Assembly: GCA_003427395.1 (NCBI GenBank)
Contig: BFEA01000031.1
Location: 1,338,221 to 1,402,220, forward strand
Source: Chara braunii
Taxonomy: Eukaryota; Plantae; Charophyceae
Reading direction: 5' to 3'
Length of the DNA stretch: 64,000 bases
Under the pieces are notes generated by a model, which did no database searches, was not told the origin of the DNA, and worked only from the letters and a program-made list of their open reading frames with translations. Made by a program: the position numbers and the translations under genes. Below are positions 1 through 64,000 of the stretch, piece after piece; the first letter of the stretch is position 1, and every line of letters starts with the position of its first letter.

Positions 1-229
1 TTTCTTCTCTTGTCTGCTCTACCCCTTGAGAGTTATGTACATATAGGGTATAAGCAATAATGGATTGGGTAGTGATCAAGGGCAGTGCAATCCTTCTCAG
101 TCTTCCGATGTAATCTTCAATCAACTCTCTCTCATCATCTCTATTCAATCTTCTATTATTCCCCCTTATACTACCCCGAATCATAAAATATCGAGTCAGG
201 TCTATAATCTCATAATCAAATTGCATCGT

Positions 230-520
230 TTACAGCCCACTTTTGATCCTTTTTGCAAGAGAGACCCGTTTCTTAAAAGTGTGATATGATACTCTCTCAG
301 TAGTTCCCACTTTCACCACCTTTAACAAATANCTTATCTCAGTCTGGTAAGTGATAATTCTCAAAGCAGAATCTCTCATGCGATCTAAGAAAGGCTGTAA
401 AACCTCAAGTTCATCCAGGATAGAAACATTTCTGTAAGAGATCCGAAGAGTCCCCTCTACCTTGACTACTCTACCCTCCAACACAACTCCTAGTGTCAGT
501 TGTTCAGTCAAACTGGACAT
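230..520 (-). CDS. Element A accessory ORF, unknown function
   Basis: 96-aa ORF starting 2 nt after the previous stop; VKVEGTLRIS...PFLDRMRDSAL weakly resembles element C VRIEGGAELS...EFLVEVRRLAL (33426-33611). Confidence 0.4.
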   Translation of the reverse strand: MSSLTEQLTLGVVLEGRVVKVEGTLRISYRNVSILDELEVLQPFLDRMRDSALRIITYQTEIXYLLKVVKVGTTERVSYHTFKKRVSLAKRIKSGL

Positions 521-522
521 TG

Positions 523-1159
523 CTAATCATCATAAGCAACATCTGAAAGGCAGATTTCAGGTTGGATATAATCAGGGATCTCGAATCTGTGTTCAAAGGT
601 ACTCAAAAATAGGGATTTTATTATCACAGTGGAGTCTTTTTCTCTTGCTCTACCAATCTCAGCAATAGCTTCCAACAGAGACATCCAATCTCTCTTGCTT
701 TCAAATCCTTTAGCAATCGAGAATTTAGGAAGTCTCTCAAATTGTCTTACTTCTTTCCCCCAGGTTACTTTTCTCTTTAGCTTTTCAAGCCACTCTTTGG
801 TTCTTATGAGACTAATGTAAGCACCTGTCTGACACTTCAAGTAGTCATCTTCCTTTTCCAAACCTGCTGGTACATAAATCCGTACGTCCAGGCTGCCAAT
901 ACTCATAAATTTGACCACTGGAATGTGAAATATTATGGGCCCTCTCTTACAAGTCTCATATCTCAGGATCACAAAAGGATTATCACACCCTATCACCTCA
1001 TAGAATTTACCCCTCACAGTAGTTATCCTAGCTACTGAGAGTATTCTTCTTGGACACTCTTCACTTTCCATGCAAACGTTATCATGGCATACCAATTGTA
1101 TCTGGGGAATGTGAGTCCCCCAACAGGTGGAGAGGGTATCCAAACAAAAGGTCTGACAT
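523..1159 (-). pseudogene. Element A accessory ORF, family 1 (about 210 aa, frameshift near the start)
   Basis: Motifs LRYE...LDVRIYVP...P...DWMSLL shared with family-1 ORFs; ATG at 1159 follows a ttttttttcctttag acceptor-like tract. Confidence 0.55.
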
Positions 1160-1268
1160 AGGTGCTAAAGGAAAAAAAAATTCCCTCTCCCTCTAATCAT
1201 CTCTTCTCATCATGCACAAGATTCGACGCTCGCTGCCAACTTGAACCTTTTCGGTTTTCGTCAAATCT

Positions 1269-1526
1269 CTACTTCGGCACATAAATCTCAATATCATATT
1301 CATCAAGATCAATAAAATAGCATGTAAGAACATACAGACTGTTATGTTCTTGCCGTGATCTCTTTATGGCTTCATACCTCACGATTTCATAAGGAATTAC
1401 AGCCTTACACGCTATAAAATTAAGAGAATTCAGCAATTTATATGATTCAGCCTTACTCAGCCCTTCATGGCCTCTTATCAGGCTAAGCTTAGATCTCTCC
1501 CTCAAGGGTACATAGCGTCGACTCAT
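1269..1526 (-). pseudogene. Element A accessory ORF, family 1 (truncated)
   Basis: LNSLNFIACKAVIPYEIVRYE...LYVLT...YDIEIYVPK matches the paralog at 1526-2017; start overlaps the upstream stop (TGATG). Confidence 0.6.
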
Positions 1527-2017
1527 CAGGCTCTTTGACCTCTTTTCACTTTCTGGACAAACTTAATCACCGCAAACCAATCATCTTTTGATAAATTTAT
1601 ATCAGGCAAGGGAGGAGCTAAAAATCCCTGGAAGATAGTAAATCGAGTAAATCCAGTGAAGCACTTATTCTTTCTCTCAAACCTCTCTCTCTCTTTCAAT
1701 ACAACTTCTTCAGCAAATTCCCAACATCTCCCATATACTGCATCAACATTTTTTTCCTTTGGGACATAAATTTTTACGTCATACATATTTCAGACCTGTG
1801 AAATAAATGTCAGTACATATAATCGTTCCTGCTCCCATCCGCACTCGACCATCTCATACCTGACAACTTCATATGGAAATGCCTCTCTCTTGCTTAGAGT
1901 ATTCAACGACCTTAGGAGACCTTCAATCTTCTCTTGACTTGGGCCCGAACCTCCGCTAAAATTTGACCTTCTTTGTCTGATTATTTCTGCTGAAATCTCT
2001 TCAGCTCTCATGACCAC
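1526..2017 (-). pseudogene. Element A accessory ORF, family 1 (one in-frame stop near 1790)
   Basis: ORFs 1790-2017 and 1526-1786 are in frame: LNTLSKREAFPYEVVRYE...YDVKIYVPK...PPLPDINLSKDDWFAVI. Confidence 0.6.
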
Positions 2018-2207
2018 CGCTTATTTTCTCTCTTGTTAATATCATGTTGATTATCGGCAGTCAGTTAGTCCCATCACAATAGCTGTCAGGCATAGGAGGG
2101 ATTGGAATAGTTTTGTATGTTACTGGCATTATACCCCATTCCACTTTCTTCTTTTGCTTGATCAAGTCTGTCTTTTCATCATAGATAAATTGGATCACGA
2201 TCTCCCA

Positions 2208-2414
2208 TCACCAATTAAAATTCTCACCATCATTGCTGCCTCCTTCCTTGACATATGGGCGGATATCATAGATATCTCCCTCCAAGAAATGAGTCAGCAC
2301 TACGAAGATGGTTAAGCCACAAGAATGATAGCCCCAACAAGCCTCACACCTGTAAGGAAATATCCCTCTTATAGTAAATTTAGACAATTCTTTCAGAACA
2401 CCGTCGACCAACAT
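2208..2414 (-). pseudogene. Element A accessory ORF, family 1 fragment
   Basis: LSKFTIRGIFPYR...GLTIFVVLTHF..DIYDIRPYVKEG aligns with 3414-3893 (GDLSIFVVQTSF..TIHDPRPYLRKG). Confidence 0.55.
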
Positions 2415-2727
2415 TTGTCTCGATCCGTCTCACTCTCTTCCTTTCAATTCCTTTCAGCATGTTGGGCGATAATTGGGCATACCTGTTGTCGAGCTTGATT
2501 CTCTCCAGTCAATAATTTCAATGACCTTTCCCGATCCAGTGTGATACCTCACACAAGGAAGAAATAAATCACAGTTAGCAGTCGTGATTCTAAAGAAAAC
2601 TGGGACTTAAATGAGAATAATAAAATTAACATGAAACTCACAGAAATGTCAACAGTTCTCACGTCCTAATCAAAGCTAAAAAACGATGATGACCCAGGTT
2701 TGTTCCGGACACGAAAATCTTTTCATG

Positions 2728-2745
2728 TCCCCAGCAACGGTGCCA
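2728..2745 (-). promoter_or_regulatory. Primer-binding site (tRNA-Asp-like), element A
   Basis: TGGCACCGTTGCTGGGGA, 4 nt after the LTR-terminal CA; 2 mismatches to the complement of the plant tRNA-Asp 3' end. Confidence 0.8.
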
Positions 2746-3254
2746 GTTTTGTCGCACTTTTTCCAGTCGAGCCGCTTCGGGCGACCAGAAAGCCAACAGG
2801 CTGTCACACAGGATTTTGTGTGTGCCTGCAATAAATAAAAATAAATTAAATAATGCAAATCTCTTCCTGTTGTGTGCGTCCGGCTTCGAACGAGACCCTT
2901 CAATTGCGGTCTTTGCCGGTCCCTAGTCTTAGGAATCTTTTATTTTGATTCTGAACAGCAGAGAGTTATGCAAATAATGATCATAAAATTATGGGGTGCT
3001 ATGCATGCATCAATTATGTCAGTCAGATTTTGAGAACTGTGACAAAACATGCTCGAAGGCAATCATCAAGCAAAAAAAATGCAGAAAATAAGACTGACTG
3101 ACTCGAGCAAGACAAGGGCAATTGAATGAGGGAATAATGATAACTCATAATAATCTCAGAAAGTACACGTAAACGAGCGTGGTCAGCACCTCTCAAGAGT
3201 CCTCACTCATCCCTTTGGTCAGTCTCTCTCAGTATCTCTTTTCACTGTTCGTCA

Positions 3255-3893
3255 CTAGTGTTGTGACCCACGCCCACAAACAATCTGAGATTGAGGCCTC
3301 GTGACAAAGAGCCACCAGAAGCCAGCAAGCTCTGAGCATGACCAGCCGAGGTACATGACACGAAAGTTAACCATAGAGCAAAACTCCTCCCACAATATAG
3401 GCAGCCCGTCCACTTAGAAGACTCCCCGTCTGAGGTAGGGATACTCGGTGGGCTCGGTCAGTGCCTCAATGTCGATCACTGCTGGAGAGATATACCTCTC
3501 TGCCAAGCCGATCATATCCAACCAACCCGTGCCATCTGTGAGGAGAGAAGGAACAGAAGGCTTGGGATAGTCGGTATAGAGCTTGGGTCCAAAACTGCGA
3601 ATCAGCGTTGTGCCGTTCTCATCGAACTCTCTCTCTCTCTGCTCCAGATACCCGGCTACCGAGATCCACACCGCGTCAAAATGATCGTGTGTCTCCTTGC
3701 CCTTTCTCAGGTAGGGCCTCGGGTCATGAATAGTACAGTCAGCAAAACTGGTCTGGACGACAAAGATTGACAGGTCTCCCTGTCTGAAACCGATGACACT
3801 GACGTAACGATAGCGAAAGGCCTCCTTGCAAGAGAGTCGATTAAGATTAGTTAGCACCGACTCACTCACGGAAAATGAGTGGACCGTACTCAT
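3255..3893 (-). pseudogene. LTR-embedded accessory ORF, family 1 (about 210 aa; premature stop at 3414)
   Basis: Homologous to 20107-20658; the frame continues past the stop (VDGLPILWEEFCSMVNFRVM) as in the other copy; synonymous excess between copies. Confidence 0.75.
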
Positions 3894-4720
3894 GAGGAAA
3901 ATGTCTAGTATCCGCTGAATTGTCTCTGGCTTGCTTGCAGATTTGATAGTTGAACTATTTACTGAACTGATTGTTGAATTGCTTGCTGAATTGCTGATAT
4001 AGTTGCTGACCCAAATGCCGAACTGAAAACTGAACTAAGTACCTTTTCTGATGACTGACCTGAATGTCAATCTGAATTCTGATCTTAATACCTCTCCCCG
4101 ATCGCCGATCTAAACGCTCTTCTGATTGCTTGCTGGTCTGATTGTTAATCTGATTACTGGTTTGGTAGCTGATCTGTTTGTTTGGTCCAGAAACTGATTG
4201 ATTGCTGAAGAAGAAAAAAAAACTAAACCGAATGCTGATTCGAACGCTGTTCCTGGTGCTGCTCTGTCGGTTAAACTGAATGCTAACCTAAATACCTTTT
4301 CTGAGTACCGATCAAGACGCTGATCTGAGTTCTGACCGAATATTGATCCGCTGCTGCACAGTCACTACCAACAGTACTGTACTCTGCACACCAAAGGAAT
4401 AGTCAAGTGTTGATTAATACTGACAGTTCAATTTCCAAGACCGTTCGTTGCTGAGTCAGTTCTCTTGTTGTTTGAGATCGAGTTGCTCTTATCTGGGTCC
4501 CGACTACACGCCGATCAAGTGCTGGTCAGAAAATTCAAACAAATACTGGTATGTTAAGTGTTGAGATAACTGCAGTTTGGCTGTTGCTTAAATGGCGATT
4601 ACTACATTGCCATCCGTGTTTTGTCAATGTAATGGGTGCCCTGTCGTGGTCTGTTTCCGGACACCAACCCGCTCTCTCTAACCTGTCATTGCCTCTCTCT
4701 GGGTTGATAGTTAGGCCCTT

Positions 4721-4996
4721 TTACTGATTTCCAATAATCCTCCTCCTTGCCTCCTCAATGGACCCCACTGATGAGAAGGTACTGTGTAGCTTTTCATTTG
4801 ATCTGTAAATGTAAAAAGTGTATTCAATATGAGTCTGGTTTTTCACTTGCTCTAGAGCTAGTTCCATCATGAGTCTCTTCAGATAACTNAGGTTCTNTGT
4901 GACTCTCTCCTCCCAACCTTCACATTTGTCTTGATGCATTGTACAGGTCACCCTCCGCCTTTCCTCACCTCCCATCTCTCTCTTTATTTTGGCCAC
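4721..4996 (-). CDS. LTR-region accessory ORF, family 2
   Basis: VTCTMHQDKCEGWEERV...IEYTFYI...KLHSTFSSVGSIEEAR; paralogs at 20909-21150 and 44255-44590. Confidence 0.65.
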   Translation of the reverse strand: MAKIKREMGGEERRRVTCTMHQDKCEGWEERVTXNXSYLKRLMMELALEQVKNQTHIEYTFYIYRSNEKLHSTFSSVGSIEEARRRIIGNQ

Positions 4997-6931
4997 CTTT
5001 AATGAATAGGCAGTTAATAATCACTGATCGTGAAAACCTGCGTGATTAGACAGAAAGGGGGCAGGGTAACCGTCCGAGGATTCTACACTAACCTCGTGAA
5101 TTCCACTCTGATTTTACTGAGTCTGCGTCAAGAGCCTAGACCTGCTCGTTGAGTATTGCTTATCTTCAACAATCCAAACAGTGTCCTCTGGTTCTACCTG
5201 AATTCGGTTGACCCTAGGTTGAATTACCCGTGTCAGCGTCGAATTGCCCAGGCCTGTTTTGAATTCACCCGACCCTGGTTTAAGAGGTCCGGTTTACAAT
5301 AACCCGCGTCTAGTTTCTGGTATCCTGTTTTTCATTAGCCACTGGTCGAGTTTCCGTCAGTCTGTAGATCATCAAAACCTTAACGGAAGCTCAGACCCTC
5401 GAATTCTAGCTAAATGCTTAGCCAAACAATGCTCGAATACTAATTCCTAAAGTCACCAAGTGCATTACCTATCATTGGTCCGCCCCCCCGTAACACTTGA
5501 GGCAGCACAGTCACCAACCTCGCTTCCTCTTTTGCCATTAACCAATAAAAGCCCCTTCTGTCCAGTCCGCTGTCTCTACTGATGAGAAGATGCACGAGTC
5601 GCCCACTCTGTTTATAGGAGTAAGCAGAGTATGCTACTGACTTCTAACCTCTCACCATTTTCCAACGCTCCTTTTTATCGGACTCAAGACTTTCAACTTT
5701 TCTTTTTAATTACGGGCCTTGATTTCTGTATCATGCGTAAGGTCTCTAGACACGGTTACTCGAATAAGAACTCGTCTGATGCAAGTTTTAACTCAAAAGC
5801 TGAAATCCCCGGGTTCAATATTCACCTTTAAGAAAACATCCCCACCTGATTCAAAGAAAAGAAAATTTTGACCTTTTCACGTCAATACCACTTTTACGAG
5901 AGGCATGACTTGGCGGGTAAGGGAAGTGTGTTCAGAGTCCTCCCCCTCGTAACCAANGCCAGNCCAGCTATGACGGTGGACTCAAGNTGTTTCTTTAGGA
6001 GCNGGAAACTGGTCCNACCCGAATAGAATTAAGCGTTTTAATCACCATNAAGCAGGAATTTAGCCAAGGNATAAGAANTTTTTCTCAGTATTGCTTTCCT
6101 CTTCCCCATCCATTCAAGGATCAAAACCATAGAATATAGCCAATGAAAATCAACCCAATGTTCCCTCCAAAACATACAAGACTACTCAGTCATTTGCAGG
6201 TTTTTCACTGTCACGCACTTGAGCACACTCAGACCTTCGCCTCCGTTGACAGTAACTCAAACACGCGAACATATGCAACCTTGCAATCATACCATTATGC
6301 GGTCATGCAAAAACAACACGTGGTGTAACCCAGCGAAGTGATTATACAAGGCAACCACTCGACATAGTCACACGACATAACCACATGCGGGGAAGAGGCA
6401 GAGTCTCAGTTGCACTTGTAATCTCCTCCGAGCCCCTTGCCAATATCAGGATTATCTAACTTTTCTCCTTCATTGAACCCTTAGGCTGATAACTCGTACA
6501 TTGGACTTCTCTCCGAGACCAGAACGTTTCGAGGTCATCATTACCAGTCGCGGCTATTTTACCTACTCACCTACTTACACAGCCTACTGACAACTTAACC
6601 TCAATCAGAACGCAACATTTTCGGTTAATATCTGTCAGTCGTTCGGATTTAAACAAAATAAAACAAGACAGAAGGAAGTTGAGATTGATAAAAGAAAGTA
6701 ACTGTTACGCAATTGGTTGGCGTCTTATCTGAGGGTTCAACCGAAGCGGCTGAAAAGAAGCGCCCAATGACCTTCGATAGCAGTGCCCATTACAGATAAA
6801 AAGTCGCACGAAGATGGTATGATAGTTGACCATCAGAGGAAGAACGCGGATAAGTAGCAGGAGTCGCCTTCGAGAAGAAAGTCTCATGTTAGCTTCTCGG
6901 TCCTCAACCTTCCTCCGCACACCCCAGTAAC

Positions 6932-9100
6932 TCAGGCGACTACTCTAGTATAGAGCCCAACATTCAATCGTACCTCCCTCGCCCCACTCATCCTTTTACA
7001 TAGGTACAATAACACTGATAGTGAGCTTACACGCCCACGTCCTACAAGAGTACAGGCTCCACTGTCATCTCTTCCCTCAAAACTGACTTCCCCCCTTCGT
7101 TCAGGCTTTCTCCATCTCTCTCTAGCCCACCCACGGACTGTGTAGTTCGCCTCCCATGTGTACCCGCTCCATGACTCGACCCTTGGGCTTGTCCGAACTA
7201 GCTTCAGAGTCCCTTTCTCAATCACCCGCCAACGCACCAAAAACTCACAGCGGTCATGCNGACACAAGACGTCATCCNTAAGAGNCNAGGCANCNGCNCC
7301 GNCGATGTTGAAGACCATTGTCAAAACCTCCATCTCCCTCTCAAGGGTACTTCCCAGTGNTGACCTCTCCCTCACTCTCGAGTGTAGCCTGTGTGTCCGT
7401 AACCGATCACTCACCCTCTCTCANACNGCCTCTGGCCTTGCCACGTGCAGCCTGTGTATGCACATAACCGCCCCTCCGCTAAATCCCCGTGCATGATCGA
7501 ATTTTCTAGCTCGTCACGCACTGCAGTCCAGTTGACGNCAACATCTAACCTCTTGGTCACTCCCGTTCGTATNTATATCTTTCNGNCGTTCACTTGATCG
7601 TCTTGATCTCAAACAATCCTCCCTTTTACGCACATTTCCGCCCCTGTGTGAAAACTCGCTATGGCTCAGTGAACACGAGAACGCCCCGAATGAATCGTGA
7701 AAATCATGGTTGACATCCANAGTATCTCAGATGATCGCACACTGCTCACCCGTGCAACCACNCCTCNNTCGTTAACNGCGCCACGNGTACGCATGTAACC
7801 GCCTCGTAGCTCATACCCCGTTTCTCAGAATGACAAGACGCTGACNTNTGGCGCTGCGCTCTCACACNCGTCCTTCCCTCTGCCTTGCCTCTCTNNNGTC
7901 CCGNGGCCTCNNGGTGTCANCTGCGAGCTCGCCTCGAGCCCGCCAGTGTACAGCTCGCCCCACNNGTGTGCCGCNCNCAGGCGTATCTCCCTGCGCTTGT
8001 CTGTCTCCCCTTTTCGTTGACTGCCTTCCTCTTCTCAGATTGCCACCTGCCCTCTCTTCTCCATTCTAGGACATCTAGGTGCCAANAAGTCATGCGAGCT
8101 TGCACGGATCGGNTGACGTCAATCGCACTCCACANACTCACATCGTTCCCGCTCACGCCCTCTCCTTCTCGTTGACTCCCACACGCGCATTTTCCTTGAC
8201 CCGTCGTTTTCCCTTGTTCGGTTTCTCACCCNTCCCGCGGCCTCTGGGCGTNAGCTGTCGTGAGNTGGCCTCGGGTCCCTTTTCCACCGGCTCCGAGGCT
8301 CGGTGGTGCCTCNNGATCNCGCCTGGCCTGNTCCAGGACCTGAGGTCNNTTTCCCGGTNTGCCTCACTCATCTCGCTCTCCCCACCCGAGTCTCTCTCGT
8401 TGTGCTGTTCCTCCCTTGTCTCGGTCCCNGTTNATGACTCGGTCTCGTGATAGATNACCGACACCCTCAAGCCCACGGTCACCCCATCTCGCCTGCATCT
8501 CCGCTCCACCCTGTCACGAGCTTCGGAAATGGCAGCCTGCAGCCTCTGGTCACCTCGCATCTCCTCCTCTCTCCCCCCTTCTATGAAGACCTTCAGTCGG
8601 ACTACCTCTCCCCCGTCGCAGTTCAGGATCGTAGTGATATGAGGGCCTTCGCCCGACATCGGAACCCAGTGCACTATGTGCCGCCAACAGTCAGGCCTAT
8701 AGCCGTGTAGCGCCATCAGNTACACCACAGCTACTTCCTACTAGGAATAGTCAGTGTCGATACTCGACGCACGCATGCACGATAGGCCGACCGATCTCTC
8801 ACTTCGCCGCCCTGCTCTCCAGCAAGCGAGAACGCTGGCCAACCCAGGCGACCGAGAACGGAGGCCTGTTCCATCAATAGATCTTACCGACTAAAAAGAG
8901 CAAACGCACTTCTCTGTGCCCTTGTAAAAGAAAAACGGGGGACCGCTTTCGCTTATAAAGATAATGGAGACCCTGCGTCTGCCGTTAATGTCAATGTGCA
9001 GTGGTCCCATAACTGGATACCGGCGGATCTCCAGCCCTCTTCAAATCGTATCGTCAGCCTACCTCTATCGGGTACCCATGTCCGATGGCAAGGAGGGGGC
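6932..9100 (-). pseudogene. Heavily decayed pol relic of element B (protease-, RNase H- and integrase-like traces)
   Basis: GPLHIDINGRR and ITTILNCDGGEVVRLKV resemble the PR regions of C and D; KRLDVXVNWTAV resembles RRFLLRVDPTAV (RNase H end in C); EGRDD resembles NARDD (IN); no intact catalytic motif seen. Confidence 0.35.
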
Positions 9101-11104
9101 TNATGACCCTTNTGAGGGGTGATAAGCCTCCTACCAATGCGGCCGCGGGTCGCCCTCCCCTTCTTTTGGAGCCTAACCACACGACGTCAGTTCGGAGCTC
9201 ACCCGCTGATTATATGCAAGGCAGGCCTACTTTGGCCATGGGTCCCTGGCTCGTAAATCGAACCGTTGGCCTCCCGTGAAAGGACAGTTCAATAGGCCAA
9301 ATTCGAAAATAGAAAATCTAAGCAAAAATAACAGAAATAGTTATCAAAACAATAATAATAAAATAATAATAATAATAATCGCAGGGAAAATATAAGGAAA
9401 TAAAGGGTAGCGTTCCAGAATCTCTTTGCGCAGCAACCTCGCCCGAACCGTGACCCGCGTTCACACATGAGTCTGAAAACCCAATTTTCAGCCTTTGCCT
9501 TTTTCCCCTTTCTTTTTTCTCTTTTTCTTAGTTTTCTCCTTTTAGCCCTCACTGTATCTGCCTCTTAACCTAACCATCGAGGTCCACNCGATTCAGGCTC
9601 ACAGGTCTGGCTCAAGCAAATTACGAGAGGCCGGTATGACTCAAACCATAGAACCGCAGTTGTGGTCTGAAGACCCGAATCGGCGGCCTTCCCTATGAAG
9701 TGACACATCGATGGGCGGAAAACTGGAAATGGGGGAACTAATTAATAACAATAATAATAATAATAAAAACGAAAAGAAAAGGTGGCGCTTCAAATTTCCT
9801 TCGNGCCACAGCTTCGCCTGAATAGCGATGCAAGTCCACGCACAAGCCCAAACCCGATTTTCATCCTTACCTCTCTTTCTTTCTTTTCACACTTCCCCTA
9901 CAGCTGTTGTGGCCCTACCGAGCGGAACCTAGACGCAGAAACCTGGTATAGGTGATATTTGAAGGGTTGAGCCTGTCTAGACTGCAACACCACCGCTCGA
10001 GTTCAAAGCCCAGTCCTGTCGGCCTCCCCACGAAACGACAGGCCAGTCAAGGAAGGCAAAAAAAGGATGATGATAACAATAAATAGTTAAAAAAAAAATA
10101 ACAAAAGAAGTTAAACCCAAGGATAACTGGGGTTCGGAGGCCATCAGATTTCCCCCGAACTAAAGCTAGTAGTCCAACCACATTAATCAGACCTCTGATT
10201 TTCTATTTTTCTTTTCTTGTTGCTTTTTGTTTAGCTTTCTATCTTCTTGACTGCTGTCAGTATCATGCACCTGACCCATAACCTGCCTAGGGCGCGANCG
10301 ACGCGCGGCAGAAAAGACAACACCGATCTTCTCACCTCCACGTCCCAGGGCAAACCCGGCGGCTACCANGGTCACAGACCGGTTGTGCTCTGCTGTACAG
10401 CAGGGCGCCGAGCCTGCGTGGACCAATGGAAGTCCTGCGACGCACCCTTTTGCTGAGGCAAACGCCAAGCAGGTCCGGTCCACATCATGGTATAGCCCAG
10501 GTACCAAGTAGGGACTTGGCACACGGAGGAGGGCAAGGACACCGCGCCCTCCGACATAATACCAANCCCCCACCCAGCGTCCCCNCTNGGTCAAAGTTTT
10601 GCNACGNGATCCGGTATATAAAACAACCACAATCGTCAATGTTCTCATCCGCTTCNGATGTGGCTTGNGTTGTCGTCCGCGCCGCACTCTTGTACAATTC
10701 GCTCACCTTTCCTCTTTGCACCAACCATCTCTCTGCGCTAGGCTTCTCTCATAGCGTTTGTTTTCTTTTTCTGCTCTCGTCTTCCTTTTTACGGTCGCAC
10801 TCTCCTCCAGTGCTCGTTCTCATTTNGCAATCTAGCCTTCTNTCTTTGCGCCTNGGTGCTAGNTTTCTTATGCCAACCTTCTCTCTCTNCGTTAACCTTT
10901 CTTTCTCAGANTTTTCTTCCTCGCTCAACANNTATCTTCTNACTTAATACCTACCTCTCCTCTTAGCGCTCTTCTCCTCTCTTATGTAGTGTACCATAAT
11001 TCTTCATAGCCGGTGCATTTATAGTCTTGCCTTTATAAATCTCACTCATATAGTATTCTCAGTCATAGCCCTTGGAGATAGATCCTCTGTCTTTTATCCT
11101 TTGC

Positions 11105-11991
11105 TTAACAGCTGTTTCGCTTTACATCATGCCTGAGGCACGCCATGAGCAGGGTTATACCAACTTTTCCTTGAACTCTTTGCTCTTCTATTCCCTTCTC
11201 GCTTGGAGCATCAAGCATCCTCTCATGGGTATAGGTTGCAGCAACTCTTACTTTAGCCGGCTCCCGACTCATTTTTCTTCTCTCTGCTCCACCTGTGATT
11301 TCGCCTGACGATCTCAGCGTCCTTTTCTTAGCATCAGTGGTGCCTACTGCAGGATCAGTTGACCCCTTTGCAAACTCACTCTTCTCACCATCCAAAGCCT
11401 TATTTCTTTTCCTCGCTTCTCGCAAGGTATGGCAGAGATACTGATTAAAATCCTTCTGTTCAAGGTTCTCTCGGATCTTATCCCATACTAGTCTCCCCTC
11501 TGTTCCACGAATCAACTCTCGTTGTTCTGCATTCGTGAAGTTCATCAGGAAGACAAAGCATTTGTCATGTTCTGACAGTGCCCAGACCTTACGCGATGCG
11601 CGCTCATACTCTGCTAGGAAGTGCCCCACTGACACATAACTATACCGATCTATTTTCTCAAGATCGTCTTTGGTCATTTGTTCCTCACCTAGCCGGTACT
11701 TATTCCACATGTCATCATAGAACTTCCTCCACGATGACCCTGCTCTTCTAACCAACCTATTTACTTCCTCCTTCAAACCTATATAGATATACTTTATCAC
11801 TTCTTTCAGCATTTGTTCCATGTTCCATTTGCAGTGGGACGCTATCGTTCAAACTTGTCGAGGAAGTTAGAGACATGATCGCCTTTGAAGAAGTTGATCT
11901 CAACCTTGGGCAGATTGTCTCGCTCCCAATCCCGTCGTTCCAACAGAGAAGCGAGTTCCTCGGCCTCAATCTTTCCTTGAGACCCCTCCAT
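11105..11991 (-). pseudogene. gag: gag (capsid-like) of element B, disrupted near 11840
   Basis: MEGSQGKIEAEELASLLERR...NLPKVEINFFKGDHV and KYRLGEEQMT...LSEHDKCFVFL align with element D gag (AAEIAKLLEKR...NLPRIDIFPFKGDRV; FKLGDGLLT...LSEEMQCVIFL). Confidence 0.75.
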
Positions 11992-12015
11992 CTCGAGCTC
12001 CCTCGACCCCTTCAC

Positions 12016-12042
12016 CTGTTGAACAACAACGAGCGGCGTTAG
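12016..12042 (-). promoter_or_regulatory. Putative branch point and 3' splice acceptor upstream of element B gag
   Basis: Minus strand ccCTAACgccgctcgttgttgttcaaCAG|G, 24 nt before the gag ATG. Confidence 0.55.
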
Positions 12043-14160
12043 GGTCGAGATTCGAGAGGAGCTACGTGACTAAATCAAATATAAGACATATCCCACCAAG
12101 TTACTTCGGCACTTCATTGTAAAAATACGCACAAGAATCTATCCAAAACAAAGACAATACTGAAGAGAGTCCTTAAATGAATATCCATCAAAAATAAAAC
12201 ACAAACAGTTACTAATAAATCCCTCCAATTACAACTCAGACGTTATCCACTTATGACTGTCATTATCAAGGCAAGGCGTGATGCACATATGCCGCATAGG
12301 TGGATACTCCAAACACAAATACAAAATGCAGCACAACCCATGATAAATGGCATATACTGATAACAAAATTTTTTACATGACAATACAATTTATCCATAAG
12401 GGTTGTAACTGACGGGCACAATATGCTTTATAAACAACCATATGAACGCAACCCAACTGCCAGTTACATAACAAGATAACCCTCGATAATGTATTTCCGT
12501 ATTCTATAAGGCAGAAGTAGGACTGATAATGAGTAAATAACATGATACAATTGTTACCCCTTCAACTCTTTAAGCGAAGCGTATATTATAGAGGGGCGGT
12601 GTAATCCTGATAAGATAATATCTCGACTCTTGAGCCCCGCTCTAAATATGAAGCCTCACCGCATGTCTCTCCGACTCTAGCGCTTGTACCTCACTGCCCC
12701 TATCATGGTCAAGTGGACAACCCAATTCATACTTATCAAGGCAACGAGGAGCGAACTCGCACCTTTACAAATATGGTGGCCCTGCCTAGCCAGAGACGAG
12801 TTTAGGTCGCTACCCCAGATCCGCTCTCACTAAGCAGTGGCTATTTCACCTGGTCATCACACGTAACAAGTCCTTTCCTCTTTTCTCAACAGATAATGTA
12901 GTTACTGTCCCATTTCAGGAGAGACAACAACACCCCACTAATGGACCAGGAACATAGTTCCGGCGTGGGTCTCACTATCAGCTTCGAGACTAATAACCGC
13001 TTCCTTAAGCCTCATCGAGGGAGTAACAACTCAAGAATGCACTTCCACTGAGGACAAATTATACACGCCGACTAACTCCTTCTCGGAAGAACCACCTTTC
13101 CCAGAAGCAAGTCACCCCATTCACCCCTGGTCCCATGCCAGACGTGAGTTTCATGCAGAATGTATGTCCTCGTGGAAGGCAGTCCATATATACGCCATCA
13201 ATCTGACATCGGGCAAAACACAATGACAACATATATACAGAGATAACCAACCAAACAATCACAAATGTCATATATACATATATTACATATAATTAACACA
13301 TAGGCCTCTCTTCGGACTAGCCAAACCGCGATCCTAGTGACCACTACTTCTCGAGATTTATCGATAGTTAGCCAGACAGTCCGCAAGCGACTCAAATCAT
13401 CACCAACTCACACTATCGAGGAGTCTAAGCATCGTACAGGCCGTAGTACCTATCATATCACATCTCAATCTAGGTTCAAGAAAATAGTTTTACAATTAAA
13501 CTCCTCACTTCGCACTTTATCAGTCATCTCCTCACCCATGTTGTTCCCGTGTCAACAACATTCTTTAAAGCAGAGGTCATATAACTAGGGGAGACGCTCC
13601 ATCTTAACTTCATTATCTTCCACGACAGGCTTTGCACAACAATCACGTAATGAGCCGATTAGCCTTGAATTCCAATAAAAGGCATACTTAGCAATGTCAG
13701 TACCACCTTGCTCATTCCTAGCCGAATCGACCCTACAAGGCATTACCCAAACTCATCAATCATTAAAGTCAAAGAGTCTTTCAACTCCAGTTAATCGCAT
13801 ACTAGGCGGTGCTCACGGCGCATAGTCAAGGCGCTTATCGATCTCAAGCAACCCTTACTACATCACTCAAACCCCACTTGCAGAACTAACCCTCACTTCA
13901 TGCTCTATCCAATACATTATACGATCAACCACTTTCTCCTAACCCAGTCAATAGAGCAGAAGCGGTTATTCTCCGCGGATTATCAGCCTGCCTCGAGTCA
14001 AGGCTCGACTTTTAGAGACCTCTCAGTCTTTACGATACCTCCAACGATAGTCAAAATATTAGTCAATCGCTCATATAAGTCTATCAAAACTTCTCATTTG
14101 CCAATTTCTCACTTCCATACCCGGATGTCATTCCACCAGGGACAACGGTAGGCAGCCGTT

Positions 14161-14179
14161 ATCCCCAGCAAAGGCGCCA
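14161..14179 (-). promoter_or_regulatory. Primer-binding site (tRNA-Asp-like), element B
   Basis: ...ctcgaCA-gg-TGGCGCCTTTGCTGGGGAT. Confidence 0.75.
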
Positions 14180-14181
14180 CC

Positions 14182-15137
14182 TGTCGAGCTCATCAGTCCG
14201 GCACCGCACGTGGCAACGTGGGACCCTTTCGGCCGCGTCACGCAGAAGTTGGACCAACCTCGTCCCGAACACAGAAATGGAGCTTCCTTAGGCCGCCCCG
14301 GCCGAGTGCGCCAGCCATACCTCTCGCGAACCCCTACGACAGGATAGGGCCTACGCGAGGCACAACTTACCTCCACCTTACGGAAGCTGTCACCTCCCTT
14401 CGGTGGGCGTATCCCCGCCGAGCTACCAGTCCACAGTACGAAAGCTAATCAGTTGCAATCGCAGAGGTGGACCAGCCGATGGCGTTTCTCGTTCGCTGTA
14501 GCATAGGGGGTACGCGCGGTAGTACGCCTCTATCGGACCCGCACGCGAACCGGCATCTTGGGGGGCTGAGGTCCCAAGCGCGGTTCGTCGCCAGTCGACT
14601 AGGATGCATCCCACACACCACGTGCACACCACTTTACGAACACAAAAAATAAAGCACACATACGCACTCATACGAAACGACACAACACAAACAACGCGAC
14701 AACGCTCCTAGCCCCTCGGTAGCCATCCTATAACTTTCCGATGCGAAAATCGGATAAGCGTCGCGCGCGAGACTTGATATAAAACCACGCGGACGCAGGG
14801 CTAAGCCATATCGACTCGCAATGCAAACGTACGCAAGTAGTCGCAATGATGGCGTACTATGTAGTGCGCATAATCGTGCGATCCTCGTTAGTCTCGAGGG
14901 TCGCATTCGACACTCAAGTGTCGGCTGACACGCGCCTTGAGGGTTAATATCTTGACGCTGGACAACCGTCGTACACGGTTGAGCACCACACACCCTCTTC
15001 TACACCCTGTGCAGAGTGGGTGGTACACAGGTCTATACCTGTGGCGGCAGCCGTTCCTTACTGCCCTGGGGATGAGTCCCACTCCAGGCCTGAGCGAACG
15101 TTAAGGGGTTTGACTTTGACGGCTGCCACGGACTACA
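14182..15137 (-). repeat. 5' LTR of element B (3' end firm; far boundary uncertain, may extend to 19521 or beyond)
   Basis: Terminal CA abuts the PBS; shares an about 115-nt block with the LTR of element D; candidate TGTAG start at 15137. Confidence 0.5.
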
Positions 15138-15899
15138 ACGTCCAACTATAAAAATTAACAAGCAAGATCAATAAATAAATAAATAAGCATCCCAATACTC
15201 ATACATTAGGTCAAGACTCGAGGTAACAACCAAAAGGAGGGGGAAACTTAAACCCATCAGGTATGCAGATCGTGCGACGCATGGTTGTCATTCTGACTGC
15301 CTCCAAAATATGGCTCATGTCCCAAGCTCCAAAATACTAACCTGCATGAAACACAGACACACACAATAGTCACATTGTCATACACCAATGTAGTCAACTT
15401 TACTGTTCCCTGTAACTCACACCATGCCTCACGCACTCAAGCCCCAGTCATGGTCAAAATCTTCATAAATCCCACAAATTCTTTATAATGGTCATTAAAA
15501 TGAAGTCCAGTTAAAACCTTCAAAGGAACATATCAAGTCTCAGGGCTAAGGCAATCAAATTGAGGTACAGGTATGAGCAAGTTGTGTCGTGAGCCGACAA
15601 GTCGGCGATCAACCAACCGACTTGTTATCATTGATAGCAGAATATGATCCTCGCGAGATCAAGCTGAACTAGTCCAAATCCCGAATCAAGCGGTCTAGAG
15701 GAACTGTAACACAAGACAGGTCAATTCCCAAGCTAGACCTATAAGTCCATGGGGAGTAATCCTCATATCCCGATATCACTCAAATCATCCTAATTGACTA
15801 AGCCTGAATCTACCTTCAAGCAGTGCCCAAAGCAAAGGTAGACCTTGGCATAATCCCCCCTATACAGAGTGGATCACCAAAATCGCCACCTGTCAAAAT

Positions 15900-16480
15900 A
15901 TAATCTATCTCCTTTAAACTAAGAAAATTTTGGCAGCGCTTCCCGTAGGAAAAATGTCTTTTCAAAATTTATATACGCTCAAATATGAAAACAGAAATAA
16001 TCTCTAACTCAAGAAAGTCAAATTTCATCTAACTTCCTGAATTAGTAAAATTTTGGGCAGCACTCCTTTTAGAAAATGAGACTTCCCAGATTTATACTAT
16101 CTCAGATTTGAACTTAGAATAACTCGAGTTTTTGTCAAGACAAAATTTAACAACTTCTTAGATTTGTAGAAATTTCGGCAGTACTTCCTCTAAAAAAGTG
16201 TTATTCCAAAACTTATACAAGGCTAAGCCCATAATTTGAAACTAACTTTGACTTCTCAAAGTCCAATTTTGTCTAACTCCCTGAATTAGCAAAATTTTGG
16301 GCAGCACTTCCTTAAGAAAATGAGACTTTCCAGATTTTTACTAAGTCAGATATAAAGAAAAGACAAGTTGAACTTTGACAAGTCAAAAATTGACTAACTC
16401 CTTGGATTTGTAGAAATTCCGGCGGCGCTTCCTATAGAGAAAGTAGCTTGCCAAAATTTATACAAAGCCAAGTATAAAAG
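15900..16480. repeat. Tandem repeat, about 122-bp unit (about 5 copies, alternating units more alike)
   Basis: Recurring ttt(g)ggcagc(a/g)cttcc...aaa...tttata motif near 15925, 16050, 16175, 16295 and 16415. Confidence 0.7.
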
Positions 16481-19400
16481 ATGACCTCAGAAAATGCAAG
16501 AATTGATCTAAGTAAAAAAACTTAGCTCAGAAAATGCAGGAATTGAAACTATCTCCTATGACTCTAGCACGTGGCGAGCGGCTAAAGTAACTTGCTATCA
16601 AACTGAAGCTCAGACCAAGTAGTAGCCTCACTCAATTACATGCAGGTCAAACCACAAAGGTGAGTACTCTCTCCATCCCCAAGTCAACTTAGCAAATAAT
16701 AGTTCATAATCTTTCAATGCTTTAACCTTTTATACCCTGCTTACATAAGGCGTAAAGTCAGGCCATCCAATCTTATGGAACATGCGTGACTCAGCCATCA
16801 AGTATACACGAACAGGTTGCACTACTACTTTTCTCATCTTAGAAACAATGCGTAGTCGCCCTGAATTGTTTAATATCAAAGTTATATATACTTCTCTGAA
16901 CTTAATCTCCAAGGTGGGTGTAGGACTGAGCCATTCATCTTAGAAACAATGCTCAGCCGGCCCAAGTTACCTTCAATTATATTCTTAATTGTACTCTCTT
17001 CAAATTTATGGTAAGCTTTAGTCAGGCCATCCAATCTTATGGAACCCTTGCCTGACTAGCATGTTCTCAAGTAACATAGTAATAAGATATAGCCAAATCA
17101 TAACCTTTCGGGTTCTAGCATGTATGAGGCATTGGGCCAGACCATCCAATCTTATGGAACATGTCTGGTCCTCTGCCAGGTTCACTTCTCTCTGATCCAT
17201 CTGTGTGCGGCATGACTCCAAAGCCATCCAATCTTATGGAACATGCCTCGCCCCCAGCCAAAGTTAATTTCTCATAACCAAAGCAGGAAGAGATTGAGCC
17301 ACCTGAACTTACAGAACAGTTCAGTCTACTCGTTCAGAAACAAAGAAACTCAAGAAAACCCAGAAAAAACAAGGCAACTCAGGGTACCTAAACTTATAGA
17401 GCGCCCTGAGCCCCCGAAATTCAAACACAGTCAAACCCTCGCCAGCCCCCGAAATTCAAACACAGTCAAACCCTCGCAAGCCAGAGCAGTCAGGTGCCAA
17501 GCCCTATAAGACCCTTTCAACCTCAAGCAAAACCACCTTCCTCCCAACCTTCCCCCAGATGCATTCCCCTTCGTTCGCAATCTGCCTTCATTCAAACAAC
17601 AAAAATTGAAACTGAGGATTTGCATGCATTCCTTTACTTTATTTTATTCATGTCCTGGAAGTCAAACAACAAGTCAAAGTAGGGTTGCATACCATGTACT
17701 CAGTCAAGACATAGTCAGGAGTACAAATATTGGGTTATAACTGGATTTATAGAGGGAAGATTAAACCTTTATTTCTCAGTTCCCTGCCTCCAGAACTCCT
17801 CCTGAGTTCCGGTAGAGCTCCCGCAATCGGTGGGCTGACTCCCCACAAAGTCTTGCTGCGGTCCTACGGGTTGCAATCCCCCCTGCCGCCTTCCTCTCAG
17901 AACAGGATTAGACTTAGAGTAAGAAAGGCAGAAGGAGGGGTTTCAGACTTTCGAGATACAGTAGAGGGACTGACTCAACTCTCAGGAGAGGGCCTTGATA
18001 CCTTCATTCGCCTGAGGGCCCCGCAATGATGGTCAGGACGTACGATGTCACTTGGCCAACAATAGCCAAACTGTCAACTGTTTACTTCCTGACAGTCCAC
18101 CCAATTGCGGCGAAAGACCCCCCCGGTCAATGGACTCAGCCACTACATTCGCAGAGTTGGACAGTTCACCGGTAAGCAAACAACCTCACAGTCGGATCCA
18201 CCCCGCCCCGCACAGCAGGGCGGGCAGCGTATCAGTCAACAGGTAAGACCCTCCTGCTTGCTATTCGCCCCTCACTTTCCCGCTCTAACTGAGTGGGCAG
18301 CACTCCAACTAGCAGGCAACCTTCAGACCCTTGCGGTTGGCCTCACGCTCATTCCAATGACAGGATTAGCAAACTCGAAACGAAACTTCTACCAGAACGC
18401 GGGGCTATGCAGTCAGCCGCTGCTCTTCCCGACTTCCCCTGCACGCAGTCCGCGTAGCTCGACGCTGCAGCTCGACTTCCAGTTCGCCCCGCAATGCTCG
18501 CTCTACAGGCACGCCCTTCGCACTCCCACATAAACTGCACAAAACCAGGTCGAATCCTTCCCTTAGGATCCGATCACGCTCTCTTACTAACCCGTACTTT
18601 GTATGCGCACAGCTTGGTTCAGTAGCCCGACTCTTGGTTCATCCCTCAGTGGTCGTCCTGCCTCTGCAAGCCTGTTTCGACGACGGGGTAAGGTCGTAGT
18701 ACCACCACGATATCTGTCTCTGGCTGCTACATACACTTACTCAAATGGTTGCGACCAACCCGCTGCCGTACACACTTCCTTGGACTGGGCTGGGTAATCA
18801 GTCTTCCGTTAGCAGGCGGGGAAATGCATTCCCTCTGCAAAGTCCCCCTTCTCCTCGTGAGGCCCGCATCTTCCTTCAACTCTCTCTCTCTCTCTCTCTG
18901 TTGCAGCGCCTTATATATGAGCATACCTGGCCGTTTCTTGGCCAGGTTCAGTCAAAGCGAGGGGAGCAAGCCGCTAGATGCGGCAATACTTCGCTAGTCC
19001 ATACCCGCAGTTCTTATCGCCCGCTCCTTCGATCGACAAGCTGGGCAGCACAATGGCCAACATGTAAGTCTCAAACCCTGCGGCTGGCAGGGTGAGCAAA
19101 TTCGAATGAATCTTCCGCAGGTGTATGGATTGATACACTTCTCTCCGAACTTTTCTCCCTGGGCGCAAACTCGGCCACACATGCCGAACAACCCGACGTC
19201 TGAATCGAAAACCCGACATCGCCATTCAACTCGGAATGGCCCAAAACTCTGTTTTAACATCCTCACTCGCCCGATTTCGTTAAGAAACGGGCGCGATACG
19301 TAACCTTTCTCCTTCGTCCACTTCAATCCCGCCATCTCTTCACGCAGCCCCTTTCTCTTTTATACCCCTAAACACTACTTCAACCACCCAACTAACCCTG

Positions 19401-20106
19401 CCAACCGACTCGTACCGCATCCAAACCCCAACTTTGCATCTTTGTTCGTCGAAAACGGTCAAGAAACGACCGATCAAACAAGGTTTCACACCCATCTTCT
19501 TCCCTCTCCGCCATCTCGCGCTATCGCACTTTTTTCAGTCGGGCCTACTTCGGGCGACCGGAAAGCCAACAGGCTGTCACGCAGGATTTTTGTAAGTGAT
19601 TGCAATAAATAAAATAAATTAAATAATGCAAATCCCTTCCTGTTGTGTCCGTCCGGCTTCGAGCGAGACCCTTCAATTGCGGTCTTCGTCGGTCCCTGGT
19701 CTTAAGAATCTTTTATTTTGATTCGGAACAGCAGAGAATTATGTAAATAATAATCATAAAATTATGGGGTGCTATTCATGCATCAATTATGTCAATCTGA
19801 TCTTGAGAACTGTGACAAAACATCCACGAAGGCAATCATCGAGCAAGAATAATGCAGAAAATAAGACTGACTGACTCGAGCAAAGACAAGGGCAATTGAA
19901 TGAGCGAAGAATGGAAACTCATAATAATCTCAGAATGTAAACGAGCATGGTCAGCACCCCTCAAGAGTCCTCACTCATCCCTCTGGTCAGTCTCTCTCAA
20001 TTTCTTTTCACTGATCTTCCCTGGTGCTGAGACCCACGCTCGCGTACAGTCCGAGACTGAGGCTTCATGACAAAATGCCACCTGTAGCCAGCAACTCTGA
20101 GCACGA

Positions 20107-20658
20107 CTATCCGAGGCACATGACACGGTAGTTAACCATGGAGCAAAACTCCTCCCATAAGGTAGGCAGTCCGTCCATCGAAAAAACTCCTCGTCTGAGG
20201 TAAGGATACTCGGTGGGCTCAGTCAATGCCTCGACGTCGATCACCGCCGAAGAGATGTATCTCTTTGCCAAGCTAACCACATCCAGCCAACTCGTGCCAT
20301 AAGTGAGAAGAGAAGGGACCGGAGGCCTAGGATAGTCAGTATAAAGCGCCGGCCCGAAGCTGCGGATCAACGTAGTACTACTCTCATCGAGCTCCCTCTC
20401 TCTCTGCTCAAGATAGTTGGTGGTTGAGATCTAGACCGGATCGAAAAGTTCATGAGCCTCCTTGCCCTTCTTCAGATAAGGCCTCAGATCGTGAATAGTG
20501 TCATCAGCAAAACTGGTCTGGACAACGAAGATTGACAGATCTCCCTGTCTGAAACCAACGACACTAACATATCGATAATGAAATGCCTCTTTGCATGAGA
20601 TCCGATTGAGGTTGGCCAACACTGACTCACTGACCGGCGTAGGCTGAACTGTGCTCAT
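20107..20658 (-). pseudogene. LTR-embedded accessory ORF, family 1 (in-frame stops at 20431 and 20107)
   Basis: Close homolog of 3255-3893 (LNRISCKEAFHYRYVSVVGFRQGDLSIFVVQTSFAD; RSFGPALYTDYPRPPVPSLL). Confidence 0.75.
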
Positions 20659-20908
20659 AAGTACTCTTGCTAGTACAAACTTGACTAGATAGCCCCGGAG
20701 AACTGGTTACCAAAACTGATGGCAGAAAGCTGATTGTTGAGAACTGATTGTTGATTGAATGATTGTTGATGACGGATTACTGAAAAACTGTTTGCTGAAA
20801 ATCGAATGTTATAACTGTTGTTTTGAAGTCTACCCCAACTCTCTACAGGCTGCATGCGCTAAACACACACTCGTCTCTTTTTATCATGAAGTAGATGATT
20901 AACTTATC

Positions 20909-21150
20909 TCACTGAGAATCCCGGACAACCTTTCTTGCTTCCTCTACAGTGCCCACTAAGGAAATAGTAGCGCACAACTTGCCCTTTCTGTCATGTAAAT
21001 TATAGGTGTACTCAATCCAGGTGTGGTCCTTTACCAGCGTCAAAGCATGCTCCATCATTATGACTGTCTGCTGATTGTACTCTTCCACTGCACTATCCCT
21101 CCAATCCTCTGCCACGCTCTGACGCAGTGAACATGCCACCCTTATAACGC
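20909..21150 (-). pseudogene. Accessory ORF, family 2, interrupted by element C (5' part lies at 43329 to about 43365)
   Basis: Removing C rejoins RMKGGDV-IRVACSLRQ, matching REMGGEERRRVTCTMHQ of 4721-4996. Confidence 0.65.
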
Positions 21151-24100
21151 TGTCCGGGTAGTCTCTCTCCCCCCACCTCTGTTTCTTAGGTCACCTGACC
21201 AGCCACTCCCTTCCGGTCCCCCCCCCTCCCCTCGGCGGGAGGCTCAGTTAGTCGCAGGCGCGGTCCCGCCCGGTAGCCGGCGAAGTACAGATTAACACCC
21301 CCTCTTCCCCACGGGTGGGCGACCCCTAGACACTCCTCCTTCCCCCACACTCTGACCAGGAGCCCTCCCTTCTTTTTGGAATCTGGATCAGACCGCTCGA
21401 GGACGAGTCGATGGCTGCCACCACTGGCTCGCGAGGCCAGGCCCACACGACCACCACTCGGCTCAGATCGAAGGCTCGAAATGGACCAAGAAAACGTGAC
21501 CTGGTCCAGCCGATAAAGGACTTTTTAATAGAGCTAGACCTCGTAAAAGTGACGGGAAATGTCGGTACACCGCCTACAGGCGAACAGAGCTGACGAACAC
21601 CGGGGCAAAAAAAAAAAAAAAAAACAGGCTTTCTTGAAACATACAGATCACACCAGATCAGCCAGCGGCCGGCTCGAGGCCAGATATTTTTTGACGAGCC
21701 GTTGAAAACAAAAATTTAGGAACAACACTTAAATGGGAGCAGGGCGGGTAACCGCCTGTGCCGAAAATGAGAAAGAAAAGAGGAAAGGAAAAGAAAAGAG
21801 AACAGGCTTTCTTGAAAGATACAGATCACACTAGTTCAGCCCGCGGCCGACTCGAGCCCAGGCGTCTTTGACGGACTGTTTGCGAACAAGGAACTCTCGA
21901 AGAAACCCAGAAAACAGAAATTTTTGGAACTGCATCCAAACTGGGCGGGGTGTATAATCTTCGGGGGCCGAAAATAACTTTCTTGGGACATACAGCTATA
22001 CCGTCAGCAAGAAACTCAGAGTCGGTAGTGTCTCCTGACCATTTCTTGCAGCGAACAGAAGTCACTTCCCTCCCCTCCGAAACGTAGCTCAGTACGTCGG
22101 GGGTTCGAAGCTCGTGCACACTAGCTGCAGCAGCTCCCTCCCCTCGCGTCAGCCGCGTCGCACTGGCTTTCTCGGCTCGCCCCTTCCGACACAGGAGATT
22201 CTCTACTTCTTCCNNNNNNNNNNNNNNNNNNNNNNNNNNNNNNNNNNNNNNNNNNNNNNNNNNNNNNNNNNNNNNNNNNNNNNNNNNNNNNNNNNNNNNN
22301 NNNNNNNNNNNNNNNNNNNNNNNNNNNNNNNNNNNNNNNNNNNNNNNNNNNNNNNNNNNNNNNNNNNNNNNNNNNNNNNNNNNNNNNNNNNNNNNNNNNN
22401 NNNNNNNNNNNNNNNNNNNNNNNNNNNNNNNNNNNNNNNNNNNNNNNNNNNNNNNNNNNNNNNNNNNNNNNNNNNNNNNNNNNNNNNNNNNNNNNNNNNN
22501 NNNNNNNNNNNNNNNNNNNNNNNNNNNNNNNNNNNNNNNNNNNNNNNNNNNNNNNNNNNNNNNNNNNNNNNNNNNNNNNNNNNNNNNNNNNNNNNNNNNN
22601 NNNNNNNNNNNNNNNNNNNNNNNNNNNNNNNNNNNNNNNNNNNNNNNNNNNNNNNNNNNNNNNNNNNNNNNNNNNNNNNNNNNNNNNNNNNNNNNNNNNN
22701 NNNNNNNNNNNNNNNNNNNNNNNNNNNNNNNNNNNNNNNNNNNNNNNNNNNNNNNNNNNNNNNNNNNNNNNNNNNNNNNNNNNNNNNNNNNNNNNNNNNN
22801 NNNNNNNNNNNNNNNNNNNNNNNNNNNNNNNNNNNNNNNNNNNNNNNNNNNNNNNNNNNNNNNNNNNNNNNNNNNNNNNNNNNNNNNNNNNNNNNNNNNN
22901 NNNNNNNNNNNNNNNNNNNNNNNNNNNNNNNNNNNNNNNNNNNNNNNNNNNNNNNNNNNNNNNNNNNNNNNNNNNNNNNNNNNNNNNNNNNNNNNNNNNN
23001 NNNNNNNNNNNNNNNNNNNNNNNNNNNNNNNNNNNNNNNNNNNNNNNNNNNNNNNNNNNNNNNNNNNNNNNNNNNNNNNNNNNNNNNNNNNNNNNNNNNN
23101 NNNNNNNNNNNNNNNNNNNNNNNNNNNNNNNNNNNNNNNNNNNNNNNNNNNNNNNNNNNNNNNNNNNNNNNNNNNNNNNNNNNNNNNNNNNNNNNNNNNN
23201 NNNNNNNNNNNNNGTGACTGCTAGCACCCGTCTACCCTTCCCCTCAAGCCTTCTTTATCCCTCTCTTCTCTCTCACGCGCACCAGTCTCTCCTCCTGGCG
23301 CAAGCACCGTCGGCCGACGAGCTCGTGCACTCTCTCCCGTGCGCCAGCGAATGTTATCCTCGAGCACGCACCACGCGTACTCGCTAGCTTCCAACCTCCG
23401 TGCGCTTTTCTTTTTGAGGCTCCTCTCTCTCTCTTTTATACCCTCAGTCCCTCGTTACTTCCTCCTTGTATACGGCATTCGCATCTCATTCTGCTAACGT
23501 TTTCGAAATTTTCCCTTCTTCCTGCCGTTCGCCTTAAATTTTTCAAAATTTTTTCTTACTTCCCGCTCACCCTTCCTCCCCATCTGTTTGATTCAGCGTT
23601 TCCCCATCCTCGACCAATTACGGCTCACCTTTTCCTCAAGGTAGGATCGATATTACTTTGTTCGGTCGATAACCTCCCGCCGGCAGCACTTGTCCCTTTC
23701 CAATCTTTGTTACTTGCTGCACAAGTCCGTTGAGCTTCCTTGTCCGTTCGTTTTCTTCCTCCAGGATCTGGCGGGAGCTCTGATAGACGGCGCACCCCAG
23801 TACCAGCTCTGGTGCAGTTCGTTGCCCGACCGTTCGTACCCTTCGGCGCTGGTGATGTTTTCCGTACCTTCGAGAGAGTCGACTCTATTCCTCTTCTTCC
23901 CTCCCCCCCTCTCTCTGCCACATAGTTTCTTTCTCCCGACATTCTCTACCATTTCCCGCTTACTTTCGTCGATCCAGACTTCTTTTCCTCCTCCAATCGC
24001 AACTCGCCCCTCACCCTCGACAGGATCTTGATCAACCCCACTCTTCTTCGGCTGACAGTCGCGCCATCCTCGAAATTTTCCACTACTTCCCGCTCCTTCT

Positions 24101-25221
24101 CTCCTCCCCTCTTCATTCCTTGTCGCTCTAGATTTCTTCATCGCCCTCCAATCGCAGGTCATCCCTCACTCTCGGCGGGATCCTCATCGCGCCCGCTCTT
24201 CTGAGGGCTGCCCAATGCCCTCACCTGGTCTGGCGAAGCCGCCGGCACTCGCCGATTCCTTCTCCCTTCGATTGTCCGGCTTGCCGCGCGTATCTGATGC
24301 GACTCTTGGTTTAGATGCATTCTGGCTTTAGCCAGCGGATTCGTAATCAGCCCGTTCATATTCCCTTCCGTCTGGAGCAGCGGTCTCGTTCCCCATGCTT
24401 TCAAGAGTCCGTTATCAAGAACTCGCGACGCTCTCATTCCCTCCCTCCCCACATAACTCACTTTCCCTTCTTGTACTGCCAATTGCGCGCGTAGCCTCCT
24501 CCAGCCGGACCCCGGATTCGCCTGGTGGGTCCCTCAGGCGGTAAAAGCTACTAGCTGGCTCTTCTCACCATTCTCCTGCCTCAGGGACGCACACCAGATC
24601 TCACAAGAATCAAATCCCCCCTTTTCCAACCACCCGTATACGGTCCACTCCTCGGCCCTTGCATGAGCTTTGGATCCGTTGGTGGCAGCCCTCGGTCACA
24701 GTCCCCTACCTCGCTTGGAGTGACTCCAGGCCGTCGACACCAAACCCCTTCGACTCTCTCCGTCTTACCGGCCCAAGCCCGCAAGGTTGTTTATCTCGGG
24801 ACTGTGCCAAGAGAGCCTGCTTGTTATCCCCCCTGTAGTTATTCCCCTGACCCTCCTCGTGCCGAAGTCCCTTCCGATCGCAATGCTTCAGGTGCTGCTG
24901 ATAGCCCATGCTCGGGCCCTCGATAGGTCCCTTATTTTCGGCCCTAACTCGACAGTCCGCCGTTCGTTCCCGTTTTCCTGGTCCTGGCATCGAAAAACTC
25001 CGATTTTCGTGATCCGCGCGAACCCGCTCGTGACCAAAATTTGGACCGCCACTTCAGCCAATAGAAGGGTAAGTGCGTAGACCCGGACACCCGAGGACAT
25101 CCACAAGTGCTACATTCACATGCACTCATATGTCAAAACCAAGCAAAACTGTAAAAACAAAGAAGAAAAAAGTTCTTTATTTCAAAGAAAAATACTTCGG
25201 CTGTTAGACAGCCGCCCGACA
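21151..25221 (-). repeat. 3' LTR of element C
   Basis: TG...CA termini; near-identical to 38986-43328; N gap 22214-23213; TATA-like GGGTATAAAAG on minus near 23435. Confidence 0.95.
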
Positions 25222-25240
25222 ACCAGCCCACACCCCAATT
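25222..25240 (-). promoter_or_regulatory. Polypurine-tract-like sequence, element C
   Basis: Minus strand aattGGGGTGTGGGCTGGT directly before the 3' LTR. Confidence 0.55.
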
Positions 25241-25535
25241 CTCGCCGTCCCCGGCGAGCATTTCCCTCTATTTTTCACCTCTCCTCATTTCAGTTCATCC
25301 CGTATCCCCTGGTTCCCCCGGATGCCCTTTACCTTTTCGATGCCTGTTTTTCCTAACTATGCTCGTCTTCCCTAACCACGGTACAAAATTCCTTTCGGCG
25401 TCACAACATATCGCCCTTTTCCGGCTCACGTTTTCCTAACTATGGTACATTCTCCCTTTCGGCCCCGTGACACACGTCCCTTCCTAACTATGGTACAATC
25501 ACCCTTCCCAGGACTAAGACTCTTGGGGCCTCATC

Positions 25536-27269
25536 CTATGACTGTCTCTGTCTCCTTCTCCTCTTCTCGAGCCTCTCTCTCTTCCGTTTCCTCTCTCTTC
25601 TCTCTCGTTTGATTTTCAAGGCTCTCCTTGAGGCACTCCTCTCTCTCAATCTGCGCTTCCCTAACCGATCGGCGGCCTCTTCATCCTCTCTAGGTTTTTT
25701 CTTCTTCCCAGGGGTCTTTGGTAGGGAAGGTTTCCGAACCTTATACCCCTTCCTAGGTGGGCGAGACGAGGCCCCTTGTTTGGAGGTCTCCCCTTTTTCA
25801 TGCGTGATGGTCAACTCCGCGCCGAGCGCTTCTTTCCCTTTTCGTTTTGGCCCCTCCCCAAGGGTCCCTCTCGATCGGAAGATCTTGAGACGAACCCCTG
25901 CGATAGGGTCCCGCAGCCTACTCCCATCTAACTCCGCGAGCATATAGGCCCCCCCGTCCAATCTTTTTAGGACCTTGTATGGTCCCATCCATCGGCTTGC
26001 CAATTTTCGGCTCCAGGTCTTTTCTAGTGACGAATCGTACATCAGCACTAGGTCGTTCACCCCTATTGGAGCTCTTCGGACCCGTAGATTTTTGTCCCAT
26101 CTATCTTTCCCTTTCACCCTCTCCCTCTCGACGTTCTCACTGGCCGTGGCTACCCCGGCATCCAAGTTCTCGGCTATTTGCTATATTCGTGCTTCCAAAA
26201 ACTCACCCCTACACATGTTGGTCTTCCATGAGACACTTGTCCAAGTGTCAACGTGGAACTCAATGGATAGGGGACAATGCCTGCCGAACCAAAGGGTGTA
26301 AGGAGGGTATCCAATACTTGATCTGACCGTGATGTTGTCCGCCCAAACTGCGTACCGTAAATACTTGGGCCATTGTTCCGTGCGACCCCTACACCATTTC
26401 GCTAGGGCGTCCACAAGTGTTTGGTGTCCCCTCTCTACCAGCCCATTGCTTTCGGGGTGATAAGCGGTCGTGTAGGCTGCCCCGATCCCTGCTTTTTCTA
26501 ACAACCCCTTTACCTTTTGGTTCGAGAACTCATCTCCCCTATCCATGACTTTTCTCCCGACACACCCATACCGCGCGATATACTCTAGGAGAAAATCACT
26601 TACCTCCTCCGCCGTCTTTTTCTTAATGGCCTTGGCTTCTACGAATCTGGTGAGGTCATCCCGGGCGTTGATTATATATCGGAGACCGCCGACCCCTTTT
26701 GGCATGGTTACCAAGTTTATATGGACCTTCTCGCCCGGAACCGTGGGAAGCGACGAAACTAAGGGTTCTTTGTATCGAACCGTCACCCTCGTCTGGCAAG
26801 CTTCACAGGTAGAACAGTACTTTTCCACTTCGGTGTATTGCCCGTCCCACCAATATAGCCTACGGACCTTATCGAAAGTACCCTTCACCCCTCTATGACC
26901 CCCAACGACCCCGTCGTGCAACTCCTCTATGACCGCCCTCCTTTCCTCCGGATCGCACAGCACCCTCATGGGTATTGTGAATTTGGTGGGTCTCTTGAAG
27001 AGGTGGCCTCCCCGCAGGCAATACCCCAGCGCCTCTTGCTGGATCTTTTCAGTCCCTGTTTTCCTACCGGCCAGGTACAGTCCTATGTCTCGGTACTTTC
27101 CGTCGTAGAGATTCGCGAAAAAGGTCCTTGGGCCCCCTTCTTCCCCTCGGCTGCTCCCAGCTATTTGCGCCCTATTTGCGGCGACTTTCATTATCGCCTT
27201 TCCGGCCATTGCCTCTTCTTCCTCCTTAAGCCTAGGTAGGTCCTCCTCTCGAATGGGAAGACGGGACAA
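25536..27269 (-). pseudogene. pol: Integrase (HHCC zinc finger, DDE core, GPY/F motif, basic tail); stop at 26181
   Basis: ELHDGVVGGHRG...CSTCEAC; VHINLV (first catalytic D appears as N); VMDRGDEF; HPESNGLVER; RWMGPYKV; no chromodomain seen. Confidence 0.92.
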
Positions 27270-27296
27270 TCCATCGGCGACCTGTTTTTTTCTCCC

Positions 27297-28900
27297 CTAT
27301 ATCCTCTCGACCCTGTAGTCATAAAGCCTGATATGGATCCTCCAGCGTGCGATGGTTGGATCCGTCAATGAGAAATCCTTTTGGAGGACCGCGGCCACTG
27401 CCGTCGGGTCCACCCTTAGGAGAAAACGTCGTCCGTACAGGTAGTGACGGAAGGCTTTCAGGGAATGCAATACCCCCAACACCTCTTTCTTGAATTGACT
27501 ATAATTTCTCTCTGCGGGGTTCAAGGTACGACTCTCGAATCGCAAAGGCCTCTCTCTTCCTTCCCCATCCTTTTGTGACAGGAGACCCCCTACCGAGTAA
27601 GGTCCAGCGTCCGTGGATACTATAAACGGACGACTCTCTTCGTCTTCAAAAAACGGGACCCCTAGGACTTCTCCACCTTCGCGGAATTCCCCCTTCAAGG
27701 CTTCCATGGCCGTTGTTTGCTTTTCTCCCCAAACCCATCCTTCTGATTTCCTGAGGAGTCTTCTAAGGGGTTCCGCCTTCTCTCCATAGGCCTTTATGAA
27801 GATTCGCCAGCAACCCACAACCCCTAGAAATTGCCAGACCTCCGTTATGGATTTGAGCGGCGATGGCCAAGTCATCAACTTTACTAGCTTCTCGGGATCG
27901 GGCCTCCGCCCCTCTTTATCGCAAATGAACCCTAATATCTTGATGGAGGATATGCCCCAGCGACTCCTAGTCCCGCTTACTGTGAGGTTCGCATCGTCTA
28001 GTTTCTCAAGGACGTCTCTGACATCTTTCATATGGTCGGCCACAAACTTTCTAACCCCCGGGAAAACCTCTGTCTCATCCTGCTCGACCGGTCCTTTTAT
28101 CGGGAAATCATCCAGGAAGACCTCCACCTTCTCGGGTATGAATTCCTTGAGGACCGCGATCATGGCCCTTTGGAACACAGCTACCCCATTCGTCCAACCC
28201 ATCGGTACCACCATCATTTGAACTAGCCCTAAAGGTGTATGCATGGCGGTCATGTGCCTATCCCTGTAATCTAAGGGAATCTCGTCGTACCCTGAGAAGA
28301 GATCGCAAATAGAGTAAATCGAGCGACCAGCTGACCCTTCCGCTAGCAAGTCGGCCTCAGGTATAGATCCCACGTCTCTTATGGTGACTGCATTGGTTCT
28401 CTGGAGGTTCTGGATCCATCTTAGTTTGTTGCTACCTCCCTTCCTTAGAAAGAACCACTTATTGGAGTAGGCACTCTCGCAAGGTTCCGCGACGAATGTC
28501 CTGATATTTTCCTTGATGAAGGTCACTATCTCTTCTTTCTCCTTTTGAGCATACTACCATTGAGGTCTTTCCTTCCAAGGGACATGGGGGACCGTGTGGA
28601 TTCGGGTAGGATCAACATACCTCGGGTCGATTCTCCCTCTCTCCGAGTCGTCAAAGACAATGGCCTTATCGCAGCCCCTTAAGGTCATTGTTATGAACTT
28701 TTTTTCTTTCTCCGTGAGATTCTCATCTCCTATATCAATTTTGGCCAGTCTATCGGCCGTTATCCTTTGCCCCTCCGTCTCTTTCCTCTTCCTGATGATA
28801 TCGGCTATCTTCTCTTCCGATATCGTAACTTCCCCCGTTCTATCCCGGCTGACCGCGGCGGGTTTCACTTTCTCCGCCATGGTTTTGTGTTTCTTATCTC
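27297..28900 (-). pseudogene. pol: Reverse transcriptase plus RNase H; stops at 28554 and 27297
   Basis: SICDLFSGY, PMGWTN, VFLDDFPI, KILGF; RNase H IVSTDAG...RPLRFESRTL..AERNYS. Confidence 0.95.
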
Positions 28901-31900
28901 CGCCGGCTAGGGGGATCCCTCCAAAAAAAGACAAACTAACGCACCCACCGAACTCCTCTTCCTCGTCTTCCTTCTCGTACCCCATGCCGTTAATTACCAC
29001 CCTGTCCCCCACGTCTTCGATCTCCAATTGGTCCCCCTTGGGTCCTCTATCCGTCAAGGGCACTTCCTCTAGACAGACTCGACAAACCCTCGACTGGGCC
29101 CCCTTGCGCCTAGTAAGGCTGGTCCGGTTACGTTAATCTTGCGCGTCCACCGTCTTCAGGACCACTCCGATTCCATCAGGACTTTGGATCGAGAGAGTTT
29201 GACTTTCATCCGGCAAATCAACTGTGGTCGCATGTACCGCGCTTAGCCAAGTCTTCCCGAGGATTAATTCGGAGGAACATTCTTTCACCGTAAAGATCGG
29301 TACCGTGGCCTCCACACCAGCTACCTCAATTACGGGGCTATGACACACCCCTTCCGCCGGTTGCAGCTTGTTATCTACCATCACCATCGACATTGACACC
29401 TCTTGGTCTATCTCCAGGCCTAACTCTCGCGCGATGGAGTCCTTACATACCGTAGACTCGGACCCGTTGTCCACTAAAGCCCTCATCTTTTTCCCACTTA
29501 CCACCGCCTGGAGCTGGCCACTCCCCAGCACGTAGAGCTTCTTGGCCTCTTTCCTCGAGAAGAAATTGGCCGGCAGCTCCTCCATGGTAATGCGGGTGGC
29601 CCGCACTTCTTCCTTGGCGGGATCTTCTACTGGTACCATTGGTGCTACCGCTAGCGGGACCCTCACCTTCCTTGTGATGATTAGGAGCTCCTCTCTGACA
29701 CTTTTGCTTGCGGCCAGATACTCTAAAAGGGTGCACTGCATGGGCTGCATCAGCGTTTGCCTAAGGGGTGCTACCGTGTCTATCTCGTCCAGGGTGCACT
29801 TCATTTCGAACTTTTTGGGGCCCCTTTTCTTAGGTGATTTCGGCGAAGTGGGTTCCTCTTTCTTTTCCTCCCCTGCTTTCGCATCGGTCATTGGTTGGTC
29901 ATTATCTCCGCTTTTCACCTCCGTACTTTCCGTCACGCTTACTTGGTTCTCAAATGTCTCAGCCCCGACCTGCGGCCTCACCCTTAGGTAGGGTCTCTCC
30001 TCCTCGGCCTGTGTATCTATGAACTTGATGTTGGATACTTGGGGTTCCCTAATGGACAACCCTCCCGGTGACTCCATCATTTGGATGTGAGCCGCGCTCG
30101 AGGAGCCCCCGACCTCCGGCTTCTTTCCTAGCCTAGCCTCTTGAAGGGCCACCCTCTTATCCACGTTCACCCTCATCGATGGATAGAAGGAGACCGCCTC
30201 TCCGCTGTCTCCCCACACAACCCACTTGTTTTCATTCAACTTGACCACTCCCAATCTCAACGCCTCCGTGAGATAAGGGCAGTCCCTTTTGATGTGGTTT
30301 TCTTCGTTGCAGTAGACACACCCAGCCCGAGCTTGGGGATTGTTGGGACGCGGACCCCCTTGTGCCGTTGCTGCTATCGGCGCAGGCGCAGCCGGTAGCT
30401 GCGGTGCCAGAGGTGGTGGCGCTCTAAACTCCGGACGAGGCCCAGGGGCCCTGGCTTGAGGGGCGTCTCCCCACCTTCCATCCCTAGCATCCTTCCAATG
30501 GGAATTTCCCCAATCGGAACCACGATTCCCCCCTACTTCCTTGTCGTTCCTCCAACCTCCCTGGCCAATTGATTCGTTCCTCCATCCGGTAGGCCAGTCT
30601 CCCCACCGGGGGCCAGGCGGAGCCGGTGGTGGTCTATCGCTCCCCTTTGGACCATCGTTCCGCGTCCCTCGCATGTTGCGGAGAGCCATGTCCAAGGTCT
30701 CTTTCATGTATTCTCTTACGTCCACCCCCCCCCCTGTGAAAACCACTTCGGCTACTTTCTCGAAATTTGCAGAATCCCTCGGGGCCTTTTCAAGGACCTC
30801 CTTTCTCTTTTCCTCAGGCAGGTGTAGCATGAACATTATGCACCTGTCTACCTCGGACAACATGCCCCTATCCACTAGGGTTTGGGATAAGCGTTTGAAC
30901 CTTCGGGTGAAGGCTACCAAGCTTTCCCGCTCCCCCCTTGTAATCCGTCGCAAGCCCTCTACGGTTGGGATTAAGTCATCACAGGCAAAAGTCTGCAATA
31001 GGCTCGCCCTGAAGGTCCTCCATCGACCGTCCGAGGGGTAGATAGCCCGGATTGCGGTGTCTAATTCGGGGTCCGAGTGCTGGATAAAATAGTCGATCCA
31101 CTCCCTTTCGGAGAATCTCTTGCGGTACGCGTAACTTTCTCATTTCTCCACAAACCCAGTTACATCTCGCCCATCGAAAAAAAGCGCCTCTAGACCCAGG
31201 TTGACGTCATAATAGGGCACCCGTCGGTCGTCATATCGGCGAAAATAGAGACCTTCCATAGGTCCATCGGTTGCCGGATCGTACGGCCTATACCACGAGG
31301 GATCGGTCTCCTCTACCCGGCCTCGAGGTCTTGATGATTCCCAGGGGTCTTCCCCATAGCGACTCTGCTCATCTAGCCAATCTGCTTCCCACCGAGCGAG
31401 GTCCCTCTAAAACTCCTCCGGGGCTCCATCCCTTGACTCCTGCCTATTATCTCGCCAGTTGCCCAAGCCGCATCTGCCTCTCTCACGGCCCATCTACATG
31501 ACCTACTTCCAGCCTCCATTGGCCTCTTTTCCCTAAGACCCCTTCTACTTGGCCCCCCTTCCTCTTCTCTCTAGAGTGGCTTGTACCCCCCCCTATCTCT
31601 TGGGAGTTCCAGGGTTTCTCCCATTCTTGCGTCCGGCAAATCCCCCCATCGAGATTCTATAGGAAGGCCCCTCGAGCCCTCGGTTGCCCCCTCTCTTACT
31701 GACATTCTCATTTCCACACCAGATCTCGGGCCTACCAAGCCCTGCCTTTCACTGGTGACCCCCTCCGGGATCCTCTCGACCCATCTCCTCCCCTCTCTCA
31801 AGTCCCTCCTGTCTTGACACTCCTCTTCTTCTCCCCTAAGTGGCCGATACCCTTGTCTATCCCTAGGGAAATCCCTTGTCCCCTCTAGCCTTGCTTCCGC

Positions 31901-32215
31901 ATCAATTAGGTCCGCCCACCGGGACTCCACCGGAACGCCTCTCGTGGCTTCGGCTACCCCCTCGTTCACCATCACCCGCGGCCCCACATCCCTGTGCACT
32001 CTCACCTCCGCGTCAGCCCTTTGCCCCTCTGTGGCTTGTCTCTCTCCCAGAGCCATTTCTGGGACCCCTTCGGCCCTATCAAGCGTCTCCTTCCCCTCAG
32101 TCATTTCTTCCACTACCTTGCTTAGACTGGCCCCCAACTCAAGGCTCTTCACTATCCCCCTTCGTTCAGTGGTTTCCGGCAGACCAGGGAGACCAGCCCC
32201 CGCTTCACTCTCCAT
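28901..32215 (-). pseudogene. gag: gag-protease of element C (capsid-like region, CCHC zinc knuckle, aspartic protease) with several stops or frameshifts; true start uncertain
   Basis: LFFDGRDVTGF capsid motif near 31190; CVYCNEENHIKRDC; ALVDNGSE; ELILGKTWL; the TAA at 29133 is in frame with the downstream ORF. Confidence 0.88.
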
Positions 32216-32469
32216 GCACCCTTACCTGCTACTTCTAGTCGCCTCCCTCACTACCGTACGTGTCACTACCCCGCTCTCCCTCTTCACCACTGTCTCTGTT
32301 ACTTCCCGAGCGCTTCTCCTCCTCTGTTCCCCCCTCCTCCTCACTAGAACCCTCGTTCGCACCGTCTCTCTCCGACTCCTCACTGGTTACTGTCCGCCAA
32401 GCATCTCTCAGTTTCTTCTCCTCACTGGCGGCCAATGCAAGATTAGCGACCTCTAGGTCCGAGATGCCT

Positions 32470-33126
32470 CTAACCCCATTCTTGCGCACATCTCTTAATC
32501 AAATCCCTGTCCACATCACCAGGCTGCCCGGAGAATGGAGGCTTGATGAACTCCCCAACGCGTGCCCACCACTCGAAATCGGTGTCCTCTCTCGACTCCC
32601 AGCACTGGGTGAATAACTCGTGTCCCCCTCCCTCGCCCAGTGGGAATTTTTCTATCACTTGACTCCTCAATCGGACTCTCCTCGCGGTCTCGTCGTCCTT
32701 ATAGAGTAGTCGATAGGCCCAGGTAGGGATATTCCAAGTCCTTCCGTGGCCTGCTCTCAGAACCTCTTCCCTCCCTCGGTATTCTACCTTATTAAATACG
32801 GGTCCCCCGGTACCGACCCTTCTCAACCTCTATACTCGTTCTAGGGCTTTTTCGGCGATGCCTAGAGGGTCTTTCTCTTCCGCTAATTTAGTTGCGAAGA
32901 CCAGCTGGGCGTCAGGGGACAAAACGATTTCCGCTTTTCTAGTGCAGCCGTTCTCGTCGGAGGTCACTGAGAATCTGACCACCGTCTCCTGCTCGTAAAT
33001 CTCAAAGAACTCGGTAGTCACATCGCCTTCTCCTCTAACCCTAGGAAGAGTCACTCCATATTTCCCTGCCCACGTAAAAACCCTCTCTATGGTGTCGTAA
33101 GGGTCCCCCCTTTCGTATTTAATCAT
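32470..33126 (-). pseudogene. Element C accessory ORF (about 215 aa, one in-frame TAG at 32830), unknown
   Basis: ORFs 32830-33186 and 32470-32826 are contiguous in frame; ATG at 33126. Confidence 0.5.
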
Positions 33127-33134
33127 AGGGGTTC

Positions 33135-33804
33135 TCACCTCACACCTGCTAACCGCTCGGCGGCTTCGACCAAGGAGTCTTCGCACCTAGCTCGACCCGT
33201 CCCCCTATCCCCCCTTAGGGTTTGGCGCAAAGCCTCTTCATATTCGCTCGCCCTATCCCAAAACCGAGTCTCCACAAGGTGTGTCCTAGACGTCAGTGAC
33301 GTTCCTAGACATCTTGAGTCCTCCTCGAACTTTCTCTCTACTTCCAGCAAAGACTCTCTCCAAGTCCTCGAGAATCTCACGCCACTTGCGTCTCTAATAT
33401 GGACCGAAAAGATAGCTAGTGTGGTTCAGTTCCTTCTCTTCCACAAAGCCAGCCTCCGGACTTCCACTAGAAACTCCGTCTCGGCGCGGACTATCCGGTC
33501 CTCCCCCAATTCCGGGCTAAGCTCGGCACCCCCCTCGATCCTAACCTCGCTCCCGTCCTCGTAGGTCTCTAGTTCCCAGCGAATCCTGTTTGAAACGAAA
33601 GAGGCTCTCATCCCCTTACGCCAAGAGAAGGTCTATCGTGACCTCGTCGAGGATCGCGATCGTGGCTGCCTCTAGTAGCTTGATTCTTGCCAAGGACCCT
33701 GGCCTAGCCCTCCTTTCTTCTTCCCAGCACAGAGCAAGGATCCGCTGAACTTCGTCCCTCACTCTATTCAACCCCACGAGCCCCTCAAGGTCCGGCTCGG
33801 TCAT
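33135..33804 (-). pseudogene. Element C accessory ORF(s), fragmented
   Basis: Three short consecutive sense ORFs; the first ATG overlaps the end of 33785-34537. Confidence 0.4.
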
Positions 33805-34537
33805 CCCTTAATTTCCGTCGACGACAGGCTATAGCTACCCGAATCAAGTCAGAGGGGTCTAACCCTGCTAGCTCTCCCTCACAGATCTTGCCTAAATATC
33901 TCCACGATATCTTAGATTCTCTCGCGTGTTGACCCCACCCCTCAAAAGCGTAACCCAGGTCCTCTAGGGTCGACCAATCGTCCCTACAGGGGTCCCGAAA
34001 ACACCAAGTCAGCAAGGTGTGTAGGTCTGATCCCGTGAACCTGAACTGACATAGGATGGAAACCCTTCTTCCCACCGCCTTCTTAACAGCCTCGGAGGGG
34101 TAGACCTGCTCAAAAATGGGAACCTCCACATGCTTACAGGAGAGGAACCGCGGTATCTCTTCCCAACCCCCGTAGGTCACTAGATATTCCTCTTCGCACC
34201 CCTCGTGAGGTCCCAATCCCTTCACTAACTCCTCTAACTGGCCCCTTACGGCTTGAGCGTCCCAGAGAGGGTCCTGCCCAGTCCGTAGGCTACGCGCTAT
34301 CTCAACAAAGCCTTCCTCCGAGAGGAATATCCTGGCTTCTCCAACCACAACTTGTCCCTGGCGACTCACCACGAAGCGTACGAACGCCTTCCCTCGTCGG
34401 GTCCCCCCTTCCTCTCGTAGGAGAGTCCTCGCCGGTTCGGCCAGGCAGGCCCTAGGCAGAGTGAGTCTAATAACCTCCCCGGTATCCTTTACTGGTTCTA
34501 TGGACGCCCAAGGAGTCCTTGGAATCCTTCTTATCAT
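33785..34537 (-). CDS. Element C accessory ORF, family 3 (250 aa)
   Basis: EARIFLSEEGFVEIARSLRTG...EEIPR...VPIF matches the paralogs. Confidence 0.65.
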   Translation of the reverse strand: MIRRIPRTPWASIEPVKDTGEVIRLTLPRACLAEPARTLLREEGGTRRGKAFVRFVVSRQGQVVVGEARIFLSEEGFVEIARSLRTGQDPLWDAQAVRGQLEELVKGLGPHEGCEEEYLVTYGGWEEIPRFLSCKHVEVPIFEQVYPSEAVKKAVGRRVSILCQFRFTGSDLHTLLTWCFRDPCRDDWSTLEDLGYAFEGWGQHARESKISWRYLGKICEGELAGLDPSDLIRVAIACRRRKLRDDRAGP

Positions 34538-35277
34538 TGGCGCTTAAAACCCCTCCGGTTTGCCACCTGCTCCTCTTCGAAGAAGCGAGCCTACGGGACG
34601 TCCGCGACGAGGGTTCGGAGTCGCTCAAACTCCCTCAATCTCCCAAATATGGTGGATAGTTCACCCCTTGGGGGAACTCCCGCATCCACGCACCGAGTAT
34701 AAAGCCAAAACAAACCCCTATCCCGCACCCCGGATTCTCGAGCAGCCTTAAGCACCGCTACTATTTTCTCTTCCGGGTCCCTTAAGAACGAACTGGCCAC
34801 GAACTGGGGCAAGTTAGGGTGAAGGACCCCGAAAGCGCGAGGGACCTCTCCGGGCTCGGCGAAGGAAACTAGGGACCACAACTCGAAAGTCCCCTCCTCG
34901 TAATCTGTTAACACCAGGTTGTTTTCCAACAGCCTGGCGGACTCTCGGTACTCAAAGTGCGTAAGCCGCCCGGTCACCGAACCCCTCCAGACCTCGGTCC
35001 ACCTCTCCTCGTCGAAAAAAATGGTGGCTCGGATTTCTAGGAAGCGACCGATGTCGGGTGGGCCTCCTCTCTCCACACCCTCTTTCCGAGTGAGCCTTCG
35101 CGCTCGAACCCACACGTAGGCCCCTTCTCTGATTAATCCCCCTTTCTCAACACTCATCCAATAGGGAGTCACCTGAGGGTCTCCTGGGATCAAGACCTTC
35201 TCGGGATCACCGGCCTCTATCGATTCTACCACCCCTTCTTCACTGAGGACGAACTTCACCATCGGCTTTCGTTGCAC
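34534..35277 (-). pseudogene. Element C accessory ORF, family 3 (probable premature TAG at 34591)
   Basis: YVWVRA...IRATIFFDEERW...GEVPR...LPQF...LFWLYTRCVD; read-through ends in an ATGA overlap with the next ORF. Confidence 0.65.
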
Positions 35278-35926
35278 TAAAGACCCACTTGTGATAATCT
35301 TCCGGAGAGAGAGTGTAGGTCTTCTCTAAGGAACCCAGTCTATGGAAAATACCCCAGAGTCTCCTGCGCGGCAGAATACCTTGATCGATGTAGTGCGTAT
35401 AGAGTACCCACAGGGCCCAGACGGTAAGACCCAAACCCCTACCTCTCTCTAGAAGACGCACTATCTTTTCCTCGTTTGCCCTAGCGAACAGGTAAGACGG
35501 CACCCTCAGATTCAAGGGGTATCTTGACCTTGGAAGCTCTTCCTTCCTCGTGAACCTCTCCTTTTCCACGGGTACGAATGCAAATCGCTCTCTAACCCTG
35601 CCTATCCATTCACCTCTTACCTCTCTCGCTTCCCGCAACAGTCTTTCCAGCCCACCCCCTTGNCCCAGAANTAGGGGTACAACAAGTTTTGNNCAGGCTT
35701 TCGGNGCTACGTAAATAACCGNGGTCACTTCAAGGCTCCGTCCAACACCTCGGCCTTCTACTTCCTTGGACTCCACCCACACAAATTCCCCACTGACCGT
35801 GGACCGGCCCTCCTCTACTCTTTCCCAATCAGGGACTTCCCNGTTGCTAGGGATCANCCTAAGGGCCTCACTGTCCTCTAATGGGGACTCTAAGAAGCAC
35901 CCCTGCTTTTTATCTCGGAACACCAT
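35240..35926 (-). CDS. Element C accessory ORF, family 3 (228 aa)
   Basis: FVWVES...EVTXVIYV...EELPR...VPSY...LWVLYTHYID. Confidence 0.65.
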   Translation of the reverse strand: MVFRDKKQGCFLESPLEDSEALRXIPSNXEVPDWERVEEGRSTVSGEFVWVESKEVEGRGVGRSLEVTXVIYVXPKAXXKLVVPLXLXQGGGLERLLREAREVRGEWIGRVRERFAFVPVEKERFTRKEELPRSRYPLNLRVPSYLFARANEEKIVRLLERGRGLGLTVWALWVLYTHYIDQGILPRRRLWGIFHRLGSLEKTYTLSPEDYHKWVFSATKADGEVRPQ

Positions 35927-35930
35927 TCAT

Positions 35931-36497
35931 CTAAAAGACCCTCTGCGGCACCCCGAAGACCCTTTGATAACCGTGGTCTCTTCCTCCCTCGCGGTCCCGG
36001 GTGGACTCCCTAAGGATCCCGGCACGAATCCTACAAGCCTTGATCCCGTATGGCACCGGGTTATCTACGCAATAGGAGTAGTACCAATGGAGTGACCTAA
36101 CAGAGAGCTGCCAACCTCTTTCCCGCGCTATGGACCGCACTACCCTGTCGTATCGTTCCTCCTTCCCGCTCACCCTTCGAAAAACAAATGATGGGAATAT
36201 GGTCCTGACGCACCCTGTGGCACGAGGGTACTCCTCGTCCCGGGCGCAGGTCACCCTCACCTCGACGGGTGGGCAGTGTCTAAGGGGGTCAGCCTCAAAG
36301 ATCTGCCTCAAAATCGGTCCCGCCCGTGTTTCCCAATGATCCGCATGGTACCACCCCAGGACCAAATGAGTGACGTACTCGACCCAAGCTTCCTTACTCA
36401 AGTAGACTGTTCCTTCCGCACGGATCACTGTTCGCCTGGGTCTCTTCCAGTTCTGGGGCTGGTTTCGGGACCACCTGTCCCCCTCCCAAGTCCCCAC
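35931..36497 (-). CDS. Element C accessory ORF, family 3 (at least 188 aa; start uncertain)
   Basis: AEGTVYLSKEAW...LVLG...EEYPR...FPSF...LHWYYSYCVD. Confidence 0.6.
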   Translation of the reverse strand: MGTWEGDRWSRNQPQNWKRPRRTVIRAEGTVYLSKEAWVEYVTHLVLGWYHADHWETRAGPILRQIFEADPLRHCPPVEVRVTCARDEEYPRATGCVRTIFPSFVFRRVSGKEERYDRVVRSIARERGWQLSVRSLHWYYSYCVDNPVPYGIKACRIRAGILRESTRDREGGRDHGYQRVFGVPQRVF

Positions 36498-36666
36498 TGC
36501 GAAACGAGCCTAGAGAAACCCCCCCCTCTCTAGCTCTACCCCTCTCTCGCGACCGGCTAGATACCGCTCCGTGCGGTGGTCTAAAGGGACGCTGAAGCAC
36601 TCTCGGTCTTTGCTTAAGTCAGCTTTCTCAATCCGAACCCCTTCCTCTTCGGTACCCTCTAGGATT

Positions 36667-37083
36667 CTAACCATCCCCGAGGACTATCTCCTCTATGATT
36701 TGAACTAGCGCTCTCCACTCGTCCGACCCGTCCAGGAAGGCGTCCGGAATAGCGGGGGCTGGTCTACCCTCTCGCGGATACGTCCGGCACCCCAACGAGT
36801 AGAAATAGTTAATTTCGTAAGCCCCTAGCAGCTGCCTCTCAAGCTGCGCGTGACCGATCGCCTCTTCCCAGCTATCCAAATATCCCACCGCTCTATCTAC
36901 TCCCTCTTCCACGTACAAGGCTATGTCGAAGTGCCCGGTCCACCAGTAGAAGGTATAGCACCAAAAATCTACTCCGCCTATATCCCCCACACTGATCCCC
37001 GCGGGCTCAAATTCCAAAGGCCTCAAGCTCATGGATCCGCCGCTCTCATTATACGCTTTACTATCCCTACTAGTACTTTCCAT
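36667..37083 (-). CDS. Element C accessory ORF, family 1 (likely start MSLRP near 37032)
   Basis: Tandem paralog of 37029-37388; ATGA overlap with it. Confidence 0.7.
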   Translation of the reverse strand: MESTSRDSKAYNESGGSMSLRPLEFEPAGISVGDIGGVDFWCYTFYWWTGHFDIALYVEEGVDRAVGYLDSWEEAIGHAQLERQLLGAYEINYFYSLGCRTYPREGRPAPAIPDAFLDGSDEWRALVQIIEEIVLGDG

Positions 37084-37388
37084 CCATCCGACCCATCAAG
37101 ATAAGCGTCCGGAATTACCGGCGCCGGGCGACCACCTCTCAGGTAGGTACGATATCCTAGAGAGTAGAAATACTTGAATCCGTAACCCCTTAACTCCTCC
37201 CGCGAACAGCGGGAGTCACCTATCGCCTCTTCCCACCCCCGAAGGAAGTCCTCTCCTTGATCTTGCCCCTCTTCCACATAAACACCTACATCAAAGTCCC
37301 CAGTCCATAGTCTAAAGGAATAACACCACACGTCAACACTTCCATGGGTACACACACTAATCCATTCGGGAGTGGCTTCTAGGCTCAT
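37029..37388 (-). CDS. Element C accessory ORF, family 1 (119 aa)
   Basis: VDVWCYSF..WTGDFDVGVYVEEG...WEEAIG...FYSLGYRTY..GRPAPVIPDAYLDGSDGW. Confidence 0.7.
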   Translation of the reverse strand: MSLEATPEWISVCTHGSVDVWCYSFRLWTGDFDVGVYVEEGQDQGEDFLRGWEEAIGDSRCSREELRGYGFKYFYSLGYRTYLRGGRPAPVIPDAYLDGSDGWKVLVGIVKRIMRAADP

Positions 37389-38961
37389 ATAGTATAATCA
37401 AAAGGAAACTTCCCTAAGTTCTCTCTTCCTATTGGCCACTCGAGAGACCACCTCTACCCCGCGAGGAAGAGGAGCCTGTGAGCTCAGAAGGATCAAATGG
37501 ACCAGAGAAGGAATGCCGTCTCACTCGGCTACCTCCCTGTCCTCCCCCGCTGAGAGACTCCTCCCCACCCTCAGACTAGAGACTAGCCGCAGACACAGGT
37601 TATCCCCGAGGAAGGGTGGCAACCCCTTCCCCGGAGTCGGACCGAAGTCACACACCCGCACCCTACGTCCCCCACTGAACCGACCTCTAGTCCTAATTAG
37701 CCTATCCGGCACCACGCCTCTACTCGGCCCACCTCAAGCGTGGAATTACCCGGGTCCCAGGACAAGATCCACCTATGTATCGGGAATCGCTAGCCTATCT
37801 ACGCCCTCCCCATTCTCCTCATCGTGAACTCTTCGCACTTCGTTCCCTTCTCCCTTTTTCGCCTCCTGCTGCCTCTTTTCTCTCTTGGAATCACCGGAAG
37901 ATCGGGGAATGTAAAAAAAGGGTGGGAAGAGCGGAGCTTTTTAGGAAGATGCTCTCAGGTGGGGTCGATAAACATACGTACCTTGGGTCTTCAATACTCG
38001 TTATCGTAATCCCAATAATCCCCCAGTTCCGAGTCCGAGAAGTCGGCTAGACACCGGTCCACCCAGGAGTCGACCTCCGATCCCTCGCCCAAGGTCCCCC
38101 AAGTATCCCCCTCTTCTTGAATGCCCCCGCTATGAAGGTCAGGAATCTCCCTCTCTCCCCCTCGCTCTGGCACCCGTAGCACCACACTCCTCTCCCCTAA
38201 GCCCCGAACCGGTCCCGATTGAGAGTCTCGCTCCCTTGCGGGAGTTGCAACCGTCGTCAGCCCCGTGGATCGAGAATCGAAACCCCTAACCCCTCTCTAG
38301 ACACAATTTCTCTTGTGGTACTCCGCCCCTAGGTAGGTGCCTTCCACAACCCGTGCGGATCAATAACACTTGGCGACCCCCTCGGATCCCAAATAGACAG
38401 CGCTACCGGGCCCTCTCGGACCCCCCTCCCCGCTCCCTCTCTTTCTCTCTCCCTCTCTCCCCCTCGAGCAGACCCCCTTATACTATTTCCCCGGACTGTT
38501 CTTCCCCCTCTCCTTTCGTTGTTCTTCCCCCTCATTCAGACCCCTCAGGCAAACTGTGCACCCCCTTAGTTTTTCAAGTTTTTTGAAATAAACACGCGCA
38601 AAAACCAAACACACAAAAAGGAACTGACCTGTTTTTACCCTTCGACGGCCGCAAGTGGGCGCCGAGATCGCAAGCGAGCCGGAGCGGACCTGCAAAAAGA
38701 ACCAAGAAGACAAGCCCCGACACCCGGAAACCCCTCGCCCCCGACAGACCCCAACAACATGCCCCTCCCAATAAACCCTTTGCCGACGTTGCTTGAGAAG
38801 AGACTCGATCCCCGCGAAGAAACTGCTTGAAGACACGTGCCGAAGAACTTTGACGCCGAAATTTTGAAGAATGCTGCAAACTCACTTCACCGCTGCCTGT
38901 CACGCTGGTCCTCCCTCACCCCGTGATTGCTGAGCCGGACGCGGCCGCGGGAGAACTGCTC

Positions 38962-38980
38962 ATCCCCGGCAATGGCGCCA
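38962..38980 (-). promoter_or_regulatory. Primer-binding site (tRNA-Asp), element C
   Basis: TGGCGCCATTGCCGGGGAT, 5 nt after the 5' LTR. Confidence 0.9.
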
Positions 38981-38985
38981 CTTTT

Positions 38986-41900
38986 TGTCCGGGTAGTCCC
39001 TCTCCCCCCACCTCTGTTTGTTAGGTCACCTGACCAGCCACCCCCTTCCGATCACCCCCCCTCCCCTCGGCGGGAGGCTCGGTTAGTCGCAAGCGCGGTC
39101 CCTCCCGGTAGCCGGCGCAGTACAGATTAACACCCCCTCTTTCCCACGGGTGGGCGACCCCTAGACACTCCTCCTTCCCCCACACTTTGACCGGACGCCC
39201 TCCCTTCTTTTTGGAATCTGGATCAGACCGCTCGAGGACGAGTCGATGGCTGCCACCACTGGCTCGCGACGCCAGGCCCACACGACCACCACTCGGCTCA
39301 GATCGGAGGCTCGAAATGGACCAAGCAAACGTGACCTGGTCCAGCCGACAAAGGACTCTTTAATAGAGCTAGACCTCGTAAAAGCGACGGGAAATGTCGG
39401 TACACCGCCTACAGGCGAACAAATCTGACGAACACCGGGGCAAAAAAAGAAAAAAAAACAGGCTTTCTTGAAACATACAGATCACACCAGATCAGCCAGC
39501 GGCCGGCTCGAGGCCAGATATTTTTTGACGGGCCGTTGAAAATAAAAATTTAGGAACAGCACTTAAATGGGAGCAGGGCGGGTAACCGCCTGGGCCGAAA
39601 ATGAGAAAGAAAAGAGGAAAGGAAAAGGAAAAAGAACAGGCTTTCTTGAAACATATAGATCACACTAGATCAGCCCGCGGCCGACTCGAGCCCAGACGTC
39701 TTTGACGGACTTTTTGCGAACAAGAAACTCTCGAAGAAACCCAGAAAACAGAAATTTTTGGAACTGCATCCAAACTGGGCGGGGTGTATAATCTCCGGGG
39801 GCCGAAAATAGCTTTCTTGGGAGATACAGCTATGCCATCAGCAAGAAACTCGGAGTCGGTAGTGTCTCCTGACCGTTTCTTGCAGTGAACAGAAGTCGCT
39901 TCCCTCCCCTCTGAAACGTCGCTCAGTACGTCGGGGGTTCGAAGCTCGTGCGCACTAGCTGCAGCAGCTCCCTCCCCTCGCGTCAGCCGCGTCGCACTGG
40001 CTTTCTCGGCTCGCCCCTTCCGACACAGGAGATTCTCTACTTCTTCCNNNNNNNNNNNNNNNNNNNNNNNNNNNNNNNNNNNNNNNNNNNNNNNNNNNNN
40101 NNNNNNNNNNNNNNNNNNNNNNNNNNNNNNNNNNNNNNNNNNNNNNNNNNNNNNNNNNNNNNNNNNNNNNNNNNNNNNNNNNNNNNNNNNNNNNNNNNNN
40201 NNNNNNNNNNNNNNNNNNNNNNNNNNNNNNNNNNNNNNNNNNNNNNNNNNNNNNNNNNNNNNNNNNNNNNNNNNNNNNNNNNNNNNNNNNNNNNNNNNNN
40301 NNNNNNNNNNNNNNNNNNNNNNNNNNNNNNNNNNNNNNNNNNNNNNNNNNNNNNNNNNNNNNNNNNNNNNNNNNNNNNNNNNNNNNNNNNNNNNNNNNNN
40401 NNNNNNNNNNNNNNNNNNNNNNNNNNNNNNNNNNNNNNNNNNNNNNNNNNNNNNNNNNNNNNNNNNNNNNNNNNNNNNNNNNNNNNNNNNNNNNNNNNNN
40501 NNNNNNNNNNNNNNNNNNNNNNNNNNNNNNNNNNNNNNNNNNNNNNNNNNNNNNNNNNNNNNNNNNNNNNNNNNNNNNNNNNNNNNNNNNNNNNNNNNNN
40601 NNNNNNNNNNNNNNNNNNNNNNNNNNNNNNNNNNNNNNNNNNNNNNNNNNNNNNNNNNNNNNNNNNNNNNNNNNNNNNNNNNNNNNNNNNNNNNNNNNNN
40701 NNNNNNNNNNNNNNNNNNNNNNNNNNNNNNNNNNNNNNNNNNNNNNNNNNNNNNNNNNNNNNNNNNNNNNNNNNNNNNNNNNNNNNNNNNNNNNNNNNNN
40801 NNNNNNNNNNNNNNNNNNNNNNNNNNNNNNNNNNNNNNNNNNNNNNNNNNNNNNNNNNNNNNNNNNNNNNNNNNNNNNNNNNNNNNNNNNNNNNNNNNNN
40901 NNNNNNNNNNNNNNNNNNNNNNNNNNNNNNNNNNNNNNNNNNNNNNNNNNNNNNNNNNNNNNNNNNNNNNNNNNNNNNNNNNNNNNNNNNNNNNNNNNNN
41001 NNNNNNNNNNNNNNNNNNNNNNNNNNNNNNNNNNNNNNNNNNNNNNNCCCGTCTACCCTTCCCCTCAAGCCTTCTTTATCCCTCTCTTCTCTCTCACGCG
41101 CACCAGTCTCTCCTCCTGGCGCAAGCACCATCGGCCGACGAGCTCGTGCAATGAGATATGTGCGCTCAGAACTCGTGCGTGCCAACCATGAGCTCCAACT
41201 CGCTCCTACGTGCACCGGGCTGTGCTCCTGGCGTAGGCACCCTCGACCGACGAGCTCGCGCGCTTAGACTCCTTCGTGTGTTCTGAATTCGTGCGCGCCA
41301 ACCCTGAGCTCCGATTCCCCTCTTGAACCTCTCTCCTTGCTTCCACACAGCCGCTCGCTCCGGAGCTTCCGCAGCACCCCGTTCGGTTCCGGGTCAGGAG
41401 AGCGAAGGCGAGAACTCTTCGGTATCGCCCTCTCTCTCTCCCGTGCGCCAGCGAATGTTATCCTCGAGCGCACACCGTGCGTACTCGCTAGCTTCCAACC
41501 TCCGTGCGCTTTTCTTTTTCAGGCTCCTCTCTCTCTCTTTTATACCCTCGGTCCCTCGTTACTTCCTCCTTCCGTATACGGCATTCGCATCTCATTCTGC
41601 TAACGTTTCCGCAATTTTCCCTTCTTCCTGCCGTTCGCCTTAAATTTTTCGAAATTTTTTCTTACTTCCCGCTCACCCTTCCTCCCCATCCGTTAGATCC
41701 AGCGTTTCCCCATCCTCGACCAATTACGGCTCACCTTTTCCTCAAGTTAGGATCGATATTGCTTTGTTCGGTCGATAACCTCCCGCCGGCAGCACTTGTC
41801 CCTTTCCAATCTTTGTTACTTGCTGCACAAGTCCGTTGAGCTCCCTTGTCCGTTCGTTTTCTTCCTCCGGGATCTGGCGGGAGCTCTGATAGACGGCGCA

Positions 41901-43328
41901 CCCCAGTACCAGCTCTGGTGCAGTTCGTTGCCCGACCGTTTGTACCCTTCGGCGCTGGTGATGTTTTCCGTACCTTCGAGAGCGTCGACTCTATTCCTCT
42001 TCTTCCCTCCCCCCCTCTCTCTGCCACATAGTTTCTTTCTCCCAACGTTTTCTACCATTTCCCACTTACTTTCGTCGATCCAGACTTCTTTTCCTCCTCC
42101 AATCGCAACTCGCCCCTCACCCTCGACAGGATCTTAATCACCCCCACTCTTCTTCGGCTGACAGTCGCGCCATCCTCGAAATTTTCCACTACTTCCCGCT
42201 CCTTCTCTTCTCCCCTTTTCATTCCTTGTCGCTCCAAACTTCTTCACCTCCCTCCAATCGCAGGTCATCCCTCACTCTCGGCGGGATCCTCATCCCCCCC
42301 GCTCTTCTCAGGGCTGCCCAATGCCCTCACCTGGTCTGGCGAAGCCGCTGGCACTCGCCGATTCCTTCTCCCTTCGACTGTCTGTCTTGCCGCGCGTATC
42401 TGATGCGACTCTTGGTTTAGATGCATCCTGGCTTTAGCCAGCGGATTCGTAATCAGCCCGTTCATATTCCCTTCCGTCTGGAGCAGCGGTCTCGTTCCCC
42501 ATGCTTTCAAGAGTCCGTTATCAAGAACTCGCGACGCTCTCATTCCCTCCCTCCCCACATAACTCACTTTCCCTTCTTGTACCGCCAATTGCGCGCGTAG
42601 CCTCCTCCAGCCGGACCCCGGATTCGCCTGGTGGGTCCCTCAGGCAGTAAAAGCTACTAGCTGGCTCTTCTCACCATTCTCCTGCCTCAGGGACGCACGC
42701 CAGATCTCACAAGAATCAAATCCCCCCTTTTCCAACCACCCGTATACGGTCCACTCCTCGGCCCTTGCATGAGCTTTGGATCCGTTGGTGGCGGCCCTCG
42801 GTCACAGTCCCCTACCTCGCTTGGAGTGACTCCAGGCCGCGGACACCAAACCCCTTCGACTCTATCCGTCTTACCGGCCCAAGCCCGCAAGGTTGTTTAT
42901 CTCGAGACTGTGCCAAGGGAGCCTGCTTGTTATCCCCCTCTGTAGTTATTCCCCTGACCCTCCTCGTGTCGAAGTCCCGTCCGATCACAATGCTTCAGGT
43001 GCTGCTGATAGCCCATGCTCGGGCCCTCTGTAGGTCGCTTATTTTCGGCCCTCACTCGACAGTCCGCCGTTCATTCCCGTTTTCTTGGTCTTGGCATCGA
43101 AAAACTCCGATTTTCATGATCCGCGCGAGCCCGCTCGTGACCAAAATTTGGACCGCCACTTCAGCCAATAGAAGGGTAAGTGCGAAGACCCGGACACCCG
43201 GGGACATCCACAAATGCTACATTCACATGCACTCATACGTCAAAACCAAGCAAAACTATAAAAACAAAGAAGAAAAAAGTTTTTTATTTCAAAGAAAAAC
43301 ACTTCGGCTGTTAGACAGCCGCCCGACA
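38986..43328 (-). repeat. 5' LTR of element C
   Basis: TG...CA termini; direct repeat of 21151-25221; N gap 40048-41047. Confidence 0.95.
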
Positions 43329-44254
43329 ACGTCACCGCCCTTCATTCTCTGCAGAGCTCTAATGCGTCAACTTCCATACCACAGGTCAGCACTCTGAGCC
43401 GAACAGGGTCCAATTGCAGATCTGACTGCAGGTCTAGTTACAGGTTTGTGACTGACAGATTATTGGTTTAGTTACAACTGAGAGTTGTCGCTGTGATTAC
43501 CATTCTGAAGTGCTGCTCTAATTGACGGTCCCTGGTTGCAGATTGCTAGTTGTTGATGGCTGATTGCTTTTCGTTTGCCACTTCTAAAGCGAAACTGCCT
43601 TCTGACTGTTGTTTCCTGTTGCTGTTACTGACTGTGGTTCTAGATTGCAGGCCCAAATAACTGACCGAAAGATTGCTGGCTAGGATTTTGTTGATTGTGC
43701 GACAGTTGATCAATTACCTGATTGAATAAAACTGAATACTGATTAAAATGTCGGTCTGAGCTCCGGTCTGAGTACTGATCCAACAAACTGATAAAATAAC
43801 CGATTGACTGTTTGATCAAGGTAATTCTGTTTTCTGAATGGTTGAATGGCGAAATAAAAGGCGGTTTTTTATGTTGTCTGAGATCTGCCAGCGTATAAAT
43901 CTTCACGCTATAATCTCTTAATGATTTGGGGCAACCACATTTTTGCTGACTGATGTTCAGGCATCTGGGGACTGTTATGGTACCGATAGGGTACTGGCCG
44001 ATCATTAGTCAAATACTAGTTGAGAGTTGATTGATCCGTTGGTTGATTGTTGCTATTATTACTGAACCCTGCACAACAGCGGCCTCATAGTGCATGGAAA
44101 CACAGTTGGCAGTGCCGAGTCCTTAGTAACGGTAAACGGTACTCAGCACCACCCTCTGTCAATTGCGGAGAGTATCAAACATTGTATATTGCTTACAACC
44201 CTGGTCTACTGAAGGGGTCCCCTGAGACAGAGATCAGAGCATTCTTATGTCCGC

Positions 44255-44590
44255 TTAAGTTCTTGCCTTGGCCTGCTCCAGGCTTTCCAATGACGAAACT
44301 GTACTATGCGGCTTCCCACTTGACTCGCAGATATAGAAAACGTACTCAATAAGCCTGTGATGACTCTCGGCTTTCTCCATAGCAAATTTTCTCAGAAACT
44401 TCTTGCTTTCTTCAGTCTCTCTCAACACCCTATCTTCCCAGCCCTCAGTTTTCGCCTGGTGTAAAGTACAGGTCACAACCAGTGTGTCCATGTTTCTGTA
44501 TCCCTCACCCTTATCCCATTTCTCACTTCCAGGTACGAAATTAGGGGGAACAAAAGTCTTTCTCCGGACCCTTAGGCGATCCTTTAGCAT
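44255..44590 (-). CDS. Accessory ORF, family 2 (111 aa), in the probable solo LTR
   Basis: VTCTLHQAKTEGWEDRV...IEYVFYI...KPHSTVSSLESLEQAK. Confidence 0.65.
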   Translation of the reverse strand: MLKDRLRVRRKTFVPPNFVPGSEKWDKGEGYRNMDTLVVTCTLHQAKTEGWEDRVLRETEESKKFLRKFAMEKAESHHRLIEYVFYICESSGKPHSTVSSLESLEQAKART

Positions 44591-47042
44591 GTAGTTAAAG
44601 GCTAAACAGGTGATGATTCTTTTTGGACATTGACTTCTTGCATCAATTAAGAATGTCTGGGTATCTACTCCTGTTAGACTAAAACTGCAGGAAACTAGTC
44701 CCCATCCAGTGAGAACTTTGCGATTAAATAAGCAACCTTTTTCAACTGTTGTTTCCTTCCCCTACGACTCATTACTCGAACCCGGCATTCGCAGAGGTCT
44801 GATCTCAACTGCTCTTTTGAGTCCAACTAGGGCGAGTGTTCATAGGTTACCGTGTTTTCACGCTTGAACAATCTCGCTGATAACCGCGTAGATCAGGTGA
44901 CCATACGAATATCTGCGGAAAGATCGTACCACCTTCTGGTCGTACAAGTCTGTCACCGGTGTTTCATCCTCCAACGAGGGTAAGTTGAGACAAAATTACT
45001 CACATTTACACTACACCCACGTCAAGCAGTTAGGATCAGAGACATCCGTCGAGCCCAATATTTGTCGCCCTGATCATCCCTTCATTGATAAACAGTAGAG
45101 CCGTCACATTTAAATAACCGCAGACTTTGGGTAATAATAACAATAATAATAATAAAATAACAAAAATAAAGATACTCCAGCAGAGAATTCCTCTTCGACG
45201 TCCTGGCTTGAAGGACAGAGCCCCCGCTTACAAAACATCCCACAAAGGAAAACTGAGACAACGCTTGGAATGAGCTTCAAACTTTACATCCGAGAGACAC
45301 GCAAGCAGGAACAAGGGTAGAAAAGAAATACGAATCATGACAACCATCACGCACCTTCCCGCCCTACTGAGTCACACGCTATACGACCTCAGAATCGATC
45401 TCATCAGGTCAGGCGCCACTTTTGGCCTGCCGACAGAATTCCCTTATCATTACCCAAGTCGAAACAGTCACAAAACTGTGGGCACCCCGATTCATTATCA
45501 CATAACTCCCACCCAATAACCGTACCTGTATAGATTATCGAACTCAATATCCATCCCAAAATTCCTCCCTGTCTCACACGTCTCAGTGATGACTGATATG
45601 GCTGCTCATAGCCCCTCATACCTGTATTCAATGCACCAGGATCACAGAGAGCTTTTTAACAAAATCGTACAGGCCGTAATCTCTACTCTAAGTCCCTCCG
45701 TGTCTGTTTTCTCAGAACTCACAAGCGGCCTCAGACTCTACTGTCTGGTAGCAAAAGTCAGTGGGACCTATGATCCCCATTGAGGGTAAACCTTTTCGCC
45801 TTCTCTGATCGAAGAGTCCATGCTAACATATTTTCGGTGGCTAGACCGAGAAATACAATTGATAACTCCCCGCTAAATAGCGGCTCAGCCCGGAAACAGC
45901 CTTATTACAGCAGAGAGACAGAGTTATTTCCCCTACACTAGCGATATCGAAAGCGGAAAAGGCACATTCTGCCACTAAAGCTTCCATGCGCGCTCACTCC
46001 TCAGATTAAGCCTCACACGCAAGGTTCAACCATAACCATACCCTTCCCCTGACGATCTTTAAACTTCAGTGACTCAAATCATACGCGCGAGATGAGAGAA
46101 GAAAGATAAACTCACTCCTACGGTCCTTGACTCATGCAGAGGGTTATCAACAACCGTTTACAACTGACGGGGAACAGCCTTGACGAAGAAGGCGCATCAA
46201 AAGAAGAACAAATGGACATCAAAAGGGGTCAGGCTATCTCTCAAAACTCCCTAGTGTCACGCAATTGGACAAAATACCCTTACAAGGGTATTTTGCCATG
46301 ACTTTGCATTCGTCAAGGTGATGGCGTCAGCCGCCATGACGTAGCCAGTCTGGAACAAGAAGGGTGTTCACGCTTGGCGTGACGCTGAAAGCAAAACCCT
46401 CGACCACTGAGGCCGGGGGAAGAATCGGTAAGAAAATTTCGTTAAAGAATGTACGCGCGTTATTATGACGCACACCAAGGTGATACCCCTCGACAGAAGA
46501 GGTCGAAGGGACAGGTAGGTTTGTGATTGTGTCGGATAGGTCTACGACGCACGCTGAGACGTAGGTTGCTACCTATCTACGTGCTGGTACAAGGTGTCTA
46601 AAAGTATCAACTTGTCTTCTTAAACTCGACCTCCGAGTCGAGTGCTCTCCGCATCTACCTCTACTTAGTGAGGTACCGGCCTACCCGCCACTTGAGTGTT
46701 TTCCCGCCACGACCGTCAATATCGCGGCCACGGCCAAATACCGGCCGACCTGCTACTTGAATGTTTTCCCCCCCCCGCCATTCTGAGTATGCGGGTTTAC
46801 CCCGCTGCCTTGTAACTTTCCCGCCGTGTCCCTCAAGGCCACGACTACAGGTAAGTACCGGGTCTACGGCCTTCTGAGCGACTGAGTGCCCTTGCGGGTC
46901 ACACACGCGCTCAAGTCAACAGGCATGCAGACAGGCATGCGTGCACACACACAGACTTGGAAACAGACTCGGGCCGCTAAGTGGGCTGGGCCCCCCCCCC
47001 GGTCCTATATGTACCAGAGCTGCTCCCTTTCTAACCAGAATA

Positions 47043-47128
47043 GGAGCTAGCTCAGTTGGTTTAGATACAGTTGTCAAGCGGTGGACGCAAGGAACGAATC
47101 CCACCGCCCTCTGAGCTAGCTCCCTTTT
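47043..47128 (+). ncRNA. tRNA-derived or Pol III-type small element (SINE head-like)
   Basis: A-box TAGCTCAGTTGG, degenerate B-box GGAACGAATCC, 13-bp terminal inverted repeat, then TTTT. Confidence 0.4.
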
Positions 47129-49859
47129 GACAGGAGCTTTACCTTTATTTTACCTAGGTTTGAACGGCCGGGACTCGATCCCGCGACCTCTCTATCTGGG
47201 TTAGTTGTGTTGGTTGCCTCGTTGAAACGAGACACCACGTTAGGCAGTTAGTAGTAGTTCTCGTTTGAATTCGTTCATTTTATTTTATTTTATTTTGTTG
47301 ATTAATTCCTTTACCCGTAGCTTCTATTTCCCTGATTCACGCAAGGGAATCTGCACCCGGAAGACGGGCTGATGCAGCCGGAGAAAGGAAGAAGCCCGGC
47401 CAGCCTACCGTACGGCATCAGCCTATAGCACGAAGAGCCCCTCGTCAAGGAAAGAGCAGGCCGCAGCAAGATCGTGCGCGCAGAGCAAGATCGGAGATCG
47501 GCCGCGCAATAGCCAGAGGGAGCGCAGGGGGGCGAGGAAGGCAGAACGCGAGAAAGACGAGGAGAGAGCACTCGTAAGGAAGTAGAAGGAGGAGAAAAGT
47601 AAGAAGGAGGAGGAAGTAAGAGGAGAAAGAGAAGGGGAAAGGGTTCGTCGTGACAAGGATAGANTGTTGTAACTATCGATCTTGAACGACGAAAGCCTAG
47701 TAAGCGCGAGTCATCAGCTCGCGCTGATCACNTCCCTGCCCTTAGTACACTCCGNCGTCGCTCCTACGATTGAGGGGGGGGGGCGGTGAAGTGTCTGGAT
47801 TGAGGCGATCTCGGCAGTCTGCCGCCAGGGTGAAGTTCGTGAGGCTTTATTACGTAGAAGAAGAAGAAGAAGAAGAAGAAAAAAAAAAAAAAAAAGAAGA
47901 AGAAGAGGGAAAAGGGGGAGAAGGAAGCAAGACAACGACAGCGCGAAGGAGAAGAAGAAGAGGGAGAAGAAGAGGAAGGAGGAAGGAGAGAGAGAGCAAG
48001 GAGGGGAAGACATACCTTCCTCACAGACGTCGACGAACGGGCTGACTTCGACGACGGCTCGACGACGACGAGGAGCGAGATAGAAAACAGGTAAGTCGTC
48101 AATATTGTGGCTTACCTCGTAATACATCAATATGATAAAACAAAATAAAAATAAATAAATAAATCAATAAATAAATAAATAAATAAATATATAAATAAAT
48201 AAAATAAGAAAATCAAATGAATCTACCGCTATGACACGAATACATACATTACTACACTATACGTATGTGTATGTGTACATGAGTGTGTGTGTATAAATGT
48301 GTGTGAGACAGAGAGAGAGAGAGTTCTCCTTCTTCCTCTTCTTAGTCCACCATCTTTTTCTCACCCTCTCGCCAGCTGACTTCTCGGTGTCAGCAGACTA
48401 CGACAGAGAGAGAGAAGATTGGAGATTTGAGACTTGACGACATTGGATCCAGACTTGACATGGGATACAGACGTTTTGACGAGGGACTATTTGGGCCTGC
48501 GCCGAAGACTTGGTGTTGACGACATTCCCATCTTCGCCTCTTCTACGTCTAACCTCCCTCTTCCTCGTCTGGGTATGGTCGGGGCTGGCGCAGTCTTCGT
48601 GCGTAAGGCGCCGGACCCCTTTTCACCATGGAATGATGATGATGATGTATGATCGGGGCTGCATTGCAATATTAATTGTTCGGATCACTGATATCTACGT
48701 CTTCCGCTATGTTATCTCGTACCTGTACGAGGGGTCGGCTCTAGTTCTAGTCAGCACCTTTATAGTATACAACCGTGTGTGTGAGAGTTTGAGTGTGCGG
48801 GCGCTCGTATGTGTATGTGTATGGGGGAGAGAGATCGGAGAGGGAAAGAGGAGGAGGAGAGAAAGGGGGACGATAAGTCTCCAACCTTGGCCAACAGCCA
48901 ACTCTCAAGCCATGACTCGCCACGCGCTACCTAGATCGATAGAATGAGCAAATCAAAAAGTGGCAGTGCATATTGCCACATTTCAGCAGAAGATTCATTC
49001 CGTTTTTGCTCATCCTATCGATGGAATGCTTGTGTGTGTGTGTGTGTGCGTCCGTGAGTACGTGGGCACGCGTGCATGCGCGAGAAATGTGTGTGTGAGA
49101 GAGAAAGAAAGTGGAGAGAAAGAGAAGAGAGAGAGAGATTGGGCGGAGGCCAGAGGTGCTTACCTGTAGCGCCATTGCTCCAGCTTCGTCTTCAAGGTAC
49201 CTGCAACACACGCCGAGGTCTCAGGTTAGTACCTGGCTCGAAACACAGAGAGAGACAGGGACCTGGACCATCAACTAAGTCTCTACCCCACGGCTCGTCG
49301 CACGCTACTTGGATCGATAGGACGAGCTAATCAAAAGGGTGACAATGTATATTTCCACGTCTCAGCGGAAGGTTCATTCCGTTTTTGCTCATCCTATCGA
49401 TGGAGTGTGCGTGTGTGTGTGTGTGTGTGATAGAGAGAAAGAGAGAGTTCTCTCCTTCCCCTCTAAGTCCACTATCTCTCCCTCGCACTCTCGCTACCCA
49501 ACCTTGGCTATCAGCTAAAGTCTTGAACAGCGGCTCGCCGCGAGCTACTTGGACCGATAGAACGAGCAAACCAAGAAGTGGCAGTGTATGTTTCCCCGTT
49601 TCAGCGGAAGATTCGTTCCGGTTTTGCTCGTCCTATCGGTGGAATGTGTGTGTATGTGAGACCTTCATGATTCGATCAAGAAGAGAGCGAGAGATCGAGG
49701 AGAGAAAGGGAAAGAGAGAGAAGGCAGAAGGAGAAGGAAAGCTTACCGGTCAACACTGCTTCCGTGCGTTTCCCTCTGAAGGGGAACGCACGACCTTGCA
49801 GCATGTACCTGGCCGAAAAGGTGGCCTGTATAAATCCGGTTTGTATTAGTATTAGTACG

Positions 49860-49871
49860 ATTATTATGATG

Positions 49872-49912
<41 letters not shown>

Positions 49913-49962
49913 GATCATTATTATTATTATTATTATTACTACTATCATTTATCATTACTATT
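49860..49962. repeat. (ATT)n microsatellite
   Basis: Visible trinucleotide run. Confidence 0.95.
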
Positions 49963-50811
49963 ATTTTAAATCCAATATACAAACGAAATGGCAGAGAGAG
50001 AGAGGAGATGAAAAGGGGGGGGAGAAGGGAGAAAAGAGAAGGGAGGCGAGGAAAATAGACCAAGATCGCAATAACAAAGTGATAAGTCCCTTGCCGAGTG
50101 TCCAAGCAATGTCTGTCCCAGAAAACGGGGCCGGATCGGATCTTGTTAAGTACGCCCAAGCATAACCGCTGCCTGAATTCTTGTTGTTAACCCTCAAGCT
50201 CTCACATTCGAAGAAAGGATAAGAGAGGGTGAGAGAGGAGGAAGAGAAAAGGAGATGGAGAAGGGAGAGGAGATCTAAGAAGGAGAGAAGGAGAAGAGAG
50301 AGAGGGGAAGAGAGGACGATATGATGATAATGAGAGTGTGTTGGGGCTGCACTGCAATATTGATCGTACGGATCCTTGGTATCTAAGTCTCCCGCTTCGC
50401 TGTTTGTGCTCTGTATGAGTGGTCGGTTCTTGTTCTAGTCTGCACCTTTACAGTAGCGACAGTGTGTATGTGTGCATGTAAAGGAGAGAGAGAGAGAGAA
50501 AGGGAGAAAGAAGGTGGTAGTGATGATGATGATGTGGGGGCACTTACCTGGCAGCAGCAATGGCCTACATAGGTGACATCTTCAGGTACTCTGGGCCGCC
50601 GCTAATAACGATAGTTGCATTGTCTCCTTGTAGTCTGTAGTAGGGAGTAGGCTGGGCACCGAGCGCCAGGTAGGGAGAATAGGGCCTGGATACTCATGTT
50701 GGTGGTGGCGAGAGCAAGCTCTCATTGACATTGGTTTTCAGAGTTACGAATCTCCATTGGTGTATTATCGGTGCAATGTTGCTTCTGGATACAGTCATCA
50801 CGCTGTTGTTA

Positions 50812-50915
<104 letters not shown>

Positions 50916-51583
50916 GATGTACGGCAGTTCTTGGGTCCAAGTGGCATCTGTGAGTTAGGGGATTGAGTTGTGAGCGAAGTGAGAGGCTCACCTGGTGCTT
51001 GACGTATGCGACATTGGCCGAGATATGCCCCTACTTCGGGAATGTTGTTGATGTCTTCTTTCGTCTTCATAAGTATAGGCTAGATAGGATTTGTCATCTG
51101 TAGTCTGCATGCCGAACGTCAGATAAGGTGTCGGCGTTGGGTCTGTAACGATGATAATGACGATGGGAAGATGATGATGATGATGGGAAGTTGATGATGA
51201 TGATGGGGAAGATGATGATGATGGGGTGATGATGATGATGATGGGTAGGCACATACCTTGTATTGGCGACAGTCTGCATCTGGGCGGCGTCCACGAGTGC
51301 TTCGGGTTGCCGCAGATGTCAACACTTGCTTTGTCTTTTGTAGTAGTAACTGAGTAGAAGTAGGCCGGGTGCTGTGCGGCGCGTAGGATAGATGGACTGG
51401 CCTCTTGTGTGGGTGTGGAGAAAGGAGACTCTCCATGAGCAGTAGTTCTCAATGCTACTAACCTCCATCGGTGTATCATTGGTGCAATACTGCTCTCTGG
51501 ACACAGTGTGACTATCCGGCTTTCTACGTGATGATGTAATCTGGAATTATCATTTTGTTGATTGCTTATTTCCCTGCAATTTG

Positions 51584-51639
51584 ATTATTATTATTATTAT
51601 TATTATTATCGTTATTATTATTATAATTGTTATTCTTAC

Positions 51640-51694
<55 letters not shown>
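51584..51694. repeat. (ATT)n microsatellite
   Basis: Visible trinucleotide run. Confidence 0.95.
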
Positions 51695-54600
51695 GCGATC
51701 AGAGTCGCTTTTATTCACCTTTTCCATGCACGCGAATAATAGCACAACAAAACTGGCAACATGCGCCTGCTCGAAATTCAGAGATATGGAAAACTAGGTA
51801 CCTGTTCACGTTTTTTTTAATGGCTATAGCGACTCAGCGCCCGAAAACAACTCTCTGTTCTCATACCCCAGATCACCCAGGAATACCACACACAACCTAT
51901 TGTACACACACACGCAGTACTCTCCGGGCATCTGCGGGCCACCGTCGCACCAATCGCGGTAACAGCGCTTCCGCATAGCTTATGCAGGGATGAATGAATG
52001 GCAAGGCGCAACATATTGATTTTACTACTATAGGGTACTGGCCTTTCCATCCGCCCTGAGAGTCCACAGTCCCATACGGTACTGACTTGACCGAACCATG
52101 GACTGACTGGGACTGTACTGTTGAGTGAATGGGGATGTGCCGCTGGCTCAGAGCAGTCATACCGCTAACCTACTGGATGGACTTACGGATCGACCCCTAC
52201 TTCTACATGGATCTACGACTTGCGGATAGACAGAGGGACTGACAGATGAACATACAAACAGACAACGACAAACAGGCGGGCACAGAGACATAGGCAGTTG
52301 AAAGACAGTGACACAATACCGCCCGGTGGAACACACACATACACATTGGAACAGATACAGGCACGGTGACAAACGCACAAAAAAAAGAGAATCCAATGTA
52401 TAGTGACACAGATACGCAACCGCACACTGTCACACTATGAACAGACACACATACACTGTGTCACGTACACATACAGATACACAGTGACAGACTTGATGTT
52501 GTCTCCTTAATTGTTTTTACTTCGGATTACCAAAGGTCTACCTTGGACCCCGAGCCTGGGATGCACACGCTCTCACGTGGTACTTGCTAAATTGACAAAG
52601 TGCATCAGGGACAGGGTACTGCTGACCGGGCCAGGTTAGACTCCCTCTTGCCACTTGCCTATAGGCTGCCCATTTGAGTGCGCAAAACGTTGCTTCCGGA
52701 TCTTACGGAAGACTATACACTTGACTTTCGGCGTTGTAGCAACCACAAATTATACTGCAGTCGAAACTCCTAAAGCACGGACGCTCGGTGAAAACACACC
52801 CAGACACAGTGAATACACAATGAAATAGACGAAGTCATGGCAACAGCCACGCAGCGTAATGTGCACAATGACAGGCACAACAAACACACAGTGTACAATC
52901 ACATGCCATGTGCAAAGTCCGCAATGAAAACGCATGCCACGCACAATACTCTACCTACAACTATAACGACTATAGTTGCCGCCATGCTGTTACTATGGAT
53001 GAGCTCCTCTCGGCCCACTGAGTCCTCCAGGCTCACTGCAGACCTCCTTGCACGACATGCTGAGACAACACTTTCGAATGGTTTCCGCATGAACGAATGA
53101 ATAACTGAGGCACTGCCTCTTAACTTATATTTCTGTAGGTCGTTGATCTGGTCCATTTCCCTGGCCCGAAGTGCACACAGTCCTGAACGGAACTTGCTGG
53201 ACCGGACTGGGACTGACTGAACCTTACCACTGACTAACTGTGGGCTCACTGCTAACCTGGGCACTTGCACTATAGATTAGTCCACCACCTAACTCGCCAC
53301 ATGACACTTGCCCACTTGCCTCTAATGAGCCCCGTCAGGCGTTTTTTTTTTTTTTTTGCAGTATGGCGGCCGCCCTAAGTGAAGGCAGGCGCGACAGGCG
53401 CTCAGGGCCTCGATTTCAGGGTACCCCGCAACTGGTGAAATTCAGACAGTTGCGCTGCGCCAGTTGGTTGAAGGCGCCCAGGCCCAGGCCATAAAATGCA
53501 AATGTATCTGAATGATGACCTGGGCCAGACGCGTGAAAAAGGCCGTGAGCAGGCCAAGGGCAGTTGGGCATATGCAACCATCAGGNCCTGGGCCTGCGTG
53601 TGAGGTCTGGGCCTGTGCCTACCGGGGCCTACCGGAAGCTTCCTGGACTGGANGCAGGCAGGCCACTTCGATATAGGGAAGGGCCTGCCTCCTCATTCGG
53701 CATTCAGGTGNTGGCTGCATNNTGCNCGAACGCTGATGCGCTATTTGCTGGNTGGCTGGCACTCGCGCTCTCACCGGCGAGCAAGAAGTAGCAGGCAGCC
53801 ATAGCCGAGCTGCTCCGCTGTGAGCTGGGTGTAACGCAGGGTGTTCTTTGGGTATGAGTGGCATCTGTGTAGTGAGGCGCGAGGCTGTAAGTGAAGGGAA
53901 ATATGAAGGATAACAAGGGAGAATGAGAATGTAGCATGAGAAACGTACCCGACACCTAACACAAACTACATTGGTTGAGATCTGCTCGTGGTAGAGAAGT
54001 TGTTGGTGTCAGCTAGGTACGATCTACCATACTTAGTCTAGGCACATGGGGCGCATTCACCTGCGCTGTCACACAAGGACTGTGACACGCCGTGGAGCAG
54101 TCATAACACCAACACACAGTCTCACGGGGACGCATACGCAAGTGACACGATACCGCACAGTGGAACACATACCTACACATCGGAACAAATACGGACACAG
54201 TGACAAACACACAGACAGAGAGTCACATGCCCGGTGACCCAGATACACAGCCGCACACGAATGTAGTGAAAACACAATCGCGCTGTGAAAAACAGACACT
54301 CGTACACTGTGTCACACACACACACAGATACATACCCGGGCGCCAACAAGCCTTGTGACCGCCCTAAGTGGAGGCGGGCCAGACCTATGACCGCCCTAAG
54401 TGAAGGCTGGTCAGGACATCTACGAACAGGGCCTTTTTCTTTCAACATTTTCATAAAGTGGGTATCGGACGTTTTGCAGCATTGACGTTGTAGGCCGATG
54501 GGAAAGCAGCATTGCCATCAATGAGGCTGGGCTGACAAAAGGGGAACCAGAAGATGGCCTGCATATGGATAGCGGCCCTGGCCCAAAAGGCGCAACTATG

Positions 54601-55580
54601 CAGAGAATGCGAGTGGGCAAGGGTCGTGGCCAATGCGGGCATTGCTGGCACGCTGAGCAAAGGCAAGCTGCAGCGCTGTGCATGGCTGCGCTGCGCTGGG
54701 ATGAGGCAGGCTAGCGCTAAGTTGTAGGGCGCTGCCTACACACACAGGAACTCTAGAGACCATAGTCGGGCCGCATGAGGGTGCAGTGGAAGTGAGGGAC
54801 GAGGATGGTTCTTCGGAGGTGAAGGGCGCTGCGTGAGTCATCAAGGAAGAGTACGGGTGAAAAGAGGACGTACCTGGTAGAGAGGGACTCGACAGTGATA
54901 TTGGCGTCTTCACTTACTGATCGTCATATTGTCTGATTGCTTCCCTGTTATAGCTGTAGTAATGGATTGTGGAGTAAAGGAGGCATCGGGCGCCATTTCG
55001 GAGAAAGAACTACGTTGAGTTATGCTGTTAGGTACTGCCCGATTGGGCTTGGACATTGACTCAAGATTCTGCTGTTTTCATTCTCAAATGGATGTTTACT
55101 CAGTTCCCTTGTGCTGTCTACTCTTTCTTTGACAACTTGGACATTAATGTGATTCTCCGATTTGGATTCTGTGCTTCGTCCGCATTCATATCCCTTGCAT
55201 TTTATATTTATTGTTATTATTATTATTATCATTATTTTATTATTATTATCATTATTTTCATTCACTCTTCTCGTACACAAGAACAACAGCTCACGCAGAC
55301 TGTGGTACACAATAGTACGAAAAGAAGGAGACATACATACAGCAAAGGAGGCAAAGAGAGAAAAAAAGAAGAGACTGTAGGTAAAAGTTGTGGAGTGCAA
55401 GGTTGGGGCATTGGGGTTGACATGTGCCTGAGAACTTGAGTTTTGGCTCACTACTACATTATATTGCTCTGTCTAGCTGAATGTGCAGAGCTATGATACT
55501 CGTTGCTTATATATAACTACTCAAACGACCGTGTGATCTCGCAACCCGGGTTTTTATATCGTTCGTTTTCATAATTTTTG

Positions 55581-55586
55581 ATATTA

Positions 55587-55627
<41 letters not shown>

Positions 55628-55662
55628 GTTATTATTATTATTATTATTTATTTTATCAAGTA

Positions 55663-55735
<73 letters not shown>

Positions 55736-55795
55736 TTTATTTATTTTTTTTTATCGGTATTATGGTTATTATTATTATTGGCATCATTATTACTT
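55581..55795. repeat. (ATT)n microsatellite
   Basis: Visible trinucleotide run. Confidence 0.95.
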
Positions 55796-56047
55796 ATATC
55801 GTCAGGACCACGTACTAGAATAAGGAAAATCAGAATCGGACAGAGGGGTGCGAGGCAATAGAGAGAATTTCGGGCGCCAGCAAGTATGACGACTCTTACA
55901 TCCTTCGTCCTCCTTCGCTTTCCTATGCCTAAACCGTACATCAGCACATAACCGCTTCCAATCAACATAAGTGAAAATTGTATGTTCCAATGGCTTGCTG
56001 AGATCACGGTGCATGTACAAAGGATTCTCATTCCATATTTTGATCAA

Positions 56048-58262
56048 TGTAACAGGGCGATTACGGGAGCTCTGCCGGAGTTCAGGAGGAACTCTGGAGG
56101 CAGGGAACGACGAGGTACGTTACTTCGACCCAGATGCTGTCTCATACAGGCAATCATCGTGACAATGATCACAAGGCTTAGGGATTTGAAATCAATAACT
56201 CTTCAGGTCTTGGATAAGAGAAAAGTTTGGCTGAGTGTGAAACTGATTGTTTCTGGATACAGCAATCTTGCTGTGGACGCTGATTGGAGGAAAGGATACA
56301 AACTATCATACCTCTCGTGATCATCTTCTCTATATCCCATCCAAATAGACGATGGGTACCTTGATTTGAGTTGTTATAATCAACTGTCATACATCACGTC
56401 GATCATCTTGCTCATTATACATTTGATCCAGCAATAAGTCTCCAAACTAACAACGATTCTAGGCTCAGATATCATCGAAAAGCGATGACTTGAGCCGCAG
56501 ATAAGACTTGTATGCGGTAAGAATAGTAGGGAAATTCTGCCTTAACTCCAAGTGAGCCTTACGCTTGGTCAGTGGTAAGTGCAAGGATCCTTGGATACCT
56601 TCCTTATTGAGGGCTAGCCACTGTTAAGAGTAACAGGGAAATCATGTCTTATCAGTAAATAGTCTGATATAAGAGTTGTGAGGTTTCAAGAACACCTGCC
56701 TATTCACTGATTAAAACCTAACATTCTTTTCAGTGGTAAGAGTAGTAAGGATCCTTGAACACCTGCCTTATTGAGGGTTATCCACTGTTAAGAGTAGCAG
56801 GGGAATCTTGTCTTATCAGCGACTAGTCTTACATAAGAGTTGTGAGGTTTCAAGGACACCTGCCCTATCACTGATCAAACCTAACATTCTTTTTAATAGT
56901 AAGAGTAAGCAAGGATCCTTGGGCACCTGTCTTATTGAGGGCTAGCCACTGATAAGAGTAGCAGGGGAATCTTGTCTTATCAGCGACTAATCTGACATAA
57001 GAGTTGTGAGGTTTCAAGGACACTTGCCTTATCAGTGATCAAACCTAACATTCATTAAGGGGTAAGAATAGTAAGGATCCTTGGACACCCGTCTTATTGA
57101 GGGCTAGCCAGTGATAAGAGTTGCAGGGGAATCCTGTCTTATCAGTGACTAGTCTGATATAAGAGTAGCGAGGTTTCAAGGACACCTGCCTTATCAATAA
57201 ACATCCTAGCGCTTAGTCAGTGATAAAAATAACAAGGATCCTTGGACACCCGCCTTATTGAGGGTTAGTCAGTGATAAGAGTAGCAGGGGAATCCTGTCT
57301 TATCAGTGACTAATCTGATATAAGAAGTAGTGAGGTTTCAAGGACACCTGCCTTATCAGTGGATAGCCATAGGATAAGCCTACCGCTAAATGTTCTTAGC
57401 ACACAGGGGCCAAGACCCACTGAGTTGCCTTTGTCAAACAAAGCTCCAATAAAAGATGGAGATGTCCGGAATGATCTGCCATACCGCCGCTAACTTTCTC
57501 CGCAATCTGCATTTGTTCAGTCATAACTAAGTGCCTCTGATTCTACTAAGAAAGGCTAAGTGAGATCTTGCTTCGGAAAGAGACCATCCATTTGTTTGAT
57601 TCCTTCCATAAGAAACCTTTCCACAGGTTGGATTGGTGATATGTTCATGAGTGTTGTGGGAAGGAAGGGAATTCAGACGAGATAATCACAAGGGGAATAG
57701 TAAGGTGAAATGTGGAGAGTTAGTACGACAATAAAAGGGGAAGTGAACTATTGTTCACTACCTGAAGCGGAATGGGCAACAACCCAAAACAATTAGTTAA
57801 GGATAGAAGCCAGACAAAAGATACAGAGTCTAGAAGGAACTTTGTAGATCTCAGTTAGGAAGAGAGATGTTAAGATTCTCTTGGACTGTGTTGTGTCTAC
57901 AGGTTCCGATACTTCGGAGAACTTACGGGGAATCCGTAAGGGCAGCAATTCTGTTATCTCTGGATAACAGGTCGGTAGAACTCCGACTCACCTTCCACCC
58001 TTGGCTTGACACCCACACCTGGGTCAGTAGCTCAGCAGGGATACGCCCATCGAAGGGATGGTGACAGCTCCCGCAGGTGGAGGTATGTTGTACCTCGCGG
58101 GATCCCTAACCTGTCGTAGGGAGTCGCGAGAGGTATAACACGCGCGCACGGTCGAAGTTGGTATTTCATAAAGTGACAAAAAGAAAACTCCTGTGTGACA
58201 CGACCGTGAGGTCCGACACAAAACTACTTTGCGTCTAGGTTGTGGGACCGCCGCGCGTGACA
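56048..58262 (+). repeat. 5' LTR of element D (start TGTAAC inferred)
   Basis: Ends ...GTGACA before the PBS; TGTAAC/GTGACA imperfect terminal inverted repeat. Confidence 0.6.
56570..57360 (+). repeat. Tandem array, five units of about 162 bp, inside LTR D
   Basis: aaggatccttg...ttattgaggg...gtcttatcag...gaggtttcaag recurs near 56570, 56731, 56895, 57059 and 57218. Confidence 0.9.
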
Positions 58263-58264
58263 GG

Positions 58265-58283
58265 TGGTGCCGTTGCCGGGGAT
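58265..58283 (+). promoter_or_regulatory. Primer-binding site (tRNA-Asp), element D
   Basis: CA-gg-TGGTGCCGTTGCCGGGGAT. Confidence 0.88.
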
Positions 58284-58482
58284 CTCGCTTCTAGCCGAGG
58301 TCCTTAGTGAACGAACTCGGGTAAAGCAAAATCTAGGCAGAACGACAATTATTGAAGATTCGGTAATTAACTAAGACTCTAATAGCTGGTGACGAGTAGT
58401 TACTCCAAGTAAATCGGTGAGTAAAATAGGGACTAAATACACATAAATACGATTGCCCTACTTATACTAGGAGTTAGTGAAT

Positions 58483-58902
58483 ATGGCACCTAAGGGGCGT
58501 GGGACAGGAACTGGTAGAGGAAGAGGCGGCAAACAGGGGAAGGTGCCTGAGAGGCCTATGGACTTGACTAAAGATAGGGAAGAGTGGAAGGAAGATGATG
58601 AAGGACTAGAAGAAAAGGACGAAGGGTTAAGGGCGAGACGATATCGGGAGGGGAGGCGCATGCATACCCCAAACCCTGATGAGATGGCTTACTATTCGTA
58701 TAGGTACGCAAGGCGTTACGGAGAATCTCCGCCACGCTTCGAGCTGCCTGATCGCTCGCATCATAGCCCTTACCCACCGTCTCAAGAGAGGCAGCTGGCC
58801 GTCCTTCCCACGCCTCACCAACAAGGACCCCGCGGGTGGGTTAATAACATACTTGCTGTACAAAAAAATTATATAAAGGTTCAAAAGGATCAAAGGAGAT
58901 AA
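58483..58902 (+). CDS. Element D accessory ORF1 (139 aa; basic, GRG-rich N-terminus), unknown
   Basis: MAPKGRGTGTGRGRGGK...; preceded by cctacttatacTAG|G. Confidence 0.55.
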   Translation: MAPKGRGTGTGRGRGGKQGKVPERPMDLTKDREEWKEDDEGLEEKDEGLRARRYREGRRMHTPNPDEMAYYSYRYARRYGESPPRFELPDRSHHSPYPPSQERQLAVLPTPHQQGPRGWVNNILAVQKNYIKVQKDQRR

Positions 58903-59007
58903 TGGGGAATCGGTCAGATCTTAGGATTATAAGTCTACTAGCTAAAATAAAAGAGATGTGGGCTGGATTGTGTTGTGTGGTAGGTGGAGTATACCAAAGA
59001 AAAGAAG

Positions 59008-59713
59008 ATGGTTTCTGCCCATTATCAAGTCACGATCAGAGAGCCCGTGCAAATGAGGCGTGGCCTGATGATGAATCTGCCAAGTCGTCATGAGGAGAAC
59101 GAAAAGACGGGGTATTGGGGGATTACTATAGAGGAACAAACTTTCATTTGGATCGAGTCTGGATGGGTTAGAGGCAAAAAATCGCGCAGTAGAAAGGGTT
59201 ACCGTATATCTTTCTGTGGAGAAATTGCAAACTATCATAATAAATATAGTCTTAGGAACTGATCGATCTCTTTCCAGACTATTGCGGATAGCTGAATCCG
59301 CGCTCAAGTCTAGGGGAAGAGATGCAAGTTTGAATGGGTTTGAAGCAATGATAGGAACTGTGAGGGTAAGAAAGGCTAGCGAATTTCTTCCGCCAGCAGC
59401 ATATATAAGAGGAACCCTTCCTATGTTCATCGTAGATGCAACCTTCGGAGGGAGGACCAAAGTAGAAAGGGCTGTGGAAGCCGCTATGGCAGTACCTGAG
59501 AGGGAATGTCACGCATCTACCCCTCTCCTGATATACTACGTGTACTTAGAAATAGGGCATTTAATTGCAGAAAGGGATCCGCAAAGCATACTATCTCGGG
59601 TTGACTTATATGCACGTCAACACGATTGGGGAAATAGGCATGTTTACTGGGAGGAACTGAAGCAGGAGATCATAGATCAAATAAGAAGAAATGCTCAAGG
59701 AAGGCTGAGATAG
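59008..59713 (+). pseudogene. Element D accessory ORF, family 3 (frameshift near 59190)
   Basis: FIWIESGW...VTVYLS...IVLG...SEF...TLPMF...VERAV; paralog of 59796-60574. Confidence 0.65.
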
Positions 59714-59795
59714 AAAATTATTGAGAGATGGGAAATCGAGTGGTTACTAAGAAAAGAAAGGTTCTTTCTTTGACTGTTGTAACAGGAATACCAGG

Positions 59796-60574
59796 ATGGC
59801 TCCTTTAATGTGGTTTGCTGATCGGAGTTTTCTGATCAACCTGCCCGAGCCAAAGGAAGGAGGAGTTAAGATGACGCTGCCGAAGAGAACGATAGATCTG
59901 GATGAAGAAATGGACTCATGGTGTGGGATACCAATAGGACCAGAAGCCTTCCTTTGGATAGAAACCGGGTGGACCGCGAGGGAAAGACAGGCAATAGTAA
60001 AGGTGACGCTTTATTTACCGGTCCTTCTCTGGAGGGCACACGCGATCGATCTTGCGATAGGAGAAAGCTGCCCCGTCTCTAGATACGTGTTGATAGCTGG
60101 AATGGTCCTTGAAGCATTTTCAAGAATAATGTATTGGGGAGAAGAAGGAGAAGTTATAAAATCAATCGAAGCAAAGTGAGCTGCTGAATTCGTATATCCA
60201 ACAAGGTATATTAAAACCACGCTTCCGAGCTTCATAATTGATGAAGCATTTTGGGGGATTGAGAATGTAGAACGGGCAGTACTCGCAGCCCGATCTGTTC
60301 CAGAGATGGGTTTCGAATTGAGGCTTCGGAAGTTGTTTACCGTCTATACTTAGAGATGGGACCGAAACTAAATAATAGGGATTTTTATAACATACTATGC
60401 GTGATAAACACGTATCTACGCATCTACCGTTTGGAAGATCTCTCGACCTACTGGCGCAATCTTTGCAGGGAGGCATGTATAGAAGAATTTATAGATGAGA
60501 TCTCTTCTTTATTTGGTATGGTTAGAAGCTTTTGGCATGGGGACTGGGTGCCCCTAGAAGAGATACTCGGATGA
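59796..60574 (+). pseudogene. Element D accessory ORF, family 3 (stop at 60179, frameshift near 60350)
   Basis: FLWIETGW...VKVTLYL...LAIG...AEF...TLPSF...VERAV. Confidence 0.65.
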
Positions 60575-60712
60575 GAGAAAAGAGGTATGAAAGGTCATAT
60601 AGCGTAAAAAGTTACGTCAAGATAGTGACAAAGAGGGTGGATCAATGGTCGTTTTGTGTGTCTTAACAGGGTCTACGGTTTAGCAGGAACCAAAAAAGAA
60701 AAAGGGAAAGAG

Positions 60713-63700
60713 ATGGGTAAAGTCAGCGCCAATGGAGATCCGCCAATCACCGCGGCGGAAATCGCCAAGTTGCTGGAGAAGAGGACGATAAAAAGATCTA
60801 ACCTACCAAGGATAGACATCTTCCCATTCAAAGGGGATAGGGTGACGCATTGGTTGGAACTACTCAAGTAGATATTCAACCAACTGACCCCAGCCGAGAA
60901 GTTTGCCCAATTGTTCGAATATGTATGGTGGGAATGCACCTCTGACGTGGAAGAGGTAGTAAAAAAGTCCAACAATTATTGGGCTGAGTTTAAGAGGGGC
61001 ATCCAGTAGACATTTAAGCTAGGAGATGGCCTGCTCACAATTGACCATCTCTATAACATGAACAGAGATGACTTCACCACGATCAGGGCATTCGACAATA
61101 CATTCGAAAAGACAGCCGAGAGGGTCCCGGGGCTGTCTGAAGAAATGCAGTGCGTCATTTTCCTAGGGAAATTCTCTGGGTACGAGGCAATGTAACTAAC
61201 TCGAGGAGGAGCCGCTGGGAGAAAGAAAACCTGGGATACCATCAAAAGAAATATCACGGCAGGAGACATGGACCAAGTGTTCCATCACCAAATCAAGGTC
61301 GAACGAAAGAAGAGAAAGGCAGTAGGGACGCTTCAAGGAATGGATAGTATACTTGGAGGAATGTTGAGCAATATGGCAAATGAGATAAAAGAGCTTAGGG
61401 AAAGAGTGACCCCGTCGAAAGTGTTAACAGTGACACAACCATCAGGAAAGAGGAGGAAGGAAGAGGGAGAAGGAGAGAAAGAAGTTGAAGAAGGGGAACC
61501 CGAAGGAACGGGCAAACTGACCAAGAATCATAGGAAAGCTAAAAATATCGCTATCAGAGGACAAGGCTCAGGAAAATGACAAGTTACTCAACAGGCGATA
61601 GTCCAGAATGGACATGAGCCATTAACAAGCACGGCGCAATATGGTCAATGGCCCGTGGGTCCGCCTATGGGAGCATGGCCTGGGTACTTCCCGATAGGGT
61701 CATGGCCTACGCAGGGTCCATATCCCATGTTACCCCAGAATCAGAATTTGGGAGGAGACCAAAACATGGGACAACTTCAACTAACAGGGCAAAACCAACC
61801 AGGATCGAGTCGCCAGGGTGGCCAAAACCAGAACAAGTCCCAAGGGCAAGGACAAGGACAAGGACGTGGAAGAGGTAGGAATGCTGGTAGGAATCAGGGA
61901 CCAGGGGAACGAGGAGCAGGAAATAGAGGAAGTGGGTANCAAGGTGGAAACTGGGGACAGTTCCAAGGGGGTGCGAATCCGGTAGGGCAAGAATACCNGC
62001 AGGGGTATGNTCGTGGTTACGACCAAGGCTATGGAAGGGGGTTTGGTAGAGGAAATGGGTCATGGAACGGACAGGGTTTTGGCAGAGGATGGATAGACTA
62101 CAGCGAATGCGTTTGTACCCACTGTGGAATCAAAGGGCACATAGTAAAGCGATGCCACGTCAGGAAACTTGACGAGCGCGATGGACTTATAACATCCAAC
62201 ATAGATGGCAAGGTGTTTGACAGAACAGGAAAGCTGATCGATCCTGAGATTCCGGGAGGCACTAGAGAAGAGGCCCTTCGCATAGCCGCGCTAGGTTCCA
62301 ACGCGCCGGGGATGTTCAGAATGTGGCAAGAAAAGGAAGGACCAGTCGTACGGGTGGAAGATGTAACTGAACTAGAAGAAAAACTGAGCCGAATGGGGAT
62401 CGAAGGAAGCAAGGAAGACGTACCCCTTGTGGAAGAAGAAGCAGAAGAGGATGACGTTAGGATTACCATCAGGGACACATTTGATAAGATGGAGGATCTG
62501 GTGAATAAAATGCAAAGGCTGCATTTGAGACTTCAAGGGATATGTGAAGAAGCGGGGAAAGAAGGGGTTGGGTGCCCGAAAGTATTTACCATGGGACGTG
62601 GAGGATCAGAAGATGGGCCAAATGAGCCCAACCCAAGAATGTTGAGGGCCAACATGGCCGCAAAGAACAGTGGGGGTCAAAGAAGCGTAAGAGGAACGAT
62701 TCCGTTCGGTACAAGAAGACCCGCAGGAGAAAATCCTCAAAAGGAACAAGCCCAGGCTTCCCAGCCAGCAGAAGAAGAACCACCTATCACNGTAGAGGGT
62801 GATGAGGATGAGGATGAGAAGATTAGGGAGGAAGAAGAAAGGCAGGCGGAGATAAGGGCTAAGAGAAGGAAAGGCGAAGCTAAGGAAGGGAGATCAAAAG
62901 GGGATACGGGACCAAGCAAGAAGAGAAAGTACTAAACCTCGATCGAAGAAGAGGTGGATCTGGAAGGCCTGGTGAATAAACTGCTGGAAGGGCACAATGA
63001 ACTATTAAACCTGAAAGAAATCCTCGCTTCAGCTCCTAAGTTAAGAGAGATGGTGAAGGCTAGGTTATCACGCCGGAGAGTAGCCTCGGTCCGGATGGAG
63101 GATTTGATTCCCAAAGAGGCAAACTGGAGCGTGGCAGGGAGTAAAATGGACTGGAAATTCGTAGGCACAGGGTCCATTGATGTTATGATAAAAGGAAAGA
63201 TGTGTCCTGGGATGGTTGATACCGGGGCAGAAATGAATATTGTAAATGGAGAAACCGCGGTAAAATTAGGGTTGGAGGTGGATCAGAATGATTGCGGGTT
63301 TCTCAACGGAGCCAGCGGCAAGACCGGATACACCGGTGTCGCATCAAATGTGGTCATAGAAATAGGAAGAGTCAAGGTACGTACGTGCTTCTACGTTATG
63401 CCCAGCTTGGACCTTCCAATATTGCTGGGAAGGTCATTCCTGTGCAGATCTGAATCACTCATTATGAACAAGCATGACGGCACTATGTTTGTCATCTTGT
63501 GCGATCCTTCCTGTGGGAACTTCGAGGTTATCACCTGTAGGAACACAGACCCACACAACTCGAAGAACAGGCTCAATGCAGGATCTTACACGTTCGAGGA
63601 ATCTGAGAATAGGAGGAGAGAATTGGAATGGGAAGAAGAAGAAGAGGAATCAGATGATGAAGAAGCCAAAGGACTTGTATTAAGTCTAACGAATATCAGT

Positions 63701-63928
63701 GACGCAGTGGAACTGGTATCGGCTTATAGGATGGCTGATCCAGATGCAGTCAGGGCACTCGCAGAAAGGATCCAAGATGATCCAGAAGGGGGAAGAGTCG
63801 ATCTCGTTTACCGGCCACCTCCTTCTACTCAGATGATAGTGCCGCATGCGCCGAATGCTCAAGCTGCCGGCCAGCATTTTTTAGGGGTGGGCTCAAGCAG
63901 GGCTCCAAAAGGAGGTACAAGACGGTAG
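60713..63928 (+). pseudogene. gag: gag-protease of element D with several in-frame stops
   Basis: IFPFKGDRVTHWL capsid motif; CTHCGIKGHIVKRC zinc knuckle; GMVDTGAE and ILLGRSFL protease motifs. Confidence 0.9.
63877..63883 (+). promoter_or_regulatory. Putative -1 ribosomal frameshift heptamer U-UUU-UUA
   Basis: Correctly phased at the end of gag-PR; the -1 frame reads KRRYKTVDKKSHPV, similar to KKHKTMAEKVKP that precedes RT in element C. Confidence 0.7.
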
Positions 63929-64000
63929 ATAAGAAGAGTCACCCTGTGCTAGTTCTAGTAAGTCAAGAAGAAGGGGTGTATTATGATCACGAAAGATAAT

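Follow-up and report, generated by a model that had tools for sequence, protein, structure and literature searches.

Coding sequence that lies in or overlaps an LTR and is duplicated by reverse transcription is known from sag of MMTV and nef of HIV. Both are genes of vertebrate retroviruses, located in U3, and function in host immunity. In plant Ty3/gypsy elements, extra ORFs occur up- or downstream of gag-pol and are placed in the internal region (PMC7264820). The REXdb survey counted only ORFs of at least 250 codons and gives LTRs of up to ~5 kb for plant non-chromoviruses (PMC6317226). Retrosat2, RIRE3 and RIRE8 combine an ORF0 upstream of gag-pol with LTRs of over 3 kb and many solo LTRs (PMC3485330). 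The moss element Phygy is associated with an NCGN target-site motif (PMC6317226), and crapaud LTRs have a conserved 3' half and a variable 5' half (PMC10787394). In a mainly open-access literature, neither the layout with an LTR-resident gene nor the gene family treated here was found described for plant, algal or Chara elements.

Here, a stretch of 64,000 nucleotides from contig BFEA01000031.1 of Chara braunii (the window) was analyzed, which consists of repeat-rich eukaryotic DNA. It contains two copies of a retrotransposon, element A, that carry a small gene, ORF1. ORF1 belongs to an accessory gene family whose arrays lie to either side of the LTR/PBS boundary. The family is real and has been under selection, and residence of ORF1 in the LTR is probable.

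Results

Element A and its neighbours

The LTR of element A ends in CA and is followed by a primer binding site (PBS), the arrangement by which an LTR retrotransposon is recognized (Table 1). Copy 1 is the LTR region from 2750 upward, with the PBS, and copy 2 extends from 19522 onward without one. The two copies are 84% identical (2752-3869 versus 19524-20634). In the tail (2752-3254) 41 of 494 sites differ (8%). An AATAAA motif, 195 nt from the LTR end, is conserved in both copies (2944 and 19717), and the tail between this motif and ORF1 is T-rich. When folded together with the PBS, the final 240 nt outperform 199 of 200 shuffles (z -2.6). An AT-rich tract (2820-2855, minus), about 70 nt inward from the LTR end, resembles a 3' splice site and ends in CAG, with CAA in copy 2. 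A splice-acceptor model built on a TAG 11 nt before the ATG (both ORF1 copies and 44590) was inconsistent across the other ORFs and was rejected.

Table 1. Features of the window discussed in the text.
Feature	Position	Strand	Remarks
Two tandem ORFs (520-230, 229-<1)	2..520	minus	mutual paralogs (z 11), weakly like family 2
Family-1 paralog 4	523..1071	minus	open 182-aa frame, most diverged
Family-1 paralog 3	1062..1466	minus	stops; tblastn E 3e-7; shuffle z 14
Family-1 paralog 2	1529..1945	minus	one stop; shuffle z 11 to ORF1; 50% identity to P0001
Family-1 paralog 1	2022..2417	minus	stops; tblastn E 8e-12, 27% identity; shuffle z 27
Primer binding site, element A	2728..2745	minus	4 nt past LTR end
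Non-coding 3' LTR tail, element A	2750..3254	minus	CA end at 2750; conserved
ORF1 (family 1)	3893 to ~3339	minus	~184 codons; omega 0.10 vs copy 2
TCAG-rich spacer	3894..4720	minus	weak 12/24-nt tandem repeats near 3931-3995
Family-2 ORF, copy 1	4721..4975	minus	84 aa
Candidate TATA box	5609..5616	minus	motif scan; upstream of family 2; 2.87 kb from LTR end
Purine tract then TG, candidate PPT/LTR start	5933..5948	minus	weak: several other purine tracts found
Copy 2 proximal	19522..21150	minus	LTR end without PBS, ORF1 20107-20658, C-terminal part of family-2 ORF
Element B, full-length Ty3/gypsy	21151..43328	minus	inserted in family-2 ORF of copy 2
Two remote family-1 paralogs	36667..37388	minus	element B leader between PBS and gag
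Copy 2 distal	43333..46254	minus	interrupted family-2 start, TCAG-rich spacer, second family-2 ORF, upstream non-coding
Second family-2 ORF of copy 2	44255-44590	minus	distal part

Copy 2 is interrupted by element B, which is 22 kb long and has ~6 kb of leader ORFs. The frame of the interrupted family-2 ORF resumes across the insertion site, and the target duplication is 4 bp with one mismatch. Across the insertion, copy 2 reads family-2b, spacer, family-2a, spacer, ORF1 and tail, and measures at least 4.55 kb if it reaches 46254. Element B encodes protease, RT, RNase H and integrase in this order. Its LTRs are 4073 bp (with an N gap) and 4343 bp long and 3.5-4.4% diverged, thus long LTRs are normal here. 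Its PBS is near-identical to that of element A and starts at 38980, 5 nt past the LTR end at 38986. The gag-pol part of element A falls outside the window; the gene order is seen in this neighbour, which has a near-identical PBS and family-1 paralogs, and element A is likely of the Ty3/gypsy type. ORFs in the element B LTRs showed no clear codon bias, at a divergence of ~4% that gives low power and with one of four pairs misregistered. Within the leader of element B (32830-37388, minus), three to four mutually paralogous ORFs lie at 33785-36509 and another at 32830-33126; no Pfam match was obtained for the four leader ORFs scanned. Beyond copy 2, a high-depth repeat (46255-46960) starts near a hairpin with 12-bp arms (46268-46298).

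A third element has its LTR end and PBS near 58260 (58260-60179, plus), followed by ORFs at 58483, 59348 and 59796 and a gag-like frame near 60900. Leader ORF arrays therefore occur in at least three families of the window. A further PBS at 14179, related to the LTR end of the third element, precedes a 2-kb leader and a gag-like ORF (11105-14182, minus); neither pol nor a partner LTR was found for this element. A tRNA-like box A/box B pair, recognized by eye, lies inside an inverted repeat at 47040-47220 and is possibly a SINE; ARAGORN predicted no tRNA. Tandem arrays are present at 56562-57361 (~164 bp, 5 copies) and 15925-16472 (~122/244 bp).

ORF1 evolved under purifying selection and decayed in the window

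A preliminary description of this DNA had placed a family-1 ORF 0.5-1.15 kb inside the LTR end next to the PBS and had noted its recurrence in the copy without PBS. Indeed, ORF1 lies 0.5-1.14 kb inside the LTR as measured from the end at 2750, and it is present again at 20107-20658. The earlier count of 16 synonymous-only versus 4 amino-acid-changing differences over 44 codons was reproduced exactly. Among the first 187 codons, of which 184 were compared (three stop-containing codon pairs were excluded), 58 synonymous-only and 36 changing codon differences separate copy 1 from copy 2. Using a purpose-written Nei-Gojobori script with JC correction in place of codeml, we obtained dN 0.109 and dS 1.05, and hence a low ratio (omega 0.10, bootstrap 95% CI 0.06-0.16, 184 codons). 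The two remaining sense frames served as a control and gave omega values of 1.5 and 1.8. Antisense frames gave 1.0 and 2.0, and 0.21 where third positions coincide. The selected part of the frame stops near codon 184; the final 23 codons before 3255 have no third-position bias (2/7/6). Divergence of the LTR tail is ~12-fold below the dS of ORF1 (~1), so that either strong constraint or homogenisation of the 3' part of the LTR is needed.

Both ORF1 copies are interrupted by premature stops, at codon 160 in copy 1 (3414-3416) and at codon 76 in copy 2. The gene model P0002, from another locus, shares 80% and 86% identity with the window copies, and its reading frame is open over both break points. 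The purifying selection proposed earlier thus holds for the ancestral replicating lineages and not for these insertions, which are both pseudogenes. Selection apparently worked in the replicating ancestors, and the copies decayed afterwards. The suggestion that functional accessory genes are spread over the genome by solo LTRs found no support, as copy 2 lacks a matching target-site duplication that would prove its solo state. Exact-match candidates for such a duplication (46902 and 47937) are located in or past the unrelated high-depth repeat, and none was found at 46254-46260. Two oligo-dT RNA runs yielded 31 and 1202 reads over 1-4888 with about equal strands. None of these reads was at least 99% alike, and no start or end pile-ups or RNA joints were seen among the rows listed; the reads may stem from DNA carry-over or other family members and speak neither for nor against expression.

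Two other origins of the synonymous excess and of ORF1 itself were considered. Transitions account for 94 of the 123 differences between the ORF1 copies, as would be the case if methylation-driven mutation of a non-coding repeat had mimicked selection. However, third positions remain in excess when CpG sites are removed (52/87, p = 4e-7) and among transversions alone (20/29, p = 9e-5), which excludes a methylation artefact. Conserved motifs over 13 family sequences and a confident fold prediction also speak against this explanation, which is refuted and to which we give practically no weight. A captured host gene, or a domesticated gene under host-level selection, might be suspected from ORF1 fragments in three annotated Chara braunii gene models. 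In all three models, however, the fragment is fused to RT- or gag-like sequence from other elements. Together with the two broken window copies and the lack of any cellular homolog among 1.84 billion representatives, this makes a host gene highly improbable.

Paralog arrays, family 2 and the spacers

Judged by sequence comparison, ORF1 is a member of an array, with four paralogs just past the PBS and two more in the leader of element B. The most diverged of the four was detected from P0004, P0006, P0009 and P0011 (E 3e-11 to 7e-17), while its pairwise comparison to ORF1 was not significant (z 1.3). The two paralogs in element B were detected from P0006 (E 2e-5 and 5e-5; pairwise z to ORF1 3.7 and 8.6). 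A six-frame search of the window with the family-1 profile returned eight members, all of them already in the profile, and no further ones. In a tree of 13 rows, ORF1 joined the first post-PBS paralog and P0005 (support 94/92, not firm).

Family-2 ORFs had been described as lying farther in, and they were found there (4724-4975, 20912-21148 and 44258-44590). One is present in copy 1 and two in copy 2, so gene number varies between subfamilies. Their pairwise amino acid identity is 28-48%, with pS 0.71-0.80 versus pN 0.33-0.46. The ORF of copy 1 is 48% identical to 2b and 39% to 2a of copy 2 (shuffle z 30 and 24). The similarity of the two tandem ORFs at the window start to family 2 (profile E 0.005; hhalign E 8e-4, probability 24%) is a lead only. 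Upstream of ORF1, the motif TCAG, which was picked by eye, occurs 27 times in the long spacer of copy 1 (10.7 expected) and 23 times in that of copy 2 (7.4 expected), counts that 0 of 200 shuffles reached in either case. These two long spacers are not alignable. The short spacer of copy 2 has no TCAG excess (5 versus 3.8).

Homologs and predicted fold of family 1

Named homologs of ORF1 were limited to Chara braunii gene models. Among the 1.84 billion representatives, seven matches reached E<1e-10. Intact family-1 proteins of 121-161 aa are encoded on contigs of 0.5-1.5 kb (P0001, P0004, P0005, P0006, P0009 and P0011). These six proteins are 18-25% identical to ORF1 and may extend family 1 beyond Chara braunii. 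An Enterococcus repeat protein (P0008, E 8e-5) was dropped as spurious. A single-sequence word search with ORF1 found no homolog. ORF1, family 2 and the 13 aligned members had no Pfam match above cut-off, and none at E 0.1 to the plant mobile domain, Athila ORF-1 or Transposase_28. PDB sequences gave no match at E 1.

The model of ORF1 is a compact alpha/beta domain (residues 1-135, pLDDT 82.9, pTM 0.75). In the family-1 alignment D57 and Y61 are invariant, and P110, P112 and W124 are near-invariant. Foldseek retrieved nothing at E 0.001 from PDB or BFVD, the latter searched with a weaker first model only. The best VIA-align match was the Crl-like regulator 3rpj (Z 5.8, rmsd 3.0, 81 aligned), followed by GNAT and gelsolin folds (Z at most 5.4), all within the common range. 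The ESM Atlas yielded no named family at 0.9 or above. A dsRBD-like reading (helix, three strands, helix) was abandoned, with no such entry among the 50 matches listed. Family 1 is new at the sequence level; the missing fold match is not proof of a new fold.

Position of ORF1 relative to the LTR

LTR boundaries were searched with public DNA contigs aligned to 1-4888, where variable flanks mark element ends. Two runs, X1 and X4, come from one sample, possibly the source of the assembly. At 2749/2750, 76+87 contigs of X1 and 73+91 of X4 (163 and 164 in total) have variable flanks, with a flank agreement of 0.37-0.38, and the flanks differ between X1 and X4. No comparable pile was seen in 2750-4888 among the 20 of 2163 loose-end rows listed. 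Among these rows, 3214, 3231, 3354, 3558 and 3739 comprise 9-43 contigs with short loose parts and an agreement of 0.58-0.99. The loose-end consensus at 3214 is similar in three runs and marks a subfamily branch, not an LTR start. As 2749/2750 is the one site with a pile of variable flanks among the rows listed, ORF1 is probably located in the LTR. Neither 3.9-11 kb nor 43.3-47.5 kb has gag or pol similarity, and the lack of pol upstream in either copy also favours this position.

Read depth in X1 was 16846-24731 in the LTR tail, 13571 and 9295 in the C-terminal half of ORF1, 1839 and 2941 in its N-terminal half, and about 100 (67-171) above 3913. Internal bins had a median of 4749 and a maximum of 10461. 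A gene in the LTR should be no less than twice as abundant as internal sequence. Depth, which is not copy number, is ambiguous in this respect, being 2-2.9 times the internal median in the C-terminal half of ORF1 and only 0.9-1.3 times the internal maximum. In copy 2, contigs over the distal part (43335-47655) had low depth up to ~46230 and then entered the unrelated high-depth repeat. One sibling contig ceases aligning at 46249, and no LTR start was revealed in this interval among the 12 of 824 loose-end rows listed. The candidate LTR start at 5948-5933 in copy 1 would give a 3.2-kb LTR holding both ORF1 and family 2. The window and the public contigs yielded neither a full-length element A nor an LTR start nor a paired target duplication. 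Metagenome and viral contig scans, by protein and by conserved LTR motif, gave no match.

P0002 starts with a homolog (65% identical) of the window ORF 8716-8198, joined to ORF1. This fusion may be due to chance in a TE-dense genome, or the upstream ORF may come from the 3' interior of element A, in which case a shared LTR in tandem would follow at copy 1. The same ORF is the first of two (187 and 133 aa) in an N-rich segment at 6932-8716 (minus).

Shorter LTRs were weighed against this placement. The LTR could measure only ~0.45-0.5 kb. In that case ORF1 and family 2 would be ordinary sense ORFs located after pol and before the 3' LTR, and copy 1 would be a tandem of two elements with one common LTR. 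Sense-oriented aORFs on the 3' side are common (PMC7264820), and identity between the copies is 91-93% below 3200 but 68-85% in ORF1. A purine-rich stretch followed by TG lies near 3190-3250. Also compatible with a short LTR are the depth of ORF1, not clearly above the best internal bins, and the fusion in P0002 at another locus. Yet the expected start pile is absent among the rows listed despite nearly as high a depth there, and pol is missing from the 2.9 kb (copy 2) or 6 kb (copy 1) that precede family 2. An uncommon tandem exactly at this locus would also be required. We give this reading, a short LTR together with a tandem, a small chance. An LTR start between ORF1 and family 2, leaving family 2 in the 3' interior, is still less likely. 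It would be hard to see at the depth of ~100 above 3913, and an 8-nt sequence that matches the LTR end perfectly in inverted orientation exists once in copy 2 (43697-43704). An 8-mer match, however, has a chance of ~5% over 3 kb, no purine tract precedes it and copy 1 has no counterpart. Of the earlier claim that protein-coding genes lie inside the LTR, the part on ORF1 is retained as probable, with ORF1 residing within a long LTR. For family 2, the same position is less sure and only somewhat favoured.

Discussion

The preferred explanation, which we consider reasonably likely as a whole, is that of a selected accessory gene, likely LTR-resident and copied into both LTRs. ORF1 would be an accessory gene of an algal Ty3/gypsy-type element, kept by purifying selection in replicating lineages. 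Situated inside a multi-kb LTR and upstream of the predicted poly(A) signal, it would be copied into both LTRs by reverse transcription. As the last gene on the genomic RNA it would lie in R or U3. The candidate TATA box, canonical in sequence, lies 2.87 kb away from the LTR end, similar to the 2.29 kb of element B, which favours a long R. We put the chance that ORF1 lies in a long R downstream of the candidate TATA at 5616 at about even, and a position in U3 appears less probable. The borders of R and U3 require RNA data (PMC3601003). ORF1 probably originated when the first post-PBS gene was duplicated to the other side of the LTR tail, as the tree, itself not firm, suggests. Template switching probably keeps the tail homogeneous, and signals for priming and for the 3' end would preserve it as the parts upstream diversify. 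Inserted copies would then decay.

Concerning function, the small alpha/beta proteins could act against host silencing, with the motif-rich spacers of their own element as the recognised sequence, as in VANC proteins. Gene duplication and divergence beside motif-rich spacers recall VANC, and counter-silencing is taken as the likeliest single role. The TCAG enrichment of the two long spacers fits this role, whereas the missing domain and fold matches and the short spacer of copy 2 without TCAG excess speak against it. The assignment is tentative, and an RNA- or particle-associated helper is the main functional alternative. Rather improbable is the far-reaching version, in which arrays of two small-protein families straddle the LTR/PBS boundary and every solo LTR is a promoter-gene-poly(A) cassette, spreading a counter-silencing factor of new fold genome-wide.

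Plant retrotransposon accessory ORFs have been described as internal and mostly single. If ORF1 is in the LTR, each transposition would duplicate a gene under selection and solo LTRs would retain it, a layout like that of retroviruses. ORFs as short as these are below the usual 250-codon cut-off of surveys, and family-1 ORFs contaminate Chara gene models. The 12-fold gap between dS and tail divergence warns against dating by LTR similarity between subfamilies. The family-1 protein is small, soluble-looking and well modelled, and hence directly testable.

Element A differs from the retroviruses with sag and nef in having paralogs beyond the PBS and in a placement of ORF1 that may be U3 or R. 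As a conserved extra ORF in many copies of a family, ORF1 corresponds to a plant aORF/eORF. Like those of Athila, Ogre, Retand, Grande and RIRE2, it is element-borne, lineage-restricted and without cellular homolog, and accompanies very long LTRs (PMC7264820, PMC6317226). In contrast to the plant ORFs as described there, the proteins here have 80-185 aa and are encoded in tandem arrays, with one member likely in the LTR (PMC6317226, PMC7264820). ORF0 of Retrosat2, RIRE3 and RIRE8 is likewise a sense ORF accompanying long LTRs, with Ka well below Ks (PMC3485330). Compared by layout, not sequence, Retrosat2 ORF0 is the nearest case, but it is a single internal gene (PMC3485330). VANC of VANDAL elements shares the combination of diversifying accessory proteins with variable motif-rich non-coding DNA (PMC5735166). 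VANDALs, however, are DNA transposons, and the likeness is an analogy only, the family-1 protein having no Pfam or PDB match. The NCGN motif of Phygy fits the target duplication of element B (one mismatch) and the left flank of copy 2 (PMC6317226). Unlike Phygy, which is short, without extra ORFs and with a polyprotein spanning nearly the whole interior, element B has a long leader with ORF arrays (PMC6317226). Finally, element A resembles crapaud in its pattern of a conserved 3' part of the LTR beside a diversified upstream part (PMC10787394).

Follow-up and report, generated by a model that had tools for sequence, protein, structure and literature searches.

The window, i.e., the whole 64,000-nucleotide stretch of Chara braunii DNA analyzed here, contained on its minus strand a Gypsy LTR retrotransposon of 22.2 kb whose nearest relatives were Chara braunii proteins. 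The element showed the LTRs, the PBS (primer binding site) and, by Pfam, the gag-PR-RT-RH-INT order of Ty3/gypsy elements, and the best non-Chara matches in the RT search did not exceed 47%. Its internal region measured 13.8 kb. The LTRs, of about 4 kb, were 95.5–96.3% identical (K2P 0.040) in a comparison in which the 1000-N gap conceals a portion of both. TATAAA occurred a single time in the sequenced part of the 5' LTR, at 41544, and the PBS presumably resembles the Athila-type tRNA-Asp PBS. Contig records by the thousand spanned the array described below and gag alike, a contig depth that is not a copy number.

An array of nine head-to-tail, ATG-initiated sense ORFs (O1–O9) was found between the PBS and gag, at 37388-32470 (Table 1). 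Stretches of 100 or more codons free of stops made up 79% of this region; the opposite strand gave 34%, and 200 Markov shuffles gave 11% on average and 35% at most. A previous sequence-only reading had placed about eight such ORFs at 32470-37388, between the PBS and gag of a giant Gypsy element; the array and its location were borne out (PBS at 38980, gag near 32215), whereas the count rose to nine. Seven of the eight junctions lay within 23 nt, with an ATGA overlap between O1 and O2 (37032-37029), other overlaps of 8, 23, and 20 nt, and gaps of 4, 4, and 8 nt. A second ATGA overlap had been proposed at 34537-34534; the motif exists and its TGA is in frame with O5, but O5 has already stopped 54 nt earlier, at 34591, and hence this is not a working overlap in the window copy.

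Table 1. Features of the Chara element and its ORF array (positions in the window).
Feature	Position	Strand	Remarks
5' LTR	43330-38986	minus	TG...CA ends; 1000-N gap at 40048-41047
PBS	38980-38963	minus	5 nt behind 5' LTR
Leader	38962-37389	minus	AUG-poor, 1.57 kb, between PBS and O1
Candidate leader mini-exon	38689-38629	minus	acceptor 38689, donor 38629; predicted splice sites only
O1	37388-37029	minus	family 1, 119 aa; out-of-frame ATG not depleted
O2	37032-36667	minus	family 1, 121 aa; internal ATG is the O3 start only
O3	36674-35931	minus	family 3, 247 codons; window copy has one in-frame stop
O4	35926-35240	minus	family 3, 228 aa (few N); Chara gene models P0064, P0077 contain stretches 69-74% identical
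O5	35262-34591	minus	family 3, 223 aa; Chara gene model P0070 89% identical
O6	34537-33785	minus	family 3, 250 aa; dN/dS 0.19 vs L001 over 145 codons
O7	33804-33616	minus	singleton, 62 aa; open in L001, same start, dN/dS 0.25
O8	33611-33135	minus	singleton, 158 codons; window copy has one in-frame stop; P0077 81% identical
O9	33126-32470	minus	family 3, 218 codons; window copy has one in-frame stop
O10	32498-32235	minus	acidic Ser/Glu-rich frame; fused to O9 as single protein in three other-copy gene models
gag-PR-RT-RH-INT	32215-25536	minus	Pfam; gag begins near 32215, end of pol at 25536; several stops interrupt frame; ATG density normal
3' LTR	25223-21151	minus	312 nt behind pol

Protein families, selection and possible function

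O1 and O2 formed family 1 (56% identity, E 4e-42); their 347-nt alignment was gap-free, and the mismatches were distributed 38/35/62 by codon position (p = 4e-4). Family 3 comprised O3, O4, O5, O6, and O9, linked by pairs with shuffle z values of 7–19 and mutually 18–33% identical. The two family-1 paralogs and the singletons agreed with the sequence-only reading, which had counted four family-3 members instead of five. No relation between the two families was detected by profile comparison (probability 0.13%).

Members of both families were also present upstream of gag in further Chara Gypsy lineages, among them two other elements of the window, which in their visible parts carried family 1 only (left) and family 3 only (right), and the family expansions were separate in each lineage. 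All 21 of the array homologs that were named, out of 24, were Chara gene models, as was the one match of the family-1 profile among 7512 longer proteins. A word-index protein search with O5 scored none of 517 candidates, and the ESM Atlas gave no usable match for O5 and just 0.80–0.81, the noise level, for O2. The array is a set of accessory genes produced by tandem duplication, as had been supposed from the sequence; the two families duplicated are common to other Chara Gypsy lineages.

A second copy (L001), a single 1.5-kb contig 88.6% identical to the window copy and covering O6–O9 only, was used to measure selection. Over 508 codons, dS was 0.36 and dN 0.062, giving a dN/dS of 0.17 (CI 0.12–0.25), whereas the two shifted frames gave 1.42 and 1.83. 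The compared ORFs held two internal stops in the window copy and none in L001, in which all three covered ORF starts were conserved and O8 ran for 158 aa without interruption (dN/dS 0.12). The stop in O9 was absent both from L001 and from the gene models P0061, P0062, and P0063 (75–88% identical). Since the L001 frames are open at this dN/dS, the stops in the window array reflect the decay of one copy. Neither a ratio near one nor random stops, the signs against coding named in the sequence-only reading, were found over O6–O9: the array ORFs are protein-coding, multi-copy and under purifying selection.

Searches for known proteins were negative within their scope. Pfam returned nothing at E < 0.07 for 12 array queries and nothing at E < 0.02 for 14 family-3 rows, the best E values in the PDB sequence search were 0.65 and 0.14, and no sequence match was detected to known silencing suppressors or VANC-like proteins. 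The array had no homolog among host genes beyond retrotransposon-like Chara gene models, so that the descent from described or host proteins that was named as the other sign against the reading did not appear. The structure models had low confidence (pLDDT 48.6 for O5; 55.1 for P0076, with about 65–85 in its core residues 71–140), the family-3 model resting on a 14-row alignment, and Foldseek gave no match at E ≤ 0.001 in PDB or in BFVD. A likeness to chimallin (VIA best Z 5.3, rmsd 4.1, 96 aligned) was discounted because the other model, which gave helical repeats (best Z 5.4), did not reproduce it; novelty of the fold does not follow from this.

Interaction with the host would be the most likely role of the array proteins. 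The divergent paralogs may, more tentatively, be non-catalytic binding modules directed against host silencing or defense, each copy being tuned to a different partner; an anti-silencing role is a guess. Three points speak for a binding role, namely the absence of any invariant column in the 14 aligned family-3 rows, the lack of transmembrane stretches (19-residue hydropathy peaks at 1.61 in O7 and does not exceed 1.26 in the others), and the separate expansions in each lineage. The measured selection was purifying and not positive, and thus does not single out an arms race.

Alternatively, these proteins could be the element's own replication helpers, acting in RNA export, packaging or as a particle scaffold for a very long RNA, rather than host antagonists, an explanation that we regard as possible but somewhat doubtful. 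It would agree with the purifying selection, with an identity that, in one other copy, comes close to that of gag (O4 69%, O8 81%, gag 69–87%) and with the Arg-rich O3 and O4, whose pI lies above 9 and which are accompanied by an acidic tail, and CERV of Cer1 offers a precedent (PMC10309623). Nevertheless, one function hardly accounts for five paralogs at such low mutual identity, nor for the swapping of family content between lineages.

AUG depletion and expression of the array

From the TATA box of the LTR to gag (8.3 kb read), AUG density was reduced to one third: the 1.79 kb ahead of the TATA box held 26 ATGs, the 8.33 kb read after it held 45, and 5.6 kb of gag-pol held 84. The leader held 5 ATGs against 12.7 expected (o/e 0.39), ATG being the most depleted of the 64 triplets, and the o/e of the array was 0.62. 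Internal in-frame Met was found at 2 of 1635 codons in the array ORFs compared with 40 of 1863 in gag-pol (Fisher p = 2e-9), and one of those two sites differed in essentially all other contigs. Out of frame, O2–O9 held 12 ATGs against 31.7 ± 4.8 expected under synonymous recoding, a value reached in none of 500 simulations, whereas gag-pol was close to expectation (44 against 48.1) and O1 was exempt (8 against 5.2). Other copies showed 3 Met in 1568 array residues compared with 18 in 729 gag residues, in eight stretches, three of them being O9 copies that are non-independent. Only two of six non-start ATGs were common to L001, both opening ORFs of 1–2 codons. The stretch from the TATA box to gag is purged of AUG, both in and out of frame. 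Since family-3 domains of other Chara lineages contain Met (161 in 5089 residues, 3%), the protein tolerates it and the constraint acts on the RNA.

This signature in the sequence, which the sequence-only reading had not remarked on, is what points to polycistronic expression. Translation would probably proceed by leaky scanning from the cap through leader and array: 40S subunits would scan across the AUG-poor leader and the ORF bodies, a fraction would initiate at each start, most starts being suboptimal, and the remainder would get to gag, whereby Gag-Pol would also be held low. At O1, where out-of-frame AUGs are retained, handover would take place at the ATGA through reinitiation of the short-ORF or stop-start type. 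By the generic Kozak rule, which is assumed for Chara, four start contexts were weak, four moderate and one (O3) strong; eight suboptimal contexts out of nine is close to chance expectation. Against scanning, about 45 AUGs are left before gag in the window copy, far above proven leaky-scanning RNAs, and the AUG-rich O1 and the strong O3 start speak against pure scanning. Furthermore, the homologous arrays of the two neighboring elements showed no depletion (ATG o/e 0.96 each), and therefore scanning is unnecessary for such arrays in general. RNA run X6 yielded 377 and 168 reads, most of them below 95% alike, which fell on both strands and contained no joints, and runs X5 and X7 yielded 0 and 3 reads; these numbers are too small to judge expression, strand or splicing.

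Production of the ORFs from nested subgenomic RNAs, by alternative splicing of a leader exon or from internal promoters, with AUG depletion serving short-range scanning only, seems unlikely. A good acceptor and donor bracket the ATG-free leader mini-exon, which P0061 joins to O9, and O1's many AUGs would block pure scanning; there are also precedents, as Ogre and Bagy2 splice and the extra ORF of Grande has its own promoter (PMC4408406, PMC7264820). However, no strong acceptor (at least 12 of 15 pyrimidines) preceded any ORF start, the gene-model junctions are predictions, and the depletion spans ORF bodies, leader and R-U5, none of which monocistronic RNAs need. The leader had no Rfam match, and its folding z fell below -2 in only 2 of 10 windows.

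Less probable still is a polycistron driven by coupled termination-reinitiation or by an array-encoded transactivator of the CaMV TAV type. The tight junctions, with their one ATGA, would suit it, and the neighboring elements show TGATG and TAATG junctions in the absence of AUG depletion. Reinitiation, nevertheless, exerts no selection against internal AUG, in spite of which strong depletion is seen; the TGGGA motif did not occur within 100 nt of any start (a weak point, with about 3 expected), and the Pfam search of the array revealed no TAV-like domain.

Overall reading and comparison with known systems

On the whole, we consider it probable that the nine selected accessory ORFs are leaky-scanned from one LTR-driven RNA and encode small soluble proteins that interact with the host and aid persistence. 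It is scarcely credible that the array has no function and is carried along as captured host genes or as a nested element: the window copy does have stops in O3, O8, O9, and gag-pol, and the differences listed between it and the majority are spread 14/10/9 over the codon positions, as under neutral decay, but the dN/dS between copies contradicts it, the only homologs are retrotransposon-like Chara gene models and the same families sit before gag in other lineages. A bolder possibility, which we put forward with some reserve, is that of a virus-like charophyte Gypsy lineage with interchangeable two-family cassettes, in which this family's single capped Pol II RNA, purged of AUG over more than 8 kb, would yield nine accessory proteins and Gag-Pol by scanning, as an expandable counter-defense arsenal. 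The span to be scanned there is several times that of the published leaky-scanning polycistrons found.

We know of no plant LTR retrotransposon described with more than one or two extra ORFs. A nine-gene cassette under selection makes the boundary between retrotransposons and complex viruses less sharp, and provides two new protein families with which to study the conflict between transposon and host in an alga closely related to land plants. It is also a natural test of the reach of eukaryotic ribosome scanning, with a built-in control, since AUG depletion is present in some and lacking in others of the sister lineages that bear these genes; if scanning holds true, it would be a template for designing constructs that express several genes from one promoter in algae and plants. 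The main survey tallied only extra ORFs of at least 250 codons, a cutoff that arrays of 60–250-codon genes would escape, and Chara does not appear in its main text (PMC6317226).

With Ogre/Tat elements (OTA superclade), the Chara element shares a length exceeding 20 kb, LTRs of roughly 4 kb, extra ORFs before gag and a non-Met PBS (PMC6431247, PMC6317226, PMC4408406). For Ogre, however, the number of extra ORFs is given as one or two, and a plant mobile domain is often present (PMC6431247), whereas the Chara element has nine, made up of two paralog families plus two singletons, with no match to this domain (PF10536) at E ≤ 1, or at E ≤ 0.5 for the family-3 rows, and no Transposase_28 match in Pfam. 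The additional archaeal-type RNase H of Tat was found neither in the PR-RT spacer, nor in the RH-INT region, where RH and the integrase zinc domain are only about 115 residues apart, nor in the tail; because pol is broken by stops, a very degenerate second RNase H is still conceivable. The lack of an additional RNase H is shared with Athila, but there is no Pfam match to Athila ORF-1 (PF03078) and no env-like or extra ORF after pol, where the 312 nt to the LTR leave no room for one. Unlike chromoviruses, the element has no chromodomain after the integrase, the tail giving a weak Tf2-like SH3 match only. The flanks, ACGT/GCGT, could be a 4-bp NCGN target duplication as described for Phygy (PMC6317226), a lead from one insertion.

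As lineage-specific transposon accessory genes, the array ORFs resemble VANC (VANDAL, MuDR), Burro/GYPSM1 and CERV (Cer1), although no homology to these proteins was detected. VANC derives from MAIN/PMD and belongs to DNA transposons (PMC13547354), Burro packs recognizable domains into a single polyprotein (PMC6431247), and CERV is one spliced gene (PMC10309623).

The AUG-depletion signature matches, by analogy, those known for badnaviruses and algal bicistronic genes, here extended over nine ORFs. In the bicistronic genes of Chlamydomonas and Auxenochlorella, ATG is depleted before ORF2 to an o/e of about 0.4–0.5 (10.1101/2024.07.24.605010), similar to the Chara leader and array under a different null model; those are two-ORF chlorophyte host genes, whereas this is a mobile element of a charophyte. 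In RTBV and badnaviruses, ORFs I and II are AUG-free, and the pregenomic RNA carries accessory ORFs with short overlaps before the polyprotein, with internal AUGs removed (PMC5902531). The sequences are unrelated, and a nuclear LTR retrotransposon with integrase and nine ORFs over more than 8 kb differs from two ORFs in about 900 nt. The depletion of internal AUG in the upstream ORFs is nonetheless present in O2–O9, if not in O1, and by this analogy the Chara array likely works as the RTBV/badnavirus pregenomic RNA does.

The nine-gene array and its Gypsy carrier

Nine sense ORFs (O1 to O9), each initiated by an ATG, were found to occupy positions 37388–32470, between the PBS and gag of the main Gypsy element. 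Neighboring ORFs overlapped by up to 23 nt or stood up to 8 nt apart, with the exception of O5/O6 (53 nt), and long open frames took up 79% of the region vs. at most 35% in 200 shuffles. O1 and O2 formed family 1 (56% identity); O3, O4, O5, O6, and O9 formed family 3 (18–33% identity, shuffle z of 7–19 for the linking pairs), and O7 and O8 were singletons. The sequence-only reading had already recognized the array of sense ORFs and the family 3 paralogs, but its counts of about eight and four had to be raised to nine and five. The second ATGA overlap that it reported does lie in the O5 frame, but O5 of this copy ends 54 nt earlier.

Gypsy elements and associated ORFs in the window
Feature	Position	Strand	Remarks
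LTR retrotransposon (main element), 22,180 bp	43330–21151	minus	carries the array
PBS of the main element	38980	minus	behind the 5' LTR
Second Gypsy element	LTR near 2752–3869, PBS 2745	minus	continues past the window edge
Family-1-like ORFs of the second element, at least 4	2414–523	minus	further unknown ORFs 520–1
Third Gypsy element	about 58250–64000	plus	PBS-like site, then ORFs, then gag-protease
Basic/acidic ORF of the third element, 139 aa	58483–58902	plus	TAATG junction
Two family-3 ORFs of the third element	about 59070–60570	plus	before gag

Pfam placed gag, zinc knuckle, protease, RT, RNase H, and integrase of the main element in Gypsy order. The best 22 of its 59 RT matches were Chara braunii gene models, the nearest being 86–92% identical over part of the query, which identifies Chara as the host. 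The two LTRs shared 95.5–96.3% identity (K2P 0.040), and this copy is dead, because several stops interrupt gag-pol. Taken together, the two flanks (19524–21150 and 43331–44600) resembled one LTR of the family of the left-hand (second) element, with 84% identity between 19524–20634 and 2752–3869, which suggests a nested insertion. The flanking 4-mers were ACGT/GCGT. Within the 5' part of gag (32100–31400), a stretch of about 145 codons was duplicated (37% identity), and a consensus-like splice donor lay at 32226, 11 nt ahead of the presumed gag ATG.

When family 3 was used as query in a full HMMER search, 24 proteins were recovered, and all 21 named ones were C. braunii gene models. In several of these models the annotation had fused the domain with gag, RT, or integrase; four proteins carried two to four tandem family-3 domains. 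The E-values of the family ORFs in the second and third elements were weak (2e-4 to 2e-2), and these assignments are backed by location behind a PBS and by links to Chara gene models. Judged from sequence, families 1 and 3 are a trait of Chara Gypsy elements. The second element was A/T-rich, with one TGATG junction. Five tandem repeat copies of about 164 nt (56560–57380) precede the PBS of the third element and are probably part of its LTR. In a tree of 37 of the 39 family-3 domains (two under 120 aa were dropped), one branch split off the 11 rows of the main element family (94/92, under the starred threshold, with long branches) and each of the remaining lineages branched separately, in keeping with an independent expansion per lineage.

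Selection and putative function of the array proteins

O1 and O2 aligned without gaps over 347 nt, with mismatches of 38/35/62 by codon position (p = 4e-4), a dN of 0.34 and a saturated dS. A single scan of metagenome contigs reduced 378 pattern matches to one related locus, L001, 88.6% identical to the window across 1538 nt of O6–O9. All four frames were open in L001, the three covered starts were retained, and O8 extended uninterrupted over 158 aa. The dN/dS values between both copies were 0.19 (O6), 0.25 (O7), 0.12 (O8), and 0.21 (O9); the pooled value was 0.17 (CI 0.12–0.25) vs. 1.42 and 1.83 in shifted frames. The conservation across copies expected of an accessory-gene array was borne out for O6–O9, and the array ORFs are selected genes.

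Three Chara gene models contained O9 (75–88% identity) without this copy's stop and extended into O10, the acidic Ser/Glu-rich frame preceding gag; a fourth carried O4, O8, O10, and gag in the order of the window. At the O9/O10 boundary (32478–32479) copies differed by one base in length, in agreement with the fusion in the gene models. DNA contig records of one sample (array vs. gag, 6356 vs. 6450 and 2536 vs. 2813) showed that both exist in many copies, although such records give no copy number. This copy differed from the majority at 33 or more sites in the array ORFs, divided 14/10/9 by codon position among those listed, as expected from post-insertion decay.

The array proteins gave no match in Pfam, PDB (by sequence), or Atlas, and no fold match was found with the family-3 models. 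The better family-3 model, that of the homologous gene model P0076 (pLDDT 55), predicted a core arranged strand-strand-helix-helix-strand, with a helical part behind it. The proteins were predicted to be soluble and had no invariant residue, which argues against an enzyme or envelope protein. Since the paralogs are divergent and the content is lineage-specific, the proteins might tentatively be regarded as binding modules in host conflict. Nearly as likely, they could be helpers handling the long RNA, for which CERV offers a precedent (PMC10309623). The anti-silencing role proposed from sequence is a guess.

AUG depletion and proposed translation of the array

ATG was the most depleted of the 64 triplets in the leader (38962–37389; o/e 0.39) and in the array (0.62), exclusively on the sense strand, whereas gag-pol was normal (1.06). 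The depleted zone extended from the LTR TATAAA (41544) to gag, with about 14.5 ATG per kb before it, 5.4 within, and 15 after (1000 N excluded). Internal in-frame Met occurred in 2 of 1635 array codons vs. 40 of 1863 in gag-pol (p = 2e-9), and one of the two sites reads otherwise in essentially all other contigs. With the protein held fixed, O2–O9 contained 12 out-of-frame ATG vs. 31.7 ± 4.8 expected (0 of 500 simulations as low), and gag-pol had the expected number. Other copies had Met at 3 of 1568 array residues vs. 18 of 729 in gag. Met was more frequent in family-3 domains of other lineages (161/5089 residues), and therefore the constraint falls on the RNA and not on the protein, which tolerates Met.

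The same signature is described for ORFs I and II of RTBV and badnaviruses (PMC5902531) and for algal bicistronic genes (10.1101/2024.07.24.605010), the likeness being the AUG depletion; from this match we infer that the array ORFs would be read by leaky scanning of the LTR transcript. Against scanning count O1, which was not depleted (8 out-of-frame ATG vs. 5.2 expected), the strong start context of O3, the undepleted arrays of the second and third elements (o/e 0.96 each), and the approximately 45 AUGs that this copy, itself decayed, still has upstream of gag. These neighbors had TGATG and TAATG junctions instead of depletion, so reinitiation may operate in other Chara lineages. Splicing of the main-element transcript is a possible alternative, favored by a predicted mini-exon in the leader.

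Contig depth at 37440–37760 and near 38040 of the leader was two- to four-fold above the array; this segment, which overlapped the sole clearly folded leader window (z −3.1), may be common to related or non-autonomous elements. Two AUGs within O9 (33059 and 33023; L001 1175 and 1211), just 5' of gag, opened ORFs of 2 and 1 codons in both copies and are possibly regulatory.

Comparison with known elements

The nine-gene accessory cassette is real and selected, and it carries a strong, controlled signature of putative scanning-based polycistronic translation. In the article texts covered, mostly outside subscription journals, neither such arrays in Chara nor leaky scanning in an LTR retrotransposon were described, although a prior mention may exist. 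The additional RNase H that defines Tat (PMC4408406, PMC6317226) was not found in the main element. The additional ORFs described in a review are single and mostly 3' of pol (PMC7264820). Athila carries a 3' ORF, which the main element lacks, and Ogre carries one to two extra ORFs (PMC6431247), compared with nine in the main element.

Follow-up and report, generated by a model that had tools for sequence, protein, structure and literature searches.

Element D and its open reading frames

The window, a stretch of 64,000 nucleotides from Chara braunii (contig BFEA01000031.1), contains the elements referred to here as A to D. Element D is a decayed Ty3/gypsy LTR retrotransposon with three extra open reading frames (ORFs) between its primer-binding site (PBS) and gag (Table 1). 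Its LTR ends at 58262 and a tRNA PBS follows at 58265, with matching sites in A, B, and C. Up to the window end, the order in D is a gag-like part and then protease only; this region gives aspartic protease Pfam matches, and all seven of its named homologues belong to Chara braunii. The gag of D is homologous to that of B (E 9e-20) and, weakly and via B, to that of C.

The paralogy of ORF2 and ORF3 is seen in matches between their pieces (E 2e-12 and 2e-5) and in tblastn with family members. When ORF3 and ORF2 were used as queries, word-based protein searches gave no matches, and a HMMER search did find homologues. No Pfam family was detected in the ORF1–3 pieces of D or in any of the 13 members of the accessory-family alignment (A2); Athila ORF-1, the plant mobile domain, and Transposase_28 are absent from the extra ORFs by Pfam, so the kind of extra ORF that marks Athila/Ogre elements was not found. 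The family alignment offered no stretch conserved enough to seed a locus search, and the predicted fold of the ORF2/3 family (pLDDT 69, pTM 0.62) had no match in the viral and PDB structure libraries at E ≤ 0.001. No Rfam families were found within the window.

Table 1. Features of elements D and B, in window coordinates (a slash in a motif marks the predicted splice point)
Feature	Position	Strand	Remarks
5' LTR of D	55800..58262	+	start approximate; ends TGACA just ahead of PBS; 84–85% identity to second copy L001
Tandem array in D LTR, 164 bp x5	56580–57379	+	
Acceptor-like site within D LTR	57878..57902	+	TG-rich tract, CAG/G; score 12.5; no ORF after
Candidate common donor in D LTR, GAG/GTATGT	58080..58137, GT at 58083	+	long hairpin after; segment common to several LTR families
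PBS of D	58265..58282	+	similar sites at 38980, 14179 and 2745 on minus strand
Alternative donor candidate, TCG/GTGAGT	58414..58422, GT at 58417	+	54 nt from ORF1 acceptor
Acceptor-like site 5' of ORF1	58457..58470	+	weakest, C-rich; rank 20 of 72 in leave-out model
ORF1 of D	58483..58902	+	open frame of 139 aa; start basic and rich in Arg/Gly, with an acidic stretch and an Arg-rich motif
Acceptor-like site 5' of ORF2	58968..58983	+	from motif, gap shuffles, leave-out model
ORF2 of D	59008..59713	+	frameshift near 59130–59165; belongs to a Chara braunii protein family
Acceptor-like site 5' of ORF3	59762..59785	+	from motif, gap shuffles, leave-out model
ORF3 of D	59796..60574	+	ORF2 paralogue; stop at 60177, frameshift near 60310
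Acceptor-like site 5' of gag	60652..60669	+	strongest of the region: top of 220 AGs; rank 1 of 72, tied
gag + protease region of D	60713..63928	+	decayed: three in-frame stops in first 288 codons; continues past window end
Acceptor-like site of B with CTAAC	12016..12042	-	25 nt 5' of gag ATG 11991; ends a 2.1-kb ORF-poor T-rich leader
LTR donor-like site of B, GAG/GTAAGT	14365..14373, GT at 14370	-	alignment of other-family contigs (three runs) confined to 14372 and lower
Acceptor-like site within B LTR	15342..15366	-	joint top score in 11070–15900; alignment of another X7 contig ends at 15342, 27 letters unaligned

Acceptor-like sites ahead of the start codons

The initial annotation placed a 3' splice acceptor before each accessory ORF and gag of D, and all four motifs are present, with the G of the AG at exactly 58470, 58983, 59785, and 60669 and the next ATG being, respectively, that of ORF1 (58483, 13 nt away), ORF2 (59008, 25 nt), ORF3 (59796, 11 nt), and gag (60713, 44 nt). 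Each site consists of a T-rich tract ending in YAG/G, lies 11–44 nt 5' of the start codon, and has no ATG in between; all four start codons have a purine at -3 and a G at +4, and the gaps between the ORFs span 82–138 nt. Branch-like words (CTRAY/TTRAY) are absent 15–60 nt upstream of all four sites. Similar sites with no following ORF also occur in D, at 57902 in the LTR (24 of 25 upstream bases are the same in L001) and at 60525 within ORF3.

The acceptor-like pattern in D is real and its placement is non-random. A site within 60 nt accompanies 4/4 of the D starts vs 7/120 other ATGs (Fisher p 3.5e-5), and p ranged from 1e-5 to 3e-3 across five scoring variants and three distances, the score being untrained and written after the sites were seen. 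In shuffles performed per non-coding gap, the sites of ORF1, ORF2, ORF3, and gag gave p values of 0.031, 0.004, 0.005, and 0.0006 (mononucleotide) or 0.039, 0.008, 0.019, and 0.001 (dinucleotide). A composition model trained on four other sites and applied to 72 YAGs ranked those of gag, ORF2, and ORF3 first, third, and fourth, and that of ORF1 twentieth; a putative host gene at 47400–55000, considered as a source of training acceptors, was unvalidated and left unused. The antisense strand of the D gaps yields similar scores (9.5–13.5), a control that is uninformative because these gaps are A-rich; what carries the signal is thus where the T-rich islands sit within an A-rich sense strand, and not an unusually high score.

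Ahead of gag, D has 46 ATGs (46.8 expected) and the leader of B has 55 (58.1 expected), which is no depletion in either. The 200-nt stretch from the PBS to ORF1 contains none. With 46 ATGs to pass, scanning alone could not plausibly reach the gag of D.

Candidate donors

The best donor candidate for D (GT at 58083) lies inside the LTR, 5' of the PBS. The LTRs of D and B, like those of two more copies, contain the motif GAG/GTAWGT, with GTAAGT at the matching place in B and GTATGT in L001 and L002; among the reads of RNA run X2 that cover it, 52/59 carry an A at 58086, converting the D sequence to GTAAGT. The hairpin region (58020–58155) has a fold z of -2.3. Among the loose ends listed, none lies at the LTR donor, though X2 depth is near 300 there. 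A weaker post-PBS candidate at 58321 was set aside, as it is not conserved (GTTTGG in L001). Searches of metagenome contigs with the LTR pattern returned two loci, L001 and L002, and a D gag query returned none; L001 and L002 end at or soon after the LTR and thus supply no second copy of the four D acceptors.

Element B and RNA evidence

Element B was likewise said to bear an acceptor with a branch point before gag; CAG/G at 12016 and CTAAC 23 nt upstream do exist, but the site alone is not significant (p 0.07–0.12). As an indirect sign of splicing, RNA-run contigs of B relatives cease aligning exactly at 12016, one from X4 (1863 nt, 246 letters unaligned) and one from X7 (186 nt, 29 unaligned), which share variants and may represent one copy. 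The one-base overlap at this position is what an upstream exon with a terminal dinucleotide other than AG would give, and such an exon end is not the LTR donor. Two of seven distinct sense-5' loose ends, among the 20 pieces listed, fall on top-scoring B sites (P about 0.001). As a counter-example, 41 X2 reads end at another predicted acceptor (15146), where their loose letters appear by eye to be a diverged, unspliced T-rich tract without an AG. No canonical junctions were present among the 13 joints listed for B, and no RNA joints in D, which attracted 4, 222, and 15 reads (one of them at least 99% alike; depth over the ORFs about 0–2); this comparison took 6–13% of each raw run and was made outside element A and the N-rich sequence that lies above A.

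The predicted C. braunii gene models GBG80086.1 and GBG78665.1, which represent related copies, exit the ORF2/3 homologue at different residues, and both begin the gag-like part 3–4 residues ahead of one and the same Met, which is what a predicted acceptor immediately 5' of gag would produce.

Elements A and C

A motif near position 1165 had also been proposed to serve an ORF of A, a claim that is not confirmed: the AG exists, yet it falls within coding sequence that matches the C-terminus of the paralogous ORF before it (E 2e-5), and the next ATG opens only 25 codons. In gap shuffles, 0/8 starts in A and 0/10 in C have an acceptor-like site at p < 0.05; the ORFs of both elements are packed without such sites, and the pattern is therefore not general in the window. 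Element C has two LTRs that are 95–96% identical and the full Ty3/gypsy order of gag followed by protease-RT-RNase H-integrase, with no second RNase H family in the scanned pol pieces (an additional RNase H marks the Tat clade) and no env-like ORF noticed after the integrase. Its ORFs abut and its ATGs are depleted, at 33 where 53 would be expected (p 0.002 in one of 13 regions tested), an arrangement that looks suited to scanning or reinitiation and not to splicing. The predicted fold of one C ORF is poor (pLDDT 49). Homology between the extra ORFs of D and C seemed plausible in alignment, but blastp gave none at E < 0.01.

Proposed expression strategy

We propose, with a probability of roughly 60%, that D made a separate spliced mRNA for gag and each of the three ORFs, with a 5' leader exon spliced to the site ahead of the respective start. 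The spliceosome would use all four sites, the donor being the conserved LTR site (58083) or else one in the leader, for example 58417, and acceptor choice would set the ratio of D proteins. Unspliced RNA would be kept as the genome, since splicing at the LTR donor would take out the PBS, and Gag would come from spliced RNA and not from the packaged RNA. Element B, which lacks extra ORFs, likely skips its 2.1-kb ATG-rich leader by the same device. That ORF2 and ORF3 are diverged paralogues yet each keeps an acceptor-like site is counted in favor of splicing. The alternative splicing put forward by the initial annotation is supported by inference for D and B (through site placement, undepleted ATGs, the LTR donor motif, and the B contig ends), but its extension to A is not.

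Use of only some D sites, with gag (and perhaps ORF2 and ORF3) spliced and ORF1 translated from unspliced or LTR-only-spliced RNA, seems unlikely to us; the low rank of the ORF1 site, the ATG-free stretch through which scanning could reach ORF1, and the restriction of contig ends and gene models to gag and LTR sites would all suit it, whereas the ORF1 site beats its own gap shuffles (p 0.03–0.04) and shares the YAG/G form and spacing of the others. It is quite improbable that the T/G-rich islands are internal promoters or 3'-end signals, each ORF forming a small transcription unit: many transposon families do use separate genes (PMC13547354), and the D sites lack branch-like words, with no junction in D or among the listed B joints, but promoters or terminators would leave the invariant YAG/G at the tract ends unexplained, the gaps are short, and the B contigs end at the AG itself. 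It is equally improbable that the D sites are chance or compositional by-products and that one long RNA serves all the ORFs through leaky scanning, reinitiation, or internal entry, as it appears to do in C. The untrained, post hoc score, the roughly 6% of other ATGs with such a site, the comparable antisense scores, and the ATG depletion and abutting ORFs of C speak for this reading; D ORFs that are spaced and not abutting, undepleted ATGs in D, and a 4/4 placement found with each of the five scoring variants (p no higher than 3e-3) speak against it.

The preferred reading, in which each D ORF has its own spliced mRNA, could be extended, very tentatively, to a reversed complex-retrovirus program in large Chara gypsy elements. 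Here the conserved LTR donor would be joined to alternative acceptors, those of gag itself and of the three accessory genes upstream, the packaged genome would never be the Gag message, and the basic, Arg-rich ORF1 product might act as a Rev/CERV-like exporter of unspliced RNA; C and A would instead rely on arrays that are poor in ATGs, coupled stop to start, and no longer than about ten ORFs.

The layout of D and B is likely a variant of retroelement subgenomic splicing. ORFs ahead of gag are common in plant gypsy elements, and the translation of gag behind them is unexplained in the parts of the literature we retrieved; D suggests a base-exact answer with named candidate donors and acceptors. 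If the answer is true, retrovirus-like alternative splicing would extend to a streptophyte alga in which Gag is made apart from the packaged RNA, raising questions about the export and selection of the unspliced genome. The locus also exposes an accessory protein family without a Pfam match or a viral-library or PDB fold match (E ≤ 0.001), and allows a splice-based layout (D, B) to be contrasted with a scanning-based one (C) in a single window.

Comparison with known systems

Complex retroviruses, including HIV-1, HTLV-1, foamy viruses, and walleye dermal sarcoma virus, join one 5' exon to alternative acceptors. The proposed scheme for D resembles theirs in having one 5' exon, alternative acceptors, and one mRNA per accessory gene, a likeness of working only; no counterpart of env was noticed after the C integrase, and the 3' part of D is beyond the window. 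In the retroviral scheme, accessory genes are expressed by alternative splicing, and unspliced RNA serves as the genome and yields Gag and Pol (PMC10309623). D differs in that its extra genes lie 5' of gag, gag itself would be on spliced RNA, and the best donor candidate is in the LTR, upstream of the PBS.

Among Ty3/gypsy elements, Cer1 of C. elegans produces the accessory protein CERV from a spliced mRNA, and in several species consensus acceptors lie 5' of the predicted initiator ATG (PMC10309623). D is likewise a gypsy element for which accessory proteins from spliced mRNA are proposed; unlike CERV, which shares gag exons and uses a 3' ORF, D has three 5' ORFs that are separate and have one site apiece. 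The plant OTA non-chromoviruses (Athila, Bagy-2, Ogre, Retand) are described as members of Ty3/gypsy whose LTRs are long and which have tandem arrays as well as extra ORFs, a 5' forward class among them (PMC6317226), and D shares the long LTR, tandem array, and extra 5' ORFs. For ATHILA and Bagy-2, a subgenomic spliced RNA for an extra ORF is reported (PMC7197481; PMC7264820); there, the spliced ORF lies 3' of pol, in contrast to D, whose extra ORFs match no Pfam family. In the literature consulted, we found no precedent for three 5' ORFs and gag each having its own acceptor. Gag from a spliced subgenomic RNA is known from the Ty1/copia elements EVADE and BARE1 (short-gag splicing; PMC12786077; PMC7197481); the splice there removes downstream gag-pol sequence and sets the Gag:Pol ratio, whereas in D it would remove upstream genes and thereby expose the gag start.

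Layout of the elements

Four LTR elements with similar primer-binding sites (PBSs) are nested in the window: D, the main subject here, and A, B, and C on the opposite strand. In D, three extra ORFs lie between the PBS and gag, separated by gaps of 105 nt before ORF2, 82 nt before ORF3, and 138 nt before gag; the ORFs listed in the initial annotation are present, but they are pieces of three genes rather than separate genes. Since this copy is decayed, any mechanism concerns its active ancestor or relatives. All seven homologues of the D protease region are named Chara braunii, as are the ORF2 homologues described below, and the host is therefore probably this species. C has the Ty3/gypsy order (gag-protease-RT-RNase H-integrase) and, judging from its 95-96% identical LTR pair, is a young element.

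Adjoining C's 3' LTR is another LTR piece of A type (84% identity; 19524-20634 and 2752-3869, -), which shows nested insertion. The D LTR holds five copies of a 164-bp unit (56580-57379, +), also found in L001, an LTR copy from metagenome contigs, and lacks about 700 bp of LTR present there (L001 1054-1748); the B LTR has a two-copy repeat of 244 bp (15925-16472). Among TTA microsatellites at 47400-55000 (-) are several short pieces that resemble exons and have good donors and acceptors; their flanks are repeated (48881-49658), and they are possibly a host gene or non-LTR element.

Features of the four elements and of two metagenomic LTR copies (L001, L002)
Feature	Position	Strand	Remark
D LTR	about 55800-58262	+	followed by PBS
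D candidate donor (LTR)	58083	+	GAG/GTATGT; hairpin next, z -2.3
D PBS	58265	+	similar in A, B, C
D second donor candidate	58417	+	TCG/GTGAGT
D ORF1	58483-58902	+	139 aa, open
D ORF2	59008-59713	+	one frameshift
D ORF3	59796-60574	+	one stop, one frameshift
D gag	from 60713	+	three in-frame stops within 288 codons
C PBS	38980	-	
B PBS	14179	-	
B candidate donor (LTR)	14370	-	GAG/GTAAGT; hairpin next, z -2.0
A PBS	2745	-	
Shared LTR segment, D	58027-58154	+	
Shared LTR segment, B	14299-14426	-	
Shared LTR segment, L001	1748-1886		
Shared LTR segment, L002	4121-4255		

Acceptor-like sites in D

The four acceptor motifs claimed earlier for D occur exactly where they were placed. Each is a T-rich tract ending in YAG/G, and the next ATG is always the gene's own start, 11-44 nt downstream and in strong context. 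By an untrained score, composed after the sites had been seen, they stand out from shuffles of each gap (p 0.0006 to 0.039), and such a site is present at 4/4 D gene starts vs 7/120 other ATGs (p 3.5e-5; worst p 3e-3 across 15 settings). The same gaps score equally high on the antisense strand, and no branch-like word lies at the usual distance upstream of the sites. When 72 YAGs were ranked by a second model, learnt from four other sites, gag came 1st, ORF2 3rd, ORF3 4th, and ORF1 20th. The pattern in D is real, although only three of its sites are strong and the other is weak; that use was only partial, ORF1 being read without its site, is unlikely.

This pattern is not general, being absent from A and C, where 0/8 and 0/10 starts, respectively, pass the shuffle test. 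The acceptor proposed for A at 1165 falls within coding sequence, and the one proposed for B gag exists together with its CTAAC but is not significant alone. Acceptor-like sites also lie within LTRs (D 57902, +; B 15342 and 15146, -; L001 631, 916, and 1283; L002 3062), suggesting that these hold non-coding leader exons.

Candidate donor and proposed expression

The D and B LTRs have a 130-nt segment in common (82% identity) that includes a donor-like motif. GTATGT is kept in L001 and L002, GTAAGT appears in 52/59 reads of run X2 at D's motif, and in three runs contigs of other families start matching at its AG; the motif is conserved and is a candidate donor. Retroviruses have U1-binding sites with other roles, and by analogy the motif could be one of these instead. 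The motif and its long hairpin segment are common to many otherwise unlike LTR families. The shared segment attracts most RNA reads, has no match in Rfam, and may act as a signal for packaging, dimerisation, or U1 binding.

We consider it probable (roughly 0.6) that a shared 5' exon was joined to the acceptor before each D ORF and gag, which would have given each its own mRNA, with unspliced RNA retained as the genome. Separate mRNAs from internal promoters are improbable. Between ORF1 and gag, D has 46 ATGs vs 46.8 expected, and the ORF-poor 2.1-kb leader of B has 55 vs 58.1; with so many ahead of gag, ribosomes scanning from the LTR cap would hardly be able to reach it in either element. Chance sites combined with scanning are likewise an improbable explanation.

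RNA and gene-model evidence

Alignment to D covered 57400-61930 and 6-13% of each raw run. It yielded 11 contigs besides the reads (4, 222, and 15), and one of these reads was at least 99% alike; the ORFs had a depth of about 0-2 and no joint was listed, which argues neither for nor against splicing. For B, aligned over 11070-15900, the totals were 3466 reads and 270 contigs, and 0/13 of the joints listed were canonical. In runs whose RNA origin is a guess, contig matches end at 12016, the G of the gag acceptor AG (1863-nt X4 contig, 246 letters unaligned; 186-nt X7 contig, 29 unaligned; the two have variants in common and may be one copy), and at 15342, the G of the LTR acceptor (856-nt X7 contig). 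With stretch-edge ends, one-contig internal gaps, and ends with <19 loose letters excluded, 2/7 distinct sense-5' loose ends fall on top-scoring B sites (P about 0.001, counted among the 20 piece rows listed, with 264 others beyond these). As a counter-example, 41 X2 reads end at the predicted acceptor 15146, and their loose letters resemble an unspliced diverged tract. The 12016 matches end at G, not AG, which fits a donor exon whose last two bases are not AG, and hence not the LTR donor; the 1863-nt contig has no piece matching B's LTR. Two C. braunii gene models (GBG80086.1, GBG78665.1) exit the ORF2/3 homologue at different points and enter their gag-like part 3-4 residues ahead of a common Met; these predictions, read at protein level only, suggest that other copies have a predicted acceptor immediately upstream of gag. 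The related element B gives indirect RNA support for splicing; no direct junction was found in D or B.

Extra ORFs in C and A

About ten extra ORFs precede gag in C (37388-32216, -), with stop-start overlaps or few-base gaps; 8/17 ATGs at 37032-33126 are ORF starts. ATGs are depleted (33 vs 53 expected; p 0.002 for this region, 13 having been tested), as leaky scanning or reinitiation would predict for such ORFs, and C looks like a polycistronic array read in one of these ways. One very strong acceptor-like site (38690) lies shortly past its PBS. A carries tandem paralogous extra ORFs (2414-1, -), with stops abutting starts at 1526, 520, and 226; by blastp this family matches neither C's nor D's extra ORFs, and ATG depletion is absent.

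Proteins of the extra ORFs

ORF2 and ORF3 are paralogous (E 2e-12 and 2e-5) and belong to a family of ~230 aa (59008-60574, +; P0009-P0019) whose predicted fold is beta-sheet plus helical, with no match in Pfam or, at E<=0.001, in Foldseek. Among the matches found, it occurs in C. braunii models only; all ten ORF2 homologues looked up bear that name, and an eleventh match, a repeat protein, looks unrelated. The family is a regular component of such elements: 5/10 C. braunii models containing it also have gag-like sequence matching D gag. ORF1 has an Arg/Gly-rich and an Arg-rich stretch and, speculatively, by analogy with CERV, might export unspliced RNA.

Comparison with known systems

Published reports describe spliced subgenomic RNAs for the env-like ORFs of ATHILA and Bagy-2 (PMC7197481; PMC7264820), the copia short gag (PMC12786077), and Cer1 CERV (PMC10309623), and treat extra ORFs at the 5' end as an established class among gypsy elements of plants (PMC6317226; PMC6431247). 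Among the papers that our literature search listed, none describes several 5' ORFs and gag with individual acceptors, or this architecture in Chara; an earlier description is possible. D would work like the splicing of complex retroviruses, without being classed as a retrovirus.
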